DNA of 64,000 bases from Candidatus Paceibacter sp. (GTDB lineage: Bacteria; Patescibacteriota; Patescibacteriia; Magasanikbacterales; UBA922): contig DYFM01000002.1 in the NCBI GenBank assembly GCA_020725175.1, forward strand, positions 36,880-100,879. The letters are read 5' to 3'. Positions 1 to 64,000 of this stretch are shown in pieces. How positions within the stretch are numbered: position 1 is the first letter of the stretch; every line of letters starts with the position of its first letter. Position numbers and translations under genes: made by a program. The notes below the pieces were generated by a model. The model had not been told where the DNA came from. It made no database searches and saw only the letters and a list, made by a program, of their open reading frames with translations.

Positions 1-9508: not shown

Positions 9509-9635
9509 TCTCCACCCAAGGCAGCCTGTCCGCCTCGGGTGGAGATCAGCCTCCAGCTGACAATAAATAAAATAAATCCATCCTAAGGATAAGATGTGCA
9601 TTCTCCGACCCAGACGGATCCGCCCTGGGTGGAGA
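9509..9635. repeat. two related hairpin-forming ~37 bp segments (TCTCCACCC...GGGTGGAGA) immediately 3' of tRNA-Arg
   Basis: 9509-9546 and 9602-9635 share about 70% identity; each is an inverted repeat with a 9 bp stem. Confidence 0.4.
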
Positions 9636-9740
9636 TTCGTGCTGAGGCCACGCCACCTGATGGTGGAAATTCCAAATTGTAAGATACAATTTCCAAACTA
9701 GTGAGTTTTGCGACTTCCACACTTTTTTACTAAATCCCAC

Positions 9741-10748
9741 GTTTCACGTGAAACAAATATGAAGCGACTTGTATTAGCAACAAAAAATCCAGCGAAGGTA
9801 CGTTGATATAAGGCGTTGTTGAGAGGTGTGCCTGGATTGAATTTACTTTCATTGGCAGATTTTCCTACTACTCCGCCTGTCGAGGAGCCATTTATGACCG
9901 CTGAGGAAAACGCGTGACACAAGGCCAAGGAATACAGTCGTTTGCTTAACGAGGATGTCCTTACAATTGATGAAGCTTTGTCTGTTGATTTTCTTTCCGA
10001 TGAAGAGCAGCCTGGTGTACATGTAAGGAGAGTCGATCGGTCGAGCGAAGCGACAGATCAAGAAATCTATAATTACTGGAAGGGAAAAGTTGCTCAGGCC
10101 GGCAGAGAATGTGCAGGCTACTTTAGACAAGCACTCTGTATTTGCACAGTAAGTGGGATTCTCTTTGAGAAAACTACTGATAGACATTTCTTTTTTGCCA
10201 ACCCACCCTCCTTTCACTATTCTCCCAGCTATCCTTTTTCTGTTTTTAGGTTTGATCCAGGAGCGCAGAAGACGTATTCTGAGTTTTCTGACGAGGAGAA
10301 GTATGAAGTAGATAGAAAAGATTTGCACTGCATCTACTCTTTGATTGAAGAATTTTTGAGAGCTAAGTAATTTTGTATACAATATTGTAGACAAATTCCT
10401 AGAAGTGGGAATTTTTTGTTTCATATGAAACATTTTTTTATTATAAAATGTAAATTTTACGGCTCAACTGTCCGTTAATGGCCAAACTAATACGTTTCAC
10501 GTGAAACATATATCGTTTAGTAACTTATCTGTTGATCATGTAGGGATATGAAATTGAGTATTGTTTCACGTGAAACATGTTTAGTGATTTGAGAAATTTA
10601 ATTATAGATACAGATGATAAATAGTTCAGTTGGTTAGCCGGTCATATATTTTCTAGCGAGCTATTAGTTAATTATACATCAAGTGACACATTAGTTGTGT
10701 GGGAGTCTAGAAAGGTTCTTCATAATGTTTCATGTGAAACAAGTAAAT
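9741..10748. promoter_or_regulatory. five copies of a 14 bp palindrome, GTTTCA(C/T)(G/A)TGAAAC, scattered around the rdgB remnant
   Basis: Perfect GTTTCACGTGAAAC at 9741, 10494 and 10563; variants GTTTCATATGAAAC at 10417 and GTTTCATGTGAAAC at 10735. The first lies 14 nt upstream of the rdgB ATG. Confidence 0.5.
9768..10370 (+). pseudogene. rdgB: dITP/XTP pyrophosphatase (RdgB/HAM1) homolog with two in-frame TGA codons and a degenerate active site
   Basis: 'MKRLVLATKNPAKVR*YKALL...LSLADFPTTPPVEEPFMTAEENA*HKAKE' aligns to the RdgB N-terminus (GNxGKxRE ... FxENA). The C-terminus 'FRFDPGAQKTYSEFSDEEKYEVDRKDLH' aligns to 'FGYDPIF..FAE(M/L)..EEKN.ISHRG.AL'. The catalytic 'ADDSGL' is degenerated to 'TIDEAL'. 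Confidence 0.6.
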
Positions 10749-10790
10749 TGGGATAACTCTGTGGATAAGTGGATAACTCTGGGGATAAAG
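10749..10790. promoter_or_regulatory. cluster of DnaA-box-like 9-mers
   Basis: GGGATAACT, TGTGGATAA (perfect TTATCCACA complement), GTGGATAAC and GGGGATAAA in tandem, followed by a 100 bp stretch that is more than 80% AT. Confidence 0.4.
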
Positions 10791-11363
10791 TAGTGTTGGT
10801 GTTGATAAGAAAGGAAGTGTTTGTAGAACAAGCTGATTAAAAACATTAATAAATTAAAAAAATACTTTAATTTGAATATATAATGCAGTCGTACAATATA
10901 TATAGAAATAGAAGTGTGTTGTTCAAAAAATATTCTTTACTACAATGTGTCATGGTGGTTCGTGGAGCTATTTTAGTTTTTAGTTTATTTTTAGTTATGG
11001 CGGGTAAGCAAGCGGATATGTACCACGGGAAACCATTATCTTTATGAATTTTATCTATTTTTTATGATGCTGACAGAGGCTTCTTGCTATCTATTCTTTT
11101 TTTAGAACTGACAAGACCAAGTACACTTGGGGGGTCTATATCGTAGATTGGGGTTGTATATCACTCTTATGCTTATTGTTTATATGGTATTGGCGAGTTT
11201 CTTTTCTGTCGCAAATAATTTTTAGTTCAAGGTAGAGACCGATTGGTTATGGAAATATACGTGTGGTACGTCCGTTATTCTTTTAATATCAGTTGTGCTG
11301 GGCGGGGTGTATCGTACTTGTGAGGCGAAAATCTGATCAGCTGCTTTCATCTTTAGTCTAGAA

Positions 11364-13127
11364 ATGGTATACTATGTTCGTTCATATTATTCTTCTATGT
11401 TGCTTGAAAAAGAATTAAAAACAATTGTGACTGATTACCTACATCTTTCCAGTAAAGACCTTTTAGGTTATGAGAAGCAAGCGAAGAAGATTAATAAACC
11501 ACTTGAACAATATTTACTTGATGAAAATATTGTTGGTGAAAATGATTTATATGCGGCTGCGGCAAAATTGTTTGAAGTGCCATTTGTTTCTTTGAAAGGA
11601 AAAGAGATTAAGAAAGACACATTGAATCTAGTGCCAGCTCCGATGGCACAGACACATCACTTGATTGCGTTTGACAGTAATAAAAATGAAGTATCATTGG
11701 CTCTCTTGGATCCGGAAGATATTGAGACCATTGAATTTATTCGTCGGAAAACTGGATTAAGTCCAAAAATTTTCTTAGCAACACCGAGTGATATCAAGAC
11801 TGCACTTCGTCGATATCATGCGGACCTGGAGCAAGATATTAATATTGTGCAAATTTCTGATACAGATGGAGAAGATGGTTCGCAGGATTTGAAAAAAGCA
11901 GCCGAAGAACTACCGGTCGTAAATATTGTAAACAGTATTGTTGAACATGCGGTCTATGAAGACGCGAGTGATATTCATATTGAACCAACTGAAACAGAAG
12001 TAGTGGTACGTTACCGTATTGATGGAGAACTCCACCCGGTGATGTCACTTCCAAAAGCTGTCCAAAGTGGTATAGTGGCGCGTATCAAAGTATTGTCAAA
12101 CTTGAAAATTGATGAACACATGGTACCGCAGGATGGGCGATTTAAAATACAGGTACAGGAAGAAAAGTATGCCTTTCGTGTTTCCATTATTCCGGTGTAT
12201 GACGGAGAAAAGATTGTGATGCGTTTGCTGAACGAAGGACAGAAACCACTCACACTTGATCAGTTGGGATTTTTACCAAGTGTGCAGGAAATTATCAATC
12301 GCTCCATTAGTAAACCGCACGGTATGGTGATTGTAACCGGGCCAACCGGATCCGGTAAAACCACGACGTTGTACTCAATGCTCGGAATGCTCAATCAACC
12401 AGATGTCAACATTTCGACCGCCGAAGATCCGGTGGAATATCATGTAAAGGGAGTAAACCAGAGCCAAATGAATCCAAAGGTTGGGTTTACGTTTGCGGCA
12501 GCACTTCGATCATTCCTTCGTCAGGATCCGGATATTATTATGGTAGGAGAAATACGTGACCAAGAAACCGCCGAGATTGCTATTCATGCGGCGATGACCG
12601 GTCACTTGGTATTGTCTACCCTTCATACCAATGATGCGCCAACGACAATTCCACGTTTGCTTGATATGGACATTCCACCGTTTTTGGTGGCGTTTACGAT
12701 GAATGTGATTATTGCCCAACGTTTGGTGCGACGGATTTGTCAGTATTGCAAAAAGGAATATCATTTGGAAAAAGACGCGATCAAAGAATTGGAACGGTTA
12801 TTTAACGTCGATAAATTGACGAAGTTGTTTCTTTCACAAAAGCTGGATTTGAAAAAAGAGGAAAAGACATTGCAGTCGATGACTTTTTACCGAGGTGAAG
12901 GTTGTGGGCGTTGCAATAACTCTGGATATAAAGGACGGGTGGGTATTTATGAGGCACTGGAGATGGATAAAAAATTGATAGAAATGGTAAACGCTCGTGG
13001 GACTGCGGAACAAATCAAAGACTATGCCGTAGCGCAAGGAATGGTCACGATCATGGAAGATGGGCTTATTAAGGCGAAGCAGGGAGTGACGACGATTGAA
13101 GAGGTATTGAGGGCGACACGAGAGTGA
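11364..13127 (+). CDS. pilB: type IV pilus assembly ATPase PilB (GspE family)
   Basis: GSPII_E N-terminal domain, Walker A 'VTGPTGSGKTTTLYS', Asp/His boxes, C-terminal tetracysteine motif 'CQYC...CGRC'. Confidence 0.9.
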   Translation: MVYYVRSYYSSMLLEKELKTIVTDYLHLSSKDLLGYEKQAKKINKPLEQYLLDENIVGENDLYAAAAKLFEVPFVSLKGKEIKKDTLNLVPAPMAQTHHLIAFDSNKNEVSLALLDPEDIETIEFIRRKTGLSPKIFLATPSDIKTALRRYHADLEQDINIVQISDTDGEDGSQDLKKAAEELPVVNIVNSIVEHAVYEDASDIHIEPTETEVVVRYRIDGELHPVMSLPKAVQSGIVARIKVLSNLKIDEHMVPQDGRFKIQVQEEKYAFRVSIIPVYDGEKIVMRLLNEGQKPLTLDQLGFLPSVQEIINRSISKPHGMVIVTGPTGSGKTTTLYSMLGMLNQPDVNISTAEDPVEYHVKGVNQSQMNPKVGFTFAAALRSFLRQDPDIIMVGEIRDQETAEIAIHAAMTGHLVLSTLHTNDAPTTIPRLLDMDIPPFLVAFTMNVIIAQRLVRRICQYCKKEYHLEKDAIKELERLFNVDKLTKLFLSQKLDLKKEEKTLQSMTFYRGEGCGRCNNSGYKGRVGIYEALEMDKKLIEMVNARGTAEQIKDYAVAQGMVTIMEDGLIKAKQGVTTIEEVLRATRE

Positions 13128-13470
13128 TGGTGAAATAACGAAATCAGTCTCCGCTGCGCTGCGCCTGACAAGTTGTGAAATAACGAAATATAGTGCGGTT
13201 TTACACGCGGCCGCTCATGGGGAATGTGAGATTACGTCTATAGCCATTGCCTATAATGATATTGCGAAAAAAAGAAATGAAAACCAAACAGTGTATCCGT
13301 GTCCATCTGTAAGCAAGTATTATACGAAAGTTATCTCCGATCACGAATAAATGCAGATATATTGATAATTGAAAATGGAGTTGTTGTTGATCGAATCAAA
13401 TTACTTGATATGATGAGTCGTCCATGGCCGAGCGTAGGTGGGGTATAATAAGTTCGTTGATTATGTATTA

Positions 13471-13486
13471 TGTGATATATGTCACA
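13471..13486. promoter_or_regulatory. CRP/FNR-type palindrome TGTGA-N6-TCACA
   Basis: TGTGATATATGTCACA matches the canonical CRP half-sites exactly; it overlaps the first ATG of the 13479 ORF. Confidence 0.3.
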
Positions 13487-13796
13487 TAACACATATAAAT
13501 TTATGCAACAAAAGTCACATACACTGCCAAAGCGTGTTGGAGTAAAAGTACCAATGATTATTTCTCTGTTTGCATTGATTGGTTTCGGTTCTGTGGTGTT
13601 GTCCTCTGTCCCCTTATTACCGGCATTCAATGAAAGGAACCCAAATGCTTGGCAGCAGAATAATTATTGTGCTGCCATCGGTGCTTTTCCGGGGAAGGAG
13701 TGTAATGGTGGTATATACTGTGACGCCTCCTGTAAGATAAAACAATTGTTTACCCCAATTCCTTACACAGTCGAAGGGGGTGTGAAAACTACATAG
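13479..13796 (+). CDS. small secreted Cys-containing hypothetical protein (true start probably an internal Met)
   Basis: Signal/TM segment 'MIISLFALIGFGSVVLSSVPLL' followed by a Cys-containing tail. Confidence 0.3.
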   Translation: MSHNTYKFMQQKSHTLPKRVGVKVPMIISLFALIGFGSVVLSSVPLLPAFNERNPNAWQQNNYCAAIGAFPGKECNGGIYCDASCKIKQLFTPIPYTVEGGVKTT

Positions 13797-13813
13797 TTTC
13801 CATAGGAGATAAG

Positions 13814-15043
13814 GTGGATGTTGGAAATAATATGAATATCCGGATTGAAAGCATTGAAGAAAAAGCAAATACAAATTATGGAATTCTTGTAAGGTATTCT
13901 GTTTGGGGCAAAGATTCTGTATCAAATGTATGTTCTACTATGGATGCTGGTGGAGAATTTTGGACAAACCTTGCTGGTTATCAGTTTCGAGAGTTTACCG
14001 ATTCGTTTATAGTGCTAACGGAAGTTGATAAGAAAAAAGTAACTCTGACAAAATATACCGGAAAACAGGCAAAGAAAAAATGTCTTGAGCTGGCAGATTG
14101 GAAGAAACAAATAGCATGCAACTTGTATCCAGATGATGATCGGGAGTATGTTGAAAATAATACTTTTCGAATTTACCAGACAAAAGGCACACCATTCTAT
14201 GACACACAATTTGTTTTACTTGCGCTAGAAAATTGTTATAATAAAATGAAACAAATTTTTCCAAATATTAGCTACAGACATGCCAAAGCAAATCGATTTC
14301 AGGTATATCAAAGTGAGGGAACGTGGCCATCAGCTGATTATGAGAGAATTAGTATTCCTCAGTATATATTGAATACATATGAGTATGAATCAAAATTAAT
14401 AGGTATAGAAAATTTATATCCAAAAATACAGGATAATTCCTGCCCTTTTTCTTTCGACTTTATTCCACATGAATTAACCCACCTAGTGTTTGCGGATACT
14501 TTTTTACAGCGGCCGTATGATGGTTACCTGGCAACTGAAGTAACAGAAAAAAAAAGCATTCCCTCACTTAATGAAGGATTCGCTGAGTTTGTTCCTTATT
14601 TAATTGCAAAAAAACAACCTGATGTTGTTGCTAAATCATATATTGATCAACGGACAAAGTTTTGTGGAAAAGACGCGCTGTTGGATGTTGATAATATGGG
14701 CATTCCGGATGAGCAATTGTTATACAAAAATATTTTAGAAGGAAATGGATATTTGCAATCTCACTACAATATGGGCTTTTGTTTCTACAAACGAGTTGAG
14801 GATGAATGTGGTGAAGAGGTGTTGACAGGACTCATAAATGAAGAGGTTCTTATAGCAGGATCAATTCGGAGTTATCCATCTTTTTTTGGTAAACTGGCTA
14901 ATTCTTGTGGGAAAGAAAAAATACAGGAAATTATGACGGACTATGGATTTGATGTAGGACTCATAGATGTGCACCGTCAAATCCCGAACACCGGCTTCTC
15001 TTCTGGGCAGCAAGTAATGGGGTGTACATTATCAAGATCCTGA
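13814..15043 (+). CDS. putative gluzincin-type zinc metallopeptidase (M1-like HExxH...NEGFAE)
   Basis: 'FIPHELTHLVFADTF' HExxH motif, then about 25 aa later 'SLNEGFAEFVPY', resembling the M1 'WLNEGFA' third zinc ligand motif; sits between pilB and pilC. Confidence 0.45.
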   Translation: MDVGNNMNIRIESIEEKANTNYGILVRYSVWGKDSVSNVCSTMDAGGEFWTNLAGYQFREFTDSFIVLTEVDKKKVTLTKYTGKQAKKKCLELADWKKQIACNLYPDDDREYVENNTFRIYQTKGTPFYDTQFVLLALENCYNKMKQIFPNISYRHAKANRFQVYQSEGTWPSADYERISIPQYILNTYEYESKLIGIENLYPKIQDNSCPFSFDFIPHELTHLVFADTFLQRPYDGYLATEVTEKKSIPSLNEGFAEFVPYLIAKKQPDVVAKSYIDQRTKFCGKDALLDVDNMGIPDEQLLYKNILEGNGYLQSHYNMGFCFYKRVEDECGEEVLTGLINEEVLIAGSIRSYPSFFGKLANSCGKEKIQEIMTDYGFDVGLIDVHRQIPNTGFSSGQQVMGCTLSRS

Positions 15044-15050
15044 AATCACT

Positions 15051-16163
15051 ATGAAACAAAAAAAAGAACCATCGGCATTTGAAAAAAAGATGAACGATTT
15101 TATCGCTCAGTATTTGACGTCGGTGCCGTTGGTGCAGAAATTGTTTTTTGTGGATCACTTGCGCGTGATGGTGAAGGCGGGATTGTCTCTCATTGAGGCA
15201 CTTGATGTCATGAGTAAAGAAATGGAGAATGCAAAGTTGAAATTGGTGGTGGGAGAGTTGAAAGCAGATGTGGAAAAAGGAACACAGCTCAGTGAAGCCA
15301 TGAAAAAACATCCGAAAGTTTTTCCGACCATGTACATTCATATGATTGAAGCCGGGGAAGTGGCTGGAAAAATGGAAGAGGCACTGGAACAAGTAGAAAT
15401 TCAAATGCGTAAATCACACGAACTCACATCGGCGGTGCGAGGAGCCATGATTTACCCGGCTGTGGTGTTGACAGCGATGTTGTCGGTTGGTGTCATGATG
15501 GCAGTGTTTGTGCTCCCCAAATTACTGGAAGTGTTTAAAGAGTTTGATGCAGAATTGCCACTTATGACACGCATCCTCATACAAGTAATTGATGTTACAA
15601 AAGAACCTCTCAATATGGTCATGATTGTAGGAGTACTGGTTGGACTTGTGGCCGCATTTATTTATGGATTGAAAAAAAGTCCCGGGTTCAAGCATGGGGT
15701 GCACACGATGAATGTGCATTTGCCGATAGCCGGAAAGATTATCAAAAAAATAAATTTAGCCCGATTTTCATTAACCCTTTCATCACTTCTGAAAAGTACC
15801 ATTCCTATTATTGACGCGACCGACATTACCGCGGAGACGTGTGGGAATGTATTGTATCGAGATGCATTACACAAGGCGGCGGAAGAGATAAAAACCGGCA
15901 AACCGTTGTCGGAAATATTAAGTCGATACGAGAAATTGTTCCCCCCAATGGTAACAGAAATGGTAATGGTCGGTGAGCGTTCAGGACAAGTGGACCAACT
16001 ACTCGAAGAGTTGGCAAATTTTTATAATGACGATGTTAGTAAAACTATGAAAAACTTTTCGACCATTATTGAACCGGTTATTATTTTGATTTTGGGTGTC
16101 GCGGTGGCAGTGATGGCTGTGGCGGTGATAATGCCGATGTATTCGCTTGCGCAGAGTTTTTAG
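15051..16163 (+). CDS. pilC: type IV pilus inner-membrane platform protein PilC (GspF family)
   Basis: Two T2SS-F repeats, three TM helices, conserved 'EAGE.AG' motif. Confidence 0.85.
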   Translation: MKQKKEPSAFEKKMNDFIAQYLTSVPLVQKLFFVDHLRVMVKAGLSLIEALDVMSKEMENAKLKLVVGELKADVEKGTQLSEAMKKHPKVFPTMYIHMIEAGEVAGKMEEALEQVEIQMRKSHELTSAVRGAMIYPAVVLTAMLSVGVMMAVFVLPKLLEVFKEFDAELPLMTRILIQVIDVTKEPLNMVMIVGVLVGLVAAFIYGLKKSPGFKHGVHTMNVHLPIAGKIIKKINLARFSLTLSSLLKSTIPIIDATDITAETCGNVLYRDALHKAAEEIKTGKPLSEILSRYEKLFPPMVTEMVMVGERSGQVDQLLEELANFYNDDVSKTMKNFSTIIEPVIILILGVAVAVMAVAVIMPMYSLAQSF

Positions 16164-16165
16164 GA

Positions 16166-16345
16166 TGTTACGGATTACGGATAATACGGAGATACGGATA
16201 ATTGTTTTGCAAAGTAAGCTGGTAGGTAGAATAGGTAGAGTAAGCTTATAAATTGTATCTAGCGTACTCTGCTTACTCTGCCTACTTGCATATTCTGCCC
16301 CAACACAATATCCGTAACTCCGTATTATCCGTAATCCGTAACATT
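16166..16345. repeat. palindromic oligo-repeat element (ACGGATA/TACGGAG arms, GTAAGC/GCAGAGTA core)
   Basis: GTTACGGATTACGGATAATACGGAG...CTCCGTATTATCCGTAATCCGTAAC inverted arms, with an internal GTAAGCTGGTAGGTAGAATAGGTAGAGTAAGC / GCTTACTCTGCCTACTTGC palindrome. Confidence 0.65.
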
Positions 16346-16363
16346 CAATAGTAGCTCGAACAT

Positions 16364-17473
16364 ATGTTGTTCCAACCATTCCCCAACGCCTTTGGCATTG
16401 ATATCAGTGACCTTTCCATTAAAGTGGTTCAGCTTCGTGGTGGGTCGATGTTTGGGAAGAAAAAAGAATATGAACTGGTAACTGCCCGATCAATGGCTTT
16501 GCCGCCGGGATTAATTGAAAATGGAGAACTGAAACAACCGACGGCTGTTTTGAAGTATATTCGTCGCGTGTTGGATGGCAATGGATCTTCGGTTAAGCCG
16601 ATAAAAAGTCCTTGGGCGGTGGCATCCTTGCCAGAATCACAAAGTTTTTTAAAAGTACTCACTATTCAAAAGCCGGCTGATGACATTTTGGAAGATGATG
16701 TGGTTTTTGTCGCGCAAAAACATATTCCATTTGAGCCGGATACCTATTATCTTGATTGGCAAGTTCTTGCGACCCACGCCAATGCGGTGGATAAAACATC
16801 TGTCTTGGTAGCTACCATATCGAAGACTGTTGCTGATACATATACTACTCTTTTGGAAGAAGCTGGTCTTGGGGTGGTTGCACTTGATACTGAAACATTG
16901 GCAAATACTCGAGCCATGATGCTCGCGACTGATGTGACGAAGCAGGAAACAATTGCGTTTCTTGACCTCGGTGCGGATCGATCAAGCGTAACAGTACTGG
17001 AAAAAGGGGTAATACGGTACAGTATCAATTTGGTTTTTTCCGGGGAACAACTCACTAATCACTTGATGCAAAAATTGAAAATACCATATGAAGAGGCCGA
17101 ACGAGAAAAGCGCATCGTGGGAGTCGCGTATGCGAAGGGTGAGAAGGGAAAGGAAAAAAAACAAAAAGCAATTTGGAGTGAAAATATGAAGGCGGTAGAA
17201 GAATTGGCGGTAGAAGTGGAACGAGCGCTCCACTATTACTATTCACATTTTGATAAAACAAGTAAGGTTACCAGAATTGTTATGTCAGGAGGGGCGGCAC
17301 AAATGAAGGGTTTGGGGAGCGTACTAGAGGAGCAGTTGAAGGTACCGGTTACACTAGGAGATCCGTGGACGCATGTTCGCAAAGCAACCGACCTTGAGTG
17401 TTACCGTCAGGGTTGTGCATATTTTTCTACCGCTCTTGGTTTGTCTATTCGTGCATTGGAGAGTCCGTTATAG
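16364..17473 (+). CDS. pilM: type IV pilus assembly protein PilM (actin-like ATPase fold)
   Basis: PilM-type N-terminus 'FGIDISDLSIKVVQL', 369 aa, position directly after pilC. Confidence 0.75.
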   Translation: MLFQPFPNAFGIDISDLSIKVVQLRGGSMFGKKKEYELVTARSMALPPGLIENGELKQPTAVLKYIRRVLDGNGSSVKPIKSPWAVASLPESQSFLKVLTIQKPADDILEDDVVFVAQKHIPFEPDTYYLDWQVLATHANAVDKTSVLVATISKTVADTYTTLLEEAGLGVVALDTETLANTRAMMLATDVTKQETIAFLDLGADRSSVTVLEKGVIRYSINLVFSGEQLTNHLMQKLKIPYEEAEREKRIVGVAYAKGEKGKEKKQKAIWSENMKAVEELAVEVERALHYYYSHFDKTSKVTRIVMSGGAAQMKGLGSVLEEQLKVPVTLGDPWTHVRKATDLECYRQGCAYFSTALGLSIRALESPL

Positions 17474-17538
17474 CACGAAGGGTGTGCTATTAACAGCGTG
17501 TTTGTTATTACTAAGAATCATCGTGTTGGTTTGAAGTA

Positions 17539-18117
17539 GTGTGTGAAGTTGTGATATTTCATTATATGTATCTTCCATCCATCAATTTACTTTCACCGGA
17601 AAAACGACAACATATTCGACATATGGGAACGTTGCAGTTTTTCAAGAGTATACTTGAAATCGGGCTTGTCATGTTGAGCGTGGTGAGTATTATTTTGGTT
17701 GGGGGATGGTGGATACTACAACAACATTTTCGAGACCTTACGGCACAGTTGACAGCTGTCGCAGATACGTACGCGATAAGTAATAAAAAAATTCACGATG
17801 TAAATGAGGCAGTGCAGCAGGCGTATGAACTGCAAAAACGTCATACGATTTGGACACCGCTTTTGGCTGAAGTATCAAACGCACTTCCCTCCGGGATCGT
17901 GCTGTCTCACTTGACGCTCAATACCTCAAACAACAGTATTGGATTTATCGGAACAGCGAAGACTCGGGATGATTTGCTAAGGTTTGAAACAGATATAGAG
18001 GAACTGCCGTTTATCGGGGAACTCATAATTCCGCTCAATCAGTTGGCAGAAAAAGAAAACATTTCATTTTCTCTCTCAGCAGAACTTGTACTGGATACAG
18101 ATAAGAAAAAGAAGTAA
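17539..18117 (+). CDS. pilN: PilN-like pilus assembly protein
   Basis: Single N-terminal TM plus coiled-coil periplasmic domain; gene order pilM-pilN-pilO. Confidence 0.55.
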   Translation: MCEVVIFHYMYLPSINLLSPEKRQHIRHMGTLQFFKSILEIGLVMLSVVSIILVGGWWILQQHFRDLTAQLTAVADTYAISNKKIHDVNEAVQQAYELQKRHTIWTPLLAEVSNALPSGIVLSHLTLNTSNNSIGFIGTAKTRDDLLRFETDIEELPFIGELIIPLNQLAEKENISFSLSAELVLDTDKKKK

Positions 18118-18126
18118 TCTATCTCT

Positions 18127-18681
18127 ATGGTAATTACACCAAAAAAACAATTGATTTTGTTTAATCTGGTAATGATTCTTGTGGCAGTAGGAATAATCGC
18201 CCTGGTTGTTGTACCATATGTTGGTAGTATAGGTGATATGCGTCAAGATATTGCGTCCACTCAAGAAACACTGGAGGCCAGACGTGCCCATGTGGTAGAG
18301 TCGCGGCGATCCATTCAGGAATTACCGGCGGTAGAAGAATCAGTAAAAAAATATCAAGAAATGACCATTCGAGTTGGGGATGAGTTGGCGGTAATTACCA
18401 CCTTCGAGCGGTTGGCAGCTGAGCACGGTATAGAGCAGCAGCTATTACCTTCGTTTGTTGAACAAAAAGGCGGAAAACAGCAACATCCGTATCCTTACTA
18501 TGAATTTCAATTTGTTAATAGTGGTACGTATGAACAGCATGTGAAATACCTGCGTTCGTTAGAGCTCTTGCCATATTATGTGATGATTGATAGTATGCAG
18601 TTTGAACGTGCAAAGGGAAAGCAAGGAGACTCTCCTGATCTTATTACTCGATTTACCGCCCGTGTCTATGCGACTCCGTAA
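18127..18681 (+). CDS. pilO: PilO-like pilus assembly protein
   Basis: N-terminal TM, coiled coil, about 180 aa, position after pilN. Confidence 0.5.
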   Translation: MVITPKKQLILFNLVMILVAVGIIALVVVPYVGSIGDMRQDIASTQETLEARRAHVVESRRSIQELPAVEESVKKYQEMTIRVGDELAVITTFERLAAEHGIEQQLLPSFVEQKGGKQQHPYPYYEFQFVNSGTYEQHVKYLRSLELLPYYVMIDSMQFERAKGKQGDSPDLITRFTARVYATP

Positions 18682-19060
18682 AAAATCATCCACCAACGTT
18701 CCACCAAGTGGATTTCAAAAAGAGCTGCAGCGGCTCCAATTGGTGCTTTTGGTATCGTTAACTGTTATTTTACTCCTTGGTATTGGTGCTTCGGTGTATG
18801 TGTATCGGTTGATTTATACATCGCTTAGTCAAGTTCAAGAAATTGTAGCTCAAAAAAGCGCACTCTCTGCGGCGATTATTGATTTTAATAGGTATGAAGA
18901 GGTGGAGAAAAAATGGAATGATAAGTATATGACAAACGCAGTGGTAGCTGGAAGAAATCCATTTATTGACGCACCGATCACAGTACCGTTTGTAGAAACT
19001 GCGACCACCACTATAAGTACTAGCACTGATACAGTGGTACAAGTTGAGGAGCGAGGATGA
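18668..19060 (+). CDS. hypothetical single-pass membrane protein (possible PilP-like component)
   Basis: Internal start 'MRLRKK..' with a TM helix 'LVLLVSLTVILLLGIGASVYVY'; 14 nt overlap with pilO suggests translational coupling. Confidence 0.35.
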   Translation: MRLRKKSSTNVPPSGFQKELQRLQLVLLVSLTVILLLGIGASVYVYRLIYTSLSQVQEIVAQKSALSAAIIDFNRYEEVEKKWNDKYMTNAVVAGRNPFIDAPITVPFVETATTTISTSTDTVVQVEERG

Positions 19061-19092
19061 TGTTTTTTTTCAGGAATATTTTACTGTAATGT

Positions 19093-20220
19093 ATGCAACT
19101 ATTGTTTCAGTTGGGGCGAGAACCAAACTTATCGAAGGCAGAAATTTTTGCCATTTTTCAACAAAAACATATTTCCTTTGATATCCTCTCTCTCGAGAAG
19201 GATCTTTTGTTACTTGAAACCGACCACACTGTTTCGGCAACAGACCTGATGCGACGTTTGGCCGGAGTCGTGAAAATAAGTGAACGGTTATTTGAGCACG
19301 AGGCGAGCGTTCTTGGAATTGCAACGTACTTGTTTATTGCTGTACCGGAGGGGAAGATTGAATTTTCTTTGTCCGGATCAGGTGTAGGAAAAACGGCACT
19401 GCAGGTCAAAAAAATGTTGAAAGAGCGCGGTCGATCGGTTCGGTATATTGAACCAAAAAATACCGCTACAATTTTGCATAATAAACTCGTCGAGAAGAAA
19501 ACCGATCTTACGCTGTTCAAGAATGCCTTGTTTGTCACCCGAGCAATTCAGCCGATTGAGGAACTTAGTGAACGCGATTTTGGGCGTCCCGGTTTTGATG
19601 CCAAGAGTGGAATGTTACCTCCAAAACTGGCTCGAATGATGATCAATCTGTCCGGCGCCAAACCAACCGACACCCTGCTTGATCCCTTTTGTGGTTCCGG
19701 GACGGTATTGACCGAAGCATTGCATCTCGGTATCCATCGAATCGTAGGAAGTGATGCCTCGGAAAAAGCTGTTTCTGACACTAAACAAAATATCGTTTGG
19801 ACCAAAGAACAGTTTCATATTTCCGGTGTCGAGGCTGAGGTGATAGTTGCAAAAGCGGAAGCGTTGAAAGAATATTTGAAACCAAACAGCATCGATGTAC
19901 TTGTTTCCGAACCGTATTTGGGAAAACCGCTCAAAGGGAATGAATCGGCAGCTTTTTTACAAAAACAAGTGGAAGATCTTAGGCAATTATACTTTGCCGC
20001 TTTTTCATCATTTGCTTCAATCTTAAAACCGGGTGGTAAAGTTGTTTTTGTTATCCCACAGTTTCGGGTAAACGGCTCGTGGCTCATGATTGATTGTGTA
20101 GAAGAAATACAACAACTTGGTTTTACACTGTCTCCTCTGCTGGATACTGATCCATCACTTCTGTACTGGCGACCTGATCAGTTGGTGGGGCGGGGTGTTT
20201 GGCGGTTTGTTAGGGAGTGA
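19093..20220 (+). CDS. THUMP-domain RNA (guanine-N2) methyltransferase (RlmL/Trm14-like)
   Basis: 'LLDPFCGSGTVLTEA' motif I and the downstream 'SEPYLGKPL' (D/S-PPY-like) motif IV of N2-G/N6-A methyltransferases. Confidence 0.6.
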   Translation: MQLLFQLGREPNLSKAEIFAIFQQKHISFDILSLEKDLLLLETDHTVSATDLMRRLAGVVKISERLFEHEASVLGIATYLFIAVPEGKIEFSLSGSGVGKTALQVKKMLKERGRSVRYIEPKNTATILHNKLVEKKTDLTLFKNALFVTRAIQPIEELSERDFGRPGFDAKSGMLPPKLARMMINLSGAKPTDTLLDPFCGSGTVLTEALHLGIHRIVGSDASEKAVSDTKQNIVWTKEQFHISGVEAEVIVAKAEALKEYLKPNSIDVLVSEPYLGKPLKGNESAAFLQKQVEDLRQLYFAAFSSFASILKPGGKVVFVIPQFRVNGSWLMIDCVEEIQQLGFTLSPLLDTDPSLLYWRPDQLVGRGVWRFVRE

Positions 20221-20397
20221 TTTGTTTAATTTGGTTTATCAAAGATTGATTCCTTTAAAAAAACACATCCGCGAATTCAATTGGATTACACAGATCTATT
20301 TTAGGATTCAAAACGAGATTCTGTTTTTTCCAGATGTATTTGGGAGGAGAGCTTCATTCGATATCCTATTGTTTTAGGAAGAGACTATAATTGGGTA

Positions 20398-20571
20398 TGA
20401 ATTATCTATTGCACTTTAAAGTAAAATTGCTTGTGTTACAGCTATTTGTAGTTTTACTTGTAGGGTGCGGAAATGAGTTGGAAGACCGTGGTAATGGTGG
20501 TATCTTGTCTTCGGGAGTTCCTGTTGAAGAAAATCTGCCAATAAAACAGGAAGAGAAGCAAGCTTTCTAAA
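20398..20571 (+). CDS. small lipoprotein (57 aa)
   Basis: Lipobox 'LLVGCG' after a hydrophobic leader; not in the ORF track because it is shorter than 60 aa. Confidence 0.3.
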
Positions 20572-20585
20572 AAACAGTACGTTCT

Positions 20586-21191
20586 TTGGACGATGTTGGA
20601 GAATTGCGAGATGGCATATTTAGTTTCAATGAAAAAGCCGGTCTAGTGGGAGTGGAGTTTCAAGATGTCTTTGATTTTACATCTGAGACAAAGTGGACAA
20701 ACATTGAAACAGCAGACGTTCGTTTAGCAATTCCATTTTCTCCAGAATGGAATATCGCCAGTACACCTCTCTCGGCTTTTGATGTGGGTGTTATACCTTA
20801 TTATTATAATGAAACAGAAGTGGTGATGGTTCCCTTTATCAGATTTGGTAAATTTGTATCTAGCTTTACGTATGCAGCGAGAGAATATTATCTGCAAATT
20901 GTTCCGAAAGATAGAATAATAAGTGGGCCCATCACGACACTACAGCAGTACGCCGTTGAACAGTGTCCGTTTGAGGGAGTAGAACCGCCTACATTAGTTA
21001 GCATTGGTCGCTATTCGGGTGTTACCTATCTTTATGGAGGTTCAAAAGGATGTGTTACGGACTTTTCGAGTATTGTGAGAGATCAGGTTTTATTTCTCTA
21101 CCAACGACCATGGAGAGCGGCTGGTGCTGAGGGTAAACATGAGGTACCAAAAAAAATGAGGAAAATTATTGAGAGTATACGGTTGAAGTGA
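20586..21191 (+). CDS. hypothetical protein
   Basis: 201 aa ORF with no recognised motif. Confidence 0.35.
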   Translation: MDDVGELRDGIFSFNEKAGLVGVEFQDVFDFTSETKWTNIETADVRLAIPFSPEWNIASTPLSAFDVGVIPYYYNETEVVMVPFIRFGKFVSSFTYAAREYYLQIVPKDRIISGPITTLQQYAVEQCPFEGVEPPTLVSIGRYSGVTYLYGGSKGCVTDFSSIVRDQVLFLYQRPWRAAGAEGKHEVPKKMRKIIESIRLK

Positions 21192-21251
21192 TTGATTGTT
21201 ATATATTGGTATTTGTTGTAAAGTGCAGCGGTTTGTTAACAATAGAGTAAA

Positions 21252-21290
21252 AAATGTAAAGACGCGAAGTATCGCGTCTTTACATTTTTT
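21252..21290. terminator. bidirectional rho-independent terminator
   Basis: AAAATGTAAAGACGCGA-agta-TCGCGTCTTTACATTTTTTAC between convergent genes. Confidence 0.6.
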
Positions 21291-21729
21291 ACACCGTCAC
21301 CTCACCCACAAAAGAAGTATCAATATTCTTCTGAATGTCTTCTCGAGACGTATGCTGTTGACCAAGTAACCACATCAGTTTTACTTGCGCCATCACATCA
21401 GTCATGTCTCGAGCAGAAATAGCACCAGCCTCAAGTGCTTGGACAGCCGGTTCATCGTTTACTTCTTTGAATGCATTTCCGCCAATAAATTTTGTCGTAA
21501 TGAGAACCGGAATACGGTAGTGTTCAACTGCCTTATGGATAAGTGGTAAAAATGAATACCCTCCAATTGTTGGAACTGACCCAGCGCCATGAGATTTGAG
21601 CAATAAGCCCTTGCAGCGACCAGATTTTAACACTTCTTCAATCAAACTCGGCAACATTCCTGGTACCAAATCAATGTTAAGAACACTCGATGGTGCCCCC
21701 ATATCCGATAACAAGAATTTTTTTCATAC
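21289..21729 (-). pseudogene. L-asparaginase remnant: 13-aa N-terminus fused out of frame to the C-terminal domain
   Basis: Minus-strand ATG at 21729 encodes 'MKKILVIGYGGTIECS*' (asparaginase 'GGTI' N-terminus). The ORF continues at +1 with the C-domain 'KGLLLKSHGAGSVP...AGAISARDMTDVMAQVKLMWLLG'; most of the N-domain is missing. Confidence 0.45.
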
Positions 21730-21732
21730 CAA

Positions 21733-22485
21733 TTATTTTAACCAATACAAATCGACCACCTGCCCCACACCATATCCAACCGCTCCGGCCAGACTGGCAA
21801 GAGTAAGCATTTCAAGACCGGCTTTCCACCAAGAGCGATGCGAGTAGCGGGTTGTAGCAACACCAAGGAAAAATAGTCCGGCAAGCGTAACAACAATTGA
21901 AACTGGTAAGGCAACGCCGATGGTCAGGAGTAGATATGGTAACAATGGAATAGAACCACCAATGATATATGCCACGCCCATCACGAGGGCGTTTTTCTTT
22001 GGTGATTCTTCTACATCTGGAAATACTTTTAGCTCTCGATAAGCCATTTCTTTGAGAAACAGTTCTTTGTTCTTTGCGGCCGTCTCAGCCATTTCGGTTG
22101 CCAAAACCTTCGGCCATCCATCGGCAACATACATACCAATCAATTCTTCCTTTTCTTCTTCTGGATATTGATGAATTTCCATTCGTTCTTCTTTGAGTTT
22201 GCGTTTGTCAATTGATTGCTCTGATTTTGATGATAGATATGAGCCGACTGCCATAGAGATGGACTCCACGGAAATAATGACGAGGCCGGAGAGCGTGACG
22301 GTAAAAGGATCCTGGGTGGCGGTAGCAATACCAGTGATAGCCCCAAACGTTGATACCATTCCATCTTCCATACCAAAAACTGCCTCACGAATGAGGGAGG
22401 TATCTACTTGCTTTTGGTGATGGAGATATTGTTTGTGATAGTCGTGGCGGGGCATATGAAAATATGTATATGTAGCGTGTGGCAT
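21733..22485 (-). CDS. VIT1/CCC1-family Fe/Mn transporter
   Basis: 'GMEDGMVSTFGAITGIA' VIT-family motif and about five TM helices. Confidence 0.65.
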   Translation of the reverse strand: MPHATYTYFHMPRHDYHKQYLHHQKQVDTSLIREAVFGMEDGMVSTFGAITGIATATQDPFTVTLSGLVIISVESISMAVGSYLSSKSEQSIDKRKLKEERMEIHQYPEEEKEELIGMYVADGWPKVLATEMAETAAKNKELFLKEMAYRELKVFPDVEESPKKNALVMGVAYIIGGSIPLLPYLLLTIGVALPVSIVVTLAGLFFLGVATTRYSHRSWWKAGLEMLTLASLAGAVGYGVGQVVDLYWLK

Positions 22486-22536
22486 TACTGTAGTTTATAG
22501 TATATTCTGATCCCTCGTTATCTGCAAGTAGGGGTG

Positions 22537-23460
22537 TTATAACATTGCAATCCAAAACGGCACCGTAATGACCGATAAAACAGTACTGAGCACAATCGCG
22601 CGAGCGATAAATTGTTTTTCTAGCCGATACTGATCCGCAAGGGCAAAAGGGGTGATGGCCAGCGGCATGGCTGCATCAATGACTGAAGCGGTGTGGGTGG
22701 AAAGAGAAAAACCGGTGATAAAAAGAAATACAATAAATAGACCAGGAAGCAGGAGAAGCGTGAACAAAGAAAATATACCAACCGGAATCCATTCCTTAAT
22801 TTTACCGATTGATGAGCTCCCGATAAAAATTCCAATTACCACCAGTACTACCGGTGTGACCGAGGAAGCGAGCATATCAATTGCGGAGACGATTGCTTTT
22901 GGGATCGGGAGATGAAAAAAACTTATGCCAATACCGATAACTGCAGCCAGCAAGATAGGATTGATAGCGATTTTTTTTAGTGTCTCTTTGGCAGCATGTT
23001 GATGGCTACCGTGTAAAGAATATTCGAGATAACCTATTGCAATGGTGAAAACGAGAAACAAGTACACAGCAATCAAAATACTCGCAGTCGGCAATGCCTT
23101 CTCACCAAGTACCGAATAAATAATCGGAACACCTAAAAAAGCCACGTTACCAAATGGTGCGCATAGAAACAGTGTTCGGCGCAACGGTTTCTTGAGTCGT
23201 AGAAGATAGGAAAAAAGTAGTGTGAGTAAAAAAACACTTAGAATAAATATTGCGTTGACAAGGATCGTGGTTCCATCTTTTGTAAGAGAGAAAGTATGTT
23301 TTGAAAGAGTGGAAAGTACTAGCGCCGGTAGACCAACAGATAAGGCAAAGGCATTGAGTGGACCAGCCCAGTGTTCTTTGATAAGTTTAAGCTTTACCAG
23401 AAGAGCACTCCCAAATATAATGAGGAAGAGCGGGGTAATGGTGAGGAGGGTTTGGAACAT
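22537..23460 (-). CDS. AEC-family (auxin efflux carrier-like) membrane transporter
   Basis: 307 aa with about 10 TM helices and AEC-like N-terminal segments. Confidence 0.5.
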   Translation of the reverse strand: MFQTLLTITPLFLIIFGSALLVKLKLIKEHWAGPLNAFALSVGLPALVLSTLSKHTFSLTKDGTTILVNAIFILSVFLLTLLFSYLLRLKKPLRRTLFLCAPFGNVAFLGVPIIYSVLGEKALPTASILIAVYLFLVFTIAIGYLEYSLHGSHQHAAKETLKKIAINPILLAAVIGIGISFFHLPIPKAIVSAIDMLASSVTPVVLVVIGIFIGSSSIGKIKEWIPVGIFSLFTLLLLPGLFIVFLFITGFSLSTHTASVIDAAMPLAITPFALADQYRLEKQFIARAIVLSTVLSVITVPFWIAML

Positions 23461-23501
23461 AAACGAAATAGCGAAACAAGAAATAATGAAATAGTTTGTT
23501 G

Positions 23502-24503
23502 TTATTGGTTTGAATGTTTTGTAACCAAACTACGTTGTTCGGCATTTCGCGTGATGCAGAGGTGTTTCAGCTTGCGTTCTGACTTTGGTTTTAACGAAGC
23601 TACTTCTCTCAGTTTTTTCAGCGACAGTGGAAATATTTCCTTATTTGTGTCATAAAAAAATACTTCATGACCAATAAGAAAATTGGCAAACGCGCCAGGG
23701 AGAAAATCCCATACTTTGAGTGAACGTCGCAAAAAAATATCTGTTCGGTTTTCTGTCATATAACGAAGAGCGACAGAAGCACTGGGAATCATGTGAAATG
23801 TGATATCTTGTTCTGTTGGGAGAAGGTGTTCAACTCCACTGAGTTTTTCCTGATGTGTCTCAGTACTTGCGCTTACATTGACACGTAAAGAAGAGGACAC
23901 CTCTTGTGAAGTATGTGACATGTTGCTAATATCTTCTTCGGCTGAGACAGCAATGGTAATACAATTATTTATAGGCTCCCAAATGAGCGAAAAGCCGTCT
24001 TGAACTTTTTCGTCTGTAATAGTAAACCGAGAAAAAACATGACAACAATCCTGTTTCCCTTCAGCGTATGGTTTGGTACCGTCAATGGGGTCAAACACTA
24101 TTACTCCTTTGGGATCATCTACTAGAGTCGTTTCTCTTTCCTCATCTATAATGAGATCATCGGGGAAATGAGTTGAAATGTACCGATAAACTTGTTTCGT
24201 AATTTCCAAATCTCCTGCAGTAACAATACTTGATGAAACAGCACTTCCGACTTCACAGCCATGGTATTTGTAAAAAATCTCGGTAATTTTTGGGAGAAGT
24301 TTGAGATAGGAGATAAGGTGCTCGACATGGTTTCCGTTCAGCTCATCCGTTGCTTTTTTTGCTACCAACAACAACCGAGGCGGACCGCTTGGAGCATCTT
24401 TGAAAAGTGAACGAACTGTTTGTTCTATGTTGTAGTAGAGTGGGTGGGGAGGCATGGGGTGGAATTTTGAAGTTTTAAGTTTTAAGTTTGAATTTGCCTG
24501 CAA
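23502..24503 (-). CDS. inositol monophosphatase / FBPase superfamily protein (second paralog)
   Basis: 'VIVFDPIDGTKPY' and 'WDFLPGAF' motifs. Confidence 0.5.
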   Translation of the reverse strand: MQANSNLKLKTSKFHPMPPHPLYYNIEQTVRSLFKDAPSGPPRLLLVAKKATDELNGNHVEHLISYLKLLPKITEIFYKYHGCEVGSAVSSSIVTAGDLEITKQVYRYISTHFPDDLIIDEERETTLVDDPKGVIVFDPIDGTKPYAEGKQDCCHVFSRFTITDEKVQDGFSLIWEPINNCITIAVSAEEDISNMSHTSQEVSSSLRVNVSASTETHQEKLSGVEHLLPTEQDITFHMIPSASVALRYMTENRTDIFLRRSLKVWDFLPGAFANFLIGHEVFFYDTNKEIFPLSLKKLREVASLKPKSERKLKHLCITRNAEQRSLVTKHSNQ

Positions 24504-24622
24504 CCATAGCTGTGTTCAGGGCGGGTAAGTAGCTCGTCAAAACTGGGTGGGAGTGGATTGTAGTGAAACATTGTTCAATTACTTTTTTGTTTTCTTGTTT
24601 TTTCTCTTTTTTCTATTGTAAC

Positions 24623-24651
24623 AAAAAAGACCTCGCTTGAGGAGGTCTTCT
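24623..24651 (-). terminator. rho-independent terminator of ychF
   Basis: AAGACCTCCTCAAGCGAGGTCTT hairpin followed by a T run on the minus strand. Confidence 0.6.
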
Positions 24652-24654
24652 GTC

Positions 24655-25734
24655 TTATGTCGCCACATGAAAATAGCAAACATCACCATCTTGCACAACA
24701 TAATCTTTCCCAACCAACTTCATTTTTCCTTGTTCCTTTACACCATTCCAGCCGCCAGCTTCTACAAATTCTTTCCAGTTGGCAACATCTGCTTTGATAT
24801 ACCCCTTGATAAAATCGGTATGAATGACTCCGGCTGCCTGTGGTCCAAGTGTTCCCGCCGGACAGGTCCACGCGCGAGTTTCTTGCACACCCGAAGTGAT
24901 AAAGGTAATAAGGTTGAGCAGTTTGTATCCGGCGAGGATTATTTTGTCTAGCCCGGACTGTTCCATGCCGAGATCTTTCATAAACTCTTTGGCATCTTCG
25001 AGTGATAGTTCGCCCAGTTCGGCTTCTGTCTTGGCAGAAACGTACACGTGGGGCACTCCCTCCTCAATAATGGTTTTTTGTTCCTGGCTGGTTGCCTCTT
25101 GATCATCAACATTCACCACATACATCATTGGTTTCATTGTTAGTAAATGCAAATCTCGCACTAGTGATAATTCATCTTCGTTCCATTCTAGTTGTCGAGC
25201 TGGTCGTCCGGCTTGTAAATGTGCGTCGAGGCGAGTGAGTACTTCTATTTCTGTTTTGACTTCCTTTGGAATAACACCTTTGGCTTTCCCTTGGGCAGTC
25301 TTTAGACGTTTTGACACGGTTTGCCAGTCCGCCAACACCAATTCTAGGTTGATAATATCCGCGTCATCTTTTGGATCTACTCTATTTTGAACATGAGTAA
25401 CGTTACTATCAGAAAAAGCTCGCACTACTTGGGCGATGGCATCTACTTCACGAATGTGTGACAGAAACTTATTACCCAAGCCCTCTCCTTCGCTCGCGCC
25501 CTTTACTATGCCGGCGATATCAATGAACTCGATAGCAGTAGGAATAATTTTGGCTGCTTTGGAAACTTTCGCGAGGGGGGCAAGACGTTCATCCGGTACC
25601 TCAACCACGCCCACGTTTGGTTCAATGGTACAAAACGGATAATTTTGCGCGTCGGCTTGTTTGCTTCTGGTCAGAGCATTGAATAGTGTTGATTTTCCGA
25701 CGTTGGGGAGACCGACGATACCGATGGAGAGCAT
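24655..25734 (-). CDS. ychF: ribosome-binding ATPase YchF (Obg-family GTPase)
   Basis: 'GIVGLPNVGKSTLFNALT' G1 motif and C-terminal TGS domain. Confidence 0.9.
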   Translation of the reverse strand: MLSIGIVGLPNVGKSTLFNALTRSKQADAQNYPFCTIEPNVGVVEVPDERLAPLAKVSKAAKIIPTAIEFIDIAGIVKGASEGEGLGNKFLSHIREVDAIAQVVRAFSDSNVTHVQNRVDPKDDADIINLELVLADWQTVSKRLKTAQGKAKGVIPKEVKTEIEVLTRLDAHLQAGRPARQLEWNEDELSLVRDLHLLTMKPMMYVVNVDDQEATSQEQKTIIEEGVPHVYVSAKTEAELGELSLEDAKEFMKDLGMEQSGLDKIILAGYKLLNLITFITSGVQETRAWTCPAGTLGPQAAGVIHTDFIKGYIKADVANWKEFVEAGGWNGVKEQGKMKLVGKDYVVQDGDVCYFHVAT

Positions 25735-26285
25735 AATTTGGTTTATTAGTTGAATGGTTTATTAGAGTGCGTTAAAATCATTTCGCTTATTTTTGCAGCT
25801 CTAGTTTGGGAACTTTATCAGAGAATGAGAGAAAAATCAATACAACGTTCATGAACGTGAAAATAAGAAACACAACCCATGAACAGCTGTGTTTCTTTGT
25901 ATACAAGATAACTCTCACTTTTCAAGAGAGGTTTGAGAATAACTATATATGGGAGTTTTGGTAATACTAGATACAACTAGACTAATAAAAAAACGGACCC
26001 AAATGATCCGTTTTTTGTATAGTATGGTGTATACAAGTTATGCATTACCACCTTCTGTTGGTTGAGCAGGCTCTTCAGCTGGTGTTTCAGTGGCCGGAGC
26101 TGGATTTGAAGCCGGAGCTTGTGTTTCTTCTGCACCTGAAGTTACTGGTGCCTGTGATTGTGTATCTTCCATATGGTTATATGGTTAGAAATAAAGAAAT
26201 ATGAGTGGTCGTGAGTGATTACACCGTATCATGGGTGAGTGGAGGCGTCAAATGCGAATTATTTAAACAGAGAGGTGTTTTCGTC

Positions 26286-27692
26286 TTAATTTACAACATA
26301 ATTTTTATAGTCTCGCAACAACCCTTTCCAATTTTCAAGTGGCTGTGAAATAAGAATGGGGACTAGTTGTTTTCTTTGTTCTTCCTCAAGATTTTCGAGA
26401 TTCTTAAAAATGCTAAGTCCCTCTTTAATAAGGCTTGATACAGTATTATCAAACTCATCAATTTGTTTATTAACTTGACGAAAAGAAGAAGATATTTCGT
26501 CGTCTTGGTCCTTACTTGTATCTACCCCGAATACATCAAGGAAGCCGGAAAAGTCTTTTCTATGTTTTGGATTACTTATTCTTAAAATCTCTGTTAGCTG
26601 CCTTTCTTCTAAAACAGAAAATACGAACCCTTCAAAAGCGGTTTTTATTTTTAAAATTTTTTCTTTAAGAAACATAACATATCTTGGGAGCAGATCATTT
26701 ATTTCGTCAAAATCAGTATCGCTTAAGTAAAATGCAAGTAACTCTTCTTTTACAATGGACTCACTTGCACTTTTCTTAAAATTTTTAATTACGCGAGAAG
26801 CATTGTCAACACATTCCTGTAATGTTTTTCTTACAACGTCAACAATTGTTTTTAGCTCATCTTCGGTAACTAGTCGGTCGTAGATTTCTTGGCGTATATC
26901 ACCAGTTAAATAAGTTATATTATATTTTGATTTTTCCTCATCATGAGCTTTTTTTATTTTTTCGGTTATGTCTTGTAGAGAGTGTTGAGCTCTTTCGATT
27001 GTGTCAGCAACATCAGTTGGTATAGAAGAAGCTTCAAGAAATTTTGTTAATCTTGGTCTATGATATAACGAGTTCCTAGCGTGTTGTTGCTCGTGTTTTA
27101 GTACACGAGTAGGGCTCTCATCTGCTTCTTCACTTTTTAAGCGACTGTTATTGAGTACGATCACAGCGCCATTGGCTTCACCTAACCGTGGGTTTCTAAA
27201 AAAAACACCTTTTGGAATTTGTGAGAGCTCTCCCTCGATTGCATCGAGGGGTATGCTTTCTTTAGCCGCTTCTTGAACATGATCGGTATTTAGATCCAAT
27301 GTTTGTAAAACATCTGCAGGAGAGTCACATAATAAGATAATTGCGTCACTGTGTGGATCTTCTAACAAAGTTACATCTCTAAAGGTGCCGGACTTGCTAA
27401 AAATAGTTTTAAATATTTCTTGTGCGTAGGTTTCTGGAAACTCCTCTTTAGCAACCTCTATAGTTCTTTTAACAAATTGCCTTCTTCTATATAATTCTTC
27501 TACCGCTTCAAGAAAATAGGATTCCTGCCGTGGCGAAAGACGTTTTTGTTTAATTGTATCTATAACATGTTCTTTCTGAGCATCTGAGGAAAGCAATGAC
27601 TCTATTTCAACTACGAAGTTACTAAACTGTACCAACTGATCGATGTTTGATGAAGCTAATCTATCTGTTGAGTCAAACTTACGCATAAACAT
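26286..27692 (-). CDS. hypothetical protein (468 aa)
   Basis: Long ORF with consistent codon usage; only a weak 'HEQQH' motif. Confidence 0.4.
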   Translation of the reverse strand: MFMRKFDSTDRLASSNIDQLVQFSNFVVEIESLLSSDAQKEHVIDTIKQKRLSPRQESYFLEAVEELYRRRQFVKRTIEVAKEEFPETYAQEIFKTIFSKSGTFRDVTLLEDPHSDAIILLCDSPADVLQTLDLNTDHVQEAAKESIPLDAIEGELSQIPKGVFFRNPRLGEANGAVIVLNNSRLKSEEADESPTRVLKHEQQHARNSLYHRPRLTKFLEASSIPTDVADTIERAQHSLQDITEKIKKAHDEEKSKYNITYLTGDIRQEIYDRLVTEDELKTIVDVVRKTLQECVDNASRVIKNFKKSASESIVKEELLAFYLSDTDFDEINDLLPRYVMFLKEKILKIKTAFEGFVFSVLEERQLTEILRISNPKHRKDFSGFLDVFGVDTSKDQDDEISSSFRQVNKQIDEFDNTVSSLIKEGLSIFKNLENLEEEQRKQLVPILISQPLENWKGLLRDYKNYVVN

Positions 27693-28025
27693 GAATTATA
27701 AAATGTAAAATTAGTTTTTTATCAAATACTTGAAAAGTGTATAATCATTGAGTAAAAGAGTCTGTTTACAAGCAAGTATCTTAGTGCAGATAAGGTGATA
27801 TCAATGGATTATTACATGACAAGCCTTCATTTTTTGTAATACTGAGGATGGTTTCTTGTTGTAAAAAATATGCGGCACCTAACTATTTGTTAGAAGTGTT
27901 CTGTTAGGTGCGTTAAGAGGCCATTCATTGGTTAAAATTTGTAATGGAGAAATTTTATATATAATAGCAAAAACAAAAGAAAAAACAAGATGTGCTTTCT
28001 ATTTTGTTGATATTCTGTTTTATAC

Positions 28026-28054
28026 TTGACAAAACAACAGTATTTTGTTATATT
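28026..28054 (+). promoter_or_regulatory. sigma-70-type promoter upstream of rpsF
   Basis: TTGACA, 17 nt spacer, TATATT, about 70 nt upstream of the rpsF ATG. Confidence 0.5.
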
Positions 28055-28127
28055 TTCGCCAATATCAGCGCAGCTTACAGGTCGGTGTAAGCAATCAATC
28101 GTTAACCTATTTGAACTATAATATCGT

Positions 28128-28697
28128 ATGCAACAGTACGAGCTTTTGATCGTATTGCCGGGCACCATGGCAGAAGACGAGGCGGCCGCAGTCAAAGACC
28201 AATTGGCTGAGATCGTTACTAGTCAAGAAGCTGTCAACCTTACGGTAGAAGACCGAGGAAAGAGTCGTTTGGCGTACCCAATGAAGCATATCCGTTATGG
28301 ATACTTCTACTTTTTCCGATTTTCGGCTGAAACCACTCAGGTACCGGTCATTCAAGAAAAAATCCGACTTACCGGAAAGACACTTCGCTCCATTGTGAGT
28401 AAATATAGTCCGGAATTAGTAGAAAAAAACAAGGAAATGATCGCCAAGATGGTGAGCACGGTAGCTCCGGCTATCGATAAAGAAGAGGAAGAAGAGGTGG
28501 AAGAAGTATCAGTAAAACCGGAGAAAAAAGCACCGGAACCGACATCGGCTAAAGTAGAAGTAAATGAAGAGGTTTCTTTGGATACTTCAGAAAAGGTTGA
28601 GGAAGAAAAGCCAAAGAAAAAAGCTGCTAAAAAACAGCCGGTGACAATGGAAGAGATTGATGAGAAGTTGAACGAAATTTTGGATGGATCGTTGTAA
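28128..28697 (+). CDS. rpsF: 30S ribosomal protein S6 with acidic/Lys-rich C-terminal extension
   Basis: 'YELLIVLPGTMAED....GKSRLAYPMKHIRYGYFYFFRF' S6 core. Confidence 0.8.
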   Translation: MQQYELLIVLPGTMAEDEAAAVKDQLAEIVTSQEAVNLTVEDRGKSRLAYPMKHIRYGYFYFFRFSAETTQVPVIQEKIRLTGKTLRSIVSKYSPELVEKNKEMIAKMVSTVAPAIDKEEEEEVEEVSVKPEKKAPEPTSAKVEVNEEVSLDTSEKVEEEKPKKKAAKKQPVTMEEIDEKLNEILDGSL

Positions 28698-28881
28698 TAA
28701 AGAATAAAATTAAGGCTAAGATTAAGATTGAGAATGAGAATGAGAATGGGAATAGGTGATGGTTGGCCTGATGGGGAAAATAGAACGTATAGATATCATT
28801 ATACTTCTGTTGATAATTGATTTGAAACATGATAGCATAACTGTACCATATTCTTTATCTTAATTCTTTAACCTAAATTCT

Positions 28882-29331
28882 ATGGATCTCAATCGTGTCA
28901 CTCTCATTGGACGTTTGACTCGCGACCCGGAACTACGCACCACCCCAAATGGACAAAGCGTGTGTACCATGACCATTGCGACAAGCTTGGTGTGGACTGA
29001 TCAGACCGGGGCAAAGCAAGAAAAAACTGAGTTTCACAACTGTGTTCTTTGGAGACGATTGGCCGAAATTGCCGGACAGTACCTTACCAAAGGACGTCAA
29101 GTGTATGTGGAAGGACGTTTGCAAACCCGTGACTGGACTGATCAGACCGGAGTAAAAAAATATCGTACCGAAATTATTGTGGAAAACTTGATTATGCTTG
29201 GAGGACAAGGTGGATCTGGCGGACAGAATCGTCCGGCTCCTAGTCAGGATGCCTCAGGTGGTCCATCATATGATGTCGGTTTTGATACTCCCAAAGAAGA
29301 CGAGATCAAAGTAGAGGATATTCCTTTTTAA
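28882..29331 (+). CDS. ssb: single-stranded DNA-binding protein
   Basis: OB-fold core and Gly-rich tail ending in 'DIPF'. Confidence 0.9.
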   Translation: MDLNRVTLIGRLTRDPELRTTPNGQSVCTMTIATSLVWTDQTGAKQEKTEFHNCVLWRRLAEIAGQYLTKGRQVYVEGRLQTRDWTDQTGVKKYRTEIIVENLIMLGGQGGSGGQNRPAPSQDASGGPSYDVGFDTPKEDEIKVEDIPF

Positions 29332-29442
29332 AAAGAATATCGCACCGTATAACCTATAAGATATTTGGGGTAGTTTCTGTGACGGACATCTTGTGAAGAT
29401 TCCTGATATACGAGTTACCTCATTACCAAATTACCTCCGTAT

Positions 29443-29658
29443 ATGGCTAAAGTAAAAACGAAACAATGCTTTTACTGCGTGAATAATATTCCGCATGTGG
29501 ATTATAAAGATACCGATATTTTGCGTAAGTTTGTTTCTTCCTATATGAAGATCGCGCCACGACGACGCAGTGGGCTCTGCGCATGGCACCAACGAAAAGT
29601 TGCCGGAGCCATCAAGCAAGCTCGCATTGCCGGATTGATGGCGTTTGTTCCTCGATAA
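29443..29658 (+). CDS. rpsR: 30S ribosomal protein S18
   Basis: 'CFYCVNNIPHVDYKDTDILRKFVSSYMKIAPRRRSGLCAWHQRKVAGAIKQAR'. Confidence 0.9.
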   Translation: MAKVKTKQCFYCVNNIPHVDYKDTDILRKFVSSYMKIAPRRRSGLCAWHQRKVAGAIKQARIAGLMAFVPR

Positions 29659-29771
29659 TCGTCAACCAGCGATACGCAGAAATAACAAGTTGTATCACAA
29701 TAAAAAAACGTTTTTCTTTCGAGAAAGGCGTTTTTTATTTTGTTTTGATTTTGTGATATACTTATCACTAC

Positions 29772-29853
29772 AATAGACCGCGAATCAAACGAATAAAACG
29801 GATACAAACGAATCTGTTCGAATTTGTTCCATTCGTTCAATCCGTGGTCTATG
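29772..29853. repeat. TAGACCGCG..GGTCTA-family palindromic element
   Basis: AATAGACCGCGAATCAAACGAAT...ATTCGTTCAATCCGTGGTCTATG. Confidence 0.65.
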
Positions 29854-29932
29854 TACTGACTGCAAAGGAGAGAAGGATAGTGTACGAAATCGGTTTGGAA
29901 ATTGGAGCTTAAGCCTTGAAATTTCCCTCACT

Positions 29933-30562
29933 GTGTTACCACAATATTTTGACAATGAAGATGTGGTTTCAGTAAGCGCGCGTTATCCGCACGATTGTTC
30001 GTGGCACAGAGAAGCGTGTCGGAAGCCCGACTGTTATCAGTGCGGCAGGATAAAGCATGGAATGACAAGAAGACAAGAAGAAGAAGTGTATACGAAACAG
30101 AAACAGCAGGCTTTGGTAGAATTTTTACAGTCTATTGATACTGCCTTAAAACCACAATTCCCAAACCTCTCTTCAGTTGAACAAAAGAAGAAACAAAAGA
30201 CGAGAGATCTGCACCGAAGAATAATTGATTGGAGAAGGGGTGTGATAGAAACTGTGGCAATAGCAAGAGCACACGGTGCGATTTGGCTACAAAGTGAAGT
30301 GGGGAAAGATTTGGAATGGTACAGCAATGTTTTACCGGTCCATTCGTATGAGCTGGTAGTTCTCATTGAAAAAGATACGCAGAGTGATTCAGAAAAAAAC
30401 GCATATCACCGTACCGCCGTCATTGTTTTCGAGTCATTGCGTATACTCTCTCAGGCACTTGATGAGCTGATGAAATACAGAGAAACACGTGAGTTATTAT
30501 TACTTCCTCACTCCGAATTAAAGCACATTGAAGAAGTGTGTCATTCCGTTTTACAAAAATGA
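29933..30562 (+). CDS. hypothetical protein with a possible Cys/His zinc-binding N-terminus
   Basis: 'HDCSWHREACRKPDCYQCGR' cluster. Confidence 0.35.
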   Translation: MLPQYFDNEDVVSVSARYPHDCSWHREACRKPDCYQCGRIKHGMTRRQEEEVYTKQKQQALVEFLQSIDTALKPQFPNLSSVEQKKKQKTRDLHRRIIDWRRGVIETVAIARAHGAIWLQSEVGKDLEWYSNVLPVHSYELVVLIEKDTQSDSEKNAYHRTAVIVFESLRILSQALDELMKYRETRELLLLPHSELKHIEEVCHSVLQK

Positions 30563-31029
30563 TTATGAGTATTGAACAACAGGAAAAACAATTGACTAAT
30601 CTCAGAGAACGAGAACGATCTCGAGAAATACGCGAAACTAAAGAAGGAGAACCGAATCAAGAGTTAAAAGCCGCAGCCGCCATGGAACGGGCGGATTATT
30701 TGGTAAAAGAAGTCAAACAAAGTAAGCAGCAAATGCAAAATATTATTCTGCATATGCAACAAGTCATGGCAACGATTAAGCAATTGCTTGCCGAGTTACA
30801 GTTGACTGATGATGATCTGCCGCAATCAGTAGCTCAAGACCAGAAGCGAGTTGAGTTGCTACAAAAAAGAATTGCCACGTACCGGGAAGAATTGATTAAG
30901 ATGAAAGAGGATTTGATAAAAGAGTATATTGAAACCTTGAAAGTACAAGAACCAGGTTTGCCGCAAGAAGAATTGGAAGAGAAGGCACGGTTGGCGGTTG
31001 AGGGGATTATATTGGGTGTTGAGAAGTGA
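30538..31029 (+). CDS. hypothetical coiled-coil protein
   Basis: Charged, heptad-rich 163 aa ORF. Confidence 0.35.
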   Translation: MSFRFTKMIMSIEQQEKQLTNLRERERSREIRETKEGEPNQELKAAAAMERADYLVKEVKQSKQQMQNIILHMQQVMATIKQLLAELQLTDDDLPQSVAQDQKRVELLQKRIATYREELIKMKEDLIKEYIETLKVQEPGLPQEELEEKARLAVEGIILGVEK

Positions 31030-31030
31030 A

Positions 31031-31567
31031 ACTAAGATTAAGAATAAGATTAAGATTAAGATTAAGTACGTTTACTGTTTATTGCTAATTGTTTTATGTC
31101 GGAAGTATTGTTACTAGAACAGATGTCTGTGTATAAGTTGCAAACCAATCTTTCAGATGAACTTTGGGAGATCGTTTCAGTGTGGAATTACTTTGCAAAG
31201 GATACAATAGGAAAGCAATTAACGAGGGCTTTTGACTCAATTGGAGCGAACATTGCTGAGGGGTACGGTAGATTTAATTATGGAGAAAAAATAACGGTTT
31301 ATTTCTACGCGCGAGGGTCTGCTTATGAGAGCCAGTACTGGATTAAAAGAGCAAAAGAAAGAAGGCTCCTAGAAAATGAAAAAGCAAATATCTATTTATC
31401 TACCATCCAAAAAATTACTACTGAACTAAATCGTTTAATAAAAACATGTAAGGATAAAAGATAGAATGTTATAATGTATCTTAATCATAAACATCGTTAC
31501 TAAACTATGTATTCGTTCGATTTTCAACCTCAACCTCAACCTTAATCTTAATCTTAATCTTAATCTC
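31031..31567. mobile_element. hairpin cassette: inverted (TAAGAT)n hexamer arrays flanking a four-helix-bundle gene
   Basis: 31031-31067 AAGATTAAGAATAAGATTAAGATTAAGATTAAG and 31526-31567 CAACCTCAACCTCAACCTTAATCTTAATCTTAATCTTAATCT are reverse-complement arrays. Confidence 0.5.
31096..31464 (+). CDS. four-helix-bundle protein (family of 23S rRNA intervening-sequence proteins)
   Basis: 'NYFAKDTIGKQLTRAFDSIGANIAEGYGRF....ARGSAYESQYW' signature of that family. Confidence 0.7.
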   Translation: MSEVLLLEQMSVYKLQTNLSDELWEIVSVWNYFAKDTIGKQLTRAFDSIGANIAEGYGRFNYGEKITVYFYARGSAYESQYWIKRAKERRLLENEKANIYLSTIQKITTELNRLIKTCKDKR

Positions 31568-31569
31568 CT

Positions 31570-33357
31570 GTGTCTCGGTCATCAAAAGGATTTTCTCTGC
31601 TCGAGATCGTCGTTGCCATTGCAGTGCTGCTGATTTTTTTGGTTGGTTTATATTCGGGAATTCAGATGGTATTTAAAGTGGTATATCAGTCACGTATCCA
31701 GGTACTTGAAAATGGATTACTCAATGAACAGATAGAACTTATCAGAAATTTACCGTTTGAAGATATTGGTATTGTGAATGGGAGTCCGGCGGGGGTATTG
31801 GCACGCACAGTAACAACAACACGCAATGGCTTGGAATTTGAAATAACTCGGACGATTCGAAATATTGATGATCCGTTTGATGGTACAATTGGCGGAACTC
31901 CAAACGATACTGCACCGGCGGATTACAAGGCGGTATATGTTGAAGTGAGCTGTGCGGCTTGTCGACAAGAAAAGCCGGTAAGCGCAAGTACGTATGTGGC
32001 ACCCAAATACTTGGAGGGAGATCCGACACATGGAGCTTTGTTTATCCAAGTGTTTGACGCTTCAGCTCAGCCGGTATCAGGCGCGACCGTTCGTGTGGTG
32101 GCTACCACAACCGATCCACAAATTGATCTCGAGGACACCACGGATAACGAAGGAATGCTGCGTCTGGTTGATTTACCGGGCGGGCAAGAAGCGTACCACA
32201 TTACCGTCACAAAAGCTGGGTATACCACCGATCAAACATATATTGCAACGGAAAGCAATCCAAATCCGGTTCGGCCGCCAGCTACAGTTGTGGCGCAAGA
32301 TGTAACTGAAATAAGTTTTAGTATTGACGAAGCCTCAACGCTCTCGATAACGACGCAAAATTCTCTTTGTTCGGCGGTCGGGAGTGTGCCGATTGATATC
32401 ACAGGAACGCGGATAATTGGGACGGATCCGTCGGTGCCACTCACAGATATCTCTATTACAACCGGTGCAAATGGCACGTATTCACTACAATCTTATCCGT
32501 GGGATACCTATTCTCTTGAGACTACTTCATACGATATCAAAGGTGCTATCCCTGCGGTACCAATTGCTATATCGCCGGGAGTTAGTCAGCCAATTCAACT
32601 TATGGTTGGGGCAGATAGTGGCATTTCTTTATTAACTGTCGTGCGAGATGCGATCACGTCACAACCGGTCTCGAACGCCACAGTACACGTTACCTCTGTT
32701 GCCGGATATGACAAAACGATCGTGACAGATGTGGGAACTGTTCGTCAAACCGATTGGTCGGGCGGATCTGGTCAGGCAGAATTTACCAATGATATTCGGT
32801 ATTGGTCGGCAACTGGTGGAGTGGATACAATATCTTCGGCCGGAAATATTACCCTTTCTTCAGTCGGGGGAGGTACCTATAACTTAAGTGGTGAACTGGA
32901 GTCTTCTACGATTGATCTTGGGTTGGCAGCCAGTTATGTAAATTTGTTGTGGGAGCCATTGGCTCAACCATTGGAAACCGGGGAACAGTCAGTTCGTTTT
33001 CAACTTGCAAGTAGTGCCAGCAGTTCACCGGCTGCGTGGGATTTTGTTGGGCCGGATGGAACCGCTACAAGTTACTATTCCTCGACTAATACAGTTATTG
33101 GAAATCACCATGATGGAAATCAGTATGTTCGGTATAAACTATTTTTGGAAACCGCGTCTTCAACATATACTCCGTTGGTTTCTGATATAAATATTACATA
33201 TACCAACAGTTGTACGCCACCCGGACAAGCTTACTTTAGGGCACTAACTGCGGATGAATATACGGTATCTGTTACTGCGACAGGATATCAACCATATACA
33301 AGTACTGTTTCCGTGTCAGATGATACGATATTTACTATTCAAATGAGTACAGAGTAA
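31570..33357 (+). CDS. large prepilin-type N-terminal-domain protein (minor pilin / adhesin-like pseudopilin)
   Basis: Class III signal 'KG|FSLLEIVVAIAVLLI' followed by a 570-aa Ser/Thr-rich beta-domain region. Confidence 0.6.
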   Translation: MSRSSKGFSLLEIVVAIAVLLIFLVGLYSGIQMVFKVVYQSRIQVLENGLLNEQIELIRNLPFEDIGIVNGSPAGVLARTVTTTRNGLEFEITRTIRNIDDPFDGTIGGTPNDTAPADYKAVYVEVSCAACRQEKPVSASTYVAPKYLEGDPTHGALFIQVFDASAQPVSGATVRVVATTTDPQIDLEDTTDNEGMLRLVDLPGGQEAYHITVTKAGYTTDQTYIATESNPNPVRPPATVVAQDVTEISFSIDEASTLSITTQNSLCSAVGSVPIDITGTRIIGTDPSVPLTDISITTGANGTYSLQSYPWDTYSLETTSYDIKGAIPAVPIAISPGVSQPIQLMVGADSGISLLTVVRDAITSQPVSNATVHVTSVAGYDKTIVTDVGTVRQTDWSGGSGQAEFTNDIRYWSATGGVDTISSAGNITLSSVGGGTYNLSGELESSTIDLGLAASYVNLLWEPLAQPLETGEQSVRFQLASSASSSPAAWDFVGPDGTATSYYSSTNTVIGNHHDGNQYVRYKLFLETASSTYTPLVSDINITYTNSCTPPGQAYFRALTADEYTVSVTATGYQPYTSTVSVSDDTIFTIQMSTE

Positions 33358-33359
33358 TT

Positions 33360-33974
33360 ATGTTACCGCGATTATCACAATCAGGATTTACTTTAGTAGA
33401 ATTGTTGGTAGCAATTGGGATTACTGTTCTTATCGGAATTATGGCCTCGCAAATGATTATTTCCAGCTTTCGAGATAATGCCATTATTTGGGAACAGCTC
33501 AAAACTCAGTCGGAAGGACGGACGGTACTGAATCGAGTGGTAAACACAGTTCGCCGGGCGGAACAATCAAGTGTAGGAGGATACAATATTGCAGCCGCCA
33601 GTGCAAATGACGTTACATTTTATGCCAATATTGATGAGGATAACTTTCGTGAACAAGTGCGATTTTATCTTTCCGGTACAACGCTGTATCAGTCCACTGT
33701 TAAACCAAGTGGCTCACCGCTGACCTACGTGACCAGTACTGCAACCGTAGTTGCATTGGCAGAAAATATTATGAACAGCTCGTATGGTACGCCGGTATTT
33801 GAATATTATGATGAGTCGTATAGTGGGGTTGAGTCGCCTATGGTAGAGCCAATTGATATTCCGTCGATTAGAATGATTCGAGTTCAAATTGAACTTGAAA
33901 AAGACCCAACAGAAATACCGGTTCCACTGCGAGTGGAGAGTATGGTGCAGGTGCGGAACTTAAAGACGAATTAA
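33360..33974 (+). CDS. prepilin-type pseudopilin (PilV/PilW-like)
   Basis: 'SG|FTLVELLVAIGITVLIGIMAS' prepilin cleavage/methylation motif. Confidence 0.6.
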   Translation: MLPRLSQSGFTLVELLVAIGITVLIGIMASQMIISSFRDNAIIWEQLKTQSEGRTVLNRVVNTVRRAEQSSVGGYNIAAASANDVTFYANIDEDNFREQVRFYLSGTTLYQSTVKPSGSPLTYVTSTATVVALAENIMNSSYGTPVFEYYDESYSGVESPMVEPIDIPSIRMIRVQIELEKDPTEIPVPLRVESMVQVRNLKTN

Positions 33975-33982
33975 TACTAAAA

Positions 33983-34065
33983 AATAGACCGCGGATTGAA
34001 CGGATAAAACGAATACAAACGGATCCGTCCAAATCCGTTCAATGCGTTTCATCTGCGGTCCATTA
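33983..34065. repeat. TAGACCGCGG..family palindromic element
   Basis: AATAGACCGCGGATTGAACGGATAAAACGAATACAAACGGATCCGTCCAAATCCGTTCAATGCG...CTGCGGTCCATT. Confidence 0.65.
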
Positions 34066-34135
34066 TTTATGAAAGCAAAATAATGTTCGAAATAAAAAAT
34101 TTCTTCGGCGGGGAAACTCATTCATTAAACTTCGT

Positions 34136-35536
34136 ATGCTCCGGCAATTATCCTGTTTATTCAAACAACTATCACAAAGTCATCGTGGTTCATCACTGAT
34201 GTTGGTCTTGGTGTTTGGTTCCATTGCGTTTACGGTCATTGTAAGTGGGGTATCAACGTATGCCCTTATGGAATACCGTGCGTCCAACAAGTATTTATAT
34301 CGTGATCAGGCCTTTCATGTAGCGGAAGCGGGGATCAACTATTACCGATGGCACCTGGCGCACAACCCAACAGATTACACTGATGGAACAGGAGAACCTG
34401 GTCCGTATGTTCATGAGTATGTTGATAAAAATGGAACCGTAATCGGAAAATTTTCTCTGGAAATTGATCCGCCTCCCTCCGGAAGCACGGTCGTGACTAT
34501 TCGCTCTACTGGCTGGATGCTGGCTGATCCGGCAAGAACACGTACTATTCAAGCTCGAGTTGGGTTCCCTTCGCTTTCCGATTATGTGTTTCTCAACAAT
34601 AGTAACATGAACTTTAGTTATACGACAGTAGTGCATGGAAAAGTACATTCCAATGGAGGTATTCGCTTTGACGGTACAACAGATTCGTGGGTAACAAGTG
34701 CCAAGGAAACATACAAGTATGAAAATCAAACACATAATGGCGTGTGGGGTGGCGGTGGGCCAAAGTCGTTTTGGAAATACCCTGTTCCACCGGTTGACTT
34801 CAATTCTATCAGTGCCGATCTGGCCGGACTCCAAACGTTGGCACAGGAAAACGGCCATGTGTTGGCATCTTCCGGAAAAGAAGGGTGGCACATCGTTTTT
34901 GCGACTTCGACATATGATCTGCATCGGGTAGAATCAAGAGACTGTTATTATGGAGAAGGAAAATGGAAAAAGTGGAAGTGGTACTGGTATTGGGATGGAA
35001 ATGTGTATTGTGAGGATCTTGGAACAACGACATATATTGAAACCAGAAATCTTCCCACAAATGGGGTCATTTTTTCAAGCGACAACGTATGGGTGGAAGG
35101 AGTTGTTGATGGACGAATTACTGTTGGGGTAGGAGCATTTCCAGTACAAGAACCATATAAGAAGATATATATCAGTGACAACTTGCGATATGCTGAGCAG
35201 TCGAGTGATGACGTAATCGGACTGATAGCACAAGGAGACATCATTGTACCGTATGAAGTGCCTGATACTATGTACATTGATGCGGCTATATTGTCTCAAT
35301 ATGGAGCAATTTACCGACCGTACTATTATGATGATTTGAAAAACTCTTTGACCATTTTCGGGTCGCAAATTTCTTATGAGTCTGGTGGATGGAAGTATGT
35401 GAGTGGTTGGGGACATGTGATTTCCGGATTTGAAGATACAGAACATTTGTATGATGGAAACCTTACCTATAATCCACCGCTTGGTTTTCCGGTTGAAGCG
35501 ACGTACCAGTTGATTTCGTGGGAGGAGATTATGTAA
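34136..35536 (+). CDS. PilX-like minor pilin
   Basis: N-terminal hydrophobic helix then 'DQAFHVAEAGINYYRW', matching the PilX_N 'AF..AEAG' motif. Confidence 0.5.
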   Translation: MLRQLSCLFKQLSQSHRGSSLMLVLVFGSIAFTVIVSGVSTYALMEYRASNKYLYRDQAFHVAEAGINYYRWHLAHNPTDYTDGTGEPGPYVHEYVDKNGTVIGKFSLEIDPPPSGSTVVTIRSTGWMLADPARTRTIQARVGFPSLSDYVFLNNSNMNFSYTTVVHGKVHSNGGIRFDGTTDSWVTSAKETYKYENQTHNGVWGGGGPKSFWKYPVPPVDFNSISADLAGLQTLAQENGHVLASSGKEGWHIVFATSTYDLHRVESRDCYYGEGKWKKWKWYWYWDGNVYCEDLGTTTYIETRNLPTNGVIFSSDNVWVEGVVDGRITVGVGAFPVQEPYKKIYISDNLRYAEQSSDDVIGLIAQGDIIVPYEVPDTMYIDAAILSQYGAIYRPYYYDDLKNSLTIFGSQISYESGGWKYVSGWGHVISGFEDTEHLYDGNLTYNPPLGFPVEATYQLISWEEIM

Positions 35537-35635
35537 GCTGTTCACAGGAAGAAATAGCAATTAAACAATATTTCTGTTATACTACTCTTATCCTCATATC
35601 TACCGGTCGAACCGTATTTTTAACTCTACGTACGT

Positions 35636-36508
35636 ATGTCAACTACAACCGTAAAAAAAGGAGTGATTATTGTCGCTGGTTTGGGGACACGCTTTTTACC
35701 AGCTACGAAAGCCATGCCAAAGGAAATGTTGCCCGTACTTGATAAACCGGTTGTACAGTACATTGTCGAAGAAATGGCTGAGAGTGGTATTACTGAAATT
35801 ATATTCGTGACCAGTTCGCAAAAACGTCCGATCGAAGATCATTTTGATCGGGATTATGATTTTGAACGTTTTTTGGAAGAAAATGGCAAGCTTGACAGAC
35901 TAAAACCATTGATTGAGCTTTCCGAAAAAGTACGTTTTTTCTATACGCGGCAAGCTAAGCCACTTGGAAATGGTCACGCACTACTCTGTGCGCGTCAATT
36001 TGTTGGTGACGAACCGTTTGCGTTTTCCGATGGGGATAGTATTATCGATGCCAAAGTTCCAGCTACCAAGCAATTGATTCGAGCATTTAAAAAACAAAAA
36101 TCATCCATTATCGGGGTACAGCGAATTGAAGATAAAGAAGCCATGATGAAGTATGGAAATGTCTATGCTCGCCCGACCGGTAAAGACAAGCGGTTGTTTC
36201 GGGTAGAAAAATTGGTTGAAAAGCCGAGTATCCAAAAAGTCTCTCCACACGGTTTGATTGTTGGTGGAATGCGTTACATTTTTACCAAAGAAATTTGGCC
36301 GCTTCTTGAAAAGCAAGGACAAGGCAAGGACAATGAAATCTGGGTAGCGGATGCGGCCAATGAACTGGCCAGAAAAAAGCCGTTTTTTGCGTATGAATAC
36401 GATGGTTTATATTTTGATACCGGAAACAAAATCGCTCTCTTGAAAGCCGCGCTTCATTTTGCGATGAAGGATGAGGGGGTGCGGGGGGAGTTGAGAGGAG
36501 TAATATGA
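35636..36508 (+). CDS. galU: UTP--glucose-1-phosphate uridylyltransferase
   Basis: 'KGVIIVAGLGTRFLPATKAMPKEMLPVLDKP' N-terminus and 290 aa length. Confidence 0.85.
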   Translation: MSTTTVKKGVIIVAGLGTRFLPATKAMPKEMLPVLDKPVVQYIVEEMAESGITEIIFVTSSQKRPIEDHFDRDYDFERFLEENGKLDRLKPLIELSEKVRFFYTRQAKPLGNGHALLCARQFVGDEPFAFSDGDSIIDAKVPATKQLIRAFKKQKSSIIGVQRIEDKEAMMKYGNVYARPTGKDKRLFRVEKLVEKPSIQKVSPHGLIVGGMRYIFTKEIWPLLEKQGQGKDNEIWVADAANELARKKPFFAYEYDGLYFDTGNKIALLKAALHFAMKDEGVRGELRGVI

Positions 36509-37620
36509 CATCTTTTTTAAAAATTAAAATAATAATAATAGTATTGCTTAGTATATTTTTTCTTTCTAGTGATACTGTTTTTACTATTCAAACATGTTGT
36601 GTTTACGATGATGGTAATGACATGGTGGGAGGGTATGTTGGTCAATCACCTTGTCAACAGGTGGGTGGTTTCTCTGTGGTGGAAACAGACGACTCTGATA
36701 TATGTAACGAGGCATTAAGTTATAATGGAAAGAACAAGAGTTTTATGCTTGAGTGGGCAAATACACTTGTAGATTATGTTAAAGAAAAAAAAATATATGA
36801 ACAAGCGGTAACTAGTATTGCGAACAATCACTGCTGTGTTCCTAAATATGCTTATAAAGATCAGTTGGGTTGTGCCCCCCCCAAAAAATTTGAGGATAAG
36901 CCAAAAAAAGATTTTTTTACCATGCTATGGACTGTCGCACAAAAAGAACCAACCGATCCAAATAATATCACAGTCACAGACAAAACACTGTTGAGTGATT
37001 TAAACATTTTCACTAATAAATCATATATAGATAACTCTGATCTTGTTTCATGTGATTCAGGTAGTTACGCGCTTTTTCCTATTAGCTGTGGAAGTAATTC
37101 ATATATTGATAAAAAAGCCATTGATCATCCGGCCGGAGAAGGACCTCTTCAAGTTCCTCTTCAGCAATATTGTCAAGCAATAAAAGAATTTTACTGTTCG
37201 TGTGCGGATGATTTTAGTGAATGTTCAAATACAAAGTTTACTAATATTGACATATGCCTAAAAAATCAAGTTGGAGGAGTCAATAAGAAATGTGTACCTG
37301 TAGACCAACAAACAACTTGTGAAAGTTTGGTTATCATAAAGTATGAGGGGGTTAAGTTTTCTTTACCTGATACAAAAAAATTAGATCATATAGGTATTAG
37401 TATTCAGGAGTTTATTGGTCGTGTTGTATATACTGCTATGGGTGTTGTAGGAAGTATTGCGCTGGTCATGATGATATATGGTGGGGCACTATGGATGACC
37501 GCTGCTGGTAATTCTGAGAAAGACGCAAGAGCATTGAAGATAATGTTTTGGGCGGGGCTAGGGGTAGTTATAATATTGAGTAGTTATGCAGTTGTTACAT
37601 TTGTTTTTAATGCATTGTAA
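36505..37620 (+). CDS. secreted Cys-rich protein with C-terminal TrbC/VirB2-like pilin domain (array member 1)
   Basis: Signal peptide, about 300 aa ectodomain with about 20 Cys, then 'IALVMMIYGGALWMTAAGNSEKDARALKIMFWAGLGVVIILSSYAV'. Confidence 0.65.
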   Translation: MTSFLKIKIIIIVLLSIFFLSSDTVFTIQTCCVYDDGNDMVGGYVGQSPCQQVGGFSVVETDDSDICNEALSYNGKNKSFMLEWANTLVDYVKEKKIYEQAVTSIANNHCCVPKYAYKDQLGCAPPKKFEDKPKKDFFTMLWTVAQKEPTDPNNITVTDKTLLSDLNIFTNKSYIDNSDLVSCDSGSYALFPISCGSNSYIDKKAIDHPAGEGPLQVPLQQYCQAIKEFYCSCADDFSECSNTKFTNIDICLKNQVGGVNKKCVPVDQQTTCESLVIIKYEGVKFSLPDTKKLDHIGISIQEFIGRVVYTAMGVVGSIALVMMIYGGALWMTAAGNSEKDARALKIMFWAGLGVVIILSSYAVVTFVFNAL

Positions 37621-37622
37621 GT

Positions 37623-38777
37623 ATGTCAGTAAGAAGACCAGGAGTAGATTTTGATGGTGAGTACATCGCAGCCACTTCTACAGGGCAATTTGCTCATAAT
37701 ATAGGCGAAAAAATTAAAAGAAAACTTGGAAAAGTAGCGGATTATGTGAGACCATCCGTTGATAGAATTCGCTCAGGTGGTTCTGATTTTTGGAAAAAAA
37801 CAGCAAGTGACGAATATAATCGTACTCCGGATAAGTGGACTGGTCAGCAATTATTTGAAATTTTTGAGAAAATATACCAAGAGATACCAAATGATGTTGG
37901 TCCAGAAAAAAAAACTGAGGAAGCTATTCTGGATTTTTATTCTTTTTTACTCCGTCAAGGTATAGACGAATTACCAAAAGATTTTGATAGGTATTTTGGT
38001 GATGGTATTGGAGAACATATAGACATGGAGTACCTTGACGAAGTGGATCCATATACAATTAAAAGAGGAGAAACAACAGAAGGCTATTTAAGAAGATTGT
38101 TTAGTTTCTGGCATTTAGAAGATGTCAATAATCTTCGTGTTGCATTCAACGGAAGCAAATTTTCTAATGATTCTCCTGCTAAAATTTTAGAAAGAGAAAT
38201 ACTTAAATCAGTTAAGGAGGAGGACTCAGAGCGTGTTTCACGCTTACTTCAGCTTGCTAGACCTACAGATCAAAAACATTATTTGGAACTAATTCATGAC
38301 CATGAGATAGCGCATCTTGCAAATGAGTATAGTGAATCGATTAAAGCTGGAAGTTCTGAGTATGATATTCCGGCAAGAAGAATGCTTGCAGCCTCAGCAA
38401 AAGGAAAAAAGATCTTGGAGAGTTTGGATAGGCAAAGGACATTAAAACTTTATGAAGAAATGAGAAAAAAACAGGAAGAGGATACGCTTGAATATATTAT
38501 AACCAGATTTATTCCTGCTTTAAATACAACTAAAAATATGGATGCTTTGCGTATGGCGTGGAATTTGTCTACATTCAAAGATGACACAAATAACATTGTG
38601 GATTCTGATGAAATGTTAAGGCGTGTGTTAGTTATGTATGCTGAGGATGGAGAGGTGGAAATTGTTTTGAGATTACTGTTAATTTCACAAGAAAGCGAAC
38701 TTAATAATAATACAACAATGGTTAAGAGAATATTAATGGAAAAACATCCGGAATTATATAATCAGATAGAGACATAA
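37623..38777 (+). CDS. hypothetical soluble protein
   Basis: 384 aa, no TM; 'HDHEIAHL' is a possible HExxH. Confidence 0.35.
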   Translation: MSVRRPGVDFDGEYIAATSTGQFAHNIGEKIKRKLGKVADYVRPSVDRIRSGGSDFWKKTASDEYNRTPDKWTGQQLFEIFEKIYQEIPNDVGPEKKTEEAILDFYSFLLRQGIDELPKDFDRYFGDGIGEHIDMEYLDEVDPYTIKRGETTEGYLRRLFSFWHLEDVNNLRVAFNGSKFSNDSPAKILEREILKSVKEEDSERVSRLLQLARPTDQKHYLELIHDHEIAHLANEYSESIKAGSSEYDIPARRMLAASAKGKKILESLDRQRTLKLYEEMRKKQEEDTLEYIITRFIPALNTTKNMDALRMAWNLSTFKDDTNNIVDSDEMLRRVLVMYAEDGEVEIVLRLLLISQESELNNNTTMVKRILMEKHPELYNQIET

Positions 38778-38787
38778 ATAATGACGT

Positions 38788-40161
38788 ATGTATAAAAACA
38801 TCATCGTACTAACCATCCTTTTTACTTCTGTTTTTCTCTTTGGTTTCGGTTGCAAAGGTCTTTCCAAAGAGCAACAGCAACTCATCAAACCAGTCACGCT
38901 CAATTACTGGACGGTATTTAATGATGTCAAAGAATTGCAGCGTATGGCCGATGAGTACAAACTTCGTCGTCCTTACGTTACTGTAAAGGTCCGACAAGTT
39001 CGCTATGAAGAATTTGATCAACTCTTTACCAATGCGCTCGCTGACGATGTGGGGCCGGATATTGTGTCTATGAATGTTCGTTGGATTGGCGAGCATGAGC
39101 AGCGCCTCATGCCAATGCCGGCGTCAGTCACTGTTGCCAATGTGCAAACCAAGGGAACCTATATCCAAGAAACACTCGTTACACCGGAAACAGTTGCCAT
39201 GCCAACACTTCGGGCCATTCAGGAAAAGTTTGTGAGTACAGTGGCGGAAGATATTGTTATTGGAAAAAACATGTATGGCCTACCATTGGCGCTTGATACC
39301 ATGGCTCTTTATTACAACAAAGATCTCCTCGATCAGGCCGGAGTGCCGGAAGCACCAAAAACCTGGAGCGACTTTCTTGATGCGGTAAAAAAGTCAACCA
39401 AGTTTGATGCCAGTGGAAACATTGTGCAGTCTGGAGTGGCAATGGGGACCGGGAATAATATCGATAATGCCGGTGATCTAGTCGCTTTACTTATGATGCA
39501 AAATGGACGAGATATGACCGAAGGAAAGAGTGTGATTTTTGCTTCCGGTATTGGAAACGCTGCTACAAACCATCCGGCTATGCAGGCGGCGAGTTTTTAT
39601 ACCAGTTTTGCTCGCCCTACATTAGAGTCTTATTCGTGGAATGAAACGCAGGAAAATGCTTTGACATCCTTTACGAGAGGAAAAAGTGTTTTCTACTTTG
39701 GATTTGCTTATGATTTACCACGTATCCAAGCTCAGGCTCCACAGATGAACCTGGAAATTGTTTCTGTCCCGCAGCTTCGTTCTGATGCGCCCAAAAATGT
39801 TGCCAACTACTGGATTGAATCAGTAGTCAAGAAATCGAAGAATCCAAATGAAGCATGGGATTTTATTCGCTTCATGGTAAGTTCACAAAATATTGCCGCG
39901 TATACCAAGGCAACAAATCGTCCTACACCACTGCGAGAACAAATTGCGGCTCAACGAGAAGATGTCCGATTAGCACCGTTTGTTGATAGTGTATTAGTAG
40001 CAAAAAATTGGTACCGTGGAAAAGATTATGAACCGGCAAACCAAGCAATTCGCTCTATGGTAGATAATCTGTTAAAACCAGTGCCGGAAAATCAGGATGA
40101 AGCAAGGGCACACGCCACCATAATCAATAACGCCGCACGAGTAGTGCAGCAGACGATGTAG
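38788..40161 (+). CDS. ABC-transporter substrate-binding lipoprotein (family 1 solute-binding protein), orphan
   Basis: Lipobox 'GFGCKG' and SBP_bac_1-like length and motifs; no permease or ATPase gene nearby. Confidence 0.55.
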   Translation: MYKNIIVLTILFTSVFLFGFGCKGLSKEQQQLIKPVTLNYWTVFNDVKELQRMADEYKLRRPYVTVKVRQVRYEEFDQLFTNALADDVGPDIVSMNVRWIGEHEQRLMPMPASVTVANVQTKGTYIQETLVTPETVAMPTLRAIQEKFVSTVAEDIVIGKNMYGLPLALDTMALYYNKDLLDQAGVPEAPKTWSDFLDAVKKSTKFDASGNIVQSGVAMGTGNNIDNAGDLVALLMMQNGRDMTEGKSVIFASGIGNAATNHPAMQAASFYTSFARPTLESYSWNETQENALTSFTRGKSVFYFGFAYDLPRIQAQAPQMNLEIVSVPQLRSDAPKNVANYWIESVVKKSKNPNEAWDFIRFMVSSQNIAAYTKATNRPTPLREQIAAQREDVRLAPFVDSVLVAKNWYRGKDYEPANQAIRSMVDNLLKPVPENQDEARAHATIINNAARVVQQTM

Positions 40162-40163
40162 GT

Positions 40164-41372
40164 ATGAAAAAATTTTTTTTCTTAATATTGTTTACTGTTT
40201 TTTCTTTTCTACCATTATATGTGGCAGATGTTCTGGCTGCAAAGTGTTCGTGTAACCTTCAGTTTTCTTCAAAAAGTTCGGATCCTAATATAGTACCTTG
40301 TACGTTGAATAAAACGAAAGAATTTCCATTGTGCTCATCAGTTAATTTGAGCGGTTTGGCGAACGACCTTGATACGTGTGAGGTTGGGAAAGTCATTTTT
40401 GGTGCCGAAGCTGAAATACTACCCTCTACAATTCAGGTAAACGATTCAGGTTGTGCGGCAATGAGTAAGTCAGGAGGTGATAAGATAAACATTCCGATAT
40501 ATGGAGAAATAAACTATACTTATGATTTTAAGTGTCAGGTGATTGGTCAGCCTGTTGATAATGAAAAAGTTTGTCCAGTCAAAGCACCATCAAATGTAAA
40601 CTGTCCTAAACTCACAGAATCCCTTAACTGCGACAAACCAGAAAATCTCCAAAAATGTCAAGACACTTGTAACAACCAAAGTGAAAATCAGTGCATCTGG
40701 AACACTGCCAATAATTCATGTGTAAAAAAAGTCTTAGGCGCTGGTGGTGTGAGTCAACAAGACGCTGCAAAAATGTATCAAGATAAATTTTATGGGAAAC
40801 CAGAAGGTTATAACGGCTTCCTCCCTGATTGTGCCTTCACTGGTGACTGCGATGATGTGAACGATTTACTACAACTCGCCATAGGAATTGGTGAATGGAT
40901 ATTCAAAATTTCCGGTTCAGTCGCTTTCCTGATGTTTGTCTATGGTGGATTTATGATGGTGCTTTCTACCGGGAACTCTGAGCGAGTGAAAAAGGGGAGA
41001 GATATACTGGCGGCCGCGGTAGTTGGTTTGATTATAATATTCGGTGCCTATATGATTGTGGGATTTGTTTTGAATACTCTTGGGGTAACGGAATTTTATG
41101 ACTTTCGAGCTGCGCCAACTGAAGGTGGGGGGAGTTCTGTCTCTGAAACAACAAAATCTACTCAAAACAAAGAAGAGGCTAATAAAGATGAAGAACAACA
41201 AGCAGGATTTTGCGTAACCATAAAGGGTGGTGCGGCAGCTTGCATCCCAATAAATGGAGCTAACTGTGGCGATTATATTGGAGAAGATTCTAAACCTGGT
41301 GGTAGTATTATAACGGAAAAACCAACATGTGATGCGTTGGCTAACGAATTAAACACTCCCGCTTCACCATGA
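40164..41372 (+). CDS. TrbC/VirB2-like pilin-domain protein with N-terminal Cys-rich domain and C-terminal extension (member 2)
   Basis: 'SVAFLMFVYGGFMMVLSTGNSERVKKGRDILAAAVVGLIIIFGAYMIV'. Confidence 0.65.
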   Translation: MKKFFFLILFTVFSFLPLYVADVLAAKCSCNLQFSSKSSDPNIVPCTLNKTKEFPLCSSVNLSGLANDLDTCEVGKVIFGAEAEILPSTIQVNDSGCAAMSKSGGDKINIPIYGEINYTYDFKCQVIGQPVDNEKVCPVKAPSNVNCPKLTESLNCDKPENLQKCQDTCNNQSENQCIWNTANNSCVKKVLGAGGVSQQDAAKMYQDKFYGKPEGYNGFLPDCAFTGDCDDVNDLLQLAIGIGEWIFKISGSVAFLMFVYGGFMMVLSTGNSERVKKGRDILAAAVVGLIIIFGAYMIVGFVLNTLGVTEFYDFRAAPTEGGGSSVSETTKSTQNKEEANKDEEQQAGFCVTIKGGAAACIPINGANCGDYIGEDSKPGGSIITEKPTCDALANELNTPASP

Positions 41373-41971
41373 GAGTAACTATAAATATGATTAAATCTAA
41401 AGTCAAAGGTTTTTTCTTAATCAACATTTTTACACTGGGATGGTTGTTTTTCCCAACTGGCTTAGTATTATCATCTAACGGTGAGAAGTGCTTTTGTCTT
41501 GATATTAGTACTGATAAATTTGAAGAGGTTACTACAATTGCTTCTCAAGAAAATTGTACAGATGTTGAGGCGGAAAAAGTAAAGCCTACATATAGTCTTT
41601 GTACGTGGGAGTTACCAGAAAAACCAGTTCCTGAAAAAACGACAAGTGAAGTGTCAGCTGATAAAAGCAAAAATTCAACTAATGGAGGTGGTGAATGTGG
41701 CATCGACAAAGTCTGCCTCACCAACCCTCTCAAAGACGGCACAGACATCCCGACCCTTATTGGAAATATTATCAAGCGTGTGTTAGGAATTCTCGGTTCA
41801 ATCACCTTAGCAGTATTTGTTTACGGAGGATTCCTCTGGCTCACGAGTGCGGGTAATGCAGAAAAAGTCAAGAAAGGAACCGAAACAATGGCCTGGGCAG
41901 CAATTGGGGTCTTTATCATTTTTAGCGCGTATGCTATACTAAGTACGATTATAAAAGGGATTACTGGATGA
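41369..41971 (+). CDS. TrbC/VirB2-like pilin-domain protein (member 3)
   Basis: 'ITLAVFVYGGFLWLTSAGNAEKVKKGTETMAWAAIGVFIIFSAYAIL'; ATGA start/stop overlap with member 2. Confidence 0.65.
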   Translation: MRVTINMIKSKVKGFFLINIFTLGWLFFPTGLVLSSNGEKCFCLDISTDKFEEVTTIASQENCTDVEAEKVKPTYSLCTWELPEKPVPEKTTSEVSADKSKNSTNGGGECGIDKVCLTNPLKDGTDIPTLIGNIIKRVLGILGSITLAVFVYGGFLWLTSAGNAEKVKKGTETMAWAAIGVFIIFSAYAILSTIIKGITG

Positions 41972-41980
41972 TAATTGGAT

Positions 41981-42723
41981 GTGCGAACTTACGAACAGTA
42001 AGTACGAACATACGAACTACGAACAATTGAATCCGCCCACGGCCCCAGGCGTGCACAGCAAGGCGGACGAGGGTTTTATTCTCTCCCGATTTGATCGAGA
42101 AAAACTACCTATAGCGATACCCTGTCAGCTTCCACCCCGGGCGGACACGTGCTGCGGGGACATTCGTTTGTAAACTGCGAAGAGTTAGGTCTAATAAGTT
42201 TAAAAATATGCGCGGAGGGCAGACAATTGTACGAAATGATAAAATTTTGTATCCGGAACTAAGTTATCAAATAAATGGAGTTTTAATGGATGTGGCGAAG
42301 ACGCTTGGTGGCGGTCATAAGGAAAATTATTACGGAAATGCTTGTGCTGTAGGATTTACGAAAAGACAGATATCATTTCAAAGAGAAGTGTATGTGCCAC
42401 TCACATATGAAGATGAAAAAGTAGGAAAATATTTTGTGGATTTTCTCATCGAAAATAAAATAATCCTGGAGCTAAAACGTGGTCAATTTATATCAAGTTC
42501 AGTAATAGAACAGACAAAACAGTACTTGGTTGCAAAAAATCTAAAATTGGGAATAATTGGCTGTTTTACTTACAATGGGGTAGTTATCAAAAGAGTAGTA
42601 AACGAGTATTAAATATGTACGAACAATACGAATGATAAGTACGAACATACGAACTGCGAACAAAGCAACTTTTCTCGCCAGTTCGTAGTTCGTATGTTCG
42701 TACTTACAGTTCGTACGTTCGGA
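41981..42723. mobile_element. hairpin cassette: inverted (TACGAAC)n arrays flanking a GxxExxY gene
   Basis: 41981-42028 GTGCGAACTTACGAACAGTAAGTACGAACATACGAACTACGAAC versus 42617-42723 GTACGAACAATACGAA..GTACGAACATACGAACTGCGAAC...GTTCGTAGTTCGTATGTTCGTACTTACAGTTCGTACGTTCG. Confidence 0.5.
42208..42612 (+). CDS. GxxExxY family protein (PD-(D/E)xK-like; family known from 23S rRNA intervening sequences)
   Basis: 'TLGGGHKENYYGNACAVGFTK.....KYFVDFLIENKIILELKRGQ.....QYLVAKNLKLGIIGCF' fits the GxxExxY pattern. Confidence 0.55.
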   Translation: MRGGQTIVRNDKILYPELSYQINGVLMDVAKTLGGGHKENYYGNACAVGFTKRQISFQREVYVPLTYEDEKVGKYFVDFLIENKIILELKRGQFISSSVIEQTKQYLVAKNLKLGIIGCFTYNGVVIKRVVNEY

Positions 42724-42788
42724 CATTAACAAATAACCAGAACCACAAATATGAGTAATGATCTTCCATCGAAAGGAGGTGAGAGAAC

Positions 42789-43223
42789 ATGAGTAAAATG
42801 TATATGTTGGCGGCAAAGTACAAAGCTTTTTTTGCGGTGTTTTTTGCGCTCGGAATGGCATTTGTCCTTTCACCGGTAGCTTTTGCACAAACAAATGAGT
42901 ATTTGTCTACCGAATGTGGAGCTAATGATCCTTTTTGTATCGAGGGTGCAAGAGTAGAAAAGCTTGGCGATGAACCATTATTAGATACTATTACTAGTAT
43001 TATCAACGTTGCGTTGAGTCTATTGGGTATCGTTGCGGTGGTAATTATCTTGATTGGTGGTTTCAAATGGATGACAGCTGGTGGTAGTGAAGATAAGGTG
43101 GCCGATGCGAGAAAGTTAATTTTCTCTGGTATTATCGGTATTGCTATCATTTTGTCGGCGTGGGCAATTGCAAATTTTGTTTTGAGTGCCTTGGTAGATG
43201 CTACAGGTGCAGGTGTAGAATAA
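42789..43223 (+). CDS. TrbC/VirB2-like pilin-domain protein (member 4)
   Basis: 'IVAVVIILIGGFKWMTAGGSEDKVADARKLIFSGIIGIAIILSAWAIANFV'. Confidence 0.7.
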   Translation: MSKMYMLAAKYKAFFAVFFALGMAFVLSPVAFAQTNEYLSTECGANDPFCIEGARVEKLGDEPLLDTITSIINVALSLLGIVAVVIILIGGFKWMTAGGSEDKVADARKLIFSGIIGIAIILSAWAIANFVLSALVDATGAGVE

Positions 43224-43296
43224 CAGATGGAAAACAAAACCGGTTTTATTTTACCATCCGGATTCATGCGGAGCACTCGTTGCTCCGCAGTTGTAA

Positions 43297-43740
43297 GTGG
43301 TTCATTCCTATGAAACATTTACAACTGTTTCTAACCTCTTTTATATGAAAAAACGCCTCCTGTCATTTGTTTTCAGCCTTCTGATCATGTTTGGGGTACT
43401 GTCAATATCTACTTCTGTATCAGCCCTGGCACCAAATCAACCGGACACACTTGGACTTTCCTATGGCGCAGAAACGGGGTTGAGCGGACAAGATGTTCGT
43501 ATTACTGTAGCTAGAATCATTAGTGTGGCATTAGGATTGCTTGGTATTTTGACTGTCTTACTTATTTTGTACGCCGGATTTATGTGGATGACTGCGGCCG
43601 GGGAAGAGGATAAGATAAAAAAAGCCAAAGGCATACTTACAGCCGCCATTGTCGGGTTGGCAATTATTTTAAGTGCTTACGCTATTACCAGATTTGTCAT
43701 TGAAAGTTTGATGGATGCTACTGGGGTGTATCCGTATTAG
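43297..43740 (+). CDS. TrbC/VirB2-like pilin-domain protein (member 5)
   Basis: 'ILTVLLILYAGFMWMTAAGEEDKIKKAKGILTAAIVGLAIILSAYAITRFV'. Confidence 0.7.
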   Translation: MVHSYETFTTVSNLFYMKKRLLSFVFSLLIMFGVLSISTSVSALAPNQPDTLGLSYGAETGLSGQDVRITVARIISVALGLLGILTVLLILYAGFMWMTAAGEEDKIKKAKGILTAAIVGLAIILSAYAITRFVIESLMDATGVYPY

Positions 43741-43753
43741 CTATTGTTGTTGT

Positions 43754-43836
43754 AAGCAGAGTAGGCAGAGTAAGCAGAGTAGGCTTTTGCATTATTGAGC
43801 TTAATATGCGTAATCTGCTTACTCTGCCTACTCTGC
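43754..43836. repeat. palindromic GCAGAGTA-repeat element
   Basis: GCAGAGTAGGCAGAGTAAGCAGAGTAGGC ... GCTTACTCTGCCTACTCTGC. Confidence 0.6.
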
Positions 43837-43877
43837 AAAAAAACTCAGTAAATCACATTATATACTAACTTTCTTTT

Positions 43878-44633
43878 ATGAAACAGTGGAAGTTTCTCAT
43901 ATTCGGCATGGCATTCTCACTCATGTTTGTAATTGGTTCAGGAATTGTGCTTGCTGATAAGTATGGACTTGATGCCACCGCAAAAGCTGCTGATCTGAAT
44001 ACTACAGATAATTTACCTACTATTGTTGGTAATATCATCGGTACCGCCCTCTCCATTGTTTCTGTGGTATTTTTTATTCTCATGATTTTTGCCGGATTTT
44101 TGTGGATGACGGCACATGGTAAAGAGGATCAAGAGAAAAAAGCCCGGGACACTATTTTTGCGGCCATTATTGGTATTATCATCATCTTGGCTGCGTACGC
44201 GATTACGAATTTGGTATTTAGTTCGGTGAAGGCGGGTTCGGGGGGTGGTGGAGGTGGTGGGAGTGCTACTCCAACACAGACAGCTTCAGGTAATCAAACA
44301 AAAAAAACAGATGATGCCTGTTTAGATTTAAATGGTGAGTGTCAGTTTAACGCAACAAAAGGTGGAAATTGTACAATAGGCTCAATCTCTGGAAAATACC
44401 AAGAGGATAAATGTTTAAGTAACTCTTCAAAAACATATTTATGTTGCGTACCTACAAAACCGATTGGATATTGTATTAAAAATGATAAAATCTGCGTAGC
44501 TAATGATAGCGATGGAGAGAATTGCACAGACGATATGAGAGGGGTAAATGGAGAATACGGTGGAATAAAATTTGCTACTGAAAAAGAGTGTGATGTGTAT
44601 TATGAGACTTACTTGGAACAACAACTTAATTAA
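43878..44633 (+). CDS. TrbC/VirB2-like pilin-domain protein with C-terminal Gly-rich linker and Cys-rich domain (member 6)
   Basis: 'VVFFILMIFAGFLWMTAHGKEDQEKKARDTIFAAIIGIIIILAAYAITNLV' then 'GSGGGGGGGS' and a 10-Cys tail. Confidence 0.7.
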   Translation: MKQWKFLIFGMAFSLMFVIGSGIVLADKYGLDATAKAADLNTTDNLPTIVGNIIGTALSIVSVVFFILMIFAGFLWMTAHGKEDQEKKARDTIFAAIIGIIIILAAYAITNLVFSSVKAGSGGGGGGGSATPTQTASGNQTKKTDDACLDLNGECQFNATKGGNCTIGSISGKYQEDKCLSNSSKTYLCCVPTKPIGYCIKNDKICVANDSDGENCTDDMRGVNGEYGGIKFATEKECDVYYETYLEQQLN

Positions 44634-44665
44634 AAGAATCTTCATGTTGAAAGAGTACTGGGGTT

Positions 44666-45343
44666 ATGTTAGGAATAAATATTATGAAAATAATTGTAAA
44701 AATTTTCATTTCAGTGTGTTTATTTTCAATAGGTTTGGTAATATTAACGCCAACTACTTTTGCCAAACAAACAATCTCCCAAGCCCAAAGCAATCTCGAT
44801 ACCGTCGTTGATCAAACCGGGATCGTTTCTGAGGACACAAAGAATGTACCGGCAGTTGTAGGAACAATTGTGAGTATGGCGCTCAGTGTGGTCGCGGTGG
44901 TATTCTTTGCTCTCATGGTCTATGCCGGAATCAAGTGGCTGGTATCGCGTGGTGATGAGGAGCAGATCAAAAAAGCGCGGAGTACGATTATAGGTGCAAC
45001 GATTGGATTGGTTGTGATCATTAGTGCGTATGCATTTACGCAGTTTGTGCAGGAGCGGATCATAGAAGGACAAGGTCAAGGACAACCAATCGCAAGTCAG
45101 AACCAAATAGAAATTGGTTCAGATGCCGGTGGTGGTGTGGTGGGATGTTGTGTGGACACTGTAGGAGCGGCCGGTACTCTATGGAGTATTCCAAAATCAG
45201 CATGTCGTATTACTACATCCAAAGACTGTGAAACACGGGGCTTAACATGTGAAACAGGAGATAATTTTTGTACCAATGAAGATTGGGAGTTTGATGAATC
45301 TATCACAGATATTGCTTCGTGTATAGACAAGTATTGTGACTAA
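44666..45343 (+). CDS. TrbC/VirB2-like pilin-domain protein with C-terminal Cys-rich domain (member 7)
   Basis: 'VAVVFFALMVYAGIKWLVSRGDEEQIKKARSTIIGATIGLVVIISAYAF' then a Cys-rich tail. Confidence 0.7.
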   Translation: MLGINIMKIIVKIFISVCLFSIGLVILTPTTFAKQTISQAQSNLDTVVDQTGIVSEDTKNVPAVVGTIVSMALSVVAVVFFALMVYAGIKWLVSRGDEEQIKKARSTIIGATIGLVVIISAYAFTQFVQERIIEGQGQGQPIASQNQIEIGSDAGGGVVGCCVDTVGAAGTLWSIPKSACRITTSKDCETRGLTCETGDNFCTNEDWEFDESITDIASCIDKYCD

Positions 45344-45355
45344 CAACTTACTTTT

Positions 45356-45733
45356 ATGAAAAAAAATTTTTTACTAAGTATAGTTTTCTTACTTCTTTTA
45401 CCAGCTGTGGTATTTGCCCAAGGAGATTTTTCAAATGCAAGAGGTAACCTAGAAGATGTCGGTGCAAAAGTGGGAGGTACAATGCAAACTGATCTCGGTG
45501 CGGCTATCGGTACAGCTATCAGCGCGGTCTTGGGTTTGGTAGGTCTTATTTTCTTTGTCCTGATGGTCTATGCCGGATATCTCTGGATGACGGCGCGAGG
45601 AGAAAGTGAGCCAGTTGATAAGGCAAAGAAAATCATTACCGCTTCAATCATTGGACTCGTCATTGTGGCGAGTGCGTATGCGATTACGGTACTGCTTACC
45701 GGTACCTTTGATCAAAGCATTGGCGGGCAGTAG
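45356..45733 (+). CDS. TrbC/VirB2-like pilin-domain protein (member 8)
   Basis: 'LIFFVLMVYAGYLWMTARGESEPVDKAKKIITASIIGLVIVASAYAITVLL'. Confidence 0.7.
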   Translation: MKKNFLLSIVFLLLLPAVVFAQGDFSNARGNLEDVGAKVGGTMQTDLGAAIGTAISAVLGLVGLIFFVLMVYAGYLWMTARGESEPVDKAKKIITASIIGLVIVASAYAITVLLTGTFDQSIGGQ

Positions 45734-45760
45734 TCATGTTTCGTAAAGTGTTAGAAACGA

Positions 45761-45843
45761 AATAGACAGTGGATAAAACGAATCAAACGAATAAAAACGG
45801 ATCCGTTATCATCTGTTCCATCCGTCCAATCCGCGGTCCATTT
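45761..45843. repeat. TAGAC...CCGCGGTCCAT-family palindromic element
   Basis: AATAGACAGTGGATAAAACGAATCAAACGAATAAAAACGGATCCGTT...CCGTCCAATCCGCGGTCCATTT. Confidence 0.6.
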
Positions 45844-45899
45844 ACTCCTCAATAGCACAAATACAAAGAAATCAGTTCGTATTTATCCTAAAATATCGT

Positions 45900-46289
45900 A
45901 TGAAATTTCGAATCGGTTTTCAAAAAACACTCATAGTTGTTTTTCTCTCACTACTATTTATCAGTCCGGTATCAGCGGTTGAGCTTGGTGGGGGTCTGTT
46001 GAAAAATGCTCAGGAGGCATCTGGATACGAAGTAGCAACCCGCCTAACATTTGCCGAACGCCTGGGTCAAGTCGTACAAGTTGCCTTATCATTTGTTGGA
46101 ATTATTTTTCTCGCCCTTACTGTCTATGCCGGCTTTCTCTGGATGACGGCGCGTGGTGAATCGGATAAAATTGATAAAGCCAAAGAGATCTTAAAAGCGT
46201 CTATTATTGGTTTGGTTATTACTCTTGGTGCGTATAGTATCGCGGCCTTTATTGTTCCGGCCATTATGGCGGTCCAAGGAACTCCATAA
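45900..46289 (+). CDS. TrbC/VirB2-like pilin-domain protein (member 9)
   Basis: 'IIFLALTVYAGFLWMTARGESDKIDKAKEILKASIIGLVITLGAYSIAAFIV'. Confidence 0.7.
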   Translation: MKFRIGFQKTLIVVFLSLLFISPVSAVELGGGLLKNAQEASGYEVATRLTFAERLGQVVQVALSFVGIIFLALTVYAGFLWMTARGESDKIDKAKEILKASIIGLVITLGAYSIAAFIVPAIMAVQGTP

Positions 46290-46296
46290 GCAAACT

Positions 46297-46701
46297 ATGA
46301 AGTTTATTATTGCCATTTTATTTGTTCTAGCACTTCTTCTCCTTGGAATACCTGACAATGTTGTCCTAGCACAAGATGCTCCTTCATACATGGAGCAACT
46401 TCAGGCAGGGGGGACCGGAGCCGGGATAGAAAATACGGAGACACCGATAGATCCGAGGTCGTTTATAGCCTACATTATTCAAATCGCTTTAAGTTTTGTG
46501 GGTATTATTTTTACCGGACTGACGGTGTATGGCGGATATCTCAGAGTGACAGCACATGGAGAAAATGAACGAATTGAAAAATCCACCAAAGTGATTACCG
46601 CGGCTGTTATTGGTCTGGCTATCACACTTCTCGCGCTGGGAATTACTGTAGCGGTAAGTACAATCGTTGGGACCGCTGCCAATCCGGCCTTTACCTATTA
46701 A
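46297..46701 (+). CDS. TrbC/VirB2-like pilin-domain protein (member 10); start at internal Met 'MKFIIAIL'
   Basis: 'IIFTGLTVYGGYLRVTAHGENERIEKSTKVITAAVIGLAITLLALGITV'. Confidence 0.65.
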   Translation: MKFIIAILFVLALLLLGIPDNVVLAQDAPSYMEQLQAGGTGAGIENTETPIDPRSFIAYIIQIALSFVGIIFTGLTVYGGYLRVTAHGENERIEKSTKVITAAVIGLAITLLALGITVAVSTIVGTAANPAFTY

Positions 46702-46702
46702 T

Positions 46703-47296
46703 ATGTTTTCATTGCGACACGCATTTGCGACAACTTGTTTTCTCATTTCACTGCTTGTACTCCCTGTTGGCTCAGTTTTAGCTACTTCGCCACTTCCAGA
46801 CTTAGGTGATGGACCGAGCCAAACTACTCAGCAAGAACAAGCACAAGCGGAAAAAACCGCCACACAAGCCGAACAAGAGCAGTTTCAGGCCTTTGTTGGA
46901 AACAAGGGAGCGAATCTTGGTGGGTATGTAGATGATCCAAGAAGGGTGGCTGCGCGTGTAATTAGTTATGCGTTGGGACTGCTCGGTATGCTATTTTTGT
47001 CGTACACCATTTATGGTGGAGTGGTCTGGATGACCAGTGCCGGAGAAGAGGAGAAAATCAAAAAAGGGAAAAGTATTATTGTAAATGGAGTCATTGGGGT
47101 GGCAATTATCTTGAGTGCGTATGCCATTACCGGCACAGTCGCAAGAATTCTTCAGGGTCAGCAGGAAGTGCCGGAAGGGCAACCCTGTGTTATGCCGGAT
47201 TCAAGTGATTTTACCAACAAAGATCCGCTCCATGAAGATGTGAATAGTTGGTGGTATCCGGAAGGACTTCCTCCGTGTAACGTATTGCCGGAATAA
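46703..47296 (+). CDS. TrbC/VirB2-like pilin-domain protein with C-terminal extension (member 11); start at 'MFSLRHAF'
   Basis: 'MLFLSYTIYGGVVWMTSAGEEEKIKKGKSIIVNGVIGVAIILSAYAITGTV'. Confidence 0.65.
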   Translation: MFSLRHAFATTCFLISLLVLPVGSVLATSPLPDLGDGPSQTTQQEQAQAEKTATQAEQEQFQAFVGNKGANLGGYVDDPRRVAARVISYALGLLGMLFLSYTIYGGVVWMTSAGEEEKIKKGKSIIVNGVIGVAIILSAYAITGTVARILQGQQEVPEGQPCVMPDSSDFTNKDPLHEDVNSWWYPEGLPPCNVLPE

Positions 47297-47302
47297 TAAC
47301 AC

Positions 47303-47334
47303 AAACACCGTACGAGTTACGGTGTTTTTTTTAG
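47303..47334. terminator. bidirectional rho-independent terminator
   Basis: ACACCGTA-cgagt-TACGGTGT followed by T8. Confidence 0.6.
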
Positions 47335-48426
47335 TTCTTTTTCTACGTGTTTTAGAATGGTTTCGGCAGCCGGTTTTGGTCTATACTGCACAGTTCGTGG
47401 ATGCTTGAGTTGTTCTTCTGTATAAAACAGGAGGTCTTCGTAGGTAGTGGCCACACTTCCGGCCTGGTGGTCGAGGAGAAAAGTGGCATTCACTTCCTCT
47501 TGACCCGGAATCGGCATGGCGGCAATAAGCCATTTTTTTAGTGTCATACATTCGGTAGTGGTCAGGCCACCCGGTTTTGAAACGATTACGTCGGCCATGC
47601 GCATGTATTGATCCATCTGGTCAGTCCAACCAAGAGCAGTGAGGGAGATATGTTCCGGCATGGGGATGGTTGCTAGTTTTGTTTGCAGTTCAAAATTGTT
47701 TCCGGCAATAGCAATAATTTGACAAGGAGTTTCCAGATCACGAAGAATTGTTACGATATCGATGGTTCTTCCAATGCCTTGCCCACCGCTCAATACCAGT
47801 ACCAAGGGTTTACTTTGAGGGATGTTTTGTTGTTTTTTTAGTGCCGAAACATTATTTTTTGTAAAAAAAACCGGATCTATCGGAATGCCACTTTTGACAA
47901 TGTTTCGATACGGAATTCCTTTCTTTTTTAGTTTCCAAACAATTTTTTCCGAAGCGACAAAATACGTGTGTGTTCCTTCGGTAATCCAGTATTCATGAAC
48001 ATCATAGTCTGTTACCACTGTTGAAACCGGTGCGGTCGGTGGAGTTTTTCTAGCAAAGAGTAGTTTTGTACTCAAAAAATGCGTGTTTATAATGTAGTCA
48101 GGCTGTAGTTCATCAATAAAACGGTAGAGTTTCCCTGCGTTAATATTAGCGCCGAGCTGGGTTACCATTTCCAAGAGTTCTTGTCCGGCATCATCATTGG
48201 TGTGTTCGTATAAAAAACGCCACAGAGAAGGAATTTTACTGGCCGCAAAGAGGTAACTTTTCAAAATAATTGCTTTGGTAGTGGTTGGTAGATAATCTGC
48301 CAGATCGATATGAACCGTAGTAACACCTGGAAAATGTATTTCAGCGGTTTTTCTGATTGCCTCAGCCGCGCGAACGTGTCCGGAGCCGGCTGAAAAAGAA
48401 ATAATGAGGAGTTTTTTCTTTGGCAT
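47317..48426 (-). CDS. MGDG-synthase/UgtP-like diacylglycerol glycosyltransferase (GT28 family)
   Basis: 'MPKKKLLIISFSAGSGHVRAAEAI' N-terminus typical of processive DAG glycosyltransferases. The ORF-track 5' extension up to 48558 (TTG start) overlaps tRNA-His and is rejected. Confidence 0.6.
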   Translation of the reverse strand: MPKKKLLIISFSAGSGHVRAAEAIRKTAEIHFPGVTTVHIDLADYLPTTTKAIILKSYLFAASKIPSLWRFLYEHTNDDAGQELLEMVTQLGANINAGKLYRFIDELQPDYIINTHFLSTKLLFARKTPPTAPVSTVVTDYDVHEYWITEGTHTYFVASEKIVWKLKKKGIPYRNIVKSGIPIDPVFFTKNNVSALKKQQNIPQSKPLVLVLSGGQGIGRTIDIVTILRDLETPCQIIAIAGNNFELQTKLATIPMPEHISLTALGWTDQMDQYMRMADVIVSKPGGLTTTECMTLKKWLIAAMPIPGQEEVNATFLLDHQAGSVATTYEDLLFYTEEQLKHPRTVQYRPKPAAETILKHVEKELKKTP

Positions 48427-48517
48427 AGGGAAATAATTTCTGCCTACAGTATACGGTATTTTGTTAAAAAAAGAAAGAAAACAAGCTCTGTTTTCTTTCT
48501 CACGAAATCCATACCGG

Positions 48518-48590
48518 GGTGGCCAACGGGAATTGAACCCGTACTCTCGGTACCACAAACCGATGTGATAACCATTTCACCATGGCCACC
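48518..48590 (-). tRNA. tRNA-His (anticodon GUG) with encoded G-1
   Basis: Hand fold: G-1, acceptor GTGGCCA/TGGCCAC, D stem GTGA/TCAC, anticodon loop TTGTGGT, T-arm ACGGG-TTCAATT-CCCGT, discriminator C. Confidence 0.8.
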
Positions 48591-48643
48591 CCGCTAGGGA
48601 CTTCGGGGCATAGTATAACAAAATGATTGAGTTTGTCAATATA

Positions 48644-48736
48644 AAACGAAATAGCGAAATATCGAAATAAGGAAATAGATCAAGTGTGGTGGAGCTATTT
48701 CAATATTTCGATATTTCGCTATTTCTTTATTTCGGT
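48644..48736. repeat. palindromic ACGAAATA/ATTTCG oligo-repeat element
   Basis: AACGAAATAGCGAAATATCGAAATAAGGAAATAG ... CTATTTCAATATTTCGATATTTCGCTATTTC. Confidence 0.6.
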
Positions 48737-48739
48737 CAA

Positions 48740-49483
48740 CTATTTCCCCATCCGTTCAAACGCCCGCAACACTTCCAATGGTATCGCAAAGATAACGGTA
48801 TTTGATTGGTCTGAACTGAGGTCGTTTAATGTACTCAGGGTGCGAAGATGAAGTGCTCCCGGGGTGTTTGCCAAGAGATTGGCTGCTTTGGCAATATTTT
48901 CGGCGGCTATCACTTCACCGCTCGCCTTGATGATAACTGAGCGTTTTTCTCGTTCTGCCTCTGCTTGTTTGGCAATGACACGCTGCATATCGTCTGGCAA
49001 AATTACATCTTTCAGCTCCACACTTTCCACTTTGATTCCCCAGGGATCAGTGGCCCGATCCACAATTTCTTGAATTTTCTGGGCGGCTGCTTCACGATTT
49101 GCCAAGAGTTCGTCGAGCTCGAGTTCACCTACCACGTTTCGCATGGTGGTCTGCGCGAGTTGAGAGACGGCAAACCAAAAGTTTTCTACTTCTAGAATGG
49201 CTTTGGCAGCATCAACTACTTTATAGTAGATAACTGCATTGATCTTGGCTGAAATATTGTCTTTGGTGATGGCTTCTTGAAATGGTACGTCTACCGCCTT
49301 GGTACGCATATCTACTTTGGTCATGCTTTGAAAAATCGGCACAACAATTCGCCAACCTGGTTCCACCACTTTATGAAATCGTCCCATCATAAATTTTACG
49401 CCGCGTTGATACTGATTGACTTGGCGTAGAAAAGAGAGAATGAGAATGCCGACGATAACGAGAATGAGAAATGCTCCGCCCAT
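48740..49483 (-). CDS. SPFH/band-7 (stomatin/slipin-like) membrane protein
   Basis: N-terminal TM and an SPFH core 'QYQRGVKFMMGRF...TKDNISAKINAVIYYKVVD'. Confidence 0.8.
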   Translation of the reverse strand: MGGAFLILVIVGILILSFLRQVNQYQRGVKFMMGRFHKVVEPGWRIVVPIFQSMTKVDMRTKAVDVPFQEAITKDNISAKINAVIYYKVVDAAKAILEVENFWFAVSQLAQTTMRNVVGELELDELLANREAAAQKIQEIVDRATDPWGIKVESVELKDVILPDDMQRVIAKQAEAEREKRSVIIKASGEVIAAENIAKAANLLANTPGALHLRTLSTLNDLSSDQSNTVIFAIPLEVLRAFERMGK

Positions 49484-49520
49484 AGTGAAGTTTATTAGAA
49501 AATAAGTTAATAAGTTGATT

Positions 49521-49614
49521 GGTAACAGATAACAGATAACAGATAACAGATGTATCTTCTTCCAGGTTAGTCAAAACAACAAAATGTTATCTGATATTTG
49601 CTATCTGTTGTCTG
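49521..49614. repeat. palindromic GATAACA-repeat element
   Basis: GGTAACAGATAACAGATAACAGATAACAGAT ... TGTTATCTGATATTTGCTATCTGTTGTCTG. Confidence 0.55.
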
Positions 49615-49654
49615 AATATAGTTATAAATATCATACGCTTATATCGCTTCCCTG

Positions 49655-50698
49655 TCAATTATTTCCACGCTTTTTTCCATGAAACTTCTTGTGAATATTT
49701 CGTAATTCTCGATCAGTAATGTGGGTATAGATTTGAGTGGTGGTTATCGATGAATGACCGAGCATCGTCTGAACACTGCGGATATCAGCGCCGTTTTGTA
49801 GTAAGTCGGTTGCAAAGGAATGGCGAAGGGTGTGAGGGGTTACCGGCTTGGTAATGCCAGCTGCTTTGGCGTACTTTTGGACGATTCGCTGTATGGTGCG
49901 AGTAGTCAGAGGTTCGTCACCCTCAGAAGGCAATCCCCCGGCCACCACTTTTTTAAATTTTTTAGATGTTTTATCAGTTTTATCCGTTTTAGACGTTGTA
50001 TGTGTTTTCTTACTCGCTCCCACTTTCCCATGCCCGATAAACAAATATGGATTGATATCATGGCGCAGATCTAAATATTTCTTCAACCAATATTTCGATT
50101 GTTCTGAGATAAACACTACTCGAGATTTACGCCCTTTTCCGGTGACGGTGAATTCTTCTTCTTTTAGATTAATATGGTCTTTTTTCAATCCGCTGAGTTC
50201 GGAAACACGTAGACCAGTGGAAAATAGTAATTCGAGAATGGCTTTGTCACGGTATTTCATGAGAACGTCCTCTGGTGTTTCAGCATCCTGGTTTACGACA
50301 GTAGGAGCTTCCAGAAGACGCGCGACTTCTTCGGGGGTAAGAAAGTGCACTTCTCGGTCCGGCATTTTCATAAGTTCTATCTTTTCCGGAGCGAGTGTTT
50401 TGATATCTCTTTTGGCGAGATACTTGAGAAACGAGCGGAGGGCGATCAAGTGGTAGTTTTGAGTATTTTTTTTGAGGGGGATATTGTGAACATCGACCAA
50501 ACGGTTGAGCCACAGGCGATACTTGCGCACATCTTCAGCGGTGATATCTTCCGGCTTTTTCTTGTTTCCAAACCAATCAAGAAATCGTTTCAAATAAAAA
50601 TCATAGTTTCGCAGTGTCATGTTGCTCCGATTGCGCTCGATTTCGAGGTGTTCGAGAAACTCGGTGAGGTAGGTTTGAAGGGGTTTTGTGGGCATAGG
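49655..50698 (-). CDS. tyrosine site-specific recombinase (XerC/XerD/integrase family) with a Lys/Thr-rich insertion
   Basis: Core-binding N-domain and catalytic 'HTLRHSFATDLLQNGADIRSVQTMLGHSSITTTQIYTH' (R..H..R..Y). A roughly 45-aa low-complexity insert 'GASKKTHTTSKTDKTDKTSKKFKK' is present. The true start is 'MPTKPL'. Confidence 0.75.
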   Translation of the reverse strand, partial: PMPTKPLQTYLTEFLEHLEIERNRSNMTLRNYDFYLKRFLDWFGNKKKPEDITAEDVRKYRLWLNRLVDVHNIPLKKNTQNYHLIALRSFLKYLAKRDIKTLAPEKIELMKMPDREVHFLTPEEVARLLEAPTVVNQDAETPEDVLMKYRDKAILELLFSTGLRVSELSGLKKDHINLKEEEFTVTGKGRKSRVVFISEQSKYWLKKYLDLRHDINPYLFIGHGKVGASKKTHTTSKTDKTDKTSKKFKKVVAGGLPSEGDEPLTTRTIQRIVQKYAKAAGITKPVTPHTLRHSFATDLLQNGADIRSVQTMLGHSSITTTQIYTHITDRELRNIHKKFHGKKRGNN

Positions 50699-50923
50699 GT
50701 GGTGGAGGATTACAAAGCTTTTGAGGCTTATGACGCTTGTAAGGCAAATAATTGTTTGTGAATTGTTTGCAAAGCTATCCTTTGTACATCGCGTGGTTGT
50801 CTTTAGCCATAGTGCCTTGTAAGCCTTGTTGGCTTTGTAGGCATTGCAAGCCTTTATATTGTACGACATATTTCAAAAAAGCGCAAATGGCAGAGAATAG
50901 CTCAATAAAGCTAAAAAAGAGCA

Positions 50924-50952
50924 TTGACAAAAGTGCTTTTTTGTGCTATACT
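50924..50952 (+). promoter_or_regulatory. strong sigma-70-type promoter
   Basis: TTGACA, 17 nt spacer, TATACT; a 38-codon hydrophobic mini-ORF lies downstream (about 51035-51151). Confidence 0.4.
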
Positions 50953-51174
50953 ATATATGTAGGAAACAATAAAATAATAAAACAATTCGTTCTTCTAGGT
51001 CAAAAACATTAATACAAACATAAACACAAACATATGCAACACCCAAAATACGGTGTCGCAGGCGCACCAGAATCGTCTGCCTTTTCTTTGGTTTATTTAT
51101 ACCTTCTCGCCGGTATCACCCTTTTGGTAGCGGTTTTTTTGTTGGTGTAATTTTTTATAACCAATCATGACTTT

Positions 51175-51522
51175 ATGCGTTCTTCCACTATTGGTGAAAA
51201 TCTAGAAGGTATTCCGTCAAACGGTATATCTACCTCGGAAACTAATACTCAAGAAGAGGCTGCAGACGATGGGTACAGACGAGCACTGCAATTATTGAAT
51301 AAATACAAAGAAAACGGTAGCTTACCAATCAATGAGTTAACAATGTTGTACAACTATTGGAAAGGCTTTGGAAGAAGTTCTGAAGGAAGAGAAAAAGCGC
51401 TTGAATTACAGACGTATGCATATGAGAATGAAGTTAATGTGAAGGCTTTATTGACTACGTTTTCCAAGATGGACAAGGGTATGAACAGAGAAGAAACTTC
51501 TAAGCAGGGGTATATAGCCTAA
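51175..51522 (+). CDS. hypothetical protein
   Basis: 115 aa ORF. Confidence 0.35.
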   Translation: MRSSTIGENLEGIPSNGISTSETNTQEEAADDGYRRALQLLNKYKENGSLPINELTMLYNYWKGFGRSSEGREKALELQTYAYENEVNVKALLTTFSKMDKGMNREETSKQGYIA

Positions 51523-51555
51523 AGTAGACTTTTTATTGTCATTTCTAGGTACAGC

Positions 51556-52029
51556 ATGAAAAAAAAGATATCGTTTATATTAATTCTCCCCAACATCCGC
51601 TCCTGTCATAATGTCGGTGCCATGTTTCGGACTGCGGACGCGTGTGGGGTAGGCATGATATACTTGGTGGGGTATACTCCCGCACCGCCAAAACCGCAGA
51701 TCGATAAAGTATCTCTTGGGGCAGAGAAGTGGGTAATGTGGAAGTCGGTTCGACACTTGAAACCATTGATTACCCGGTTGAAAAAACAAGGTTTTCAGAT
51801 AGTTGCCCTTGAAAAAACCGATTCGAGTATAGACATTGGAAAAGCAACATTTCAAAAACCGGTGGCGCTGATTGTGGGAAATGAAGTGGATGGTGTTCAT
51901 CCTGAAATACTGCACCTTTGTGACCAAGTGGTCCATATTCCAATGCGCGGGAAGAAAGAAAGTCTCAATGTGAGTGTGGCGGCGGGAATTGGGATGTATG
52001 TTGTTTCTGATCAGTTGAGAAGAGGGTGA
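51556..52029 (+). CDS. SpoU/TrmH-family RNA 2'-O-methyltransferase
   Basis: SPOUT motifs 'LILPNIRSCHNVGAMFRTADACG', 'LIVGNEVDGV', 'IPMRGKKESLNVSVAAGI'. Confidence 0.8.
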   Translation: MKKKISFILILPNIRSCHNVGAMFRTADACGVGMIYLVGYTPAPPKPQIDKVSLGAEKWVMWKSVRHLKPLITRLKKQGFQIVALEKTDSSIDIGKATFQKPVALIVGNEVDGVHPEILHLCDQVVHIPMRGKKESLNVSVAAGIGMYVVSDQLRRG

Positions 52030-52130
52030 GGTTTATGAAAAAAGGAAGGTCGTTAATTGAAAGGAAATGAGTACTTTTTCATATTAGGTGGCATAAAATA
52101 ATTAAATTTTACTTAATTCCATTTAACTCT

Positions 52131-53141
52131 ATGTCAGACACAAACAAACCTAGTTCAGAGTCACCTGTTTACCATTTAGAAGGGGGTAATGAGAGCAAAA
52201 AAAATACTCTTCAACTGACGCCTGGAGAAAAGGTTCCTCATAGTATAACAACATACGTCCGTTTCGATACAGAATATGGTGAAGTGCTTGTGAGTCAGGA
52301 AAAACTTCGAAGAAAGTTTCATGGATTAACATCAGTAAGTGATTCATCTGTTAGTACTGTAACATGTCGTTTAGACAGTGGAGTGGAGTTAGGGTTAGAA
52401 CTTGATTGCTATCTTGATTTTACTGATCCGATAGTGCAGAACACTGCAGTTTATGTTAATGAGATAACTATCGTAAGTATAAAGAAAGATGGGCAAGAAT
52501 TGCCATCTATCACTATTAAACAACGTGAAGAAACTGTCAGTCCCGGTAGTGCGAGTCTAATTTATGAAGCTCCTCCAACCAAGACAACTTCTGCATACCG
52601 TGAAAGAAATGTTCCAAGTGACGGTGCAGAAAGTTTAGAAGGAGGTGGTGAACATGGGCGGTTGGTGTTAGATGATATGAGACGAAGAGTCAAAAGTAAG
52701 ATGTTATTTGAAATTTTTAAACGACGATATAAAGAATTGAAGTCAGCTTTAAATGGTAATACCGAAAATAATGAAGACCATGTTGAACAGATTCATACTC
52801 TGGTGTTAGCACTAACAGGTATGCAAAAGTCAACTATAAGTGATCTTGATTTTGCACTTACCGATACACCAACTCAACACTCAGAGGAAATCAGGAATTT
52901 TTATTTTGTGGTTAATGAGAATGGCGTGAAACAATATTATAATAATGATGAAATTAAGATGTATAAGATGCTGCTTGTGTCAATAAATAAGTTGTTTGAT
53001 GAACTTGTACGTGGGCTTAGTGTTTTAGAAGGGGACGAGGAAATTAATAGAACAGATAAAGCTCGTCGTGTTCTTGAATTATTAGAAACATATATTACCT
53101 CATTTGAATCGGCATTAAACGAACTTTCTTATAATAGCTAG
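52131..53141 (+). CDS. hypothetical protein
   Basis: 336 aa ORF, no recognised motif. Confidence 0.35.
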   Translation: MSDTNKPSSESPVYHLEGGNESKKNTLQLTPGEKVPHSITTYVRFDTEYGEVLVSQEKLRRKFHGLTSVSDSSVSTVTCRLDSGVELGLELDCYLDFTDPIVQNTAVYVNEITIVSIKKDGQELPSITIKQREETVSPGSASLIYEAPPTKTTSAYRERNVPSDGAESLEGGGEHGRLVLDDMRRRVKSKMLFEIFKRRYKELKSALNGNTENNEDHVEQIHTLVLALTGMQKSTISDLDFALTDTPTQHSEEIRNFYFVVNENGVKQYYNNDEIKMYKMLLVSINKLFDELVRGLSVLEGDEEINRTDKARRVLELLETYITSFESALNELSYNS

Positions 53142-53155
53142 TTTGGACATATTGC

Positions 53156-53896
53156 GTGGTTTTTGGTATACTGTATCTATCTAGCCACGCATATATGGAT
53201 CACACCACATTCACCCACACCTACCACATCTTTGAGCGGTTTTATGAACGGACGCAGGCGTATATCCCACGGGATGTGCGGGTTGAGCTTGAGGAGGTGT
53301 TGGAAGCAGTGCAGGGGCATGAAGAGATGGTGCTTGAAGATCTGGAAGATGTCATGATTGCTTTTGGGCGGCGAGTGTGGCCATATCGAAAAGCCTTTCA
53401 AGATGTACTTCGGCATGTAGAAGAGCGAGTAGGAGAATCATTTCTTCTCCAGCGCGTAACCCCGGCGATGCGGCGGCGATATCACGCCTTTGTCGCAGCC
53501 GGTGGAACCATTGAGACCCTTCGAACCGGATCACCGGCAGCGTATTTTGATCATGACGAGCGCGTGGTACTTTGCGAAGCCTTTGTGGAAATGGAGCAGG
53601 ATGTGCGACAGTTTACACTTCAATCCATCAAAAGCACGGAAAAACAATTCTTTACCGAAAAATTGCAGAAGTATACCTTGCTTCTCAATGAAATAGAAGC
53701 ACAACTGGATGTACTTCGGGCAATGGCTGAAAAAGAAGCTGAGCACCCTCGGTTACGAGAAGAAATATTGGCACAAGTACGAGGGTTTGAATATGGATTT
53801 TGCTTTTTGAATCAAGAAACCGAGCACGCGGCCGTGTGTCAGGCGGTAGAGCATTTTGCCGGAAGAAAAGTGGAGATGCGCGTGTTGCTTGGGTAA
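53156..53896 (+). CDS. hypothetical protein
   Basis: 246 aa ORF, probable start 'MDHTTF'. Confidence 0.35.
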   Translation: MVFGILYLSSHAYMDHTTFTHTYHIFERFYERTQAYIPRDVRVELEEVLEAVQGHEEMVLEDLEDVMIAFGRRVWPYRKAFQDVLRHVEERVGESFLLQRVTPAMRRRYHAFVAAGGTIETLRTGSPAAYFDHDERVVLCEAFVEMEQDVRQFTLQSIKSTEKQFFTEKLQKYTLLLNEIEAQLDVLRAMAEKEAEHPRLREEILAQVRGFEYGFCFLNQETEHAAVCQAVEHFAGRKVEMRVLLG

Positions 53897-53909
53897 ACAC
53901 CAGAACACT

Positions 53910-53948
53910 GAAAACCCCGGAACAAGTCCGGGGTTTTGTTATTTTTTT
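53910..53948. terminator. bidirectional rho-independent terminator
   Basis: AAAACCCCGGAACAAGTCCGGGGTTTTGTTATTTTTTT. Confidence 0.7.
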
Positions 53949-55234
53949 GAAGCAATATCTATTTTAATCATTTGTTCCAGACGGCGAATGTCGGCGAGGA
54001 GCTTGGATCGTTCTTTATGAAACATGATAATATTGAACACGCTACTGCCGCCGTGCTTGGCATAGCGACACATGTCACCAATTTTTTTATTGATCGTTAT
54101 TTTTTGAAACGATTCCAGTTCTTGAGCTTTTTTCACACCGGAAAGTTTGGTAAGACGTCCTTCTTTTTTGGCAAAAAATTTCATGGCAACACTGTATCCG
54201 ATGACTTTTTTTGGCATGTCCACTTTTTCCGGAATACGGACATTGATATCATTCATGGTCAGATTGACTCCAAATGACATGTCATAGAGTTCTTGTCGAA
54301 ATCCGCCGATCCGAGGACCGAGTTCGATTACTTTCCAGCCGTGTTCTGTGCGCATGAGTTCAATATGAACAGTCGTACTGCGAAGCGCTAGGGCATGGAT
54401 TGCTTCGGTGGCTACCTGTTCGGCCGCTTGGATACTTTCTTTTTTGAGGAGGGTAGGAGTAATTTGTTGATATCCAAAAAAGTCGTCAAAACCAATAGCG
54501 CGCCCGGTTTTGATATGAACCGGAGGATTGTAATACACCTTGCCGCGACTAGTTACGTGAGCATCAAACGAATACATTTCTCCTTCCATAAATTGTTCCA
54601 CCAGTACTTTTGGTTCCCAGCGTCCATCATTGTGTTTGTACGCAGACTTGATACTACGAAATATTTTTCCTAATACCTTTTCCAGCTCTTCTTTATGGTA
54701 GACAATACTAACAAGCTTGCTCGCTCCAAGACCGGTTGGTTTTACAATGGCCGGAAACCCGACACGTTCTTCAATTTTTTTTACCGATTCTTTTGATATG
54801 TCGTCAACGAGGGTATAGGCCGGAGTAATTTTTTTGTTATGGATAAACAAGCGGCGACGCATCCAGACTTTATCGGTAGCCCAGCGGAGCGATTCCGGAG
54901 TAGGGGTTTTGAGATACGGTACATGTGGGACGATACGAGAAAGAAGTGGTATCCCATCGTCACCACGGCTGGTAATTGCTAGAAGTTCACTATTGTAAGG
55001 GAGTAGGGCTTTTTGGATGGCCTTGTCGGAAGAAGTATCGCAGGAAATAGTAATGTCCGCGGCTGCAATCATGCGCTCCAACTTGGGGGTAGTTTTAGTA
55101 CGAGAATCAATCAAGAGACAGATACGGTACGTTTTGTGGTGTTTTTTTTCATACATTCGAACACCTTCGATCATGTAGTCGTATACTTTTCCAACAAAAA
55201 TAATAATGTTTTTTTCCGGAGCAAGTTTTGCCAT
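53939..55234 (-). CDS. ATP-grasp domain protein
   Basis: 'GFPAIVKPTGLGASKLVSIVYHKEELEKVL' and downstream ATP-grasp fold motifs. Confidence 0.5.
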   Translation of the reverse strand: MAKLAPEKNIIIFVGKVYDYMIEGVRMYEKKHHKTYRICLLIDSRTKTTPKLERMIAAADITISCDTSSDKAIQKALLPYNSELLAITSRGDDGIPLLSRIVPHVPYLKTPTPESLRWATDKVWMRRRLFIHNKKITPAYTLVDDISKESVKKIEERVGFPAIVKPTGLGASKLVSIVYHKEELEKVLGKIFRSIKSAYKHNDGRWEPKVLVEQFMEGEMYSFDAHVTSRGKVYYNPPVHIKTGRAIGFDDFFGYQQITPTLLKKESIQAAEQVATEAIHALALRSTTVHIELMRTEHGWKVIELGPRIGGFRQELYDMSFGVNLTMNDINVRIPEKVDMPKKVIGYSVAMKFFAKKEGRLTKLSGVKKAQELESFQKITINKKIGDMCRYAKHGGSSVFNIIMFHKERSKLLADIRRLEQMIKIDIASKK

Positions 55235-55390
55235 ACAAAAGAAAGTTAGATGATACTAGTAGCGTAACAAGAAATGTATCATCTGCCAACCGAGTAAAAG
55301 AAATACCGTGAGCATACACACGGTAGAGCGCATAGTATAGTAAAAAAAGATGAAAAAGTCAATATGAAGACGGTGTCGGTGCTGCTATTA

Positions 55391-56362
55391 TCAAAGCAGT
55401 TTCTTTGGTGTGATGGATGGGTACGTGTTGATCATCTTTTGGATACTTCGGGAAGTCAAGAGGCCTCGTTGGGCGCCATAGGCACTAATTACGCCGGCAG
55501 CATTGGCAGTTCCCCATTGCATTGCTACGGGAATTGTTTTCTGTTTTATAAATGCACTCAAAAAACCACTGGCGTACGCGTCTCCAGCCCCGGTTTTTGC
55601 TACGACCGGTACTGGGTATGGTGTCATGGAAAAAGAATGGTGTTGGTGGCGGACAAATGATCCTCGGACACTATCGGTAATGACTACGGTTTCGGGACCC
55701 ATTGCTTGGAGGAGGGTGAGGAGTTTTGTGGTCCGTTTTCGCTTTCCGGTGATTGTTTCCGCTTCTTCTTTGTTTACAAACAGTAGTGAGGTGCGAGGGA
55801 GAATGGTGCGAATGTGAGACAGACCGTCTTTTAGTTGAAATGATCCCGGGTTGAGAGCCAGTTTTGTTTCCGGGTGACGTACTAGGTGCTGTTCCAGTTT
55901 GTGTTGGAGTTGTTCAAAAGATGCGCCAAGTGATGTGTAGTAAATCCAGTTGCTATCGGGAAGGTTTGGTAGTGTATATGAGCGGGGTGAAAAATAGGAG
56001 AGGATTGTTCGCTCGCCTTTGTAATTGAGGACTACCGAATAGCGGGTTTCTTTATTCCGGTGTACTTTTACCCATTTGGTGTCAATGTGTTGCCGTTCAA
56101 GTTCAGCTAATACAGTATGGCCATTGAGATCATCTCCAAGTTCAGTAACTAAAGCAACGTTCAGACCAAGCTTTTTGACTCCAGCCGCTACATTGGCCGC
56201 ATTACCGCCCATAGATTGCGCGGTATCTTTGATATACATTTTTTCTCCATAATGTAATGAGAGCCACCGTCGTTCTTTGTCAAGACGAATGTTTGTTTCA
56301 TCTTCATCAAGAATGAGAAAGGTGTCGAGGGTGGTGTCGCCTATGGTTAGTACATCTATCAT
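55391..56362 (-). CDS. PfkB-family carbohydrate kinase
   Basis: 'GGNAANVAAGVKKLGLNVALVTELGDD' N-terminal motif and 'GAGDAYASGFL' C-terminal motif. Confidence 0.75.
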   Translation of the reverse strand: MIDVLTIGDTTLDTFLILDEDETNIRLDKERRWLSLHYGEKMYIKDTAQSMGGNAANVAAGVKKLGLNVALVTELGDDLNGHTVLAELERQHIDTKWVKVHRNKETRYSVVLNYKGERTILSYFSPRSYTLPNLPDSNWIYYTSLGASFEQLQHKLEQHLVRHPETKLALNPGSFQLKDGLSHIRTILPRTSLLFVNKEEAETITGKRKRTTKLLTLLQAMGPETVVITDSVRGSFVRHQHHSFSMTPYPVPVVAKTGAGDAYASGFLSAFIKQKTIPVAMQWGTANAAGVISAYGAQRGLLTSRSIQKMINTYPSITPKKLL

Positions 56363-56378
56363 ACTTGTAAATATTGAT

Positions 56379-56572
56379 GGTACGGATACTTTACTGATTA
56401 CGGATAATACGGAGTTACTGATACTTTACGGATTACGGATAGTACGGAGTTACGGATATTTGTGTTGCGGATTAGGTTGATAAGCAGAGTAAGCAGATTA
56501 AGCTAATAAAACACCAGGGCCTATTCCGCTTCTATCAAAAATCCGTACCTCCGTATTATCCGTAATCAGTAA
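56379..56572. repeat. palindromic ACGGATA/TACGGAG + GCAGAGTAAGCAGAT element (same family as 16166-16345)
   Basis: GGTACGGATACTTTACTGATTACGGATAATACGGAG... ...CTCCGTATTATCCGTAATCAG. Confidence 0.65.
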
Positions 56573-56590
56573 GGTATAGCTATTGACGTA

Positions 56591-56900
56591 ACTACCGTAA
56601 TTTCTTATACCTCTTTAAATCCTCCGGGCTATGTTTATGAAGTCCTAAATAGATTTCGATAAATTCTACCAGTGACGCAAGTCCAAGCCCGGCCATGGCG
56701 ATGGCGAAGATGGGTTCATTTTTATAGAGGGCAAAGATAAAGAGACAGGCGGCGCCGATGAATTTTACCAGATCTTGCCGACGTTCTTACTCGACAAATA
56801 CTCCGTACGTAAGAAGAACTCCACCAAGGACGGCGAGAATATAGAGAATAGTGATGAGGGTAGATTCGGGAAGGAAGGGGAGGAGGTTTTCGAGTAACAT
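56591..56900 (-). pseudogene. small membrane protein paralog interrupted by an in-frame TAA
   Basis: 'MLLENLLPFLPESTLITILYILAVLGGVLLTYGVFVE*ERRQDLVKFIGAACLFIFALYKNEPIFAIAMAGLGLASLVEFIEIY..' aligns across the stop with 56979-57212 ('..IFIKQETKQDWFFVFGGLF..'). Confidence 0.45.
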
Positions 56901-56978
56901 ACATTGTAATTTTCAAGATACAAGAAACAAGGTACAAATAAATCCCAAATGATAATTTCCAAGTTCCAATTTGTATTG

Positions 56979-57212
56979 TTATTTGGAAATTGGTGTTTGT
57001 TTTTTGTAATTTACACGCAGTGTGTATATTTCATACAAACTCGCGCCGACAAAAATAACTTGGAGGGGGATAAAAATGGGATCTTTGAGAGAGATACTAT
57101 AGACAAGAAGAAATAATCCACCAAAGACAAAAAACCAATCTTGTTTGGTTTCTTGCTTGATAAAAATGGCGTAGGTGATGAGAATGAGACCGATAGCGCC
57201 GGAGAGTTTTGG
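56979..57212 (-). CDS. small 2-TM membrane protein (intact paralog)
   Basis: 'MNILEILPKLSGAIGLILITYAIFIKQETKQDWFFVFGGLFLLVYSISLKDPIFIPLQVIFVGASLYEIY'; flanked by AAATTGGAAAT-type inverted repeats. Confidence 0.45.
   Translation of the reverse strand, partial: PKLSGAIGLILITYAIFIKQETKQDWFFVFGGLFLLVYSISLKDPIFIPLQVIFVGASLYEIYTLRVNYKKQTPISK

Positions 57213-64000: not shown

What the first reader, a model, noticed from the sequence alone, without database searches (positions are those of the whole stretch)
9768..10370. rdgB/HAM1 homolog with two in-frame TGA codons and a degenerate active site, embedded in a low-coding 1.9 kb region
The translated sequence tracks RdgB over its whole length (N-terminal GNxGKxRE-like, FxENA, C-terminal FGYDP-like). 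Both interruptions are TGA, at positions where RdgB has E and I/L. The catalytic ADDSGL is replaced by TIDEAL. This may be a recently inactivated gene, a catalytically dead derivative, or translationally recoded (UGA read through). The surrounding 9500-11360 region, between tRNA-Arg and pilB, lacks other convincing ORFs. This fits a decaying integrated element at a tRNA gene.
Basis: partly seen in the sequence, partly recalled or inferred. Interest (0 to 1): 0.55.

Follow-up and report, generated by a model that had tools for sequence, protein, structure and literature searches.

The report
Recently broken Ham1-like pyrophosphatase gene
An accessory nucleotide-cleaning (Ham1/RdgB-like) gene in an uncultured Magasanikbacteria genome has been knocked out by two stop codons; this is an ordinary young pseudogene lying inside a cluster of chromosome-partition (parS) sites, not a case of unusual decoding.

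Summary
Window 9759-10370 (+) is a 203-codon Ham1-family frame (Pfam PF01725, E=4e-17). It has two in-frame TGAs, at 9804-9806 and 9915-9917.

The best reading is a recently inactivated accessory gene:
- Both TGAs are identical in three assemblies of this organism.
- TGA ends 16 of 59 ORFs in the window, and no other conserved frame is split by TGA. An alternative genetic code is therefore excluded.
- An intact 204-aa homologue (50% identity) sits at the same tRNA-Arg/parS locus in a relative.
- A relative with 95%-identical RmuC carries unrelated non-coding DNA in that slot.

The "degenerate active site" is wrong. The xDEAL motif belongs to a large, intact, divergent Ham1 subfamily. Its invariant residues (E43, N51, K55, D71) are all kept here, and only invariant G157 is lost.

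The "low-coding 1.9 kb" region is mostly cis-acting DNA and relics:
- five parS palindromes;
- a conserved block of four DnaA boxes;
- a previously unnoticed pseudo-tRNA-Arg (9549-9651) split by a 30-nt hairpin insertion.

No integrase or att repeat supports an integrated element. GC3 skew shows the locus is not the replication origin. The finding is ordinary and of low interest.

The parts
9759..10370 (+). Pseudogene of a divergent Ham1/ITPase-family NTP pyrophosphatase: 203 codons plus TAA, no frameshifts.
   Evidence: Pfam PF01725 E=4.3e-17. 50% identity over the full length to the intact P0001. Retains 28 of 30 subfamily-conserved columns.
9804..9806 (+). First in-frame TGA (codon 16).
   Evidence: Identical in the NCBI MAG, the JGI contig and the Logan SRR5011275 contig. 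Subfamily members have R (26/69) or Q (15/69) at this position.
9915..9917 (+). Second in-frame TGA (codon 53).
   Evidence: Subfamily members most often have R here (24/69). CGA is the commonest Arg codon in the window.
9849..10433 (-). Antisense 194-aa ORF that gene callers annotated in place of the broken sense frame; judged spurious.
   Evidence: Called as a 191-aa gene in L025/L026/L038. No Pfam hit. No antisense ORF in the intact homologue's locus L001.
9429..9501 (+). Functional tRNA-Arg(CCT).
   Evidence: ARAGORN; Rfam tRNA 66.7 bits.
9508..9546 (+). Very stable hairpin directly after the tRNA. A diverged copy of it forms the insertion in the pseudo-tRNA.
   Evidence: dG -25.4 kcal/mol, z = -5.3. 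Repeat families D6, I12, I13.
9549..9651 (+). Pseudo-tRNA-Arg(CCT) of the type carried by relatives L040 and L041. The D-loop GG is mutated to AA, and a 30-nt hairpin insertion (9604-9633) splits the T arm.
   Evidence: Local alignment score 76 against a shuffle mean of 28 and maximum of 40. Not called by ARAGORN.
9740..9755 (.). parS-like palindrome 1 (CGTTTCACGTGAAACA), 3 bp upstream of the pseudogene's ATG.
   Evidence: Conserved at the same place in L040.
10417..10432 (.). parS-like palindrome 2 (2 mismatches).
   Evidence: Lies in an 88%-conserved block shared with L040.
10493..10508 (.). parS-like palindrome 3 (1 mismatch).
10562..10577 (.). parS palindrome 4, a perfect TGTTTCACGTGAAACA.
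   Evidence: Consensus as given in PMC7022226.
10726..10741 (.). parS-like palindrome 5 (1 mismatch).
   Evidence: Conserved in L040.
10748..10808 (-). Tandem cluster of DnaA-box-like 9-mers (TTATCCACA type): four with at most 1 mismatch plus one with 2 mismatches, all in one orientation. An AT-rich stretch follows at about 10835-10885.
   Evidence: The block is 84% identical in L040 while the flanks do not align.
10888..10909 (-). Conserved TATTGTACGAC motif. It forms an inverted repeat with 9382-9403, upstream of the tRNA.
   Evidence: I1; also present next to the parS block in L001, L040 and L041.

Best explanation
Window 9759-10370 is a young pseudogene. It descends from a stand-alone gene of about 204 aa belonging to a divergent, uncharacterised subfamily of the Ham1/RdgB/ITPase fold. 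That subfamily is probably a house-cleaning nucleoside-triphosphate pyrophosphatase. In this Candidatus Magasanikbacteria lineage the gene was an accessory gene sitting between the tRNA-Arg(CCT) gene and a cluster of parS sites. Two nonsense mutations ended translation at codons 16 and 53. The most parsimonious path is CGA(Arg) to TGA, a C-to-T transition, at both sites. The only products possible are a 15-residue peptide or, by chance re-initiation at TTG 9942, a 142-residue C-terminal fragment lacking the phosphate- and metal-binding residues K13, E43, N51 and K55. No active enzyme is therefore made. The event is recent on the scale of sequence decay. Shown directly: the homology, the stops, their reproducibility, ordinary use of TGA as a stop, the intact syntenic homologue, and absence of the gene in a close relative. 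Inferred: the CGA ancestry, loss of function, and the enzymatic role of the subfamily.
For: - Homology: Pfam Ham1 E=4.3e-17. The score of 63 bits is as good as for intact subfamily members, which score 50-69 bits.
- Reproducibility of the stops: the window is identical to the NCBI MAG GCA_020724605.1, to JGI 3300029893 and to a Logan assembly of SRR5011275, a contig seen in 2 samples.
- TGA is a normal stop: 16 of 59 ORFs end in TGA, including pilB. The only other frame with two long TGA-separated segments (5818-6495, minus strand) is rpsT plus junk.
- No recoding signal: folding z-scores after the two UGAs are -0.03 and -0.54, and Rfam finds nothing apart from the tRNA.
- Intact relative: P0001 is 204 aa, 50% identical, and lies in the same order tRNA-Arg(CCT), gene, parS, parS.
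- The subfamily is real and under selection: 983 representative clusters at E<1e-3. E43, N51, K55, D71, G157 and P159 are invariant in 69 members. The P0001 model has pLDDT 96 and a Ham1 fold with TM 0.7-0.8 to 4bnq and 2q16.
- Early decay: the invariant G157 is Ser in the window and W122 is Phe, but there is no frameshift.
- Dispensability: L040 (RmuC 95% and PilB 90% identical) keeps the tRNA, parS and DnaA-box framework but has 425 bp of unrelated non-coding DNA where the gene should be. The gene is also absent from L041-L046.
- House-cleaning role: subfamily members occur fused to NUDIX (twice), to a DNA-alkylation-repair domain and to an AAA_33 kinase domain.
Against: - The three assemblies may derive from one study site or partly from the same reads, so they are not fully independent. 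Read-level polymorphism could not be examined.
- The window copy deviates at only 2 of 20 highly conserved columns. That is within the 0-3 range seen in intact members, so sequence decay alone cannot prove loss of function.
- No near-identical genome with an intact allele was found, so the ancestral codons (CGA) are inferred from family majorities only. The closest homologue has CGT and GAA at the two positions.
- Low-level UGA read-through cannot be excluded computationally.
Confidence: 0.85

Rival explanations
1. The gene is still expressed by translational read-through or programmed recoding of both UGA codons, giving a low level of full-length enzyme.
For: UGA is the leakiest stop codon, and the second one is followed by C (UGA-C), which by general knowledge is a weak termination context. 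The frame is otherwise intact and retains the catalytic residues.
Against: Two independent read-through events are needed, and the first UGA is followed by U. No stable structure follows either UGA (z = -0.03 and -0.54). Rfam gives no SECIS-like hit. Family residues at the two positions are R, Q, I or L, not Cys, Trp or Gly. Intact homologues use sense codons there. A close relative lacks the gene altogether.
Confidence: 0.05
2. The TGAs are sequencing or assembly artefacts, or a minority allele fixed in the consensus, and the real population carries an intact gene.
For: The source is a metagenome-assembled genome. The three assemblies could share reads.
Against: The sequence is identical over 1981 bp in assemblies made by three different pipelines and in a contig seen in 2 samples. 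Two independent substitution errors that both create TGA within 111 bp are improbable. No intact near-identical protein exists among 5.8 billion clustered proteins; the best hit is 50% identical. The copy also carries G157S at an invariant position.
Confidence: 0.06
3. The organism uses an alternative genetic code in which TGA is a sense codon, as in the related CPR lineages Gracilibacteria and Absconditabacteria (code 25).
For: The organism belongs to the CPR/Patescibacteria, a group that includes code-25 lineages (general knowledge).
Against: About 59 long ORFs with full-length Pfam domains are free of TGA, and 16 of them terminate at TGA. No other conserved frame is split by TGA. Family residues at the two positions are not Gly or Trp.
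Confidence: 0.01
4. The locus is the decaying remnant of a mobile element that integrated at tRNA-Arg and brought the Ham1-like gene as cargo.
For: A decayed second tRNA-Arg(CCT) lies 48 bp after the live one. The RmuC / tRNA-Arg / parS interval holds different genes in each relative, including a tyrosine recombinase in L043 and IS1595 transposases in L045. The gene is patchily distributed.
Against: There is no integrase or other mobile-element gene in 9300-11360. There is no direct repeat of the live tRNA's 3' end. The relic is a full-length tRNA of a different sequence type, not an att half-site. The pseudogene lies between parS sites whose positions are conserved in L040, and an intact homologue occupies the same position in L001.
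Confidence: 0.15

Closest known systems
RdgB / Ham1 / ITPA non-canonical purine NTP pyrophosphatases (Pfam PF01725; PDB 1k7k, 2q16, 4bnq, 2j4e)
   Same: Same fold over the whole length: the model of the intact homologue has TM 0.7-0.8. The N-terminal half is homologous and keeps the T-x-N-x-x-K phosphate loop, E43, the ENA-x-x-KA motif and the Asp aligned with RdgB D69.
   Different: It is not an RdgB orthologue: TIGR00042 scores 36.8 bits against a cut-off of 145, and all NCBIfam equivalogs fall far below their cut-offs. DDSGL is replaced by xDEAL. The C-terminal FGYDP and SHRG motifs are replaced by PGYP(M/L)S, and there is a subfamily-specific QPGVHxRR loop. The window copy is also interrupted by two stop codons.
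Uncharacterised 'xDEAL / QPGVHxRR' Ham1-like subfamily (e.g. P0001 and P0125-P0146; members in Patescibacteria, Saccharibacteria and other MAGs)
   Same: The window frame shares all the hallmark motifs and the length. The closest member is 50% identical and syntenic.
   Different: All 69 aligned members are intact. The window copy has two TGAs, and Ser at the invariant G157.
Chromosomal parS centromere sites bound by ParB/Spo0J (consensus TGTTNCACGTGAAACA)
   Same: Five sites match the 16-bp palindrome with 0-2 mismatches within 1 kb. The consensus is as listed in PMC7022226. Such sites are also found next to tRNA-Arg in relatives.
   Different: Binding is untested and no parB was identified in the window. 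The sites bracket a pseudogene, and GC3 skew shows no origin at this spot.
KomBC (Kongming anti-phage system) HAM1-like dITP-sensing subunit (PDB 9v0g, 8zsg, 9xvc)
   Same: Shares the Ham1 fold, with Foldseek E about 1e-8 to 1e-6.
   Different: The match is weaker than to the housekeeping enzymes. PADLOC gives no hit for the subfamily. No SIR2 or deaminase partner genes lie nearby.

Membership tests
Ham1/ITPase superfamily (PF01725) | Profile match above Pfam's gathering threshold over most of the domain | tested here: met
   63 bits against 22.5, residues 4-185 of 203 on profile positions 1-174 of 186.
Ham1/ITPase superfamily (PF01725) | Ham1 alpha/beta fold | tested here: met
   Tested on the intact homologue P0001, not on the window copy: pLDDT 96, TM 0.7-0.8 to 4bnq, 2q16 and 1k7k.
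Ham1/ITPase superfamily (PF01725) | Conserved phosphate- and metal-binding residues (Lys of the N-terminal loop, Glu about 41, Lys about 53, Asp about 69 in RdgB numbering) | tested here: met
   K13, E43, K55 and D71 are present in the window frame and are 99-100% conserved in 69 subfamily members.
Ham1/ITPase superfamily (PF01725) | Uninterrupted reading frame able to give a full-length protein | tested here: not met
   TGA at codons 16 and 53.
RdgB orthologue (NCBIfam TIGR00042 and PRK equivalogs) | Score above the equivalog cut-off; C-terminal FGYDP and SHRG motifs | tested here: not met
   36.8 bits against a cut-off of 145.35; the best equivalog scores 58.7 against 234. Intact subfamily members fail in the same way. 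The motifs are replaced by PGYPxS.
Pseudogene (recent, by nonsense mutation) | Premature stops that are real, in a genome where the codon is a genuine stop, with intact homologues elsewhere | tested here: met
   reproducible stops; TGA is a stop; intact homologues.
Pseudogene (recent, by nonsense mutation) | No protein product | not testable with these tools
   Needs proteomics, ribosome profiling or a reporter assay.
Programmed UGA recoding (selenocysteine or read-through) | Stimulatory RNA element after the UGA; Cys or conserved sense codon in homologues; conservation of the UGA in relatives | tested here: not met
   No structure and no Rfam hit. Homologues have R, Q, I, L or E. The nearest homologue has sense codons.
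Chromosomal parS sites | 16-bp palindrome matching tGTTNCACGTGAAACa, significantly enriched | tested here: met
   Five sites in 9740-10741 with at most 2 mismatches, against 0.59 expected (at up to 3 mismatches) in the whole 64 kb. Consensus from PMC7022226.
Chromosomal parS sites | Binding by the cognate ParB | not testable with these tools
   Needs ChIP-seq or EMSA. No parB was found among the window ORFs scanned.
oriC (chromosomal replication origin) | DnaA-box cluster next to an AT-rich unwinding region | tested here: met
   Four or five tandem boxes at 10748-10808 followed by an AT-rich stretch at about 10835-10885. The boxes are conserved in L040.
oriC (chromosomal replication origin) | Inversion of strand compositional skew at the site | tested here: not met
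   GC3 skew of the + strand is positive for genes of both orientations on both sides of the locus: upstream 0.19 and 0.36, downstream 0.21 and 0.25. Cumulative GC skew rises monotonically.
tRNA-targeting integrated element | Integrase gene plus a direct repeat of the tRNA 3' end bounding the insert | tested here: not met
   No integrase in 9300-11360. No repeat of the last 15-30 nt of the tRNA anywhere in the window. The adjacent relic is a full-length tRNA of another sequence type.

The most novel reading that the evidence does not exclude
The tRNA-Arg / parS x5 / DnaA-box block may be the chromosomal centromere of this Magasanikbacteria clade and a ParB-coated zone. On this reading, genes caught inside it are transcriptionally silenced and therefore decay or are replaced. 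The Ham1-like gene fits that picture because parS1 sits 3 bp upstream of its ATG. The locus would then be a natural example of centromere-driven gene loss in an ultra-small CPR genome. A separate possibility is that the double UGA is tolerated because low-level read-through supplies enough of a potentially toxic enzyme.
Probability: 0.07. Interest if true: 0.5.

Novelty: new member of a known kind. Interest (0 to 1): 0.2.

Why it matters
The practical value is mainly for annotation. The public MAG annotates a spurious antisense 'hypothetical protein' here instead of a Ham1-family pseudogene, and it misses a pseudo-tRNA and a parS/DnaA-box cluster. It also shows that the xDEAL/QPGVHxRR proteins form a distinct, widespread and uncharacterised Ham1 subfamily, about 1000 clusters at 50% identity, whose substrate is unknown. 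For genome biology, it is a small documented case of ongoing loss of an accessory gene in a streamlined CPR genome. It does not bear on genetic-code evolution.

Tried and rejected
- **oriC idea.** On seeing parS sites, tandem DnaA boxes, an AT-rich stretch and a switch in gene orientation, I suspected that 9.5-11.4 kb was the replication origin. GC3 skew by gene orientation shows no replichore switch. No dnaA, dnaN or parAB was found among the ORFs scanned. A BUS-type DnaA-trio run (TAG-AAC-AAG, read by eye from the sequence) lies 16 bp after the last box but is absent from the corresponding L040 sequence (pattern from PMC8287927). The idea is not supported.
- **Second TGA-split gene.** The frame 5818-6495 (minus strand) looked like a candidate but is rpsT preceded by non-coding sequence.
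- **Decayed remnant in L040.** There is no significant DNA or protein similarity: global alignment scores 2.0 against a shuffle mean of 3.2, and tblastn gives E=0.28. Deletion or replacement fits better than in-place decay.
- **Collection scans for closer relatives.** Scans of the genome and metagenome collections found only homologues at 39% identity or less. Neither collection holds this species' locus.
- **Look-ups by exact protein.** The 421-aa RmuC form and P0005 were not on record.
- **Synteny in a complete-genome relative.** In OZ246405.1 the RmuC-tRNA-Arg pairing is kept but there is no parS or Ham1-like gene within 10 kb.
- **Defence-system link.** A link suggested by the KomBC fold hits has no PADLOC support.
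- **Promoter scan.** No convincing promoter lies upstream of the pseudogene's ATG, and hits are not above shuffle level.

Full report
**Observation**

Window 9759-10370 on the + strand reads as 203 codons ending in TAA. There are two in-frame TGA codons, at 9804-9806 (codon 16) and 9915-9917 (codon 53), and no frameshift.

The conceptual protein matches Pfam Ham1p_like at E=4.3e-17. It scores 63 bits against a gathering threshold of 22.5 and covers residues 4-185. It aligns end to end with S. aureus Ham1 (4bnq, E=2e-7) and over its N-terminal half with E. coli RdgB. It stays far below every NCBIfam RdgB equivalog cut-off, for example TIGR00042 at 36.8 against 145 bits. The flanking tRNA-Arg(CCT) at 9429-9501 and pilB at 11364-13127 are confirmed.

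**Source organism and reproducibility**

An exact-protein look-up of PilB places the window on contig DYGQ01000002.1 of the MAG GCA_020724605.1. It also lies on a 131-kb contig of JGI metagenome 3300029893. RmuC homologues identify the organism as Candidatus Magasanikbacteria, in the Patescibacteria/CPR.

Both of those assemblies are base-for-base identical to the window across the gene. A third, a Logan assembly of SRR5011275 whose contig was seen in two samples, is identical across the whole 9420-11400 interval. Random assembly or sequencing error is therefore unlikely. The data sets may come from one site, and read-level data could not be examined.

**Genetic code**

When only TAA and TAG are treated as stops, none of the long conserved frames of the window acquires a second long TGA-separated coding segment. 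The one apparent exception (5818-6495, minus strand) is rpsT preceded by non-coding sequence. Of 59 ORFs, 32 end in TAA, 16 in TGA (pilB among them) and 11 in TAG. TGA is therefore an ordinary stop in this genome.

Neither UGA is followed by a stable RNA structure (z = -0.03 and -0.54). Rfam finds nothing but the tRNA in 9000-11600.

**The 'degenerate active site' is a subfamily signature**

A word-indexed search of 5.8 billion proteins gave one close relative, P0001. It is 204 aa, intact and 50% identical over the full length. It has VDEAL where the window has TIDEAL and RdgB has ADDSGL.

MAG loci labelled Gammaproteobacteria and Saccharibacteria encode intact proteins with SEDEAL or ATDNAL followed by DDEQPGVHVRR. 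An exhaustive phmmer search with P0001 found 983 representative clusters at E<1e-3 and 250 at E<1e-10.

In an alignment of 69 full-length members, E43, N51, K55, D71, G157 and P159 are invariant. N10, K13, Q84, P85, R91 and D100 are 99% conserved, G86 and R90 96%, and T8 91% (the 40-sequence alignment A5 agrees). D71 aligns with D69 of E. coli RdgB. An AlphaFold model of P0001 built on that alignment is confident (pLDDT 96, pTM 0.90). Its best structural matches are Ham1/RdgB/ITPA structures at TM 0.7-0.8.

Some subfamily members are fused to NUDIX (twice), to a DNA-alkylation-repair domain and to an AAA_33 kinase domain. That points to nucleotide-pool or DNA-damage housekeeping. PADLOC gives no defence-system assignment, even though the model also hits the Ham1-like KomBC chains more weakly. 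The motif differences from RdgB therefore reflect a distinct, selected subfamily rather than decay.

**State of the window copy**

The window copy keeps 28 of the 30 columns that are at least 70% conserved in the subfamily. The exceptions are G157 (100% Gly in the family, Ser here) and W122 (81% Trp, Phe here). At the 20 columns that are at least 80% conserved it deviates twice, which is inside the 0-3 range of intact members. Its Pfam score equals that of intact members.

At the two TGA positions the family most often has Arg, 26/69 and 24/69. CGA is the commonest Arg codon in the window, 184 of 756. Two CGA-to-TGA transitions are therefore the simplest history, though this is an inference. 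The nearest homologue has CGT and GAA at those positions. Inactivation is recent relative to the rate of sequence decay.

**Synteny and dispensability**

The 1.5-kb contig carrying P0001 begins inside a tRNA-Arg(CCT) of the same sequence type as the window's. It continues with the intact gene and then two parS sites.

A relative with 95%-identical RmuC and 90%-identical PilB (L040) has this order: tRNA-Arg(CCT), parS, 425 bp of ORF-free DNA with no detectable similarity to the gene, three parS sites, four DnaA boxes, an AT-rich stretch and pilB. More distant Magasanikbacteria keep RmuC next to tRNA-Arg(CCT). They carry different genes around it and no Ham1-like gene. The gene is thus an accessory gene at a variable locus: intact in one lineage, broken here, and absent in others.

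**What the 'low-coding 1.9 kb' contains**

- **parS sites.** Five matches to the chromosomal parS palindrome TGTTTCACGTGAAACA lie at 9740, 10417, 10493, 10562 (perfect) and 10726. The scan, which allowed up to 3 mismatches, expected 0.59 matches in the whole 64 kb, and the only other match, at 37044, has 3 mismatches. The consensus is as given in PMC7022226. parS1 ends 3 bp before the pseudogene's ATG.
- **DnaA boxes.** Four DnaA-box 9-mers with at most 1 mismatch, plus one with 2 mismatches, all in one orientation, lie at 10748-10808 and are followed by an AT-rich stretch. This block together with parS5 is 84% identical in L040, while the surrounding sequence cannot be aligned.
- **Pseudo-tRNA.** Window 9549-9651 is a full-length relic of a second tRNA-Arg(CCT), of the sequence type that L040 and L041 use as their functional gene. 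Its alignment score is 76 against a shuffle maximum of 40. The D-loop GG is changed to AA, and a 30-nt hairpin (9604-9633) is inserted in the T arm. That hairpin is related to the very stable hairpin at 9508-9546, just after the live tRNA.
- **Conserved motif.** A TATTGTACGAC motif forms an inverted repeat (9382-9403 with 10888-10909). It recurs next to the parS block in L001, L040 and L041.
- **ORFs.** The 54-aa ORF at 10883-11047 and the 194-aa antisense ORF at 9849-10433, both called as genes in the public annotation, have no Pfam hit. The 54-aa ORF's sequence does not align with the corresponding stretch of L040, and no antisense ORF exists in L001, the locus of the intact homologue.

**Not the origin, and not a demonstrable integrated element**

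I tested whether the parS/DnaA-box block is oriC. The GC3 skew of the + strand is positive for genes of either orientation on both sides of the locus. Upstream it is 0.19 for minus-strand genes and 0.36 for plus-strand genes. Downstream it is 0.21 and 0.25. Cumulative GC skew rises monotonically through the window. There is therefore no replichore switch here, and no dnaA or parAB was seen among the ORFs scanned.

For the integrated-element idea, there is no integrase in the interval and no direct repeat of the tRNA 3' end. The tRNA relic is full-length rather than an att half-site. The duplicated and decayed tRNA and the variable gene content do show that this is a recombination-prone locus.

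**Verdict**

This is a young pseudogene of an accessory gene from a divergent Ham1-like subfamily, set among parS sites (confidence about 0.85). Read-through (0.05), artefact (0.06) and alternative code (0.01) are unlikely. It is a new, broken member of a known kind and of low general interest. The side findings may merit a note: the parS/DnaA-box block, the pseudo-tRNA with a hairpin insertion, and the uncharacterised xDEAL/QPGVHxRR Ham1 subfamily.

Noticed in passing
window 9549-9651: Pseudo-tRNA-Arg(CCT) immediately downstream of the functional tRNA-Arg. It matches the functional tRNA type of relatives L040 and L041, has D-loop GG changed to AA, and carries a 30-nt hairpin insertion (9604-9633) in the T arm. 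The live tRNA is of a different sequence type, shared with L001 and L045, which suggests the tRNA gene was replaced.
   Followed up: yes
window 9740-10741: Five chromosomal-type parS palindromes within 1 kb, one of them perfect at 10562. The scan (up to 3 mismatches) expected 0.59 in the whole 64 kb. parS sites also follow tRNA-Arg(CCT) in relatives L001, L040, L041 and L043.
   Followed up: yes
window 10748-10808 (AT-rich stretch about 10835-10885): Tandem same-orientation DnaA-box cluster followed by an AT-rich stretch. It is 84% conserved in L040 while the flanks are not alignable. GC3 skew argues that it is not oriC. It could be a DnaA-titration or regulatory site, but its function is unknown.
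   Followed up: partly
window 9393-9403 (+), 10888-10898 (-), 50857-50867 (+); L001 about 1295, L040 about 1174, L041 about 113: Conserved 11-mer TATTGTACGAC. Two copies form an inverted repeat bracketing the block from tRNA to DnaA boxes, and a third lies at the 5' end of the integrase gene 49655-50869. It could be a promoter -35 element (TTGTAC lies about 30 bp upstream of the tRNA) or a protein-binding site.
   Followed up: partly
window 9508-9546: Unusually stable hairpin (dG -25.4 kcal/mol, z = -5.3) directly after the tRNA-Arg, with no T-tract on the + strand. A diverged copy of it forms the insertion inside the pseudo-tRNA, so it may be a small mobile hairpin element or a processing signal.
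   Followed up: partly
window 9849-10433 (-) and 10883-11047 (+): Both ORFs are called as protein genes (191 aa and 54 aa) in the public annotations of this contig. Neither has a Pfam hit; the first has no counterpart in L001 and the second does not align with L040. The first is simply the antisense strand of the Ham1-like pseudogene.
   Followed up: yes
window 49655-50869 (-), next to tRNA-His 48516-48589 (-): A tyrosine recombinase (Phage_integrase plus SAM-like N-terminal domains, 404 aa) lies about 1 kb from tRNA-His, with an SPFH/Band 7 gene between them. This could be a real tRNA-associated integrated element or a Xer-type recombinase.
   Followed up: no
window 60001-61000: A sharp GC spike: 62.5% against about 41% elsewhere. 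It lies within or next to ORF 59682-60818 (-), which has no Pfam hit. It may be a low-complexity or repeat-rich protein, or foreign DNA.
   Followed up: no
L040 2374-3408; L041 936-4738; L043 3119-4784; L045 4804-9753: The interval around RmuC and tRNA-Arg(CCT) carries different cargo in each Magasanikbacteria relative: HTH_24 plus DUF4325; TrmB plus a 667-aa methyltransferase plus an unknown 209-aa protein; a tyrosine recombinase; IS1595 transposases plus dCMP deaminase. It is a hot spot for gene turnover.
   Followed up: partly
model of P0001 (homologue of window 9759-10370): The Ham1-like model also matches the HAM1-like chains of the KomBC (Kongming) anti-phage complex (PDB 9v0g, 8zsg, 9xvc; E 1e-8 to 1e-6). 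There is no PADLOC hit and no partner genes, so this is probably just the shared fold.
   Followed up: partly

What the first reader, a model, noticed from the sequence alone, without database searches (positions are those of the whole stretch)
31031..31567. Four-helix-bundle (rRNA-IVS-type) gene sitting in the loop of a giant hairpin formed by inverted (TAAGAT)n arrays
The gene 31096-31464 belongs to the family originally found inside 23S rRNA intervening sequences. Here it lies in an intergenic position. It is bracketed by reverse-complementary hexamer-repeat arrays (31031-31067 and 31526-31567) that would form a stem about 35 bp long enclosing the ORF. This mimics the stem-loop architecture of an rRNA IVS outside rRNA. 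A related TAAGATTAAGATTGAGAATGAGAAT array also occurs at 28705-28745 after rpsF. Together these suggest a mobile mini-cassette.
Basis: seen in the sequence. Interest (0 to 1): 0.7.

Follow-up and report, generated by a model that had tools for sequence, protein, structure and literature searches.

The report
IVS-type hairpin gene cassette outside rRNA
A small four-helix-bundle gene, of the kind first found inside 23S rRNA intervening sequences, sits here between two protein genes together with its own inverted hexamer-repeat arms, and homologues in several bacterial phyla carry equivalent arms, so gene plus arms behave as one relocatable unit.

Summary
ORF 31096-31464 is a PF05635/TIGR02436 four-helix-bundle (4HB) protein. 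It is bracketed by (TAAGAT)n at 31028-31066 and (ATCTTA)n at 31541-31567. The core is 26 nt at 96% complementarity, far beyond chance (score 23; shuffles max 13).

The arms belong to the gene, not to the site. Four homologues at 61-65% identity lie in unrelated contexts, and all carry TAAGAT/ATCTTA arms. A relative with the same flanking genes (L009) has only a 12-nt spacer there.

In 80 loci of this 4HB subfamily from at least five phyla, 81% have inverted tandem-repeat arms, against 7% of neighbouring genes. Arm periods are 7, 8 or 6 nt, and the units share an ATT[AG]G core.

The window's only GxxExxY (PF13366) gene, 42208-42612, has the same layout with TACGAAC arms. Its three distinct relative loci do too.

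The published Coxiella 23S IVS has the same anatomy and is cut in the stem by RNase III.

Best reading: an IVS-type cassette lodged in an operon and transcribed with it. Its arms pair into an RNase III-type stem; that step is inferred, not shown. How it moves and what the protein does remain unknown. I found no paper describing this general link.

The parts
31028..31066 (+). 5' arm: (TAAGAT)n array of about 5.7 units. It starts on the TGA stop codon of the upstream gene (31027-31029).
31096..31464 (+). Four-helix-bundle protein gene (122 aa; PF05635 / TIGR02436). The family motif R44-x3-S48-x3-N52-x2-E55 is intact.
31478..31490 (+). Vestigial inner 3' arm fragment (ATCTTAATCATAA) just after the stop codon. 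Close homologues have their 3' arm at this position.
   Evidence: (I14)
31524..31542 (+). (TCAACC)3 variant units of the 3' array. All three units carry the same two T>C changes. They pair with the left arm only as G.U on the antisense strand.
31541..31567 (+). 3' arm: (CTTAAT)n array of about 4.3 units, the reverse complement of the 5' arm. It ends 2 nt before the GTG start of the downstream gene.
30559..31029 (+). Upstream host gene (156 aa, no family). Its homologue in L009 lies 12 nt from the pilin-like gene, with no cassette between them.
31570..33357 (+). Downstream host gene: a 595-aa protein with a prepilin N-terminal methylation motif, first gene of a conserved pilin-like operon.
28698..28753 (+). 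TAAGAT/GAGAAT-type array in the rpsF-ssb spacer: left half of a weak ORF-less hairpin of the same unit type.
28849..28881 (+). Degenerate reverse-complement partner (TATTCTTTATCTTAATTCTTT...) of the rpsF-ssb array.
41979..42024 (+). Second cassette, outer 5' arm A (TACGAAC-type units). It is 93% complementary over 46 nt to arm B.
42208..42612 (+). Second cassette, passenger gene: GxxExxY protein (TIGR04256 / PF13366, PD-(D/E)XK_3).
42614..42661 (+). Second cassette, internal copy A' of the 5' arm. It forms a short-loop hairpin with B (89% over 35 nt).
42681..42726 (+). Second cassette, 3' arm B.

Best explanation
Window 31028-31567 is one discrete genetic unit of about 540 bp. It consists of a four-helix-bundle (4HB) gene plus its own terminal inverted arrays of TAAGAT hexamers. 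It has the same kind of anatomy as the ORF-bearing intervening sequences of 23S rRNA, but it is lodged between two protein-coding genes of an operon rather than in an rRNA helix.

Shown here:
- The ORF and the arms travel together and are conserved together.
- The unit fills the whole spacer, from the upstream stop codon to 2 nt before the downstream start.
- A relative has the same two flanking genes 12 nt apart, with no unit between them.
- No promoter-like or terminator-like site lies inside the unit.
- Genes of this subfamily usually follow a co-oriented gene.

Inferred:
- The unit is transcribed by read-through from the host operon.
- In the transcript the arms pair into a stem of about 25-32 bp that loops out the 4HB message.
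- This stem is a substrate for RNase III, as shown experimentally for rRNA IVSs. Cleavage would separate the cassette RNA from the flanking cistrons and make the insertion tolerable in mRNA as in rRNA.
- The unit reached this site by insertion. The enzyme responsible is unknown.

The conserved ATT[AG]G core and the fixed polarity of the repeat units point to sequence-specific recognition of the arms, over and above base pairing. The travelling 4HB pentamer is the obvious candidate.
For: - Arms are complementary far beyond chance.
- The family assignment is secure.
- Homologues P0007, P0009, P0004 and P0010 are 61-65% identical to the window protein. Three sit next to the Citrate_synt ORF of an ATP-citrate-lyase-type operon and one sits upstream of prfA. 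All carry TAAGAT / ATCTTA arms, and the stop codon usually lies inside the 3' arm.
- In the three citrate-lyase lineages the 4HB proteins are 68-72% identical, while the flanking proteins are 53-58% (Citrate_synt) and 73-80% (Ligase_CoA) identical. ORF and arms have therefore been maintained over long divergence.
- Empty site: in L009 the two flanking genes are 12 nt apart. None of the relatives' loci (L003-L009) contains a 4HB gene; L007 holds no sequence upstream of the pilin-like gene and is uninformative for the site.
- In 80 subfamily loci, 81% have flanking inverted arms with score >=12. The figure is 7% for other genes and 2.9% for other small genes in the same loci.
- The arms are tandem arrays: period 7 in 42 loci, 8 in 18, 6 in 5 and 9 in 1; periodicity 0.69 against 0.38 in controls.
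- Polarity is fixed: the 5' arm has G>C in 65 of 66 loci.
- ATT[AG]G occurs in 47 of 66 5' arms and is enriched 19-42 fold. Its complement occurs in 4 of 66.
- The unit type tracks the protein subclade within a phylum: 69.9% against 59.9% mean identity.
- The upstream neighbour is co-oriented in 71 of 78 loci, against a 74% baseline.
- No promoter-like or terminator-like site lies inside the cassette.
- The Coxiella IVS has the S23p ORF in the loop, a 28-bp terminal stem, tandem GACAGAT heptamers and RNase III cuts in mid-stem (PMC4990558).
- The GxxExxY gene in the window and four further homologue loci (three close relatives and the more distant L061 copy) have the same layout with their own unit type.
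- Of 12 strong inverted-repeat pairs in the window, only two have loops longer than 120 nt. Those two enclose the window's only PF05635 and PF13366 genes.
Against: - No RNA data exist. RNase III cleavage is extrapolated from rRNA IVSs.
- Arm mismatches show no bias towards sense-strand G.U (79 G.U against 86 A.C). Selection at the RNA level is therefore not demonstrated.
- In this window the stem is stronger on the antisense strand (-47.4 against -30.6 kcal/mol).
- The whole-region sense fold is no more stable than shuffles (z -0.76).
- In close homologues the stop codon lies inside the 3' arm. Cleavage in the stem would truncate the message, which sits awkwardly with a protein that is clearly under purifying selection.
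- The only empty site comes from a distant relative (43-51% amino-acid identity). It cannot define the insertion boundaries or a target-site duplication.
- All six contigs that carry the exact upstream protein also carry the cassette, so no presence/absence polymorphism was seen.
- The 81% figure applies to one subfamily, selected by two peptide motifs. It does not describe all of PF05635.
Confidence: 0.6

Rival explanations
1. The arms are protein-binding arrays. The ring-shaped 4HB pentamer binds the tandem ATT[AG]G-type units of its own arms, as RNA or single-stranded DNA, one unit per subunit. Binding competes with hairpin formation and so autoregulates translation or processing, or marks the ends of the element. 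This may act together with the hairpin model rather than instead of it.
For: - The sequence of the units is conserved, not merely their complementarity: TAAGAT across five contexts at 61-72% protein identity.
- The ATT[AG]G core and fixed polarity hold across phyla.
- The unit type co-varies with the protein subclade.
- Structural relatives 2GSC and 2RLD are pentamers, and the Avd pentamer sits in an RNA-protein complex (8UB7).
- Typical arms hold 3-6 units.
Against: - GxxExxY cassettes carry an unrelated fold yet have the same arm architecture. The architecture therefore does not need a 4HB protein.
- No binding data exist.
- The number of units is variable and shows no peak at five.
Confidence: 0.25
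2. The element works at the DNA level. The arms are terminal inverted repeats or hairpin-forming ends of a transposon-like or homing element. It is mobilised by an enzyme encoded elsewhere or, for GxxExxY, by its own PD-(D/E)XK nuclease. The ORF-less hairpins would be non-autonomous copies or landing pads into which cassettes are copied by recombination through the arms.
For: - Same-unit ORF-less arrays lie in neighbouring spacers, both here (28698-28881) and in Chloroflexota and cyanobacterial loci.
- ACGGAT-type ORF-less hairpins in the window match the arms of a GxxExxY gene in L061.
- Arm duplications of the form A-gene-A'-B recur.
- Mismatch types show no wobble bias at the RNA level.
- An independent assembly breaks exactly at the outer end of the 3' arm.
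- GxxExxY belongs to a nuclease superfamily.
Against: - No transposase, integrase or reverse transcriptase lies in the cassette or within 10 kb either side.
- No target-site duplication is visible.
- No recent identical copies occur within the window.
- No relatives were found on viral contigs.
- 4HB proteins have no known catalytic activity.
Confidence: 0.2
3. The two arrays are ordinary intergenic elements of the host, such as terminator or stabiliser hairpins or slippage-prone simple repeats. On this reading they merely happen to lie on either side of an unrelated small gene.
For: - The window is full of intergenic hairpins made of short tandem units.
- Simple repeats expand by slippage; the three identical variant units at 31524-31542 are an example.
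Against: - The same unit sequence accompanies the same ORF subfamily in unrelated contexts.
- 81% of subfamily loci have arms against 7% of neighbouring genes.
- No U-tract terminator is present.
- The relative L009 has neither the arrays nor the gene at this site.
Confidence: 0.03
4. The gene is the accessory protein (Avd) of a diversity-generating retroelement.
For: The fold resembles Avd (4DWL and 8UB7, TM about 0.78). PF05635 and bAvd are related families (weak bAvd hit on a 4HB gene in L097/L098).
Against: - No reverse transcriptase occurs among the genes called within 10 kb on either side.
- The neighbours are a 156-aa protein of no family and a pilin-like gene.
- Sequence identity to Avd is 7-10%.
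- The Pfam match is to PF05635, not to bAvd.
Confidence: 0.01

Closest known systems
ORF-bearing intervening sequences (IVS) of 23S rRNA (Coxiella burnetii helix 45; Leptospira; also 16S/23S insertions in CPR bacteria)
   Same: - The passenger protein is of the same family (S23p = PF05635).
- The ORF lies in the loop of a long stem formed by terminal inverted repeats.
- The stem region contains short tandem repeats: GACAGAT heptamers in Coxiella, with copy number varying among strains.
- The element has no promoter of its own and relies on host transcription.
- The literature has long suspected a mobile or selfish nature (PMC4990558; 10.1101/2024.02.27.582315).
   Different: - The element is not in rRNA. 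It lies between two protein-coding genes, abutting their stop and start codons.
- The unit is a hexamer (TAAGAT).
- RNase III excision has not been shown here.
- The protein looks functional: the motif is intact, and orthologous copies are as conserved as housekeeping neighbours. The Coxiella ORF, by contrast, is reported as decaying and probably untranslated.
Avd, the accessory protein of diversity-generating retroelements
   Same: Four-helix-bundle fold. Both belong to related families whose solved members form pentamers. Avd binds nucleic acid within a ribonucleoprotein complex.
   Different: No reverse transcriptase and no template/variable repeats are nearby. Sequence identity is below 10%. 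Avd genes are not described as flanked by inverted tandem arrays; I did not test this.
Miniature inverted-repeat elements transcribed into mRNAs (for example Neisseria Correia elements, REP/BIME). Named from my own knowledge, not tested here.
   Same: They are intergenic, have terminal inverted repeats that form hairpins in transcripts, and occur in many copies. Correia hairpins are RNase III targets. The ORF-less hairpins in this window look like this class.
   Different: Here the arms are tandem arrays of 6-8-nt units rather than unique TIR sequences. A conserved protein gene sits in the loop. No target-site duplication and no cognate transposase were identified.
Cyanobacterial STRR heptamer repeats (Mazel et al. 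1990; unit sequences recalled from memory)
   Same: Both are tandem heptamers in intergenic regions of heterocystous cyanobacteria, with function unknown. The arms of 4HB genes in Nostoc and Aulosira loci are (TTGGTCA)n, i.e. GTCATTG arrays (L072, L081, L095). As I recall it, this matches STRR2.
   Different: In the literature I could search, STRRs are described as repeats without any link to a gene family. The window's own unit is a hexamer, and the organism is not a cyanobacterium.

Membership tests
PF05635 / TIGR02436 four-helix-bundle (23S rRNA IVS protein, 'S23p') family | Profile match above the curated threshold | tested here: met
   PF05635 at 76.7 bits against a cut-off of 33.8, E 1.9e-21. 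TIGR02436 at 78.4 bits against a cut-off of 24.
PF05635 / TIGR02436 four-helix-bundle (23S rRNA IVS protein, 'S23p') family | Up-down four-helix-bundle fold like Xcc0516 (2GSC) and BT_0352 (2RLD) | tested here: met
   The AF2 model has pLDDT 95.8 and four helices. TM-score to 2GSC is 0.85 at rmsd 1.3 A.
PF05635 / TIGR02436 four-helix-bundle (23S rRNA IVS protein, 'S23p') family | Conserved R-x3-S-x3-N-x2-E motif (the motif is quoted in PMC3936711) | tested here: met
   R44, S48, N52 and E55 are invariant in alignment A1 and present in the window protein.
PF05635 / TIGR02436 four-helix-bundle (23S rRNA IVS protein, 'S23p') family | Homopentameric ring | not testable with these tools
   Only a monomer was modelled.
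rRNA intervening sequence (IVS) element | Inserted in a helix of 23S (or 16S) rRNA | tested here: not met
   No rRNA was detected in the window. The flanks are protein-coding genes.
rRNA intervening sequence (IVS) element | Terminal inverted repeats forming a long stem that encloses the ORF | tested here: met
rRNA intervening sequence (IVS) element | Excision from the transcript by RNase III | not testable with these tools
   This needs RNA end-mapping. The stem of 25-32 bp is long enough for a typical RNase III substrate (my own knowledge).
Diversity-generating retroelement (Avd) | Adjacent reverse transcriptase and template/variable repeat pair | tested here: not met
   No RT domain occurs among the genes called within 10 kb on either side.
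Transposon / MITE | Terminal inverted repeats | tested here: met
Transposon / MITE | Target-site duplication and a cognate transposase | tested here: inconclusive
   No direct repeat is evident at the outer arm ends. No transposase lies in or near the unit. The empty site in L009 is too diverged to define the junctions.
Intrinsic terminator | Short GC-rich stem followed by a U-tract | tested here: not met
   No such site lies within 31028-31567.

The most novel reading that the evidence does not exclude
Four-helix-bundle and GxxExxY genes, together with their inverted tandem-repeat arms, form a widespread and so far unrecognised class of hairpin-borne mobile cassettes. Under this reading:
- rRNA intervening sequences are just the copies that landed in rRNA.
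- Many enigmatic intergenic heptamer arrays, including cyanobacterial STRRs and the ORF-less tandem-unit hairpins of this CPR genome, are their ORF-less derivatives or landing pads.
- The passenger proteins act on their own arms: a pentameric 4HB ring reads ATT[AG]G units, and a small PD-(D/E)XK nuclease cuts hairpin or cruciform arms. These activities would drive spread or control processing.
Probability: 0.25. Interest if true: 0.85.

Novelty: new variant of a known kind. Interest (0 to 1): 0.68.

Why it matters
Three old puzzles may share one answer:
- Where ORF-bearing rRNA intervening sequences come from.
- What the very abundant "four helix bundle" and "GxxExxY" hypothetical proteins are.
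- What the short tandem heptamer arrays of cyanobacteria and other phyla are for.

If gene plus arms is a self-contained cassette that sits harmlessly inside operons because its arms fold it out of the transcript, two consequences follow.
- Reported associations of these genes with cas, ATP-citrate-lyase or pilus operons are insertions, not functional partnerships.
- The arms give a concrete, testable ligand for a protein family that has had solved structures since 2006 but no known function.

For annotation, the arms also explain the odd QSQS-type C-terminal tails and the assembly breaks next to these genes.

Tried and rejected
- Rfam gathering scan of the window and a permissive scan of 41900-42800: only tRNAs, plus spurious miRNA-hairpin hits on the A'-B hairpin.
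- Folding the GC-rich 42025-42207 stretch on both strands: no signal. No copy occurs elsewhere.
- tblastn for further 4HB or GxxExxY copies in the window: none.
- Search for a cassette-free allele through contigs carrying the exact upstream protein: all six contigs that carry it also carry the cassette. A first attempt with the wrong start codon found nothing.
- G.U against A.C mismatch bias as a test of RNA-level selection: no bias, so inconclusive.
- Viral contig scans with both protein alignments: no relatives.
- PADLOC and PHROGs on both proteins: no hits.
- Weak Pfam hits that might link 4HB to HEPN-like RNases: none.
- Cluster names to place the ATP-citrate-lyase and prfA contigs taxonomically: no names on record.
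- Literature searches for a published link between these gene families and flanking tandem arrays: none found in the open-access library. Subscription literature was not searchable.
- The rpsF-ssb arrays as a strong hairpin: the fold is no better than shuffles (z -0.22). I keep them only as a weak ORF-less relative.

Full report
**What is at the site**

- The upstream gene (30559-31029) ends in TGA. Right on that stop codon starts an array of TAAGAT hexamers, 31028-31066 (TRF: 5.7 copies at 31033-31066).
- After 29 nt comes ORF 31096-31464.
- The spacer ends in (TCAACC)3 at 31524-31542 followed by (CTTAAT)4.3 at 31541-31566.
- This last array stops 2 nt before the GTG start of a 595-aa gene with a prepilin N-terminal motif.

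The two arrays are reverse complements:
- 39 nt at 82% complementarity.
- 32 nt at 91%.
- 26 nt at 96%.
- 20 nt at 100%.

A simple flank-to-flank score is 23. Five hundred shuffles reach at most 13, and 391 displaced pseudo-genes in the same window reach at most 12.

As RNA, the sense arms form a 25-bp duplex of -30.6 kcal/mol. A shuffled right arm gives a mean of -6.9. In a 601-nt fold the arms pair with probability 0.76. The stem is present in the MFE and centroid structures of both strands.

One correction is needed. The (AACCTC)3 units face the left arm as A.C on the sense strand and as G.U only on the antisense strand. The sense stem is therefore about 25-32 bp, not 35, and the antisense stem is stronger (-47.4 kcal/mol).

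An independent Logan assembly is identical over 10.5 kb, so this is not an assembly artefact. That contig ends exactly at the outer end of the 3' arm.

**The gene**

- PF05635 at 76.7 bits (cut-off 33.8) and TIGR02436 at 78.4 bits.
- The AF2 model (pLDDT 95.8) is a four-helix bundle. Its closest matches are Xcc0516 (2GSC, TM 0.85) and BT_0352 (2RLD), then the DGR protein Avd.
- The family's invariant polar residues are intact.
- No reverse transcriptase is called within 10 kb on either side, so this is not a DGR Avd.

**The arms belong to the gene, not to the site**

The closest homologues in the 5.8-billion-protein collection are 61-65% identical to the window protein. They lie in unrelated contexts.
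- Three lie immediately upstream of the Citrate_synt ORF of an ATP-citrate-lyase-type operon (L010, L013, L015). In L010 and L013 the Ligase_CoA ORF is the immediate upstream neighbour.
- One lies upstream of prfA (L016).

Every one has TAAGAT-type units upstream and ATCTTA units downstream. In all four the ORF runs into the 3' arm, so the stop codon is part of the array. The QSQS/KSES C-terminal tails are translated repeat.

In the three citrate-lyase lineages the 4HB proteins are 68-72% identical. Their neighbours are 53-58% (Citrate_synt) and 73-80% (Ligase_CoA) identical. The insertion is therefore old there, and both ORF and arm sequence have been kept.

The converse also holds. The one relative that retains both flanking genes of the window (L009; 43% and 51% identity) has them 12 nt apart, with neither arrays nor gene between them. 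None of the six relatives of the pilin operon that include sequence upstream of the pilin-like gene has a 4HB gene there; L007 holds no upstream sequence.

**It is a general rule for this subfamily**

A scan of GTDB species genomes with the subfamily alignment returned 80 loci. They come from Chloroflexota, Bacteroidota, Cyanobacteria, Acidobacteriota and NC10 and are 39-52% identical to the query.
- 81% have a flanking inverted match scoring >=12. The figure is 7% for other genes and 2.9% for other small genes in the same loci.
- The few positive "other genes" are mostly host genes lying between a 4HB cassette and another array of the same unit; one is itself a GxxExxY gene (L061).
- The arms are tandem arrays: period 7 in 42 loci, 8 in 18, 6 in 5 and 9 in 1. 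Periodicity is 0.69 against 0.38 in controls.
- Polarity is fixed: G>C in the 5' arm in 65 of 66 loci.
- ATT[AG]G occurs in 47 of 66 5' arms and is enriched 19-42 fold. Its complement occurs in 4 of 66.
- Within a phylum, proteins with the same unit class are more alike (69.9% against 59.9% identity).
- The upstream neighbour is co-oriented in 71 of 78 loci, against a 74% baseline.
- In the window no promoter-like or terminator-like site lies inside the unit.

The sample was selected by two peptide motifs. The 81% therefore describes this subfamily, not all of PF05635.

**A second passenger family**

The window's only PF13366/TIGR04256 (GxxExxY, PD-(D/E)XK) gene, 42208-42612, lies between arm A (41979-42024) and arm B (42681-42726). 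These arms are 93% complementary over 46 nt and are built of TACGAAC units. An internal copy A' lies at 42614-42661.

Its relatives at 54-67% identity sit in other CPR contexts: between der and pth, between two epimerase genes, and next to a PfkB kinase gene. All carry TACGAA(A/C) arms, and the A-gene-A'-B layout recurs in L101.

A more distant copy in an Anaerolinea MAG has ACGGAT arms. That is the unit of the commonest ORF-less hairpins in this window.

Of the 12 strong inverted-repeat pairs in the 64 kb, only two have loops longer than 120 nt. Those two enclose exactly these two genes.

**Comparison with what is known**

The Coxiella 23S IVS is described as follows (PMC4990558):
- It is a 428-nt element with the S23p (4HB) ORF in the loop.
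- It has a 28-bp stem made of terminal inverted repeats.
- It has tandem GACAGAT heptamers before the start codon, and their number varies among strains.
- RNase III cuts it in mid-stem.

CPR rRNA insertions also carry 23S_rRNA_IVP ORFs.

The window element therefore has the anatomy of an IVS but fails the defining feature of lying in rRNA.

A 2013 survey reported these genes inside cas operons, for example between cmr3 and cmr2, and read that as a functional association (PMC3936711). The present data suggest promiscuous insertion between co-directional genes instead.

In the open-access library I found no paper linking non-rRNA 4HB or GxxExxY genes to flanking tandem-repeat arms. Subscription literature could not be searched, so prior description cannot be excluded.

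From memory, the GTCATTG / TTGGTCA arms of Nostocales loci match the cyanobacterial STRR2 repeat.

**How it most likely works**

Shown:
- The unit is discrete and co-inherited.
- It fills the spacer between two co-directional genes.

Inferred:
- It is transcribed by read-through from the host operon.
- Its arms pair into a stem that an RNase III-type enzyme would be expected to cut, as happens in rRNA IVSs.
- It got here by insertion.

Weak points:
- There are no RNA data.
- Arm mismatches show no wobble bias (79 G.U against 86 A.C).
- The antisense stem is the stronger one here.
- In relatives a stem cut would remove the stop codon of a protein that is clearly under selection.

The conserved unit core argues for sequence-specific recognition as well as pairing. 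The travelling protein is the obvious candidate. However, the same architecture around an unrelated nuclease-fold protein means the arms may instead be a shared vehicle. DNA-level mobility, with the ORF-less hairpins as derivatives or landing pads, remains open.

**Verdict**

- The instance itself is a new variant of a known kind: an IVS-type cassette outside rRNA.
- The cross-phylum regularity uncovered while checking it is the more interesting result and deserves a proper census and a few simple biochemical tests.

Noticed in passing
window 778-860, 7907-8012, 16165-16344, 33978-34069, 43756-43836, 45760-45843, 48645-48728, 56386-56601, 57262-57358, 58335-58398, 59094-59175, 63424-63505: Intergenic spacers of this genome are packed with ORF-less hairpins whose arms are degenerate tandem units of 7-9 nt (ACGGATn, CGAAATA, GCAGAGTA, AAATCAT). 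They usually start within a few bases of a gene end. One family shares AATAGACCGCGGAT termini. ACGGAT units are also the arms of a GxxExxY gene in L061.
   Followed up: partly
window 42025-42207: A 183-nt GC-rich stretch lies between arm A and the GxxExxY ORF, unlike the 41% GC surroundings. It has no Rfam match, no folding signal on either strand and no copy in any fetched locus. The overlapping 64-aa ORF matches no family.
   Followed up: partly
window 31567 (end of Logan contig SRR5011273_31292 = L002): An independent assembly of the same organism is 100% identical but terminates exactly at the outer end of the 3' arm. This hints at a repeat-induced break or a population variant at that junction.
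   Followed up: no
L010:3001-3384, L013:3001-3363, L015:3001-3372: The TAAGAT-armed 4HB cassette sits immediately upstream of the Citrate_synt-domain ORF of an ATP-citrate-lyase / citryl-CoA-type operon in three diverged metagenomic lineages. The upstream stop codon (TAA or TGA) is supplied by the first repeat unit in L010 and L013.
   Followed up: partly
alignment A1, C-termini (for example P0003, P0004, P0015): Many 4HB proteins end in QSQS, KSES or KSQSKS tails. These are simply the 3' arm (CAATCT / AAATCT units) read in frame up to a TAA inside the array.
   Followed up: yes
L098:854-1207 and 2501-2911; L101:903-1283 and 2501-2911: In other CPR contigs a 4HB cassette and a GxxExxY cassette lie about 1.2-1.3 kb apart, separated by one to four host genes. 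Each has its own unit type: GTAGGA or AAAGATTT for the 4HB gene, TACGAA for GxxExxY.
   Followed up: partly
L035:990-2405, L069:2890-4881, L075:1185-2453, L094:3094-4260 and others: Host genes next to 4HB cassettes in Chloroflexota and Cyanobacteria are themselves bounded on the far side by arrays of the same unit. Same-unit ORF-less copies therefore populate neighbouring spacers.
   Followed up: no
window 35636-43223: A run of genes with T4SS_pilin (PF18895) domains lies next to the pilin-like operon, typical of CPR/Patescibacteria surface-appendage loci. The GxxExxY cassette sits between two of them.
   Followed up: no

Follow-up and report, generated by a model that had tools for sequence, protein, structure and literature searches.

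Tandem arrays of VirB2-like pilin genes are already known from Patescibacteria. As the original prediction had stated for CPR bacteria, such expansions are published, with 441 arrays of 2-11 pilin genes (PMC12102498). VirB4 is encoded by 2,417 of 3,035 patescibacterial assemblies, and of 1,948 assemblies only 1,135 have VirB2-like pilins close to virB4, thus unlinked pilin arrays are common. In Southlakia epibionticum, six PF18895 genes (SEML1_0014-0019) are part of the secretion-system cluster and each was scored essential by Tn-seq. A filament of these proteins has not been observed in any Patescibacterium and is treated in reviews only as a possibility. The array described here was found in a 64,000-nt stretch of DNA from a member of the Magasanikbacteria (Candidatus Paceibacter sp.), called the window in the following (Table 1).

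Eleven plus-strand open reading frames (ORFs) were verified between 36505 and 47296. An HMM derived from their cores had exactly eleven matches in the window translated in all six frames (E 5e-35 to 1e-29), followed by the next best match at E = 1.8; the predicted set of core-sharing genes was recovered precisely. For pilin 5 the gene was confirmed and its start revised from GTG 43297 to the likelier ATG 43345, the gene call on an identical contig (L001). The cores aligned free of gaps across 80 residues with the consensus VYGGFLWMTAxGxxEKxKKAxxIIxAAxIGLxIILSAYAIT. This agrees with the motif proposed before, but the conserved core comprises about 70-80 aa instead of the roughly 55 aa then estimated. 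The suggested inspection for signal peptides and transmembrane (TM) segments revealed in 11 of 11 products an N-terminal signal-like hydrophobic segment and a membrane hairpin of two TM helices, connected by a short charged loop with 3-4 Lys/Arg. AF2 modelled this helical hairpin with confidence for pilin 6 (pLDDT ~90 for the hairpin, <50 for the Cys-rich part) and pilin 8 (mean pLDDT 81, helices at residues 47-78 and 84-123).

Pairwise core identity within the array is only 24-52 % for protein (median 34 %) and 42-58 % for DNA, hence the eleven copies are old paralogs and not assembly duplicates. Long near-identical DNA repeats and gene-conversion-like identical tracts were not detected in the array, and two independent assemblies of other sequencing runs contain its sequence with 100 % identity, thus it is invariant across three independent samples. 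Core alignment and repeat search consequently excluded assembly duplication, which had been named as a possible refutation. An artefact of this kind, or a chance likeness of hydrophobic ORFs, is refuted and has next to no probability: no support for it was found, the HMM separated the eleven cores clearly from the best other ORF, and dozens of genomes hold orthologs.

Table 1. Features of the pilin array and its surroundings (positions in the window)
Feature	Position	Strand	Properties
Type IV pilus minor-pilin cluster	31570..35536	+	595-aa and 204-aa N_methyl pseudopilins (PF07963), 466-aa protein with N-terminal TM segment
galU-like UTP-glucose-1-phosphate uridylyltransferase	35636..36508	+	PF00483; TIGR01099 galU 277.8 bits, below 326.8 cut-off
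Pilin 1	36505..37620	+	signal peptide, ~270-aa N-terminal ectodomain with 16 Cys, C-terminal hairpin core; PF18895 36.4 bits
384-aa protein	37623..38777	+	no signal peptide, no TM segment
Carbohydrate-type extracellular solute-binding protein	38788..40161	+	SBP_bac_8, SBP_bac_1 E 1e-25; weak carbohydrate-SBP NCBIfam matches
Pilin 2	40164..41372	+	~200-aa N-terminal ectodomain (15 Cys), core, 95-aa C-terminal tail (4 Cys); PF18895 35.4 bits
Pilin 3	41369..41971	+	~85-aa N-terminal extension (6 Cys), core; PF18895 43.3 bits
Inserted cassette	41979..42726		GxxExxY / PD-(D/E)XK gene 42208-42612 (+), PF13366 and TIGR04256
Pilin 4	42789..43223	+	short N-terminal segment with one Cys pair, core; PF18895 43.2 bits
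Pilin 5	43345..43740	+	plain, Cys-free; PF18895 30.4 bits
Intergenic hairpin	43756..43836		inverted repeat I10, 29-nt arms, 93 % complementary, GCAGAGTA repeats
Pilin 6	43878..44633	+	core, Gly-rich linker, 133-aa C-terminal extension with 10 Cys; PF18895 33.8 bits
Pilin 7	44666..45343	+	core, 92-aa C-terminal extension with 8 Cys; PF18895 33.2 bits
Pilin 8	45356..45733	+	plain, 125 aa, Cys-free; PF18895 35.8 bits
Palindromic intergenic element, 83 nt	45760..45843		D3, I2, I5; one of three copies in the window, others at 29771-29853 and 33982-34064
Pilin 9	45900..46289	+	plain, Cys-free; PF18895 28.7 bits
Pilin 10	46297..46701	+	plain, Cys-free; PF18895 20.6 bits, below 26.6 cut-off
Pilin 11	46703..47296	+	Gln/Glu-rich N-terminal segment, core, 46-aa C-terminal tail with 2 Cys; PF18895 37.1 bits
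Terminator-like hairpin, bidirectional	47303..47327		between last pilin gene and convergent MGDG-synthase-like gene

Ten of the eleven copies passed the 26.6-bit cut-off of PF18895 (T4SS_pilin) with 28.7-43.3 bits, which places the core in a T4SS-named pilin family as predicted and answers the objection that it might match no T4SS pilin model in Pfam. Pilin 10, the most divergent copy, is devoid of the W and SAYAI motifs; it was recognized by the window-derived HMM (E 1e-29), and its orthologs occupy the same position in related arrays. In an NCBIfam scan of the ten other copies, NF045849 (Mycoplasma ICE pilin-like conjugal transfer protein) was the top match for each, with E-values down to 4e-9, and the following matches had E-values of ~0.001 or worse. 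Some homologs carry the name "pilin" at NCBI; for pilin 8, 443 homologs were obtained, many under the name Candidatus Magasanikbacteria. Classical TrbC/VirB2 proteins are connected to the core by weak direct sequence similarity: PF04956 reached at most 21.6 bits (cut-off 27.9), hhalign against an Agrobacterium-type VirB2 yielded E 0.02 and a probability of 2.3 %, and sub-threshold matches to unrelated membrane families (Cyt_bd_oxida_II) outnumbered those to TrbC. A PDB profile search retrieved no pilin, and fold searches returned thousands of generic helical hairpins.

Overlapping or abutting start and stop codons from the galU-like gene (its stop codon overlaps the pilin 1 start, ATGA) through pilin 3 and the terminator-like hairpin after the last gene define an operon-like layout: galU-like gene, pilin, lineage-specific gene, carbohydrate-type binding protein, ten pilins. 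The minor-pilin cluster of the type IV pilus is situated directly upstream on the same strand. About 20 Magasanikbacteria loci share this arrangement, with minor pilins first, then the galU-like gene, a pilin, the binding protein and the array, and in most related loci the galU-like gene is located immediately 5' of the binding-protein gene. All three genes said to interrupt the array were present. The 384-aa protein had no Pfam or NCBIfam match and no tblastn homolog in 80 related loci, and its gene is a lineage-specific insertion into the operon. The GxxExxY cassette, flanked by 46-nt inverted repeats of TACGAAC heptamers (I3, 93 % complementary), is absent at this position from all related loci. 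The solute-binding protein with its lipoprotein-like N-terminus (...LFGFGC) is not the orphan it was taken for, but an invariant leader of the array: its gene is the 5' neighbour of at least two pilin genes (median gap 60 nt) in all 55 patescibacterial loci whose downstream DNA extends for 3 kb or more. We did not find this association in the literature searched.

The scale of the array had been considered unusual. Beside the published range and the 9-13 copies of related Magasanikbacteria loci, eleven copies are typical for the clade: among 42 related loci, nine had 11 copies, one had 12 and two had 13, and array size varies across lineages from 2 to 13. When the cores of this array were paired by reciprocal best match with those of 22 other arrays, the pairs were collinear (Spearman rho 1.0 for 15 of the 22 arrays, mean 0.96), with a core identity of 44-59 % between orthologs versus a mean of 27-39 % between paralogs; recent duplicates, up to 99 % identical in the core, occur in a few of the related arrays. 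These sequence comparisons show the array to be a set of distinct orthologous subunits of ancient origin, in an order kept across related species; it is neither a recent expansion nor one that diversifies freely.

The mature pilins 1-11 contain 16, 20, 6, 2, 0, 10, 8, 0, 0, 0 and 2 Cys, in all cases an even number, as disulfide bonding would have it. Of the proposed scheme of N-terminal, C-terminal or no fusion, the three layouts were observed, but pilin 2 is extended at both ends, and pilins 3 and 4, regarded as unfused, have N-terminal Cys-containing extensions, leaving only four plain copies. Nor are the Cys-rich modules shuffled: no significant similarity was detected among these regions within the array, they are differing sequences and not one module moved around. 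Among positional orthologs in related loci, the terminus bearing the extension varies. Orthologs of pilin 1 upstream of the binding-protein gene have N-terminal extensions as well, while those of pilin 3 are extended C-terminally in loci L003 and L005 and at both ends in L053. Weak similarity connects the N-terminal extension of pilin 2 with the first gene past the binding protein in seven related loci, and the C-terminal extension of pilin 7 with its positional orthologs in L053, L003, L004 and L006. Ectodomains are missing in 241 of 445 related pilins; about 46 % carry extensions, which contain 5.3-8.3 Cys per 100 aa versus 0.83 in other proteins, even in number in 169 cases and odd in 52. 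This frequency of Cys-rich, mostly even-numbered extensions was not found in the literature searched. With 13-30 % identity between positional orthologs versus 41-76 % for the cores, the outer domains evolve fast and have diverged almost past recognition across related arrays. The notion of a diversifying family hence applies to the outer domains only; the cores remain stable, with collinear orthologs in 22 arrays.

Genes for VirB4, VirB6, VirD4 or a relaxase were not present in the window, as the original prediction had stated, nor within 10 kb beyond each end (84 kb in all). The longest ORF in the window encodes 595 aa, and all scanned ORFs were housekeeping or type IV pilus genes. Four distant loci (L066-L069) contain a homolog of the array's binding protein with two genes behind it, one for a pilin and one for a pilin with two hairpins. 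A scan of the genes beyond these in L067 identified PrgI, a TrsD-like protein and a VirB4-like ATPase (NF045971 374 bits, cut-off 325) directly after the pilins, and a homolog of this ATPase has the same place in the other three. Such an adjacency of binding protein, pilins and machine genes was not found in the literature searched.

The pilins most likely have non-redundant roles as subunits of a surface structure associated with a secretion system. We regard it as rather probable that the eleven genes encode PF18895 VirB2-like subunits for a VirB4-type T4SS, assembled into a hetero-oligomeric structure on the cell surface. As deduced from the protein sequences, each product would be exported via Sec and its signal peptide cleaved, resulting in a membrane hairpin with both termini outside, a short Lys/Arg-containing loop inside and, in the extended copies, a presumably disulfide-bonded Cys-rich ectodomain. 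With both termini directed outward, it would make no difference which end bears an ectodomain, and this would explain N- and C-terminal fusions without shuffling. Literature and synteny suggest that a VirB4-type (MPF-FATA-like) machine encoded elsewhere in the genome takes up the subunits and that these form a pilus-like or stalk-like structure. Its structural core probably consists of the plain Cys-free copies 43345, 45356, 45900 and 46297, and the extended copies are probably minor or distal subunits that present rapidly evolving domains for host contact. The binding protein, conserved along with the array, probably cooperates with the structure; a putative role is the binding of host-derived glycans. 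Many subunits carry ectodomains of 100-490 aa, for which a helical pilus of the VirB2 type would hardly have room on each subunit.

Instead of an extended pilus, the hairpins may constitute a fixed hetero-oligomeric membrane ring or channel that together with the binding protein imports host-derived compounds, VirB4 being involved or not. Nutrient import by the patescibacterial T4SS has been speculated on in reviews. The invariant adjacency of the binding-protein gene, the lack of a classical ABC permease or ATPase nearby and the collinear, non-redundant subunit sets agree with a channel, as do natural polyproteins of this pilin family with 2-17 concatenated hairpins behind one signal peptide, which are easier to reconcile with a fixed oligomer in the membrane than with polymerisation of single subunits. 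This case is purely associative and the reading improbable: the binding protein could be a simple surface glycan binder, and a variation in array size between 2 and 13 argues against a strictly stoichiometric ring. We know of no VirB2-type assembly that is supplied by a binding protein. Equally doubtful is a role of the paralogs as alternative major pilins for antigenic or host-range variation, comparable to the proposal for the VirB2 paralogs of Bartonella and Anaplasma and suggested for Patescibacteria (PMC12102498). The very fast evolution of the ectodomains and the recent duplicates in a few related arrays are in line with interchangeable variants. Birth-and-death turnover or gene conversion, however, would erase the pattern of old distinct lineages in the same order in 22 arrays; moreover, this array has no identical tracts and did not vary between the three samples, and all six Southlakia paralogs are individually essential by Tn-seq. 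Essentiality by Tn-seq within an operon may arise from polar effects.

Of somewhat higher, still low probability is a T4SS-independent surface display, in which the hairpin is a mere membrane anchor for single adhesins or receptors presenting Cys-rich domains, possibly in concert with the binding protein and the type IV pilus genes next to the array. Large ectodomains, the generic hairpin fold and 84 kb of DNA free of T4SS genes are compatible with it, as is the synteny of the array, which in about 55 species involves galU and the binding protein, in about 20 also type IV pilus minor pilins, and not virB4. On the other hand, the four plain copies of this array and the 241 related ones have nothing to display, and the hairpin with its invariant Gly and W-M-T-A motif is conserved far beyond the need of a simple anchor, remaining 44-59 % identical between species while the ectodomains drift. 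Furthermore, the module of binding protein and pilin abuts the VirB4-like gene in L066-L069, in L067 with PrgI and the TrsD-like gene in between. The six-gene array of Southlakia, which resides inside a T4SS cluster, likewise speaks against mere surface display.

Eleven open reading frames (ORFs) on the + strand between 36505 and 47296 were present where the original prediction had placed them. From each ORF a core of 80 residues was cut around the YGGFxWMTA motif, and the eleven cores aligned without gaps throughout, with a pairwise identity of 24-52 % (median 34 %) on the protein level and 42-58 % for codon-aligned DNA. A core HMM compared with every stop-to-stop six-frame ORF of the window matched exactly these eleven (E 5e-35 to 1e-29; next E 1.8). 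A repeat finder run over the array yielded just stretches of 55-129 nt with 60-75 % identity across the motif, and two assemblies of other sequencing runs contained the array without a single base difference. The low identity of the cores, the specificity of the HMM and the identical independent assemblies identify the copies as real, old paralogs. All eleven begin like a signal peptide, with a small-x-small site at which cleavage is plausible (e.g. VFA/QG, VSA/VE, VLA/QD). Behind it, a hydropathy scan and the composition of the loop show two hydrophobic helices with 12-16 residues between them, three to four of which are Lys/Arg. AlphaFold2 gave the hairpin a pLDDT above 90 and modelled the plain 125-aa copy confidently as a helical hairpin (mean pLDDT 81), a fold that matched thousands of unrelated hairpins in a search. 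The gene call on the identical contig L001 makes the ATG at 43345 the probable start of the fifth pilin gene, in place of the GTG at 43297. A promoter scan was uninformative (32 sites, 31 expected).

Ten copies scored 28.7-43.3 bits against PF18895 (T4SS_pilin), above the cut-off of 26.6 bits. The most divergent copy, named 46297 by its start coordinate, reached 20.6 bits (E 4.7e-4), yet it matched the core HMM with E 1e-29 and has positional orthologs. The assignment to PF18895, taken by itself, is regarded as highly probable. Among the NCBIfam models, NF045849 (Mbov_0395 / MMCAP2_0565 pilin-like conjugal transfer protein of Mycoplasma ICEs) was the best in all ten copies scanned, i.e. those other than 46297 (E 4e-9 to 0.05), with scores of 13.2-36.1 bits that in no case reached the equivalog cut-off of 40 bits. 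Likewise, the cut-off of PF04956 (TrbC/VirB2), 27.9 bits, was not reached; three of the eleven copies showed any match at all, the best with 21.6 bits. Of 124 homologs, more had a sub-threshold match to Cyt_bd_oxida_II (99 members), a membrane family without relation to pilins, than to TrbC (18), so such matches carry little weight. An hhalign comparison of the 124 homologs with four annotated plasmid VirB2/TrbC proteins placed helix 1, loop and helix 2 in register at E 0.02 and a probability of 2.3 %. A link to the PDB was sought with the same 124-homolog profile and given up: the search against all PDB sequences retrieved no pilin; all it gave were spurious matches to the repeats of designer proteins named "Pizza". 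Published Foldseek comparisons of Southlakia pilins with TrbC/VirB2 or DUF4134 models gave TM-scores of about 0.75. Homology to the proven pilus-forming VirB2 rests on family curation, these structure comparisons and gene context. The N_methyl domain of type IV pilins (PF07963) had no match with E <= 1 in ten copies and none with E <= 0.01 in the eleventh; the motif is present in the upstream genes 31570-33974. The family is large: the core profile matched 80,431 clusters (50 % identity) in a library of 1.84 billion proteins at E <= 0.001. Pilin and binding-protein homologs carry the name Candidatus Magasanikbacteria, within the Patescibacteria / Parcubacteria group.

Neither the window nor the 10 kb past each of its ends gave a match to VirB4, VirB6, VirD4, PrgI, TrsD or relaxase families, and the largest ORF of the window does not exceed 595 aa. 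On the pilin family and on the lack of secretion machinery in the window the original prediction was partly right; its claims of an unusual scale, of shuffling, of an interruption of the array and of diversifying cores did not hold. A full type IV pilus gene set was found, divided over two stretches (table), the minor-pilin trio being syntenic with galU, binding protein and pilin array in about 20 Magasanikbacteria loci; the remaining genes of the window are housekeeping genes. The genes from the galU-like gene to a terminator-like hairpin behind the array are probably co-transcribed, because codons overlap or abut at 36505/36508, 37620/37623, 40161/40164 and 41369/41372. Two genes inside the array stand out. 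The 384-aa protein has a homolog in none of the 80 related loci, and the GxxExxY cassette occurs at this position in no related locus; both are consequently seen as lineage-specific insertions.

Several repeat elements accompany these genes. A 23S_rRNA_IVP gene (bAvd-like, four-helix) lies just 5' of the minor pilins within an element with inverted AAGATT-repeat arms. It is probably not part of a diversity-generating retroelement, as neither a template/variable repeat pair nor, among the scanned ORFs, a reverse transcriptase was found. An 83-nt palindromic intergenic element in three copies, 76-78 % alike, one of them within the array, could be REP/MITE-like or a transcript-processing site. 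The arms of two near-perfect long intergenic hairpins are built from short tandem repeats (GCAGAGTA; CGAAATA). Taken with the two cassettes, these hairpins suggest that the genome tends throughout to form stem-loops from tandem heptamers. Past the right window end follow a HicB/HicA toxin-antitoxin pair and a Y1 (IS200-like) transposase.

Position of genes and elements in the window, and cysteine residues in the extensions of the pilin copies (copies named by start coordinate)
Feature	Position	N-terminal extension	C-terminal extension	Description
Type IV pilus set	11364-18117			PilB, unassigned 409-aa gene, PilC, PilM, PilN
23S_rRNA_IVP gene	31096-31464			element 31028-31567
Type IV pilus minor-pilin trio	31570-35536			two N_methyl minor pilins and a 466-aa protein
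galU-like gene	35636-36508			upstream of the array
Pilin copy	36505	16 Cys	none	
384-aa protein	37623-38777			no Pfam/NCBIfam match; cytoplasmic-looking; between first pilin and binding protein, gaps 2 nt and 10 nt
Binding protein	38788-40161			sugar-type solute-binding protein
Pilin copy	40164	15 Cys	4 Cys	
Pilin copy	41369	6 Cys	none	
GxxExxY / PD-(D/E)XK cassette	41979-42726			gene 42208-42612; 46-nt inverted repeats, 93 % complementary, TACGAAC heptamers
Pilin copy	42789	2 Cys	none	
Pilin copy	43878	none	10 Cys	
Pilin copy	44666	none	8 Cys	
Pilin copy	46703	none	2 Cys	
83-nt element, three copies	29771-29853; 33982-34064; 45760-45843			third copy between pilins 45356 and 45900
Tandem-repeat hairpins	43756-43836; 48645-48728			
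Terminator-like hairpin	47303-47327			
HicB/HicA pair and Y1 transposase	10627-11116 and 14651-15196 of L085			0.6-3 kb past the right window end

The solute-binding protein is affiliated to the SBP_bac_1 / SBP_bac_8 family (E 1.8e-25 and 4.9e-25). Searching one genome of each GTDB species with its gene as anchor yielded 80 loci, each taken with 10 kb on either side. Of these, 55 were patescibacterial with at least 3 kb downstream, and in every one two or more PF18895-type genes (at least three in 51 of the 55) stood behind the binding-protein homolog in the same orientation, with a median gap of 60 nt; none of 12 non-patescibacterial loci had any PF18895-type gene behind it. A galU-like gene precedes the binding protein in most loci. 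What had been taken for an orphan ABC substrate-binding protein interrupting the array is thus its conserved leader. In the distant loci L066-L069 a binding-protein homolog stands ahead of two pilin genes, the second of them encoding two hairpins. In L067, the locus whose further genes were scanned, PrgI (VirB3-like) comes behind these pilins, then a TrsD-like protein and finally a VirB4-like ATPase. The ATPase scored 374 bits against NF045971 (cut-off 325) and, as second-best model, 294 bits against NF045975, the VirB4 of Mycoplasma ICEs; an ATPase homolog is located at the matching place in L066, L068 and L069. With Mycoplasma ICE models best for the pilins and second-best for the ATPase, both point to a common lineage of monoderm conjugation systems. 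Binding protein and pilins form a module that is part of a T4SS locus in some lineages and is apart from it in Magasanikbacteria.

The order of the pilins is conserved as well. Compared with 22 arrays of at least nine genes, reciprocal-best cores kept their order, with a Spearman rho of 1.0 in 15 of the 22 and a mean of 0.96. Ortholog cores were 44-59 % identical, paralogs on average 27-39 %. The paralogs are older than the species splits and each has been retained, and instead of a diversifying family the cores form stable collinear orthologs. The scale, too, is ordinary for this clade, although published arrays reach no further than eleven genes. Where 8 kb or more of downstream DNA was available, arrays counted 2-13 genes, eleven in nine loci, twelve in one and thirteen in two. 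Very recent pilin duplicates with a core identity of 76-99 %, unlike the window array, were observed in the related arrays L018, L021, L022, L024 and L028; new copies are therefore occasionally born. A dN/dS or population signal was not obtained, since other assemblies holding the array are 100 % identical and the orthologs, at about 50 % protein identity, are too diverged for a meaningful dN/dS.

Four of the copies are free of extensions. In the mature proteins, after removal of the signal peptides, the cysteine count is even in every one. An all-against-all BLASTP of the extensions within the array revealed no significant similarity, and so a shuffled common module was not confirmed. Among 445 related pilin-domain ORFs, 122 had an N-terminal extension of at least 100 aa, 99 a C-terminal one of at least 40 aa, 17 both and 241 neither. 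These extensions contain 5.3 and 8.3 Cys per 100 residues, while the remaining long ORFs of these loci have 0.83, and even counts prevail over odd ones (169 to 52). In positional orthologs the cores are 41-76 % identical and the extensions 13-30 %, with few marginal phmmer matches. The extended terminus itself differs between orthologs: the third pilin is extended N-terminally here, C-terminally in L003/L005 and at both ends in L053. Known domains were rare in 146 extended pilins (Pfam: Dickkopf_N in two, SLT in three, SH3_3 and DUF4215 in one each); one homolog is named "Dickkopf N-terminal cysteine-rich domain-containing protein" at NCBI, and AlphaFold2 modelled the extension of 43878 with pLDDT < 50 from 63 homologs. 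The three SLT proteins, from an alignment of related pilins (A5), fuse a lytic transglycosylase of VirB1-type activity to the VirB2-like hairpin. A hairpin behind a cleaved signal peptide has both termini outside, and either end is topologically equivalent for an oxidised, disulfide-bonded domain. This equivalence is the simplest account of the "three architectures" with N-terminal, C-terminal or no extension.

We consider it likely, with some reservation, that a VirB4-type machine encoded elsewhere assembles the pilins into a secretion-system-associated surface structure. The products would be exported by Sec with cleavage of their signal peptides, and the cysteines of the extensions would become disulfide-bonded. 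The machine would be of the VirB4 type and reside elsewhere in the genome; 80 % of Patescibacteria assemblies have VirB4. Labour may be divided between plain structural subunits and extended subunits in contact with the host. Reviews name polymerisation into an extracellular pilus only as a possibility, and against a simple pilus stand the large ectodomains and the fact that no such filament has been seen. Related proteins carry 2-17 tandem hairpins behind one signal peptide, e.g. the homologs P0220 (820 aa, 8 hairpins) and P0223 (1,775 aa, 17 hairpins), and two-hairpin ORFs occur in L064-L069 and L071; such poly-pilins fit a fixed hetero-oligomer better than the subunit-by-subunit growth of a pilus. 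Display of the ectodomains independent of a T4SS would agree with the distance from VirB4 in Magasanikbacteria and with the size of the extensions; the module stands beside a VirB4-like ATPase in other lineages, and we judge this reading unlikely. That the copies are interchangeable variants is a still weaker candidate: the extensions diverge fast, but collinear retention, together with individual essentiality in Southlakia, points to non-redundant roles. About equally improbable is a channel coupled to the binding protein. The leader position of this protein and the absence of ABC permease or ATPase partner genes for it, in the scanned ORFs of window and flanks as well as in L067, would suit such a channel.

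Beyond the assembly of a surface structure by a VirB4-type machine, a more specific arrangement can be imagined, which we put forward as speculation with a rather small chance of being correct. PF18895 hairpins, binding protein and galU might constitute a dedicated host-interface organelle, both in Magasanikbacteria and in several further lineages of the Patescibacteria. Its 9-13 non-redundant hairpin subunits, concatenated in some lineages, would form a fixed hetero-oligomer, with termini that face outward and bear hypervariable disulfide-rich domains. Host glycans or metabolites, once bound by the binding protein, would feed VirB4-driven import or signalling. If so, the array would encode a pilin-based uptake device coupled to a binding protein and not a conjugative pilus. 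The fast-evolving, probably disulfide-bonded outer domains on about half of the paralogs are candidate host-recognition determinants. The binding protein is tied genetically to the pilins, also where VirB4 adjoins, and gives a handle for testing whether the secretion system is connected with the capture of nutrients or glycans. The ancient, collinear and probably non-redundant paralogs argue against the published idea of antigenic variation. T4SS and pilin array are essential in Southlakia, the only genetically tractable Patescibacterium.

Taken by itself, the array is an ordinary case of something already documented for genomes of the candidate phyla radiation. In a survey of 3,035 Patescibacteria genomes based on the models PF04956 and PF18895, Quinonero-Coronel et al. 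2025 (PMC12102498) obtained VirB2-like pilins in 1,948 VirB4-containing assemblies, in 1,135 of the 1,948 near virB4, as well as 441 arrays of 2-11 genes with a mean within-array identity of 25 % (maximum 54 %). Eleven genes, the core identity observed here and two interruptions of one or two non-pilin genes make it a pilin array as defined there, in this case without co-location with virB4 or other T4SS genes within the window and its 10-kb flanks. It has in common with the published arrays the Pfam family, the signal peptide with two-helix hairpin and the low within-array identity. In Southlakia epibionticum ML1, six PF18895 genes (SEML1_0014-0019) inside the T4SS cluster were essential by Tn-seq (Wang et al. 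2023, PMC10633639); reviews repeat this essentiality and call the function "completely unknown". The present array, in contrast, is separated from any VirB4 gene by 10 kb or more, probably by a much greater distance, and seven of its eleven pilins have Cys-containing extensions of up to about 270 aa, whereas the Southlakia pilins measure 104-185 aa. Its galU-like and solute-binding-protein leaders are absent from the Southlakia cluster listing and unmentioned in PMC12102498 and PMC10633639. Ectodomain-bearing subunits, the invariant binding-protein/galU leader and strict collinear orthology were not found in these two papers, their supplements or a full-text search and appear to be undescribed.

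VirB2 of Agrobacterium, TrbC of RP4 and TraA of F are likewise small proteins with two hydrophobic helices and Sec export, as predicted here, and the hhalign comparison aligned the helices in register. These pilins have a long signal peptide, a short basic loop and both termini outside the cytoplasm. The Magasanikbacteria array differs in that it belongs to a monoderm organism, in many divergent paralogs instead of one major pilin, in large ectodomain fusions and in having no significant sequence match. Compared with the NF045849 pilin of Mycoplasma ICEs (MPF-FATA type), the array is chromosomal, has no conjugation genes nearby and scores below the equivalog cut-off. Mycoplasma ICEs carry a single pilin-like copy on a mobile element. 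A tandem multiplication of pilin genes with sequence variation is also found in the VirB2 clusters of Bartonella and Anaplasma phagocytophilum (PMC12102498). Those copies are thought to be interchangeable surface variants, whereas the paralogs here are ancient collinear lineages, which argues for distinct roles.

Follow-up and report, generated by a model that had tools for sequence, protein, structure and literature searches.

A GxxExxY nuclease gene enclosed by inverted TACGAAC-repeat arms in a pilin array, and its proposed relation to gene-less hairpins and rRNA intervening sequences

Why does a gene of the GxxExxY family stand between two pilin genes and inside inverted arrays of the heptamer TACGAAC? 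The first-pass annotation of a 64-kb window (the whole stretch of DNA analysed here) had described this arrangement and had proposed that it shares a mechanism of mobilisation or processing with a second gene of the same window, both of which it assigned to families of the intervening-sequence (IVS) type. Where the IVS of rRNA genes come from, how they move and what their ORFs do have been open questions since the early 1990s (PMC4990558). We favour, with a probability of roughly 55%, the reading that the element is a gene-bearing copy of a widespread palindromic hairpin family of the IVS type, and that its nuclease recognises the unit arrays and mobilises or homes through them.

The location of the gene in a TACGAAC-repeat hairpin was confirmed, with one correction to the anatomy. 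The arrays around the gene are inverted, as described: a left arm (armL, 41979–42024) and a right arm (armR, 42681–42726) of 46 nt are 93% complementary and lie 656 nt apart. The block at 42617–42723, taken for a single inverted array, instead consists of a direct copy of the left arm (armL'), a short loop and the inverted right arm (Table 1). The insert of ~750 bp (41979–42726) runs in the order armL, leader, GxxExxY gene, armL', loop and armR. armL and armL' are 89% identical, armL' is 89% complementary to armR over 35 nt, and the three arm copies, all starting with ATGT, have a mean identity of 86%; in armL and armR, ATGT is followed by five T[A/G]CGAAC units. armR has two pairing partners, armL at long range and armL' in a local hairpin. 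The armL'-loop-armR block alone folds at −60.3 kcal/mol (z = −12.4), and over the full 764 nt the fold of minimum free energy pairs the distal armL with armR (z = −4.75). Paired TACGRA units number 19 in the 64-kb window, compared with 0.14 expected from shuffles. Rfam identified no family in 41900–42800, giving only spurious miRNA-precursor models that match the hairpin.

Table 1 Coordinates of the element and of the host genes on either side of it.
Feature	Coordinates	Strand	Description
Upstream host gene, T4SS_pilin paralog (PF18895)	41369–41971	+	Left boundary of the insertion
Left arm (armL)	41979–42026	+	ATGT, then five TGCGAAC/TACGAAC units; 8 nt past the upstream pilin stop codon
Leader	42027–42207	+	181 nt; G+C 50–55% against ~40% around it; particular to this locus
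GxxExxY gene	42208–42612	+	134 aa; small protein of PD-(D/E)xK nuclease fold; same direction as the pilin operon
armL'	42613–42663	+	Full-length direct copy of armL; begins directly after the GxxExxY stop codon
Loop of local hairpin	42664–42680	+	17 nt
Right arm (armR)	42681–42726	+	Inverted TACGAAC units; ends in ACAT
Downstream host gene, T4SS_pilin paralog (PF18895)	42789–43223	+	Right boundary; RBS region GAAAGGRGGTGAGA kept in L006 and L002

Most homologous elements have just 0–40 nt between the arm and the start codon, compared with the long leader here. The leader was considered as a structured RNA and rejected, having no Rfam match and a fold no better than shuffles (z = +0.54). It was also rejected as a gene remnant: blastn and tblastx detected no similarity to it in the 80 loci of the survey described below, and its 64-aa ORF has no Pfam match. 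This ORF begins inside armL and its MCELTN start recurs in locus L002; the start is simply translated arm. The three-arm layout is also present in L007 and L070, and tandem arm duplications occur in L011 and L044. The hairpin-element model accounts neither for the three-arm layout nor for the G+C-rich leader of the window copy.

The enclosed gene is an intact member of its family, as first annotated. Its product matches PF13366 (PDDEXK_3; E = 1e-23, 84.4 bits against a cutoff of 22) and TIGR04256 (GxxExxY; 89.1 bits against a cutoff of 35), and carries the eponymous motif as G36-H-K-E39-N-Y-Y42. Residues E39, D78, E88 and K90 are invariant in an alignment of 38 GxxExxY sequences, and the catalytic set of D78, E88 and K90 is intact in the window protein. 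The protein has a restriction-endonuclease-like α/β fold whose nearest relatives are Cas4, Dna2 and RecB-type nucleases; a search by sequence returned no solved structure for it. The PADLOC defence models and PHROG phage models gave no matches, and no relatives were found in viral contigs. The family is large (16,675 cluster representatives of PF13366 at 50% identity), and many representatives consist of two tandem GxxExxY domains in about 260–275 aa (~265 aa). Because so many members are such fusions, the functional unit appears to be at least a dimer, and since the units are also arranged in pairs, each arm may be occupied by a dimer of dimers.

The pilin-paralog array spans 40164 to 46289 in the window, and the statement that the cassette interrupts it holds, since both adjoining genes are PF18895 T4SS_pilin paralogs. 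Four Magasanikbacteria have in common an array in which a solute-binding-protein gene is followed by ordered pilin paralogs, and the element occupies a different gap in each: between pil_41369 and pil_42789 in the window, one gene further downstream in L006, two genes further downstream in L011, and upstream of the solute-binding-protein gene in L002. The gap orthologous to the window site measures 37 nt between ORFs in L006, where it contains no hairpin, and 67 nt in L002, where it contains just a half-array of a different unit. As these orthologous gaps are short and the RBS region of the downstream pilin gene is conserved, the arms, leader, gene and hairpin together represent an insertion relative to L006 and L002. 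Four insertion gaps in one syntenic array support the view that the element is mobile. Target-site duplications, a check proposed in the first-pass annotation, did not emerge: at 32 well-defined elements we found nothing beyond the chance level of A+T-rich 3–5-mer direct repeats. The search for a strain-level empty allele or a presence–absence polymorphism returned only the same context; short-read contigs break in repeats, and those from other samples end inside armL and inside the leader. No second identical copy of the element is present in the 64-kb window.

The association of gene and arms was then assessed across the family. One genome per species was scanned, yielding 80 loci with homologs 41–67% identical to the window protein; the array counts refer to 84 genes, namely the homologs from these 80 other genomes and the window gene, with 473 other ORFs of the same loci as controls. 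An ungapped inverted-repeat score, comparing the 300 nt upstream with the 300 nt downstream of a gene, reached at least 30 for 53/82 GxxExxY genes and 18/473 control ORFs, and at least 50 for 25/82 and 5/473, respectively. The window gene scored 77, with just three of the 473 control ORFs reaching 60 or more. TACGAA was present within 120 nt upstream of 58/84 GxxExxY genes compared with 5.5% of the controls, and inverted TACGAA downstream of 60/84 compared with 7.4%. Inverted arrays with two or more TACN[AG]A units on each side flanked 62/84 GxxExxY genes and only 2/473 control ORFs; about a quarter of the homologs have no clear arms. Enclosure in a hairpin is a property of the GxxExxY family and not a local accident, and the arms are specific to the element rather than independent hairpins around whichever gene happens to lie there. 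There remains a very slight chance that the gene merely sits between two like hairpins of neighbouring intergenic gaps. Ordinary host genes are at times bracketed by TACGAA arrays (a pseudopilin gene in L002, L10 in L122 and PilT in L141), because adjacent gaps each hold an array, and the window is rich in oligo-repeat hairpins; the comparison of 62/84 with 2/473 nevertheless already refutes such an origin, and the orthologous gap in L006 is empty of any hairpin.

The arms follow a grammar that is conserved across genomes. The unit is TACGAA[A/T/C], with the variants TACAAAT, TACTAAT, TACAGAT, TACGGAA and TGCGAAA, and the arm termini are often alike, reading ATGT[A/G]CGAA or GGATACGAAAT. The unit, and often these termini, recur around proteins that share just 43–67% identity with the window protein. 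Four units are present in 74/114 arms, with start-to-start spacings of 7(8), 9–11 and 8 nt. Elements of this kind occur in Patescibacteria and Bacteroidota, as judged by record title; L067, which contains genes for methylmalonyl-CoA mutase, a thiolase and a 2-oxoacid oxidoreductase, is for this reason not a CPR genome. When the two arms of an element are compared, 20.6% of positions between units are mismatched but only 2.5% inside units (Fisher p = 2e-21), and this confinement of mismatches to the spacers is not what would be expected from selection for pairing alone. Slippage could, through concerted evolution, make the units of any one locus uniform, which counts against the reading that we prefer. 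The arm mismatches show no sense-strand G.U bias (21 G.U and 27 A.C). Base composition was rejected as the cause of the TACAAA variant, the mean G+C being 0.42 in that group and 0.41 otherwise. The unit variant tends to track protein clades, which fits co-inheritance or co-evolution, and residues correlated with the unit variant exist, although this comparison is confounded by phylogeny. Several loci depart from the standard layout. In L028 (4404–4708), 3.2 tandem copies of a 95-nt unit containing the right TACGAA arm, 99% identical, follow just downstream of the GxxExxY gene and look like a recent local amplification. In L161 (2694–2820), an inverted array reaches the unusual length of 14 TACGAA-type units, and two or three GxxExxY paralogs stand in tandem, each with its own arms, in L017 (3231–5552) and L044 (2621–4433).

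The GxxExxY gene has the same orientation as both neighbours in 66 loci and the opposite orientation in one, against a background of 488/602 co-oriented adjacent ORF pairs. A consensus scan of the leader revealed no promoter-like or terminator-like site. Co-orientation and the lack of a promoter-like site suggest that the gene has no promoter of its own and would depend on read-through transcription from the host operon; alternatively, the element may insert in a strand-specific manner with respect to replication, which would account for the co-orientation.

Read-through would also suit a pure RNA-processing cassette, whose arms matter only as a double-stranded RNA stem for RNase III that releases or insulates a small mRNA, while the function of the protein is unrelated to the repeats. 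Such a cassette is consistent with the pairing of armL and armR in the fold of the whole element (z = −4.75), with genes that are co-oriented with host operons and have no promoter-like site, with the (GCTAAC)n oligo-repeat stem that brackets the 23S rRNA gene itself in L091, and with the cleavage of bona fide intervening sequences by RNase III (PMC4990558). We consider it unlikely for three reasons: a stem needs complementarity only, yet unit and spacing are conserved across phyla; mismatches lie between units and not within them, with no enrichment of sense-strand G.U pairs; and solo arrays that have no partner arm are common. As regards the earlier proposal of a common mechanism of mobilisation or processing, the four insertion gaps support mobility, whereas the conserved unit, the conserved spacing and the spacer-confined mismatches go against an account in terms of an RNA stem alone.

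The position of the arms raises a further alternative. They lie 0–40 nt from the start codon and 0–20 nt from the stop codon of GxxExxY genes, and armR can pair with either armL or armL', an arrangement that would suit a switch. The arrays could accordingly be an auto-regulatory operator: GxxExxY would bind them to repress its own translation or transcription and would act, for example as a toxin or defence nuclease, on a real target elsewhere. This appears quite improbable, as it leaves the abundant gene-less hairpins, the solo arrays and the rRNA copy unexplained and the protein matches no PADLOC or PHROG family.

The gene-less copies became apparent in the reverse test, in which metagenome contigs were scanned for the four-unit TACGAA pattern, giving at least 80 loci as an arbitrary sample. 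Among the matches listed (80 loci), a GxxExxY gene was present in one, L099, a compact canonical element. Among the 101 arrays in these listed matches, 37 have an inverted partner within 150 nt and form short-loop hairpins, six have a partner 151–1500 nt away (two of these being the arms of L099) and ~46 have no clear partner, some of them having a degenerate one. Among the other pairs at 151–1500 nt in the listed matches, some have an ordinary host gene between them, for example L10 or PilT. Gene-less TACGAA hairpins also occur near the GxxExxY genes of many survey loci. Among the matches listed, gene-less arrays and hairpins greatly outnumber gene-bearing ones.

The window itself contains one solo TACGAA array (3508–3545) and two TACGGAT hairpins. 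The solo array, of four units, directly follows the stop codon of ORF 2856–3494 and is succeeded by a non-complementary (TGATTTA)n array, which is the reverse of the AAATCAT hairpin at 58335–58405; the whole stretch (3508–3595) looks like two unrelated half-elements joined. The first TACGGAT hairpin (16165–16344) is nested, with (TACGGAT)n outer arms of 36 nt that are 97% complementary and enclose a loop of 108 nt. Its inner hairpin is built of (GCAGAGTA)-type units (16209–16246 and 16261–16298) and is related to the free-standing hairpin at 43756–43836. The second (56386–56601) has a loop with just a half-array of TAAGCAGAG units, and its left arm is tandemly duplicated (56386–56462; period 35, 2.2 copies). 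Because GxxExxY genes with TACGGA arms occur in L070 and L017, a matching GxxExxY gene may lie elsewhere in this genome. Another palindromic family is present in five copies (7907–8012, 33978–34069, 45760–45843, 59094–59175 and 63424–63505), with conserved outer ends (AATAGACCGCGGAT...) and arms of AACGGAT/AACGAAT-type units. The analysis as a whole suggests that the many oligo-repeat hairpins of compact CPR genomes, rather than being just terminators, have been left behind by elements of the TACGAA kind.

An abundance of gene-less hairpins is also what a domesticated system resembling REP/RAYT would produce. In compact CPR operons the hairpins would then serve the host, for example as processing sites, insulators or intercistronic stabilisers of mRNA, and GxxExxY would be maintained, largely by vertical descent, to disperse or repair them. 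The gene-less hairpins do lie between co-directional genes, often a few nucleotides before the next start codon and without a T-run, they far outnumber the gene-bearing copies among the matches listed, and GxxExxY, like a RAYT gene, has its own repeats on both sides. However, the position varies among close relatives, several paralogs stand in tandem (L017 and L044), the spread across phyla is patchy and copies are found inside rRNA; because of these features the element looks selfish, and we judge domestication to be improbable.

That such hairpins can also land in rRNA, as the first-pass annotation had supposed, is borne out by metagenome locus L091, where a TACGAA hairpin replaces nt ~1164–1184 (E. 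coli numbering) of the 23S rRNA, that is, helix 45. The gene is a bacterial LSU rRNA (2117 bits), the insert reads GAATTC-(TACGAA)x5-loop-(TTCGTA)x5-GGAATTC and is gene-less, and helix 45 is the classical intervening-sequence site. Ribosomal RNA is present in two of the TACGAA metagenome loci listed, L091 and L156; in the latter, 6 nt separate the 16S 5' end from a TACGAA hairpin upstream of it. A blastn search with E. coli rRNA detected no rRNA beside the GxxExxY genes of L001–L080. The window contains no rRNA and just two tRNAs, and its element lies between pilin genes, so it is outside any rRNA helix. Other inserts were observed at the same two loci: L156 has a (AATGTAAA)n hairpin insert in the 16S gene (574–892), and L091 (2183–5990 and flanks) is a CPR 23S gene with several large inserts, near E. 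coli positions ~1953–2006 and ~2627–2657.

Under our preferred reading of a gene-bearing hairpin element with its own nuclease, the arms would fold back on each other in the transcript and make the insert structurally self-contained, which would allow operons and rRNA helices to accommodate it. RNase III would probably cleave the long stem, as it does in the intervening sequences of rRNA. GxxExxY, probably as a dimer of dimers, would recognise the unit arrays and either mobilise the element or, by homing, use cleavage and repair to place a copy of its own gene in gene-less hairpins. Homing into gene-less hairpins is a plausible variant and would explain the inverted arms, the absent duplications and the variable positions.

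Other small genes are enclosed in a comparable way. The first case in the window, the TIGR02436 four-helix-bundle gene at 31096–31464, is indeed enclosed by (TAAGAT)n and (CTTAAT)n arms (31028–31567), and oligo-repeat arms of 3–5 units are present at 8/9 four-helix-bundle genes from the survey loci and the window. The four-helix-bundle genes thus share the enclosure seen at 62/84 GxxExxY genes. Their arm units differ by gene (TTAGTAT, TAAGAT, GTAGGA, AAAGATTT, GAATCAG and TTAGGG), differences that do not bear on unit specificity, as the nine proteins were not chosen for mutual similarity. Many of the high-scoring control ORFs belong to small families, comprising four-helix-bundle (TIGR02436-type), GIY-YIG, RAYT-like and DUF559-like proteins. 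The arms of the GIY-YIG genes are G+C-rich and do not consist of oligo repeats; small GIY-YIG genes in L006 (6408–7045) and L040 (2444–2803) lie inside inverted repeats of this kind (CTGTCATTGCGAG... and TGTCATTCCTGGC...), and one of them sits inside the orthologous pilin array. In L005, a RAYT-like gene (IS200-type HUH; 6820–7548) is surrounded by 27-nt inverted repeats at a distance of ~2.5 kb from the GxxExxY element.

We tentatively propose a broader generalisation, which we hold to be possible though less than even: GxxExxY proteins would be the mobility or homing nucleases of an unrecognised palindromic class, the arms would be multi-subunit binding sites, and the class would be the source of rRNA IVS, with S23p and GIY-YIG cargos as parallel classes that have their own arm types. 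If this is true, the 30-year-old question of the origin of IVS and the role of their ORFs gains a concrete, testable answer. The family-specific repeat grammar points to a nucleic acid as candidate ligand for this large protein family, whose function is unknown, and joins intergenic hairpins, gene-bearing cassettes and the rRNA helix-45 insert in one element family; TACGAA arrays such as ATGTACGAAATACGAAAGCTACGAAATTACGAA make simple band-shift and cleavage assays possible.

In the literature searched, the papers that mention GxxExxY deal with neither the repeats nor intervening sequences, the first-pass statement that the family is described from 23S rRNA IVS found no support there, and on CPR hairpin repeats and IVS ORFs we found nothing equivalent to TACGAA-armed elements; several known systems nevertheless share part of the design. 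The IVS of Salmonella, Leptospira and Coxiella are likewise closed by a long stem of terminal inverted repeats, and the small ORF within the loop reads in the direction of the host transcript. The long terminal stem has its counterpart in the 46-nt arms, 93% complementary and paired in the minimum-free-energy fold. In Coxiella, the 23S IVS has a 28-bp terminal stem with a four-helix-bundle ORF in the loop, is excised by RNase III and carries tandem GACAGAT heptamers upstream of the ORF (PMC4990558). Unlike IVS, the window copy is intergenic, its cargo is a PD-(D/E)xK protein instead of the four-helix-bundle S23p, its arms follow a unit grammar common to several phyla, and its excision by RNase III would be by analogy. 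Homing endonuclease genes, free-standing or intron-borne and including those of PD-(D/E)xK types, are similar in that a small gene for a nuclease fills a site of which empty versions exist as well; in contrast to those borne by introns and inteins, there is no self-splicing element here (no Rfam match), and the presumed target is a dispersed repeat, not a unique gene site. MITEs and Correia (NEMIS) elements are also short, non-autonomous, intergenic and co-transcribed, with terminal inverted repeats, but differ in that the TACGAA elements have internally repetitive arms, no target-site duplication that we could find and no DDE transposase partner. Processing by RNase III is known for Correia elements. 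REP/REPIN sequences and their RAYT genes likewise show one small nuclease gene between inverted copies of its cognate repeats, and gene-less intergenic copies are far commoner, as they are among the metagenome matches listed here. REP sequences have a G+C-rich stem with a GTAG/CGTC tag (tags listed in PMC3733652), whereas the arms described here are arrays of four 6-nt units, some copies of which are in rRNA; RAYT is an HUH Y1 enzyme like that of IS200/IS605, whereas GxxExxY is a PD-(D/E)xK nuclease resembling Cas4 and RecB. GxxExxY may stand to its arrays as RAYT stands to REP/REPIN, with a different nuclease in the same role.
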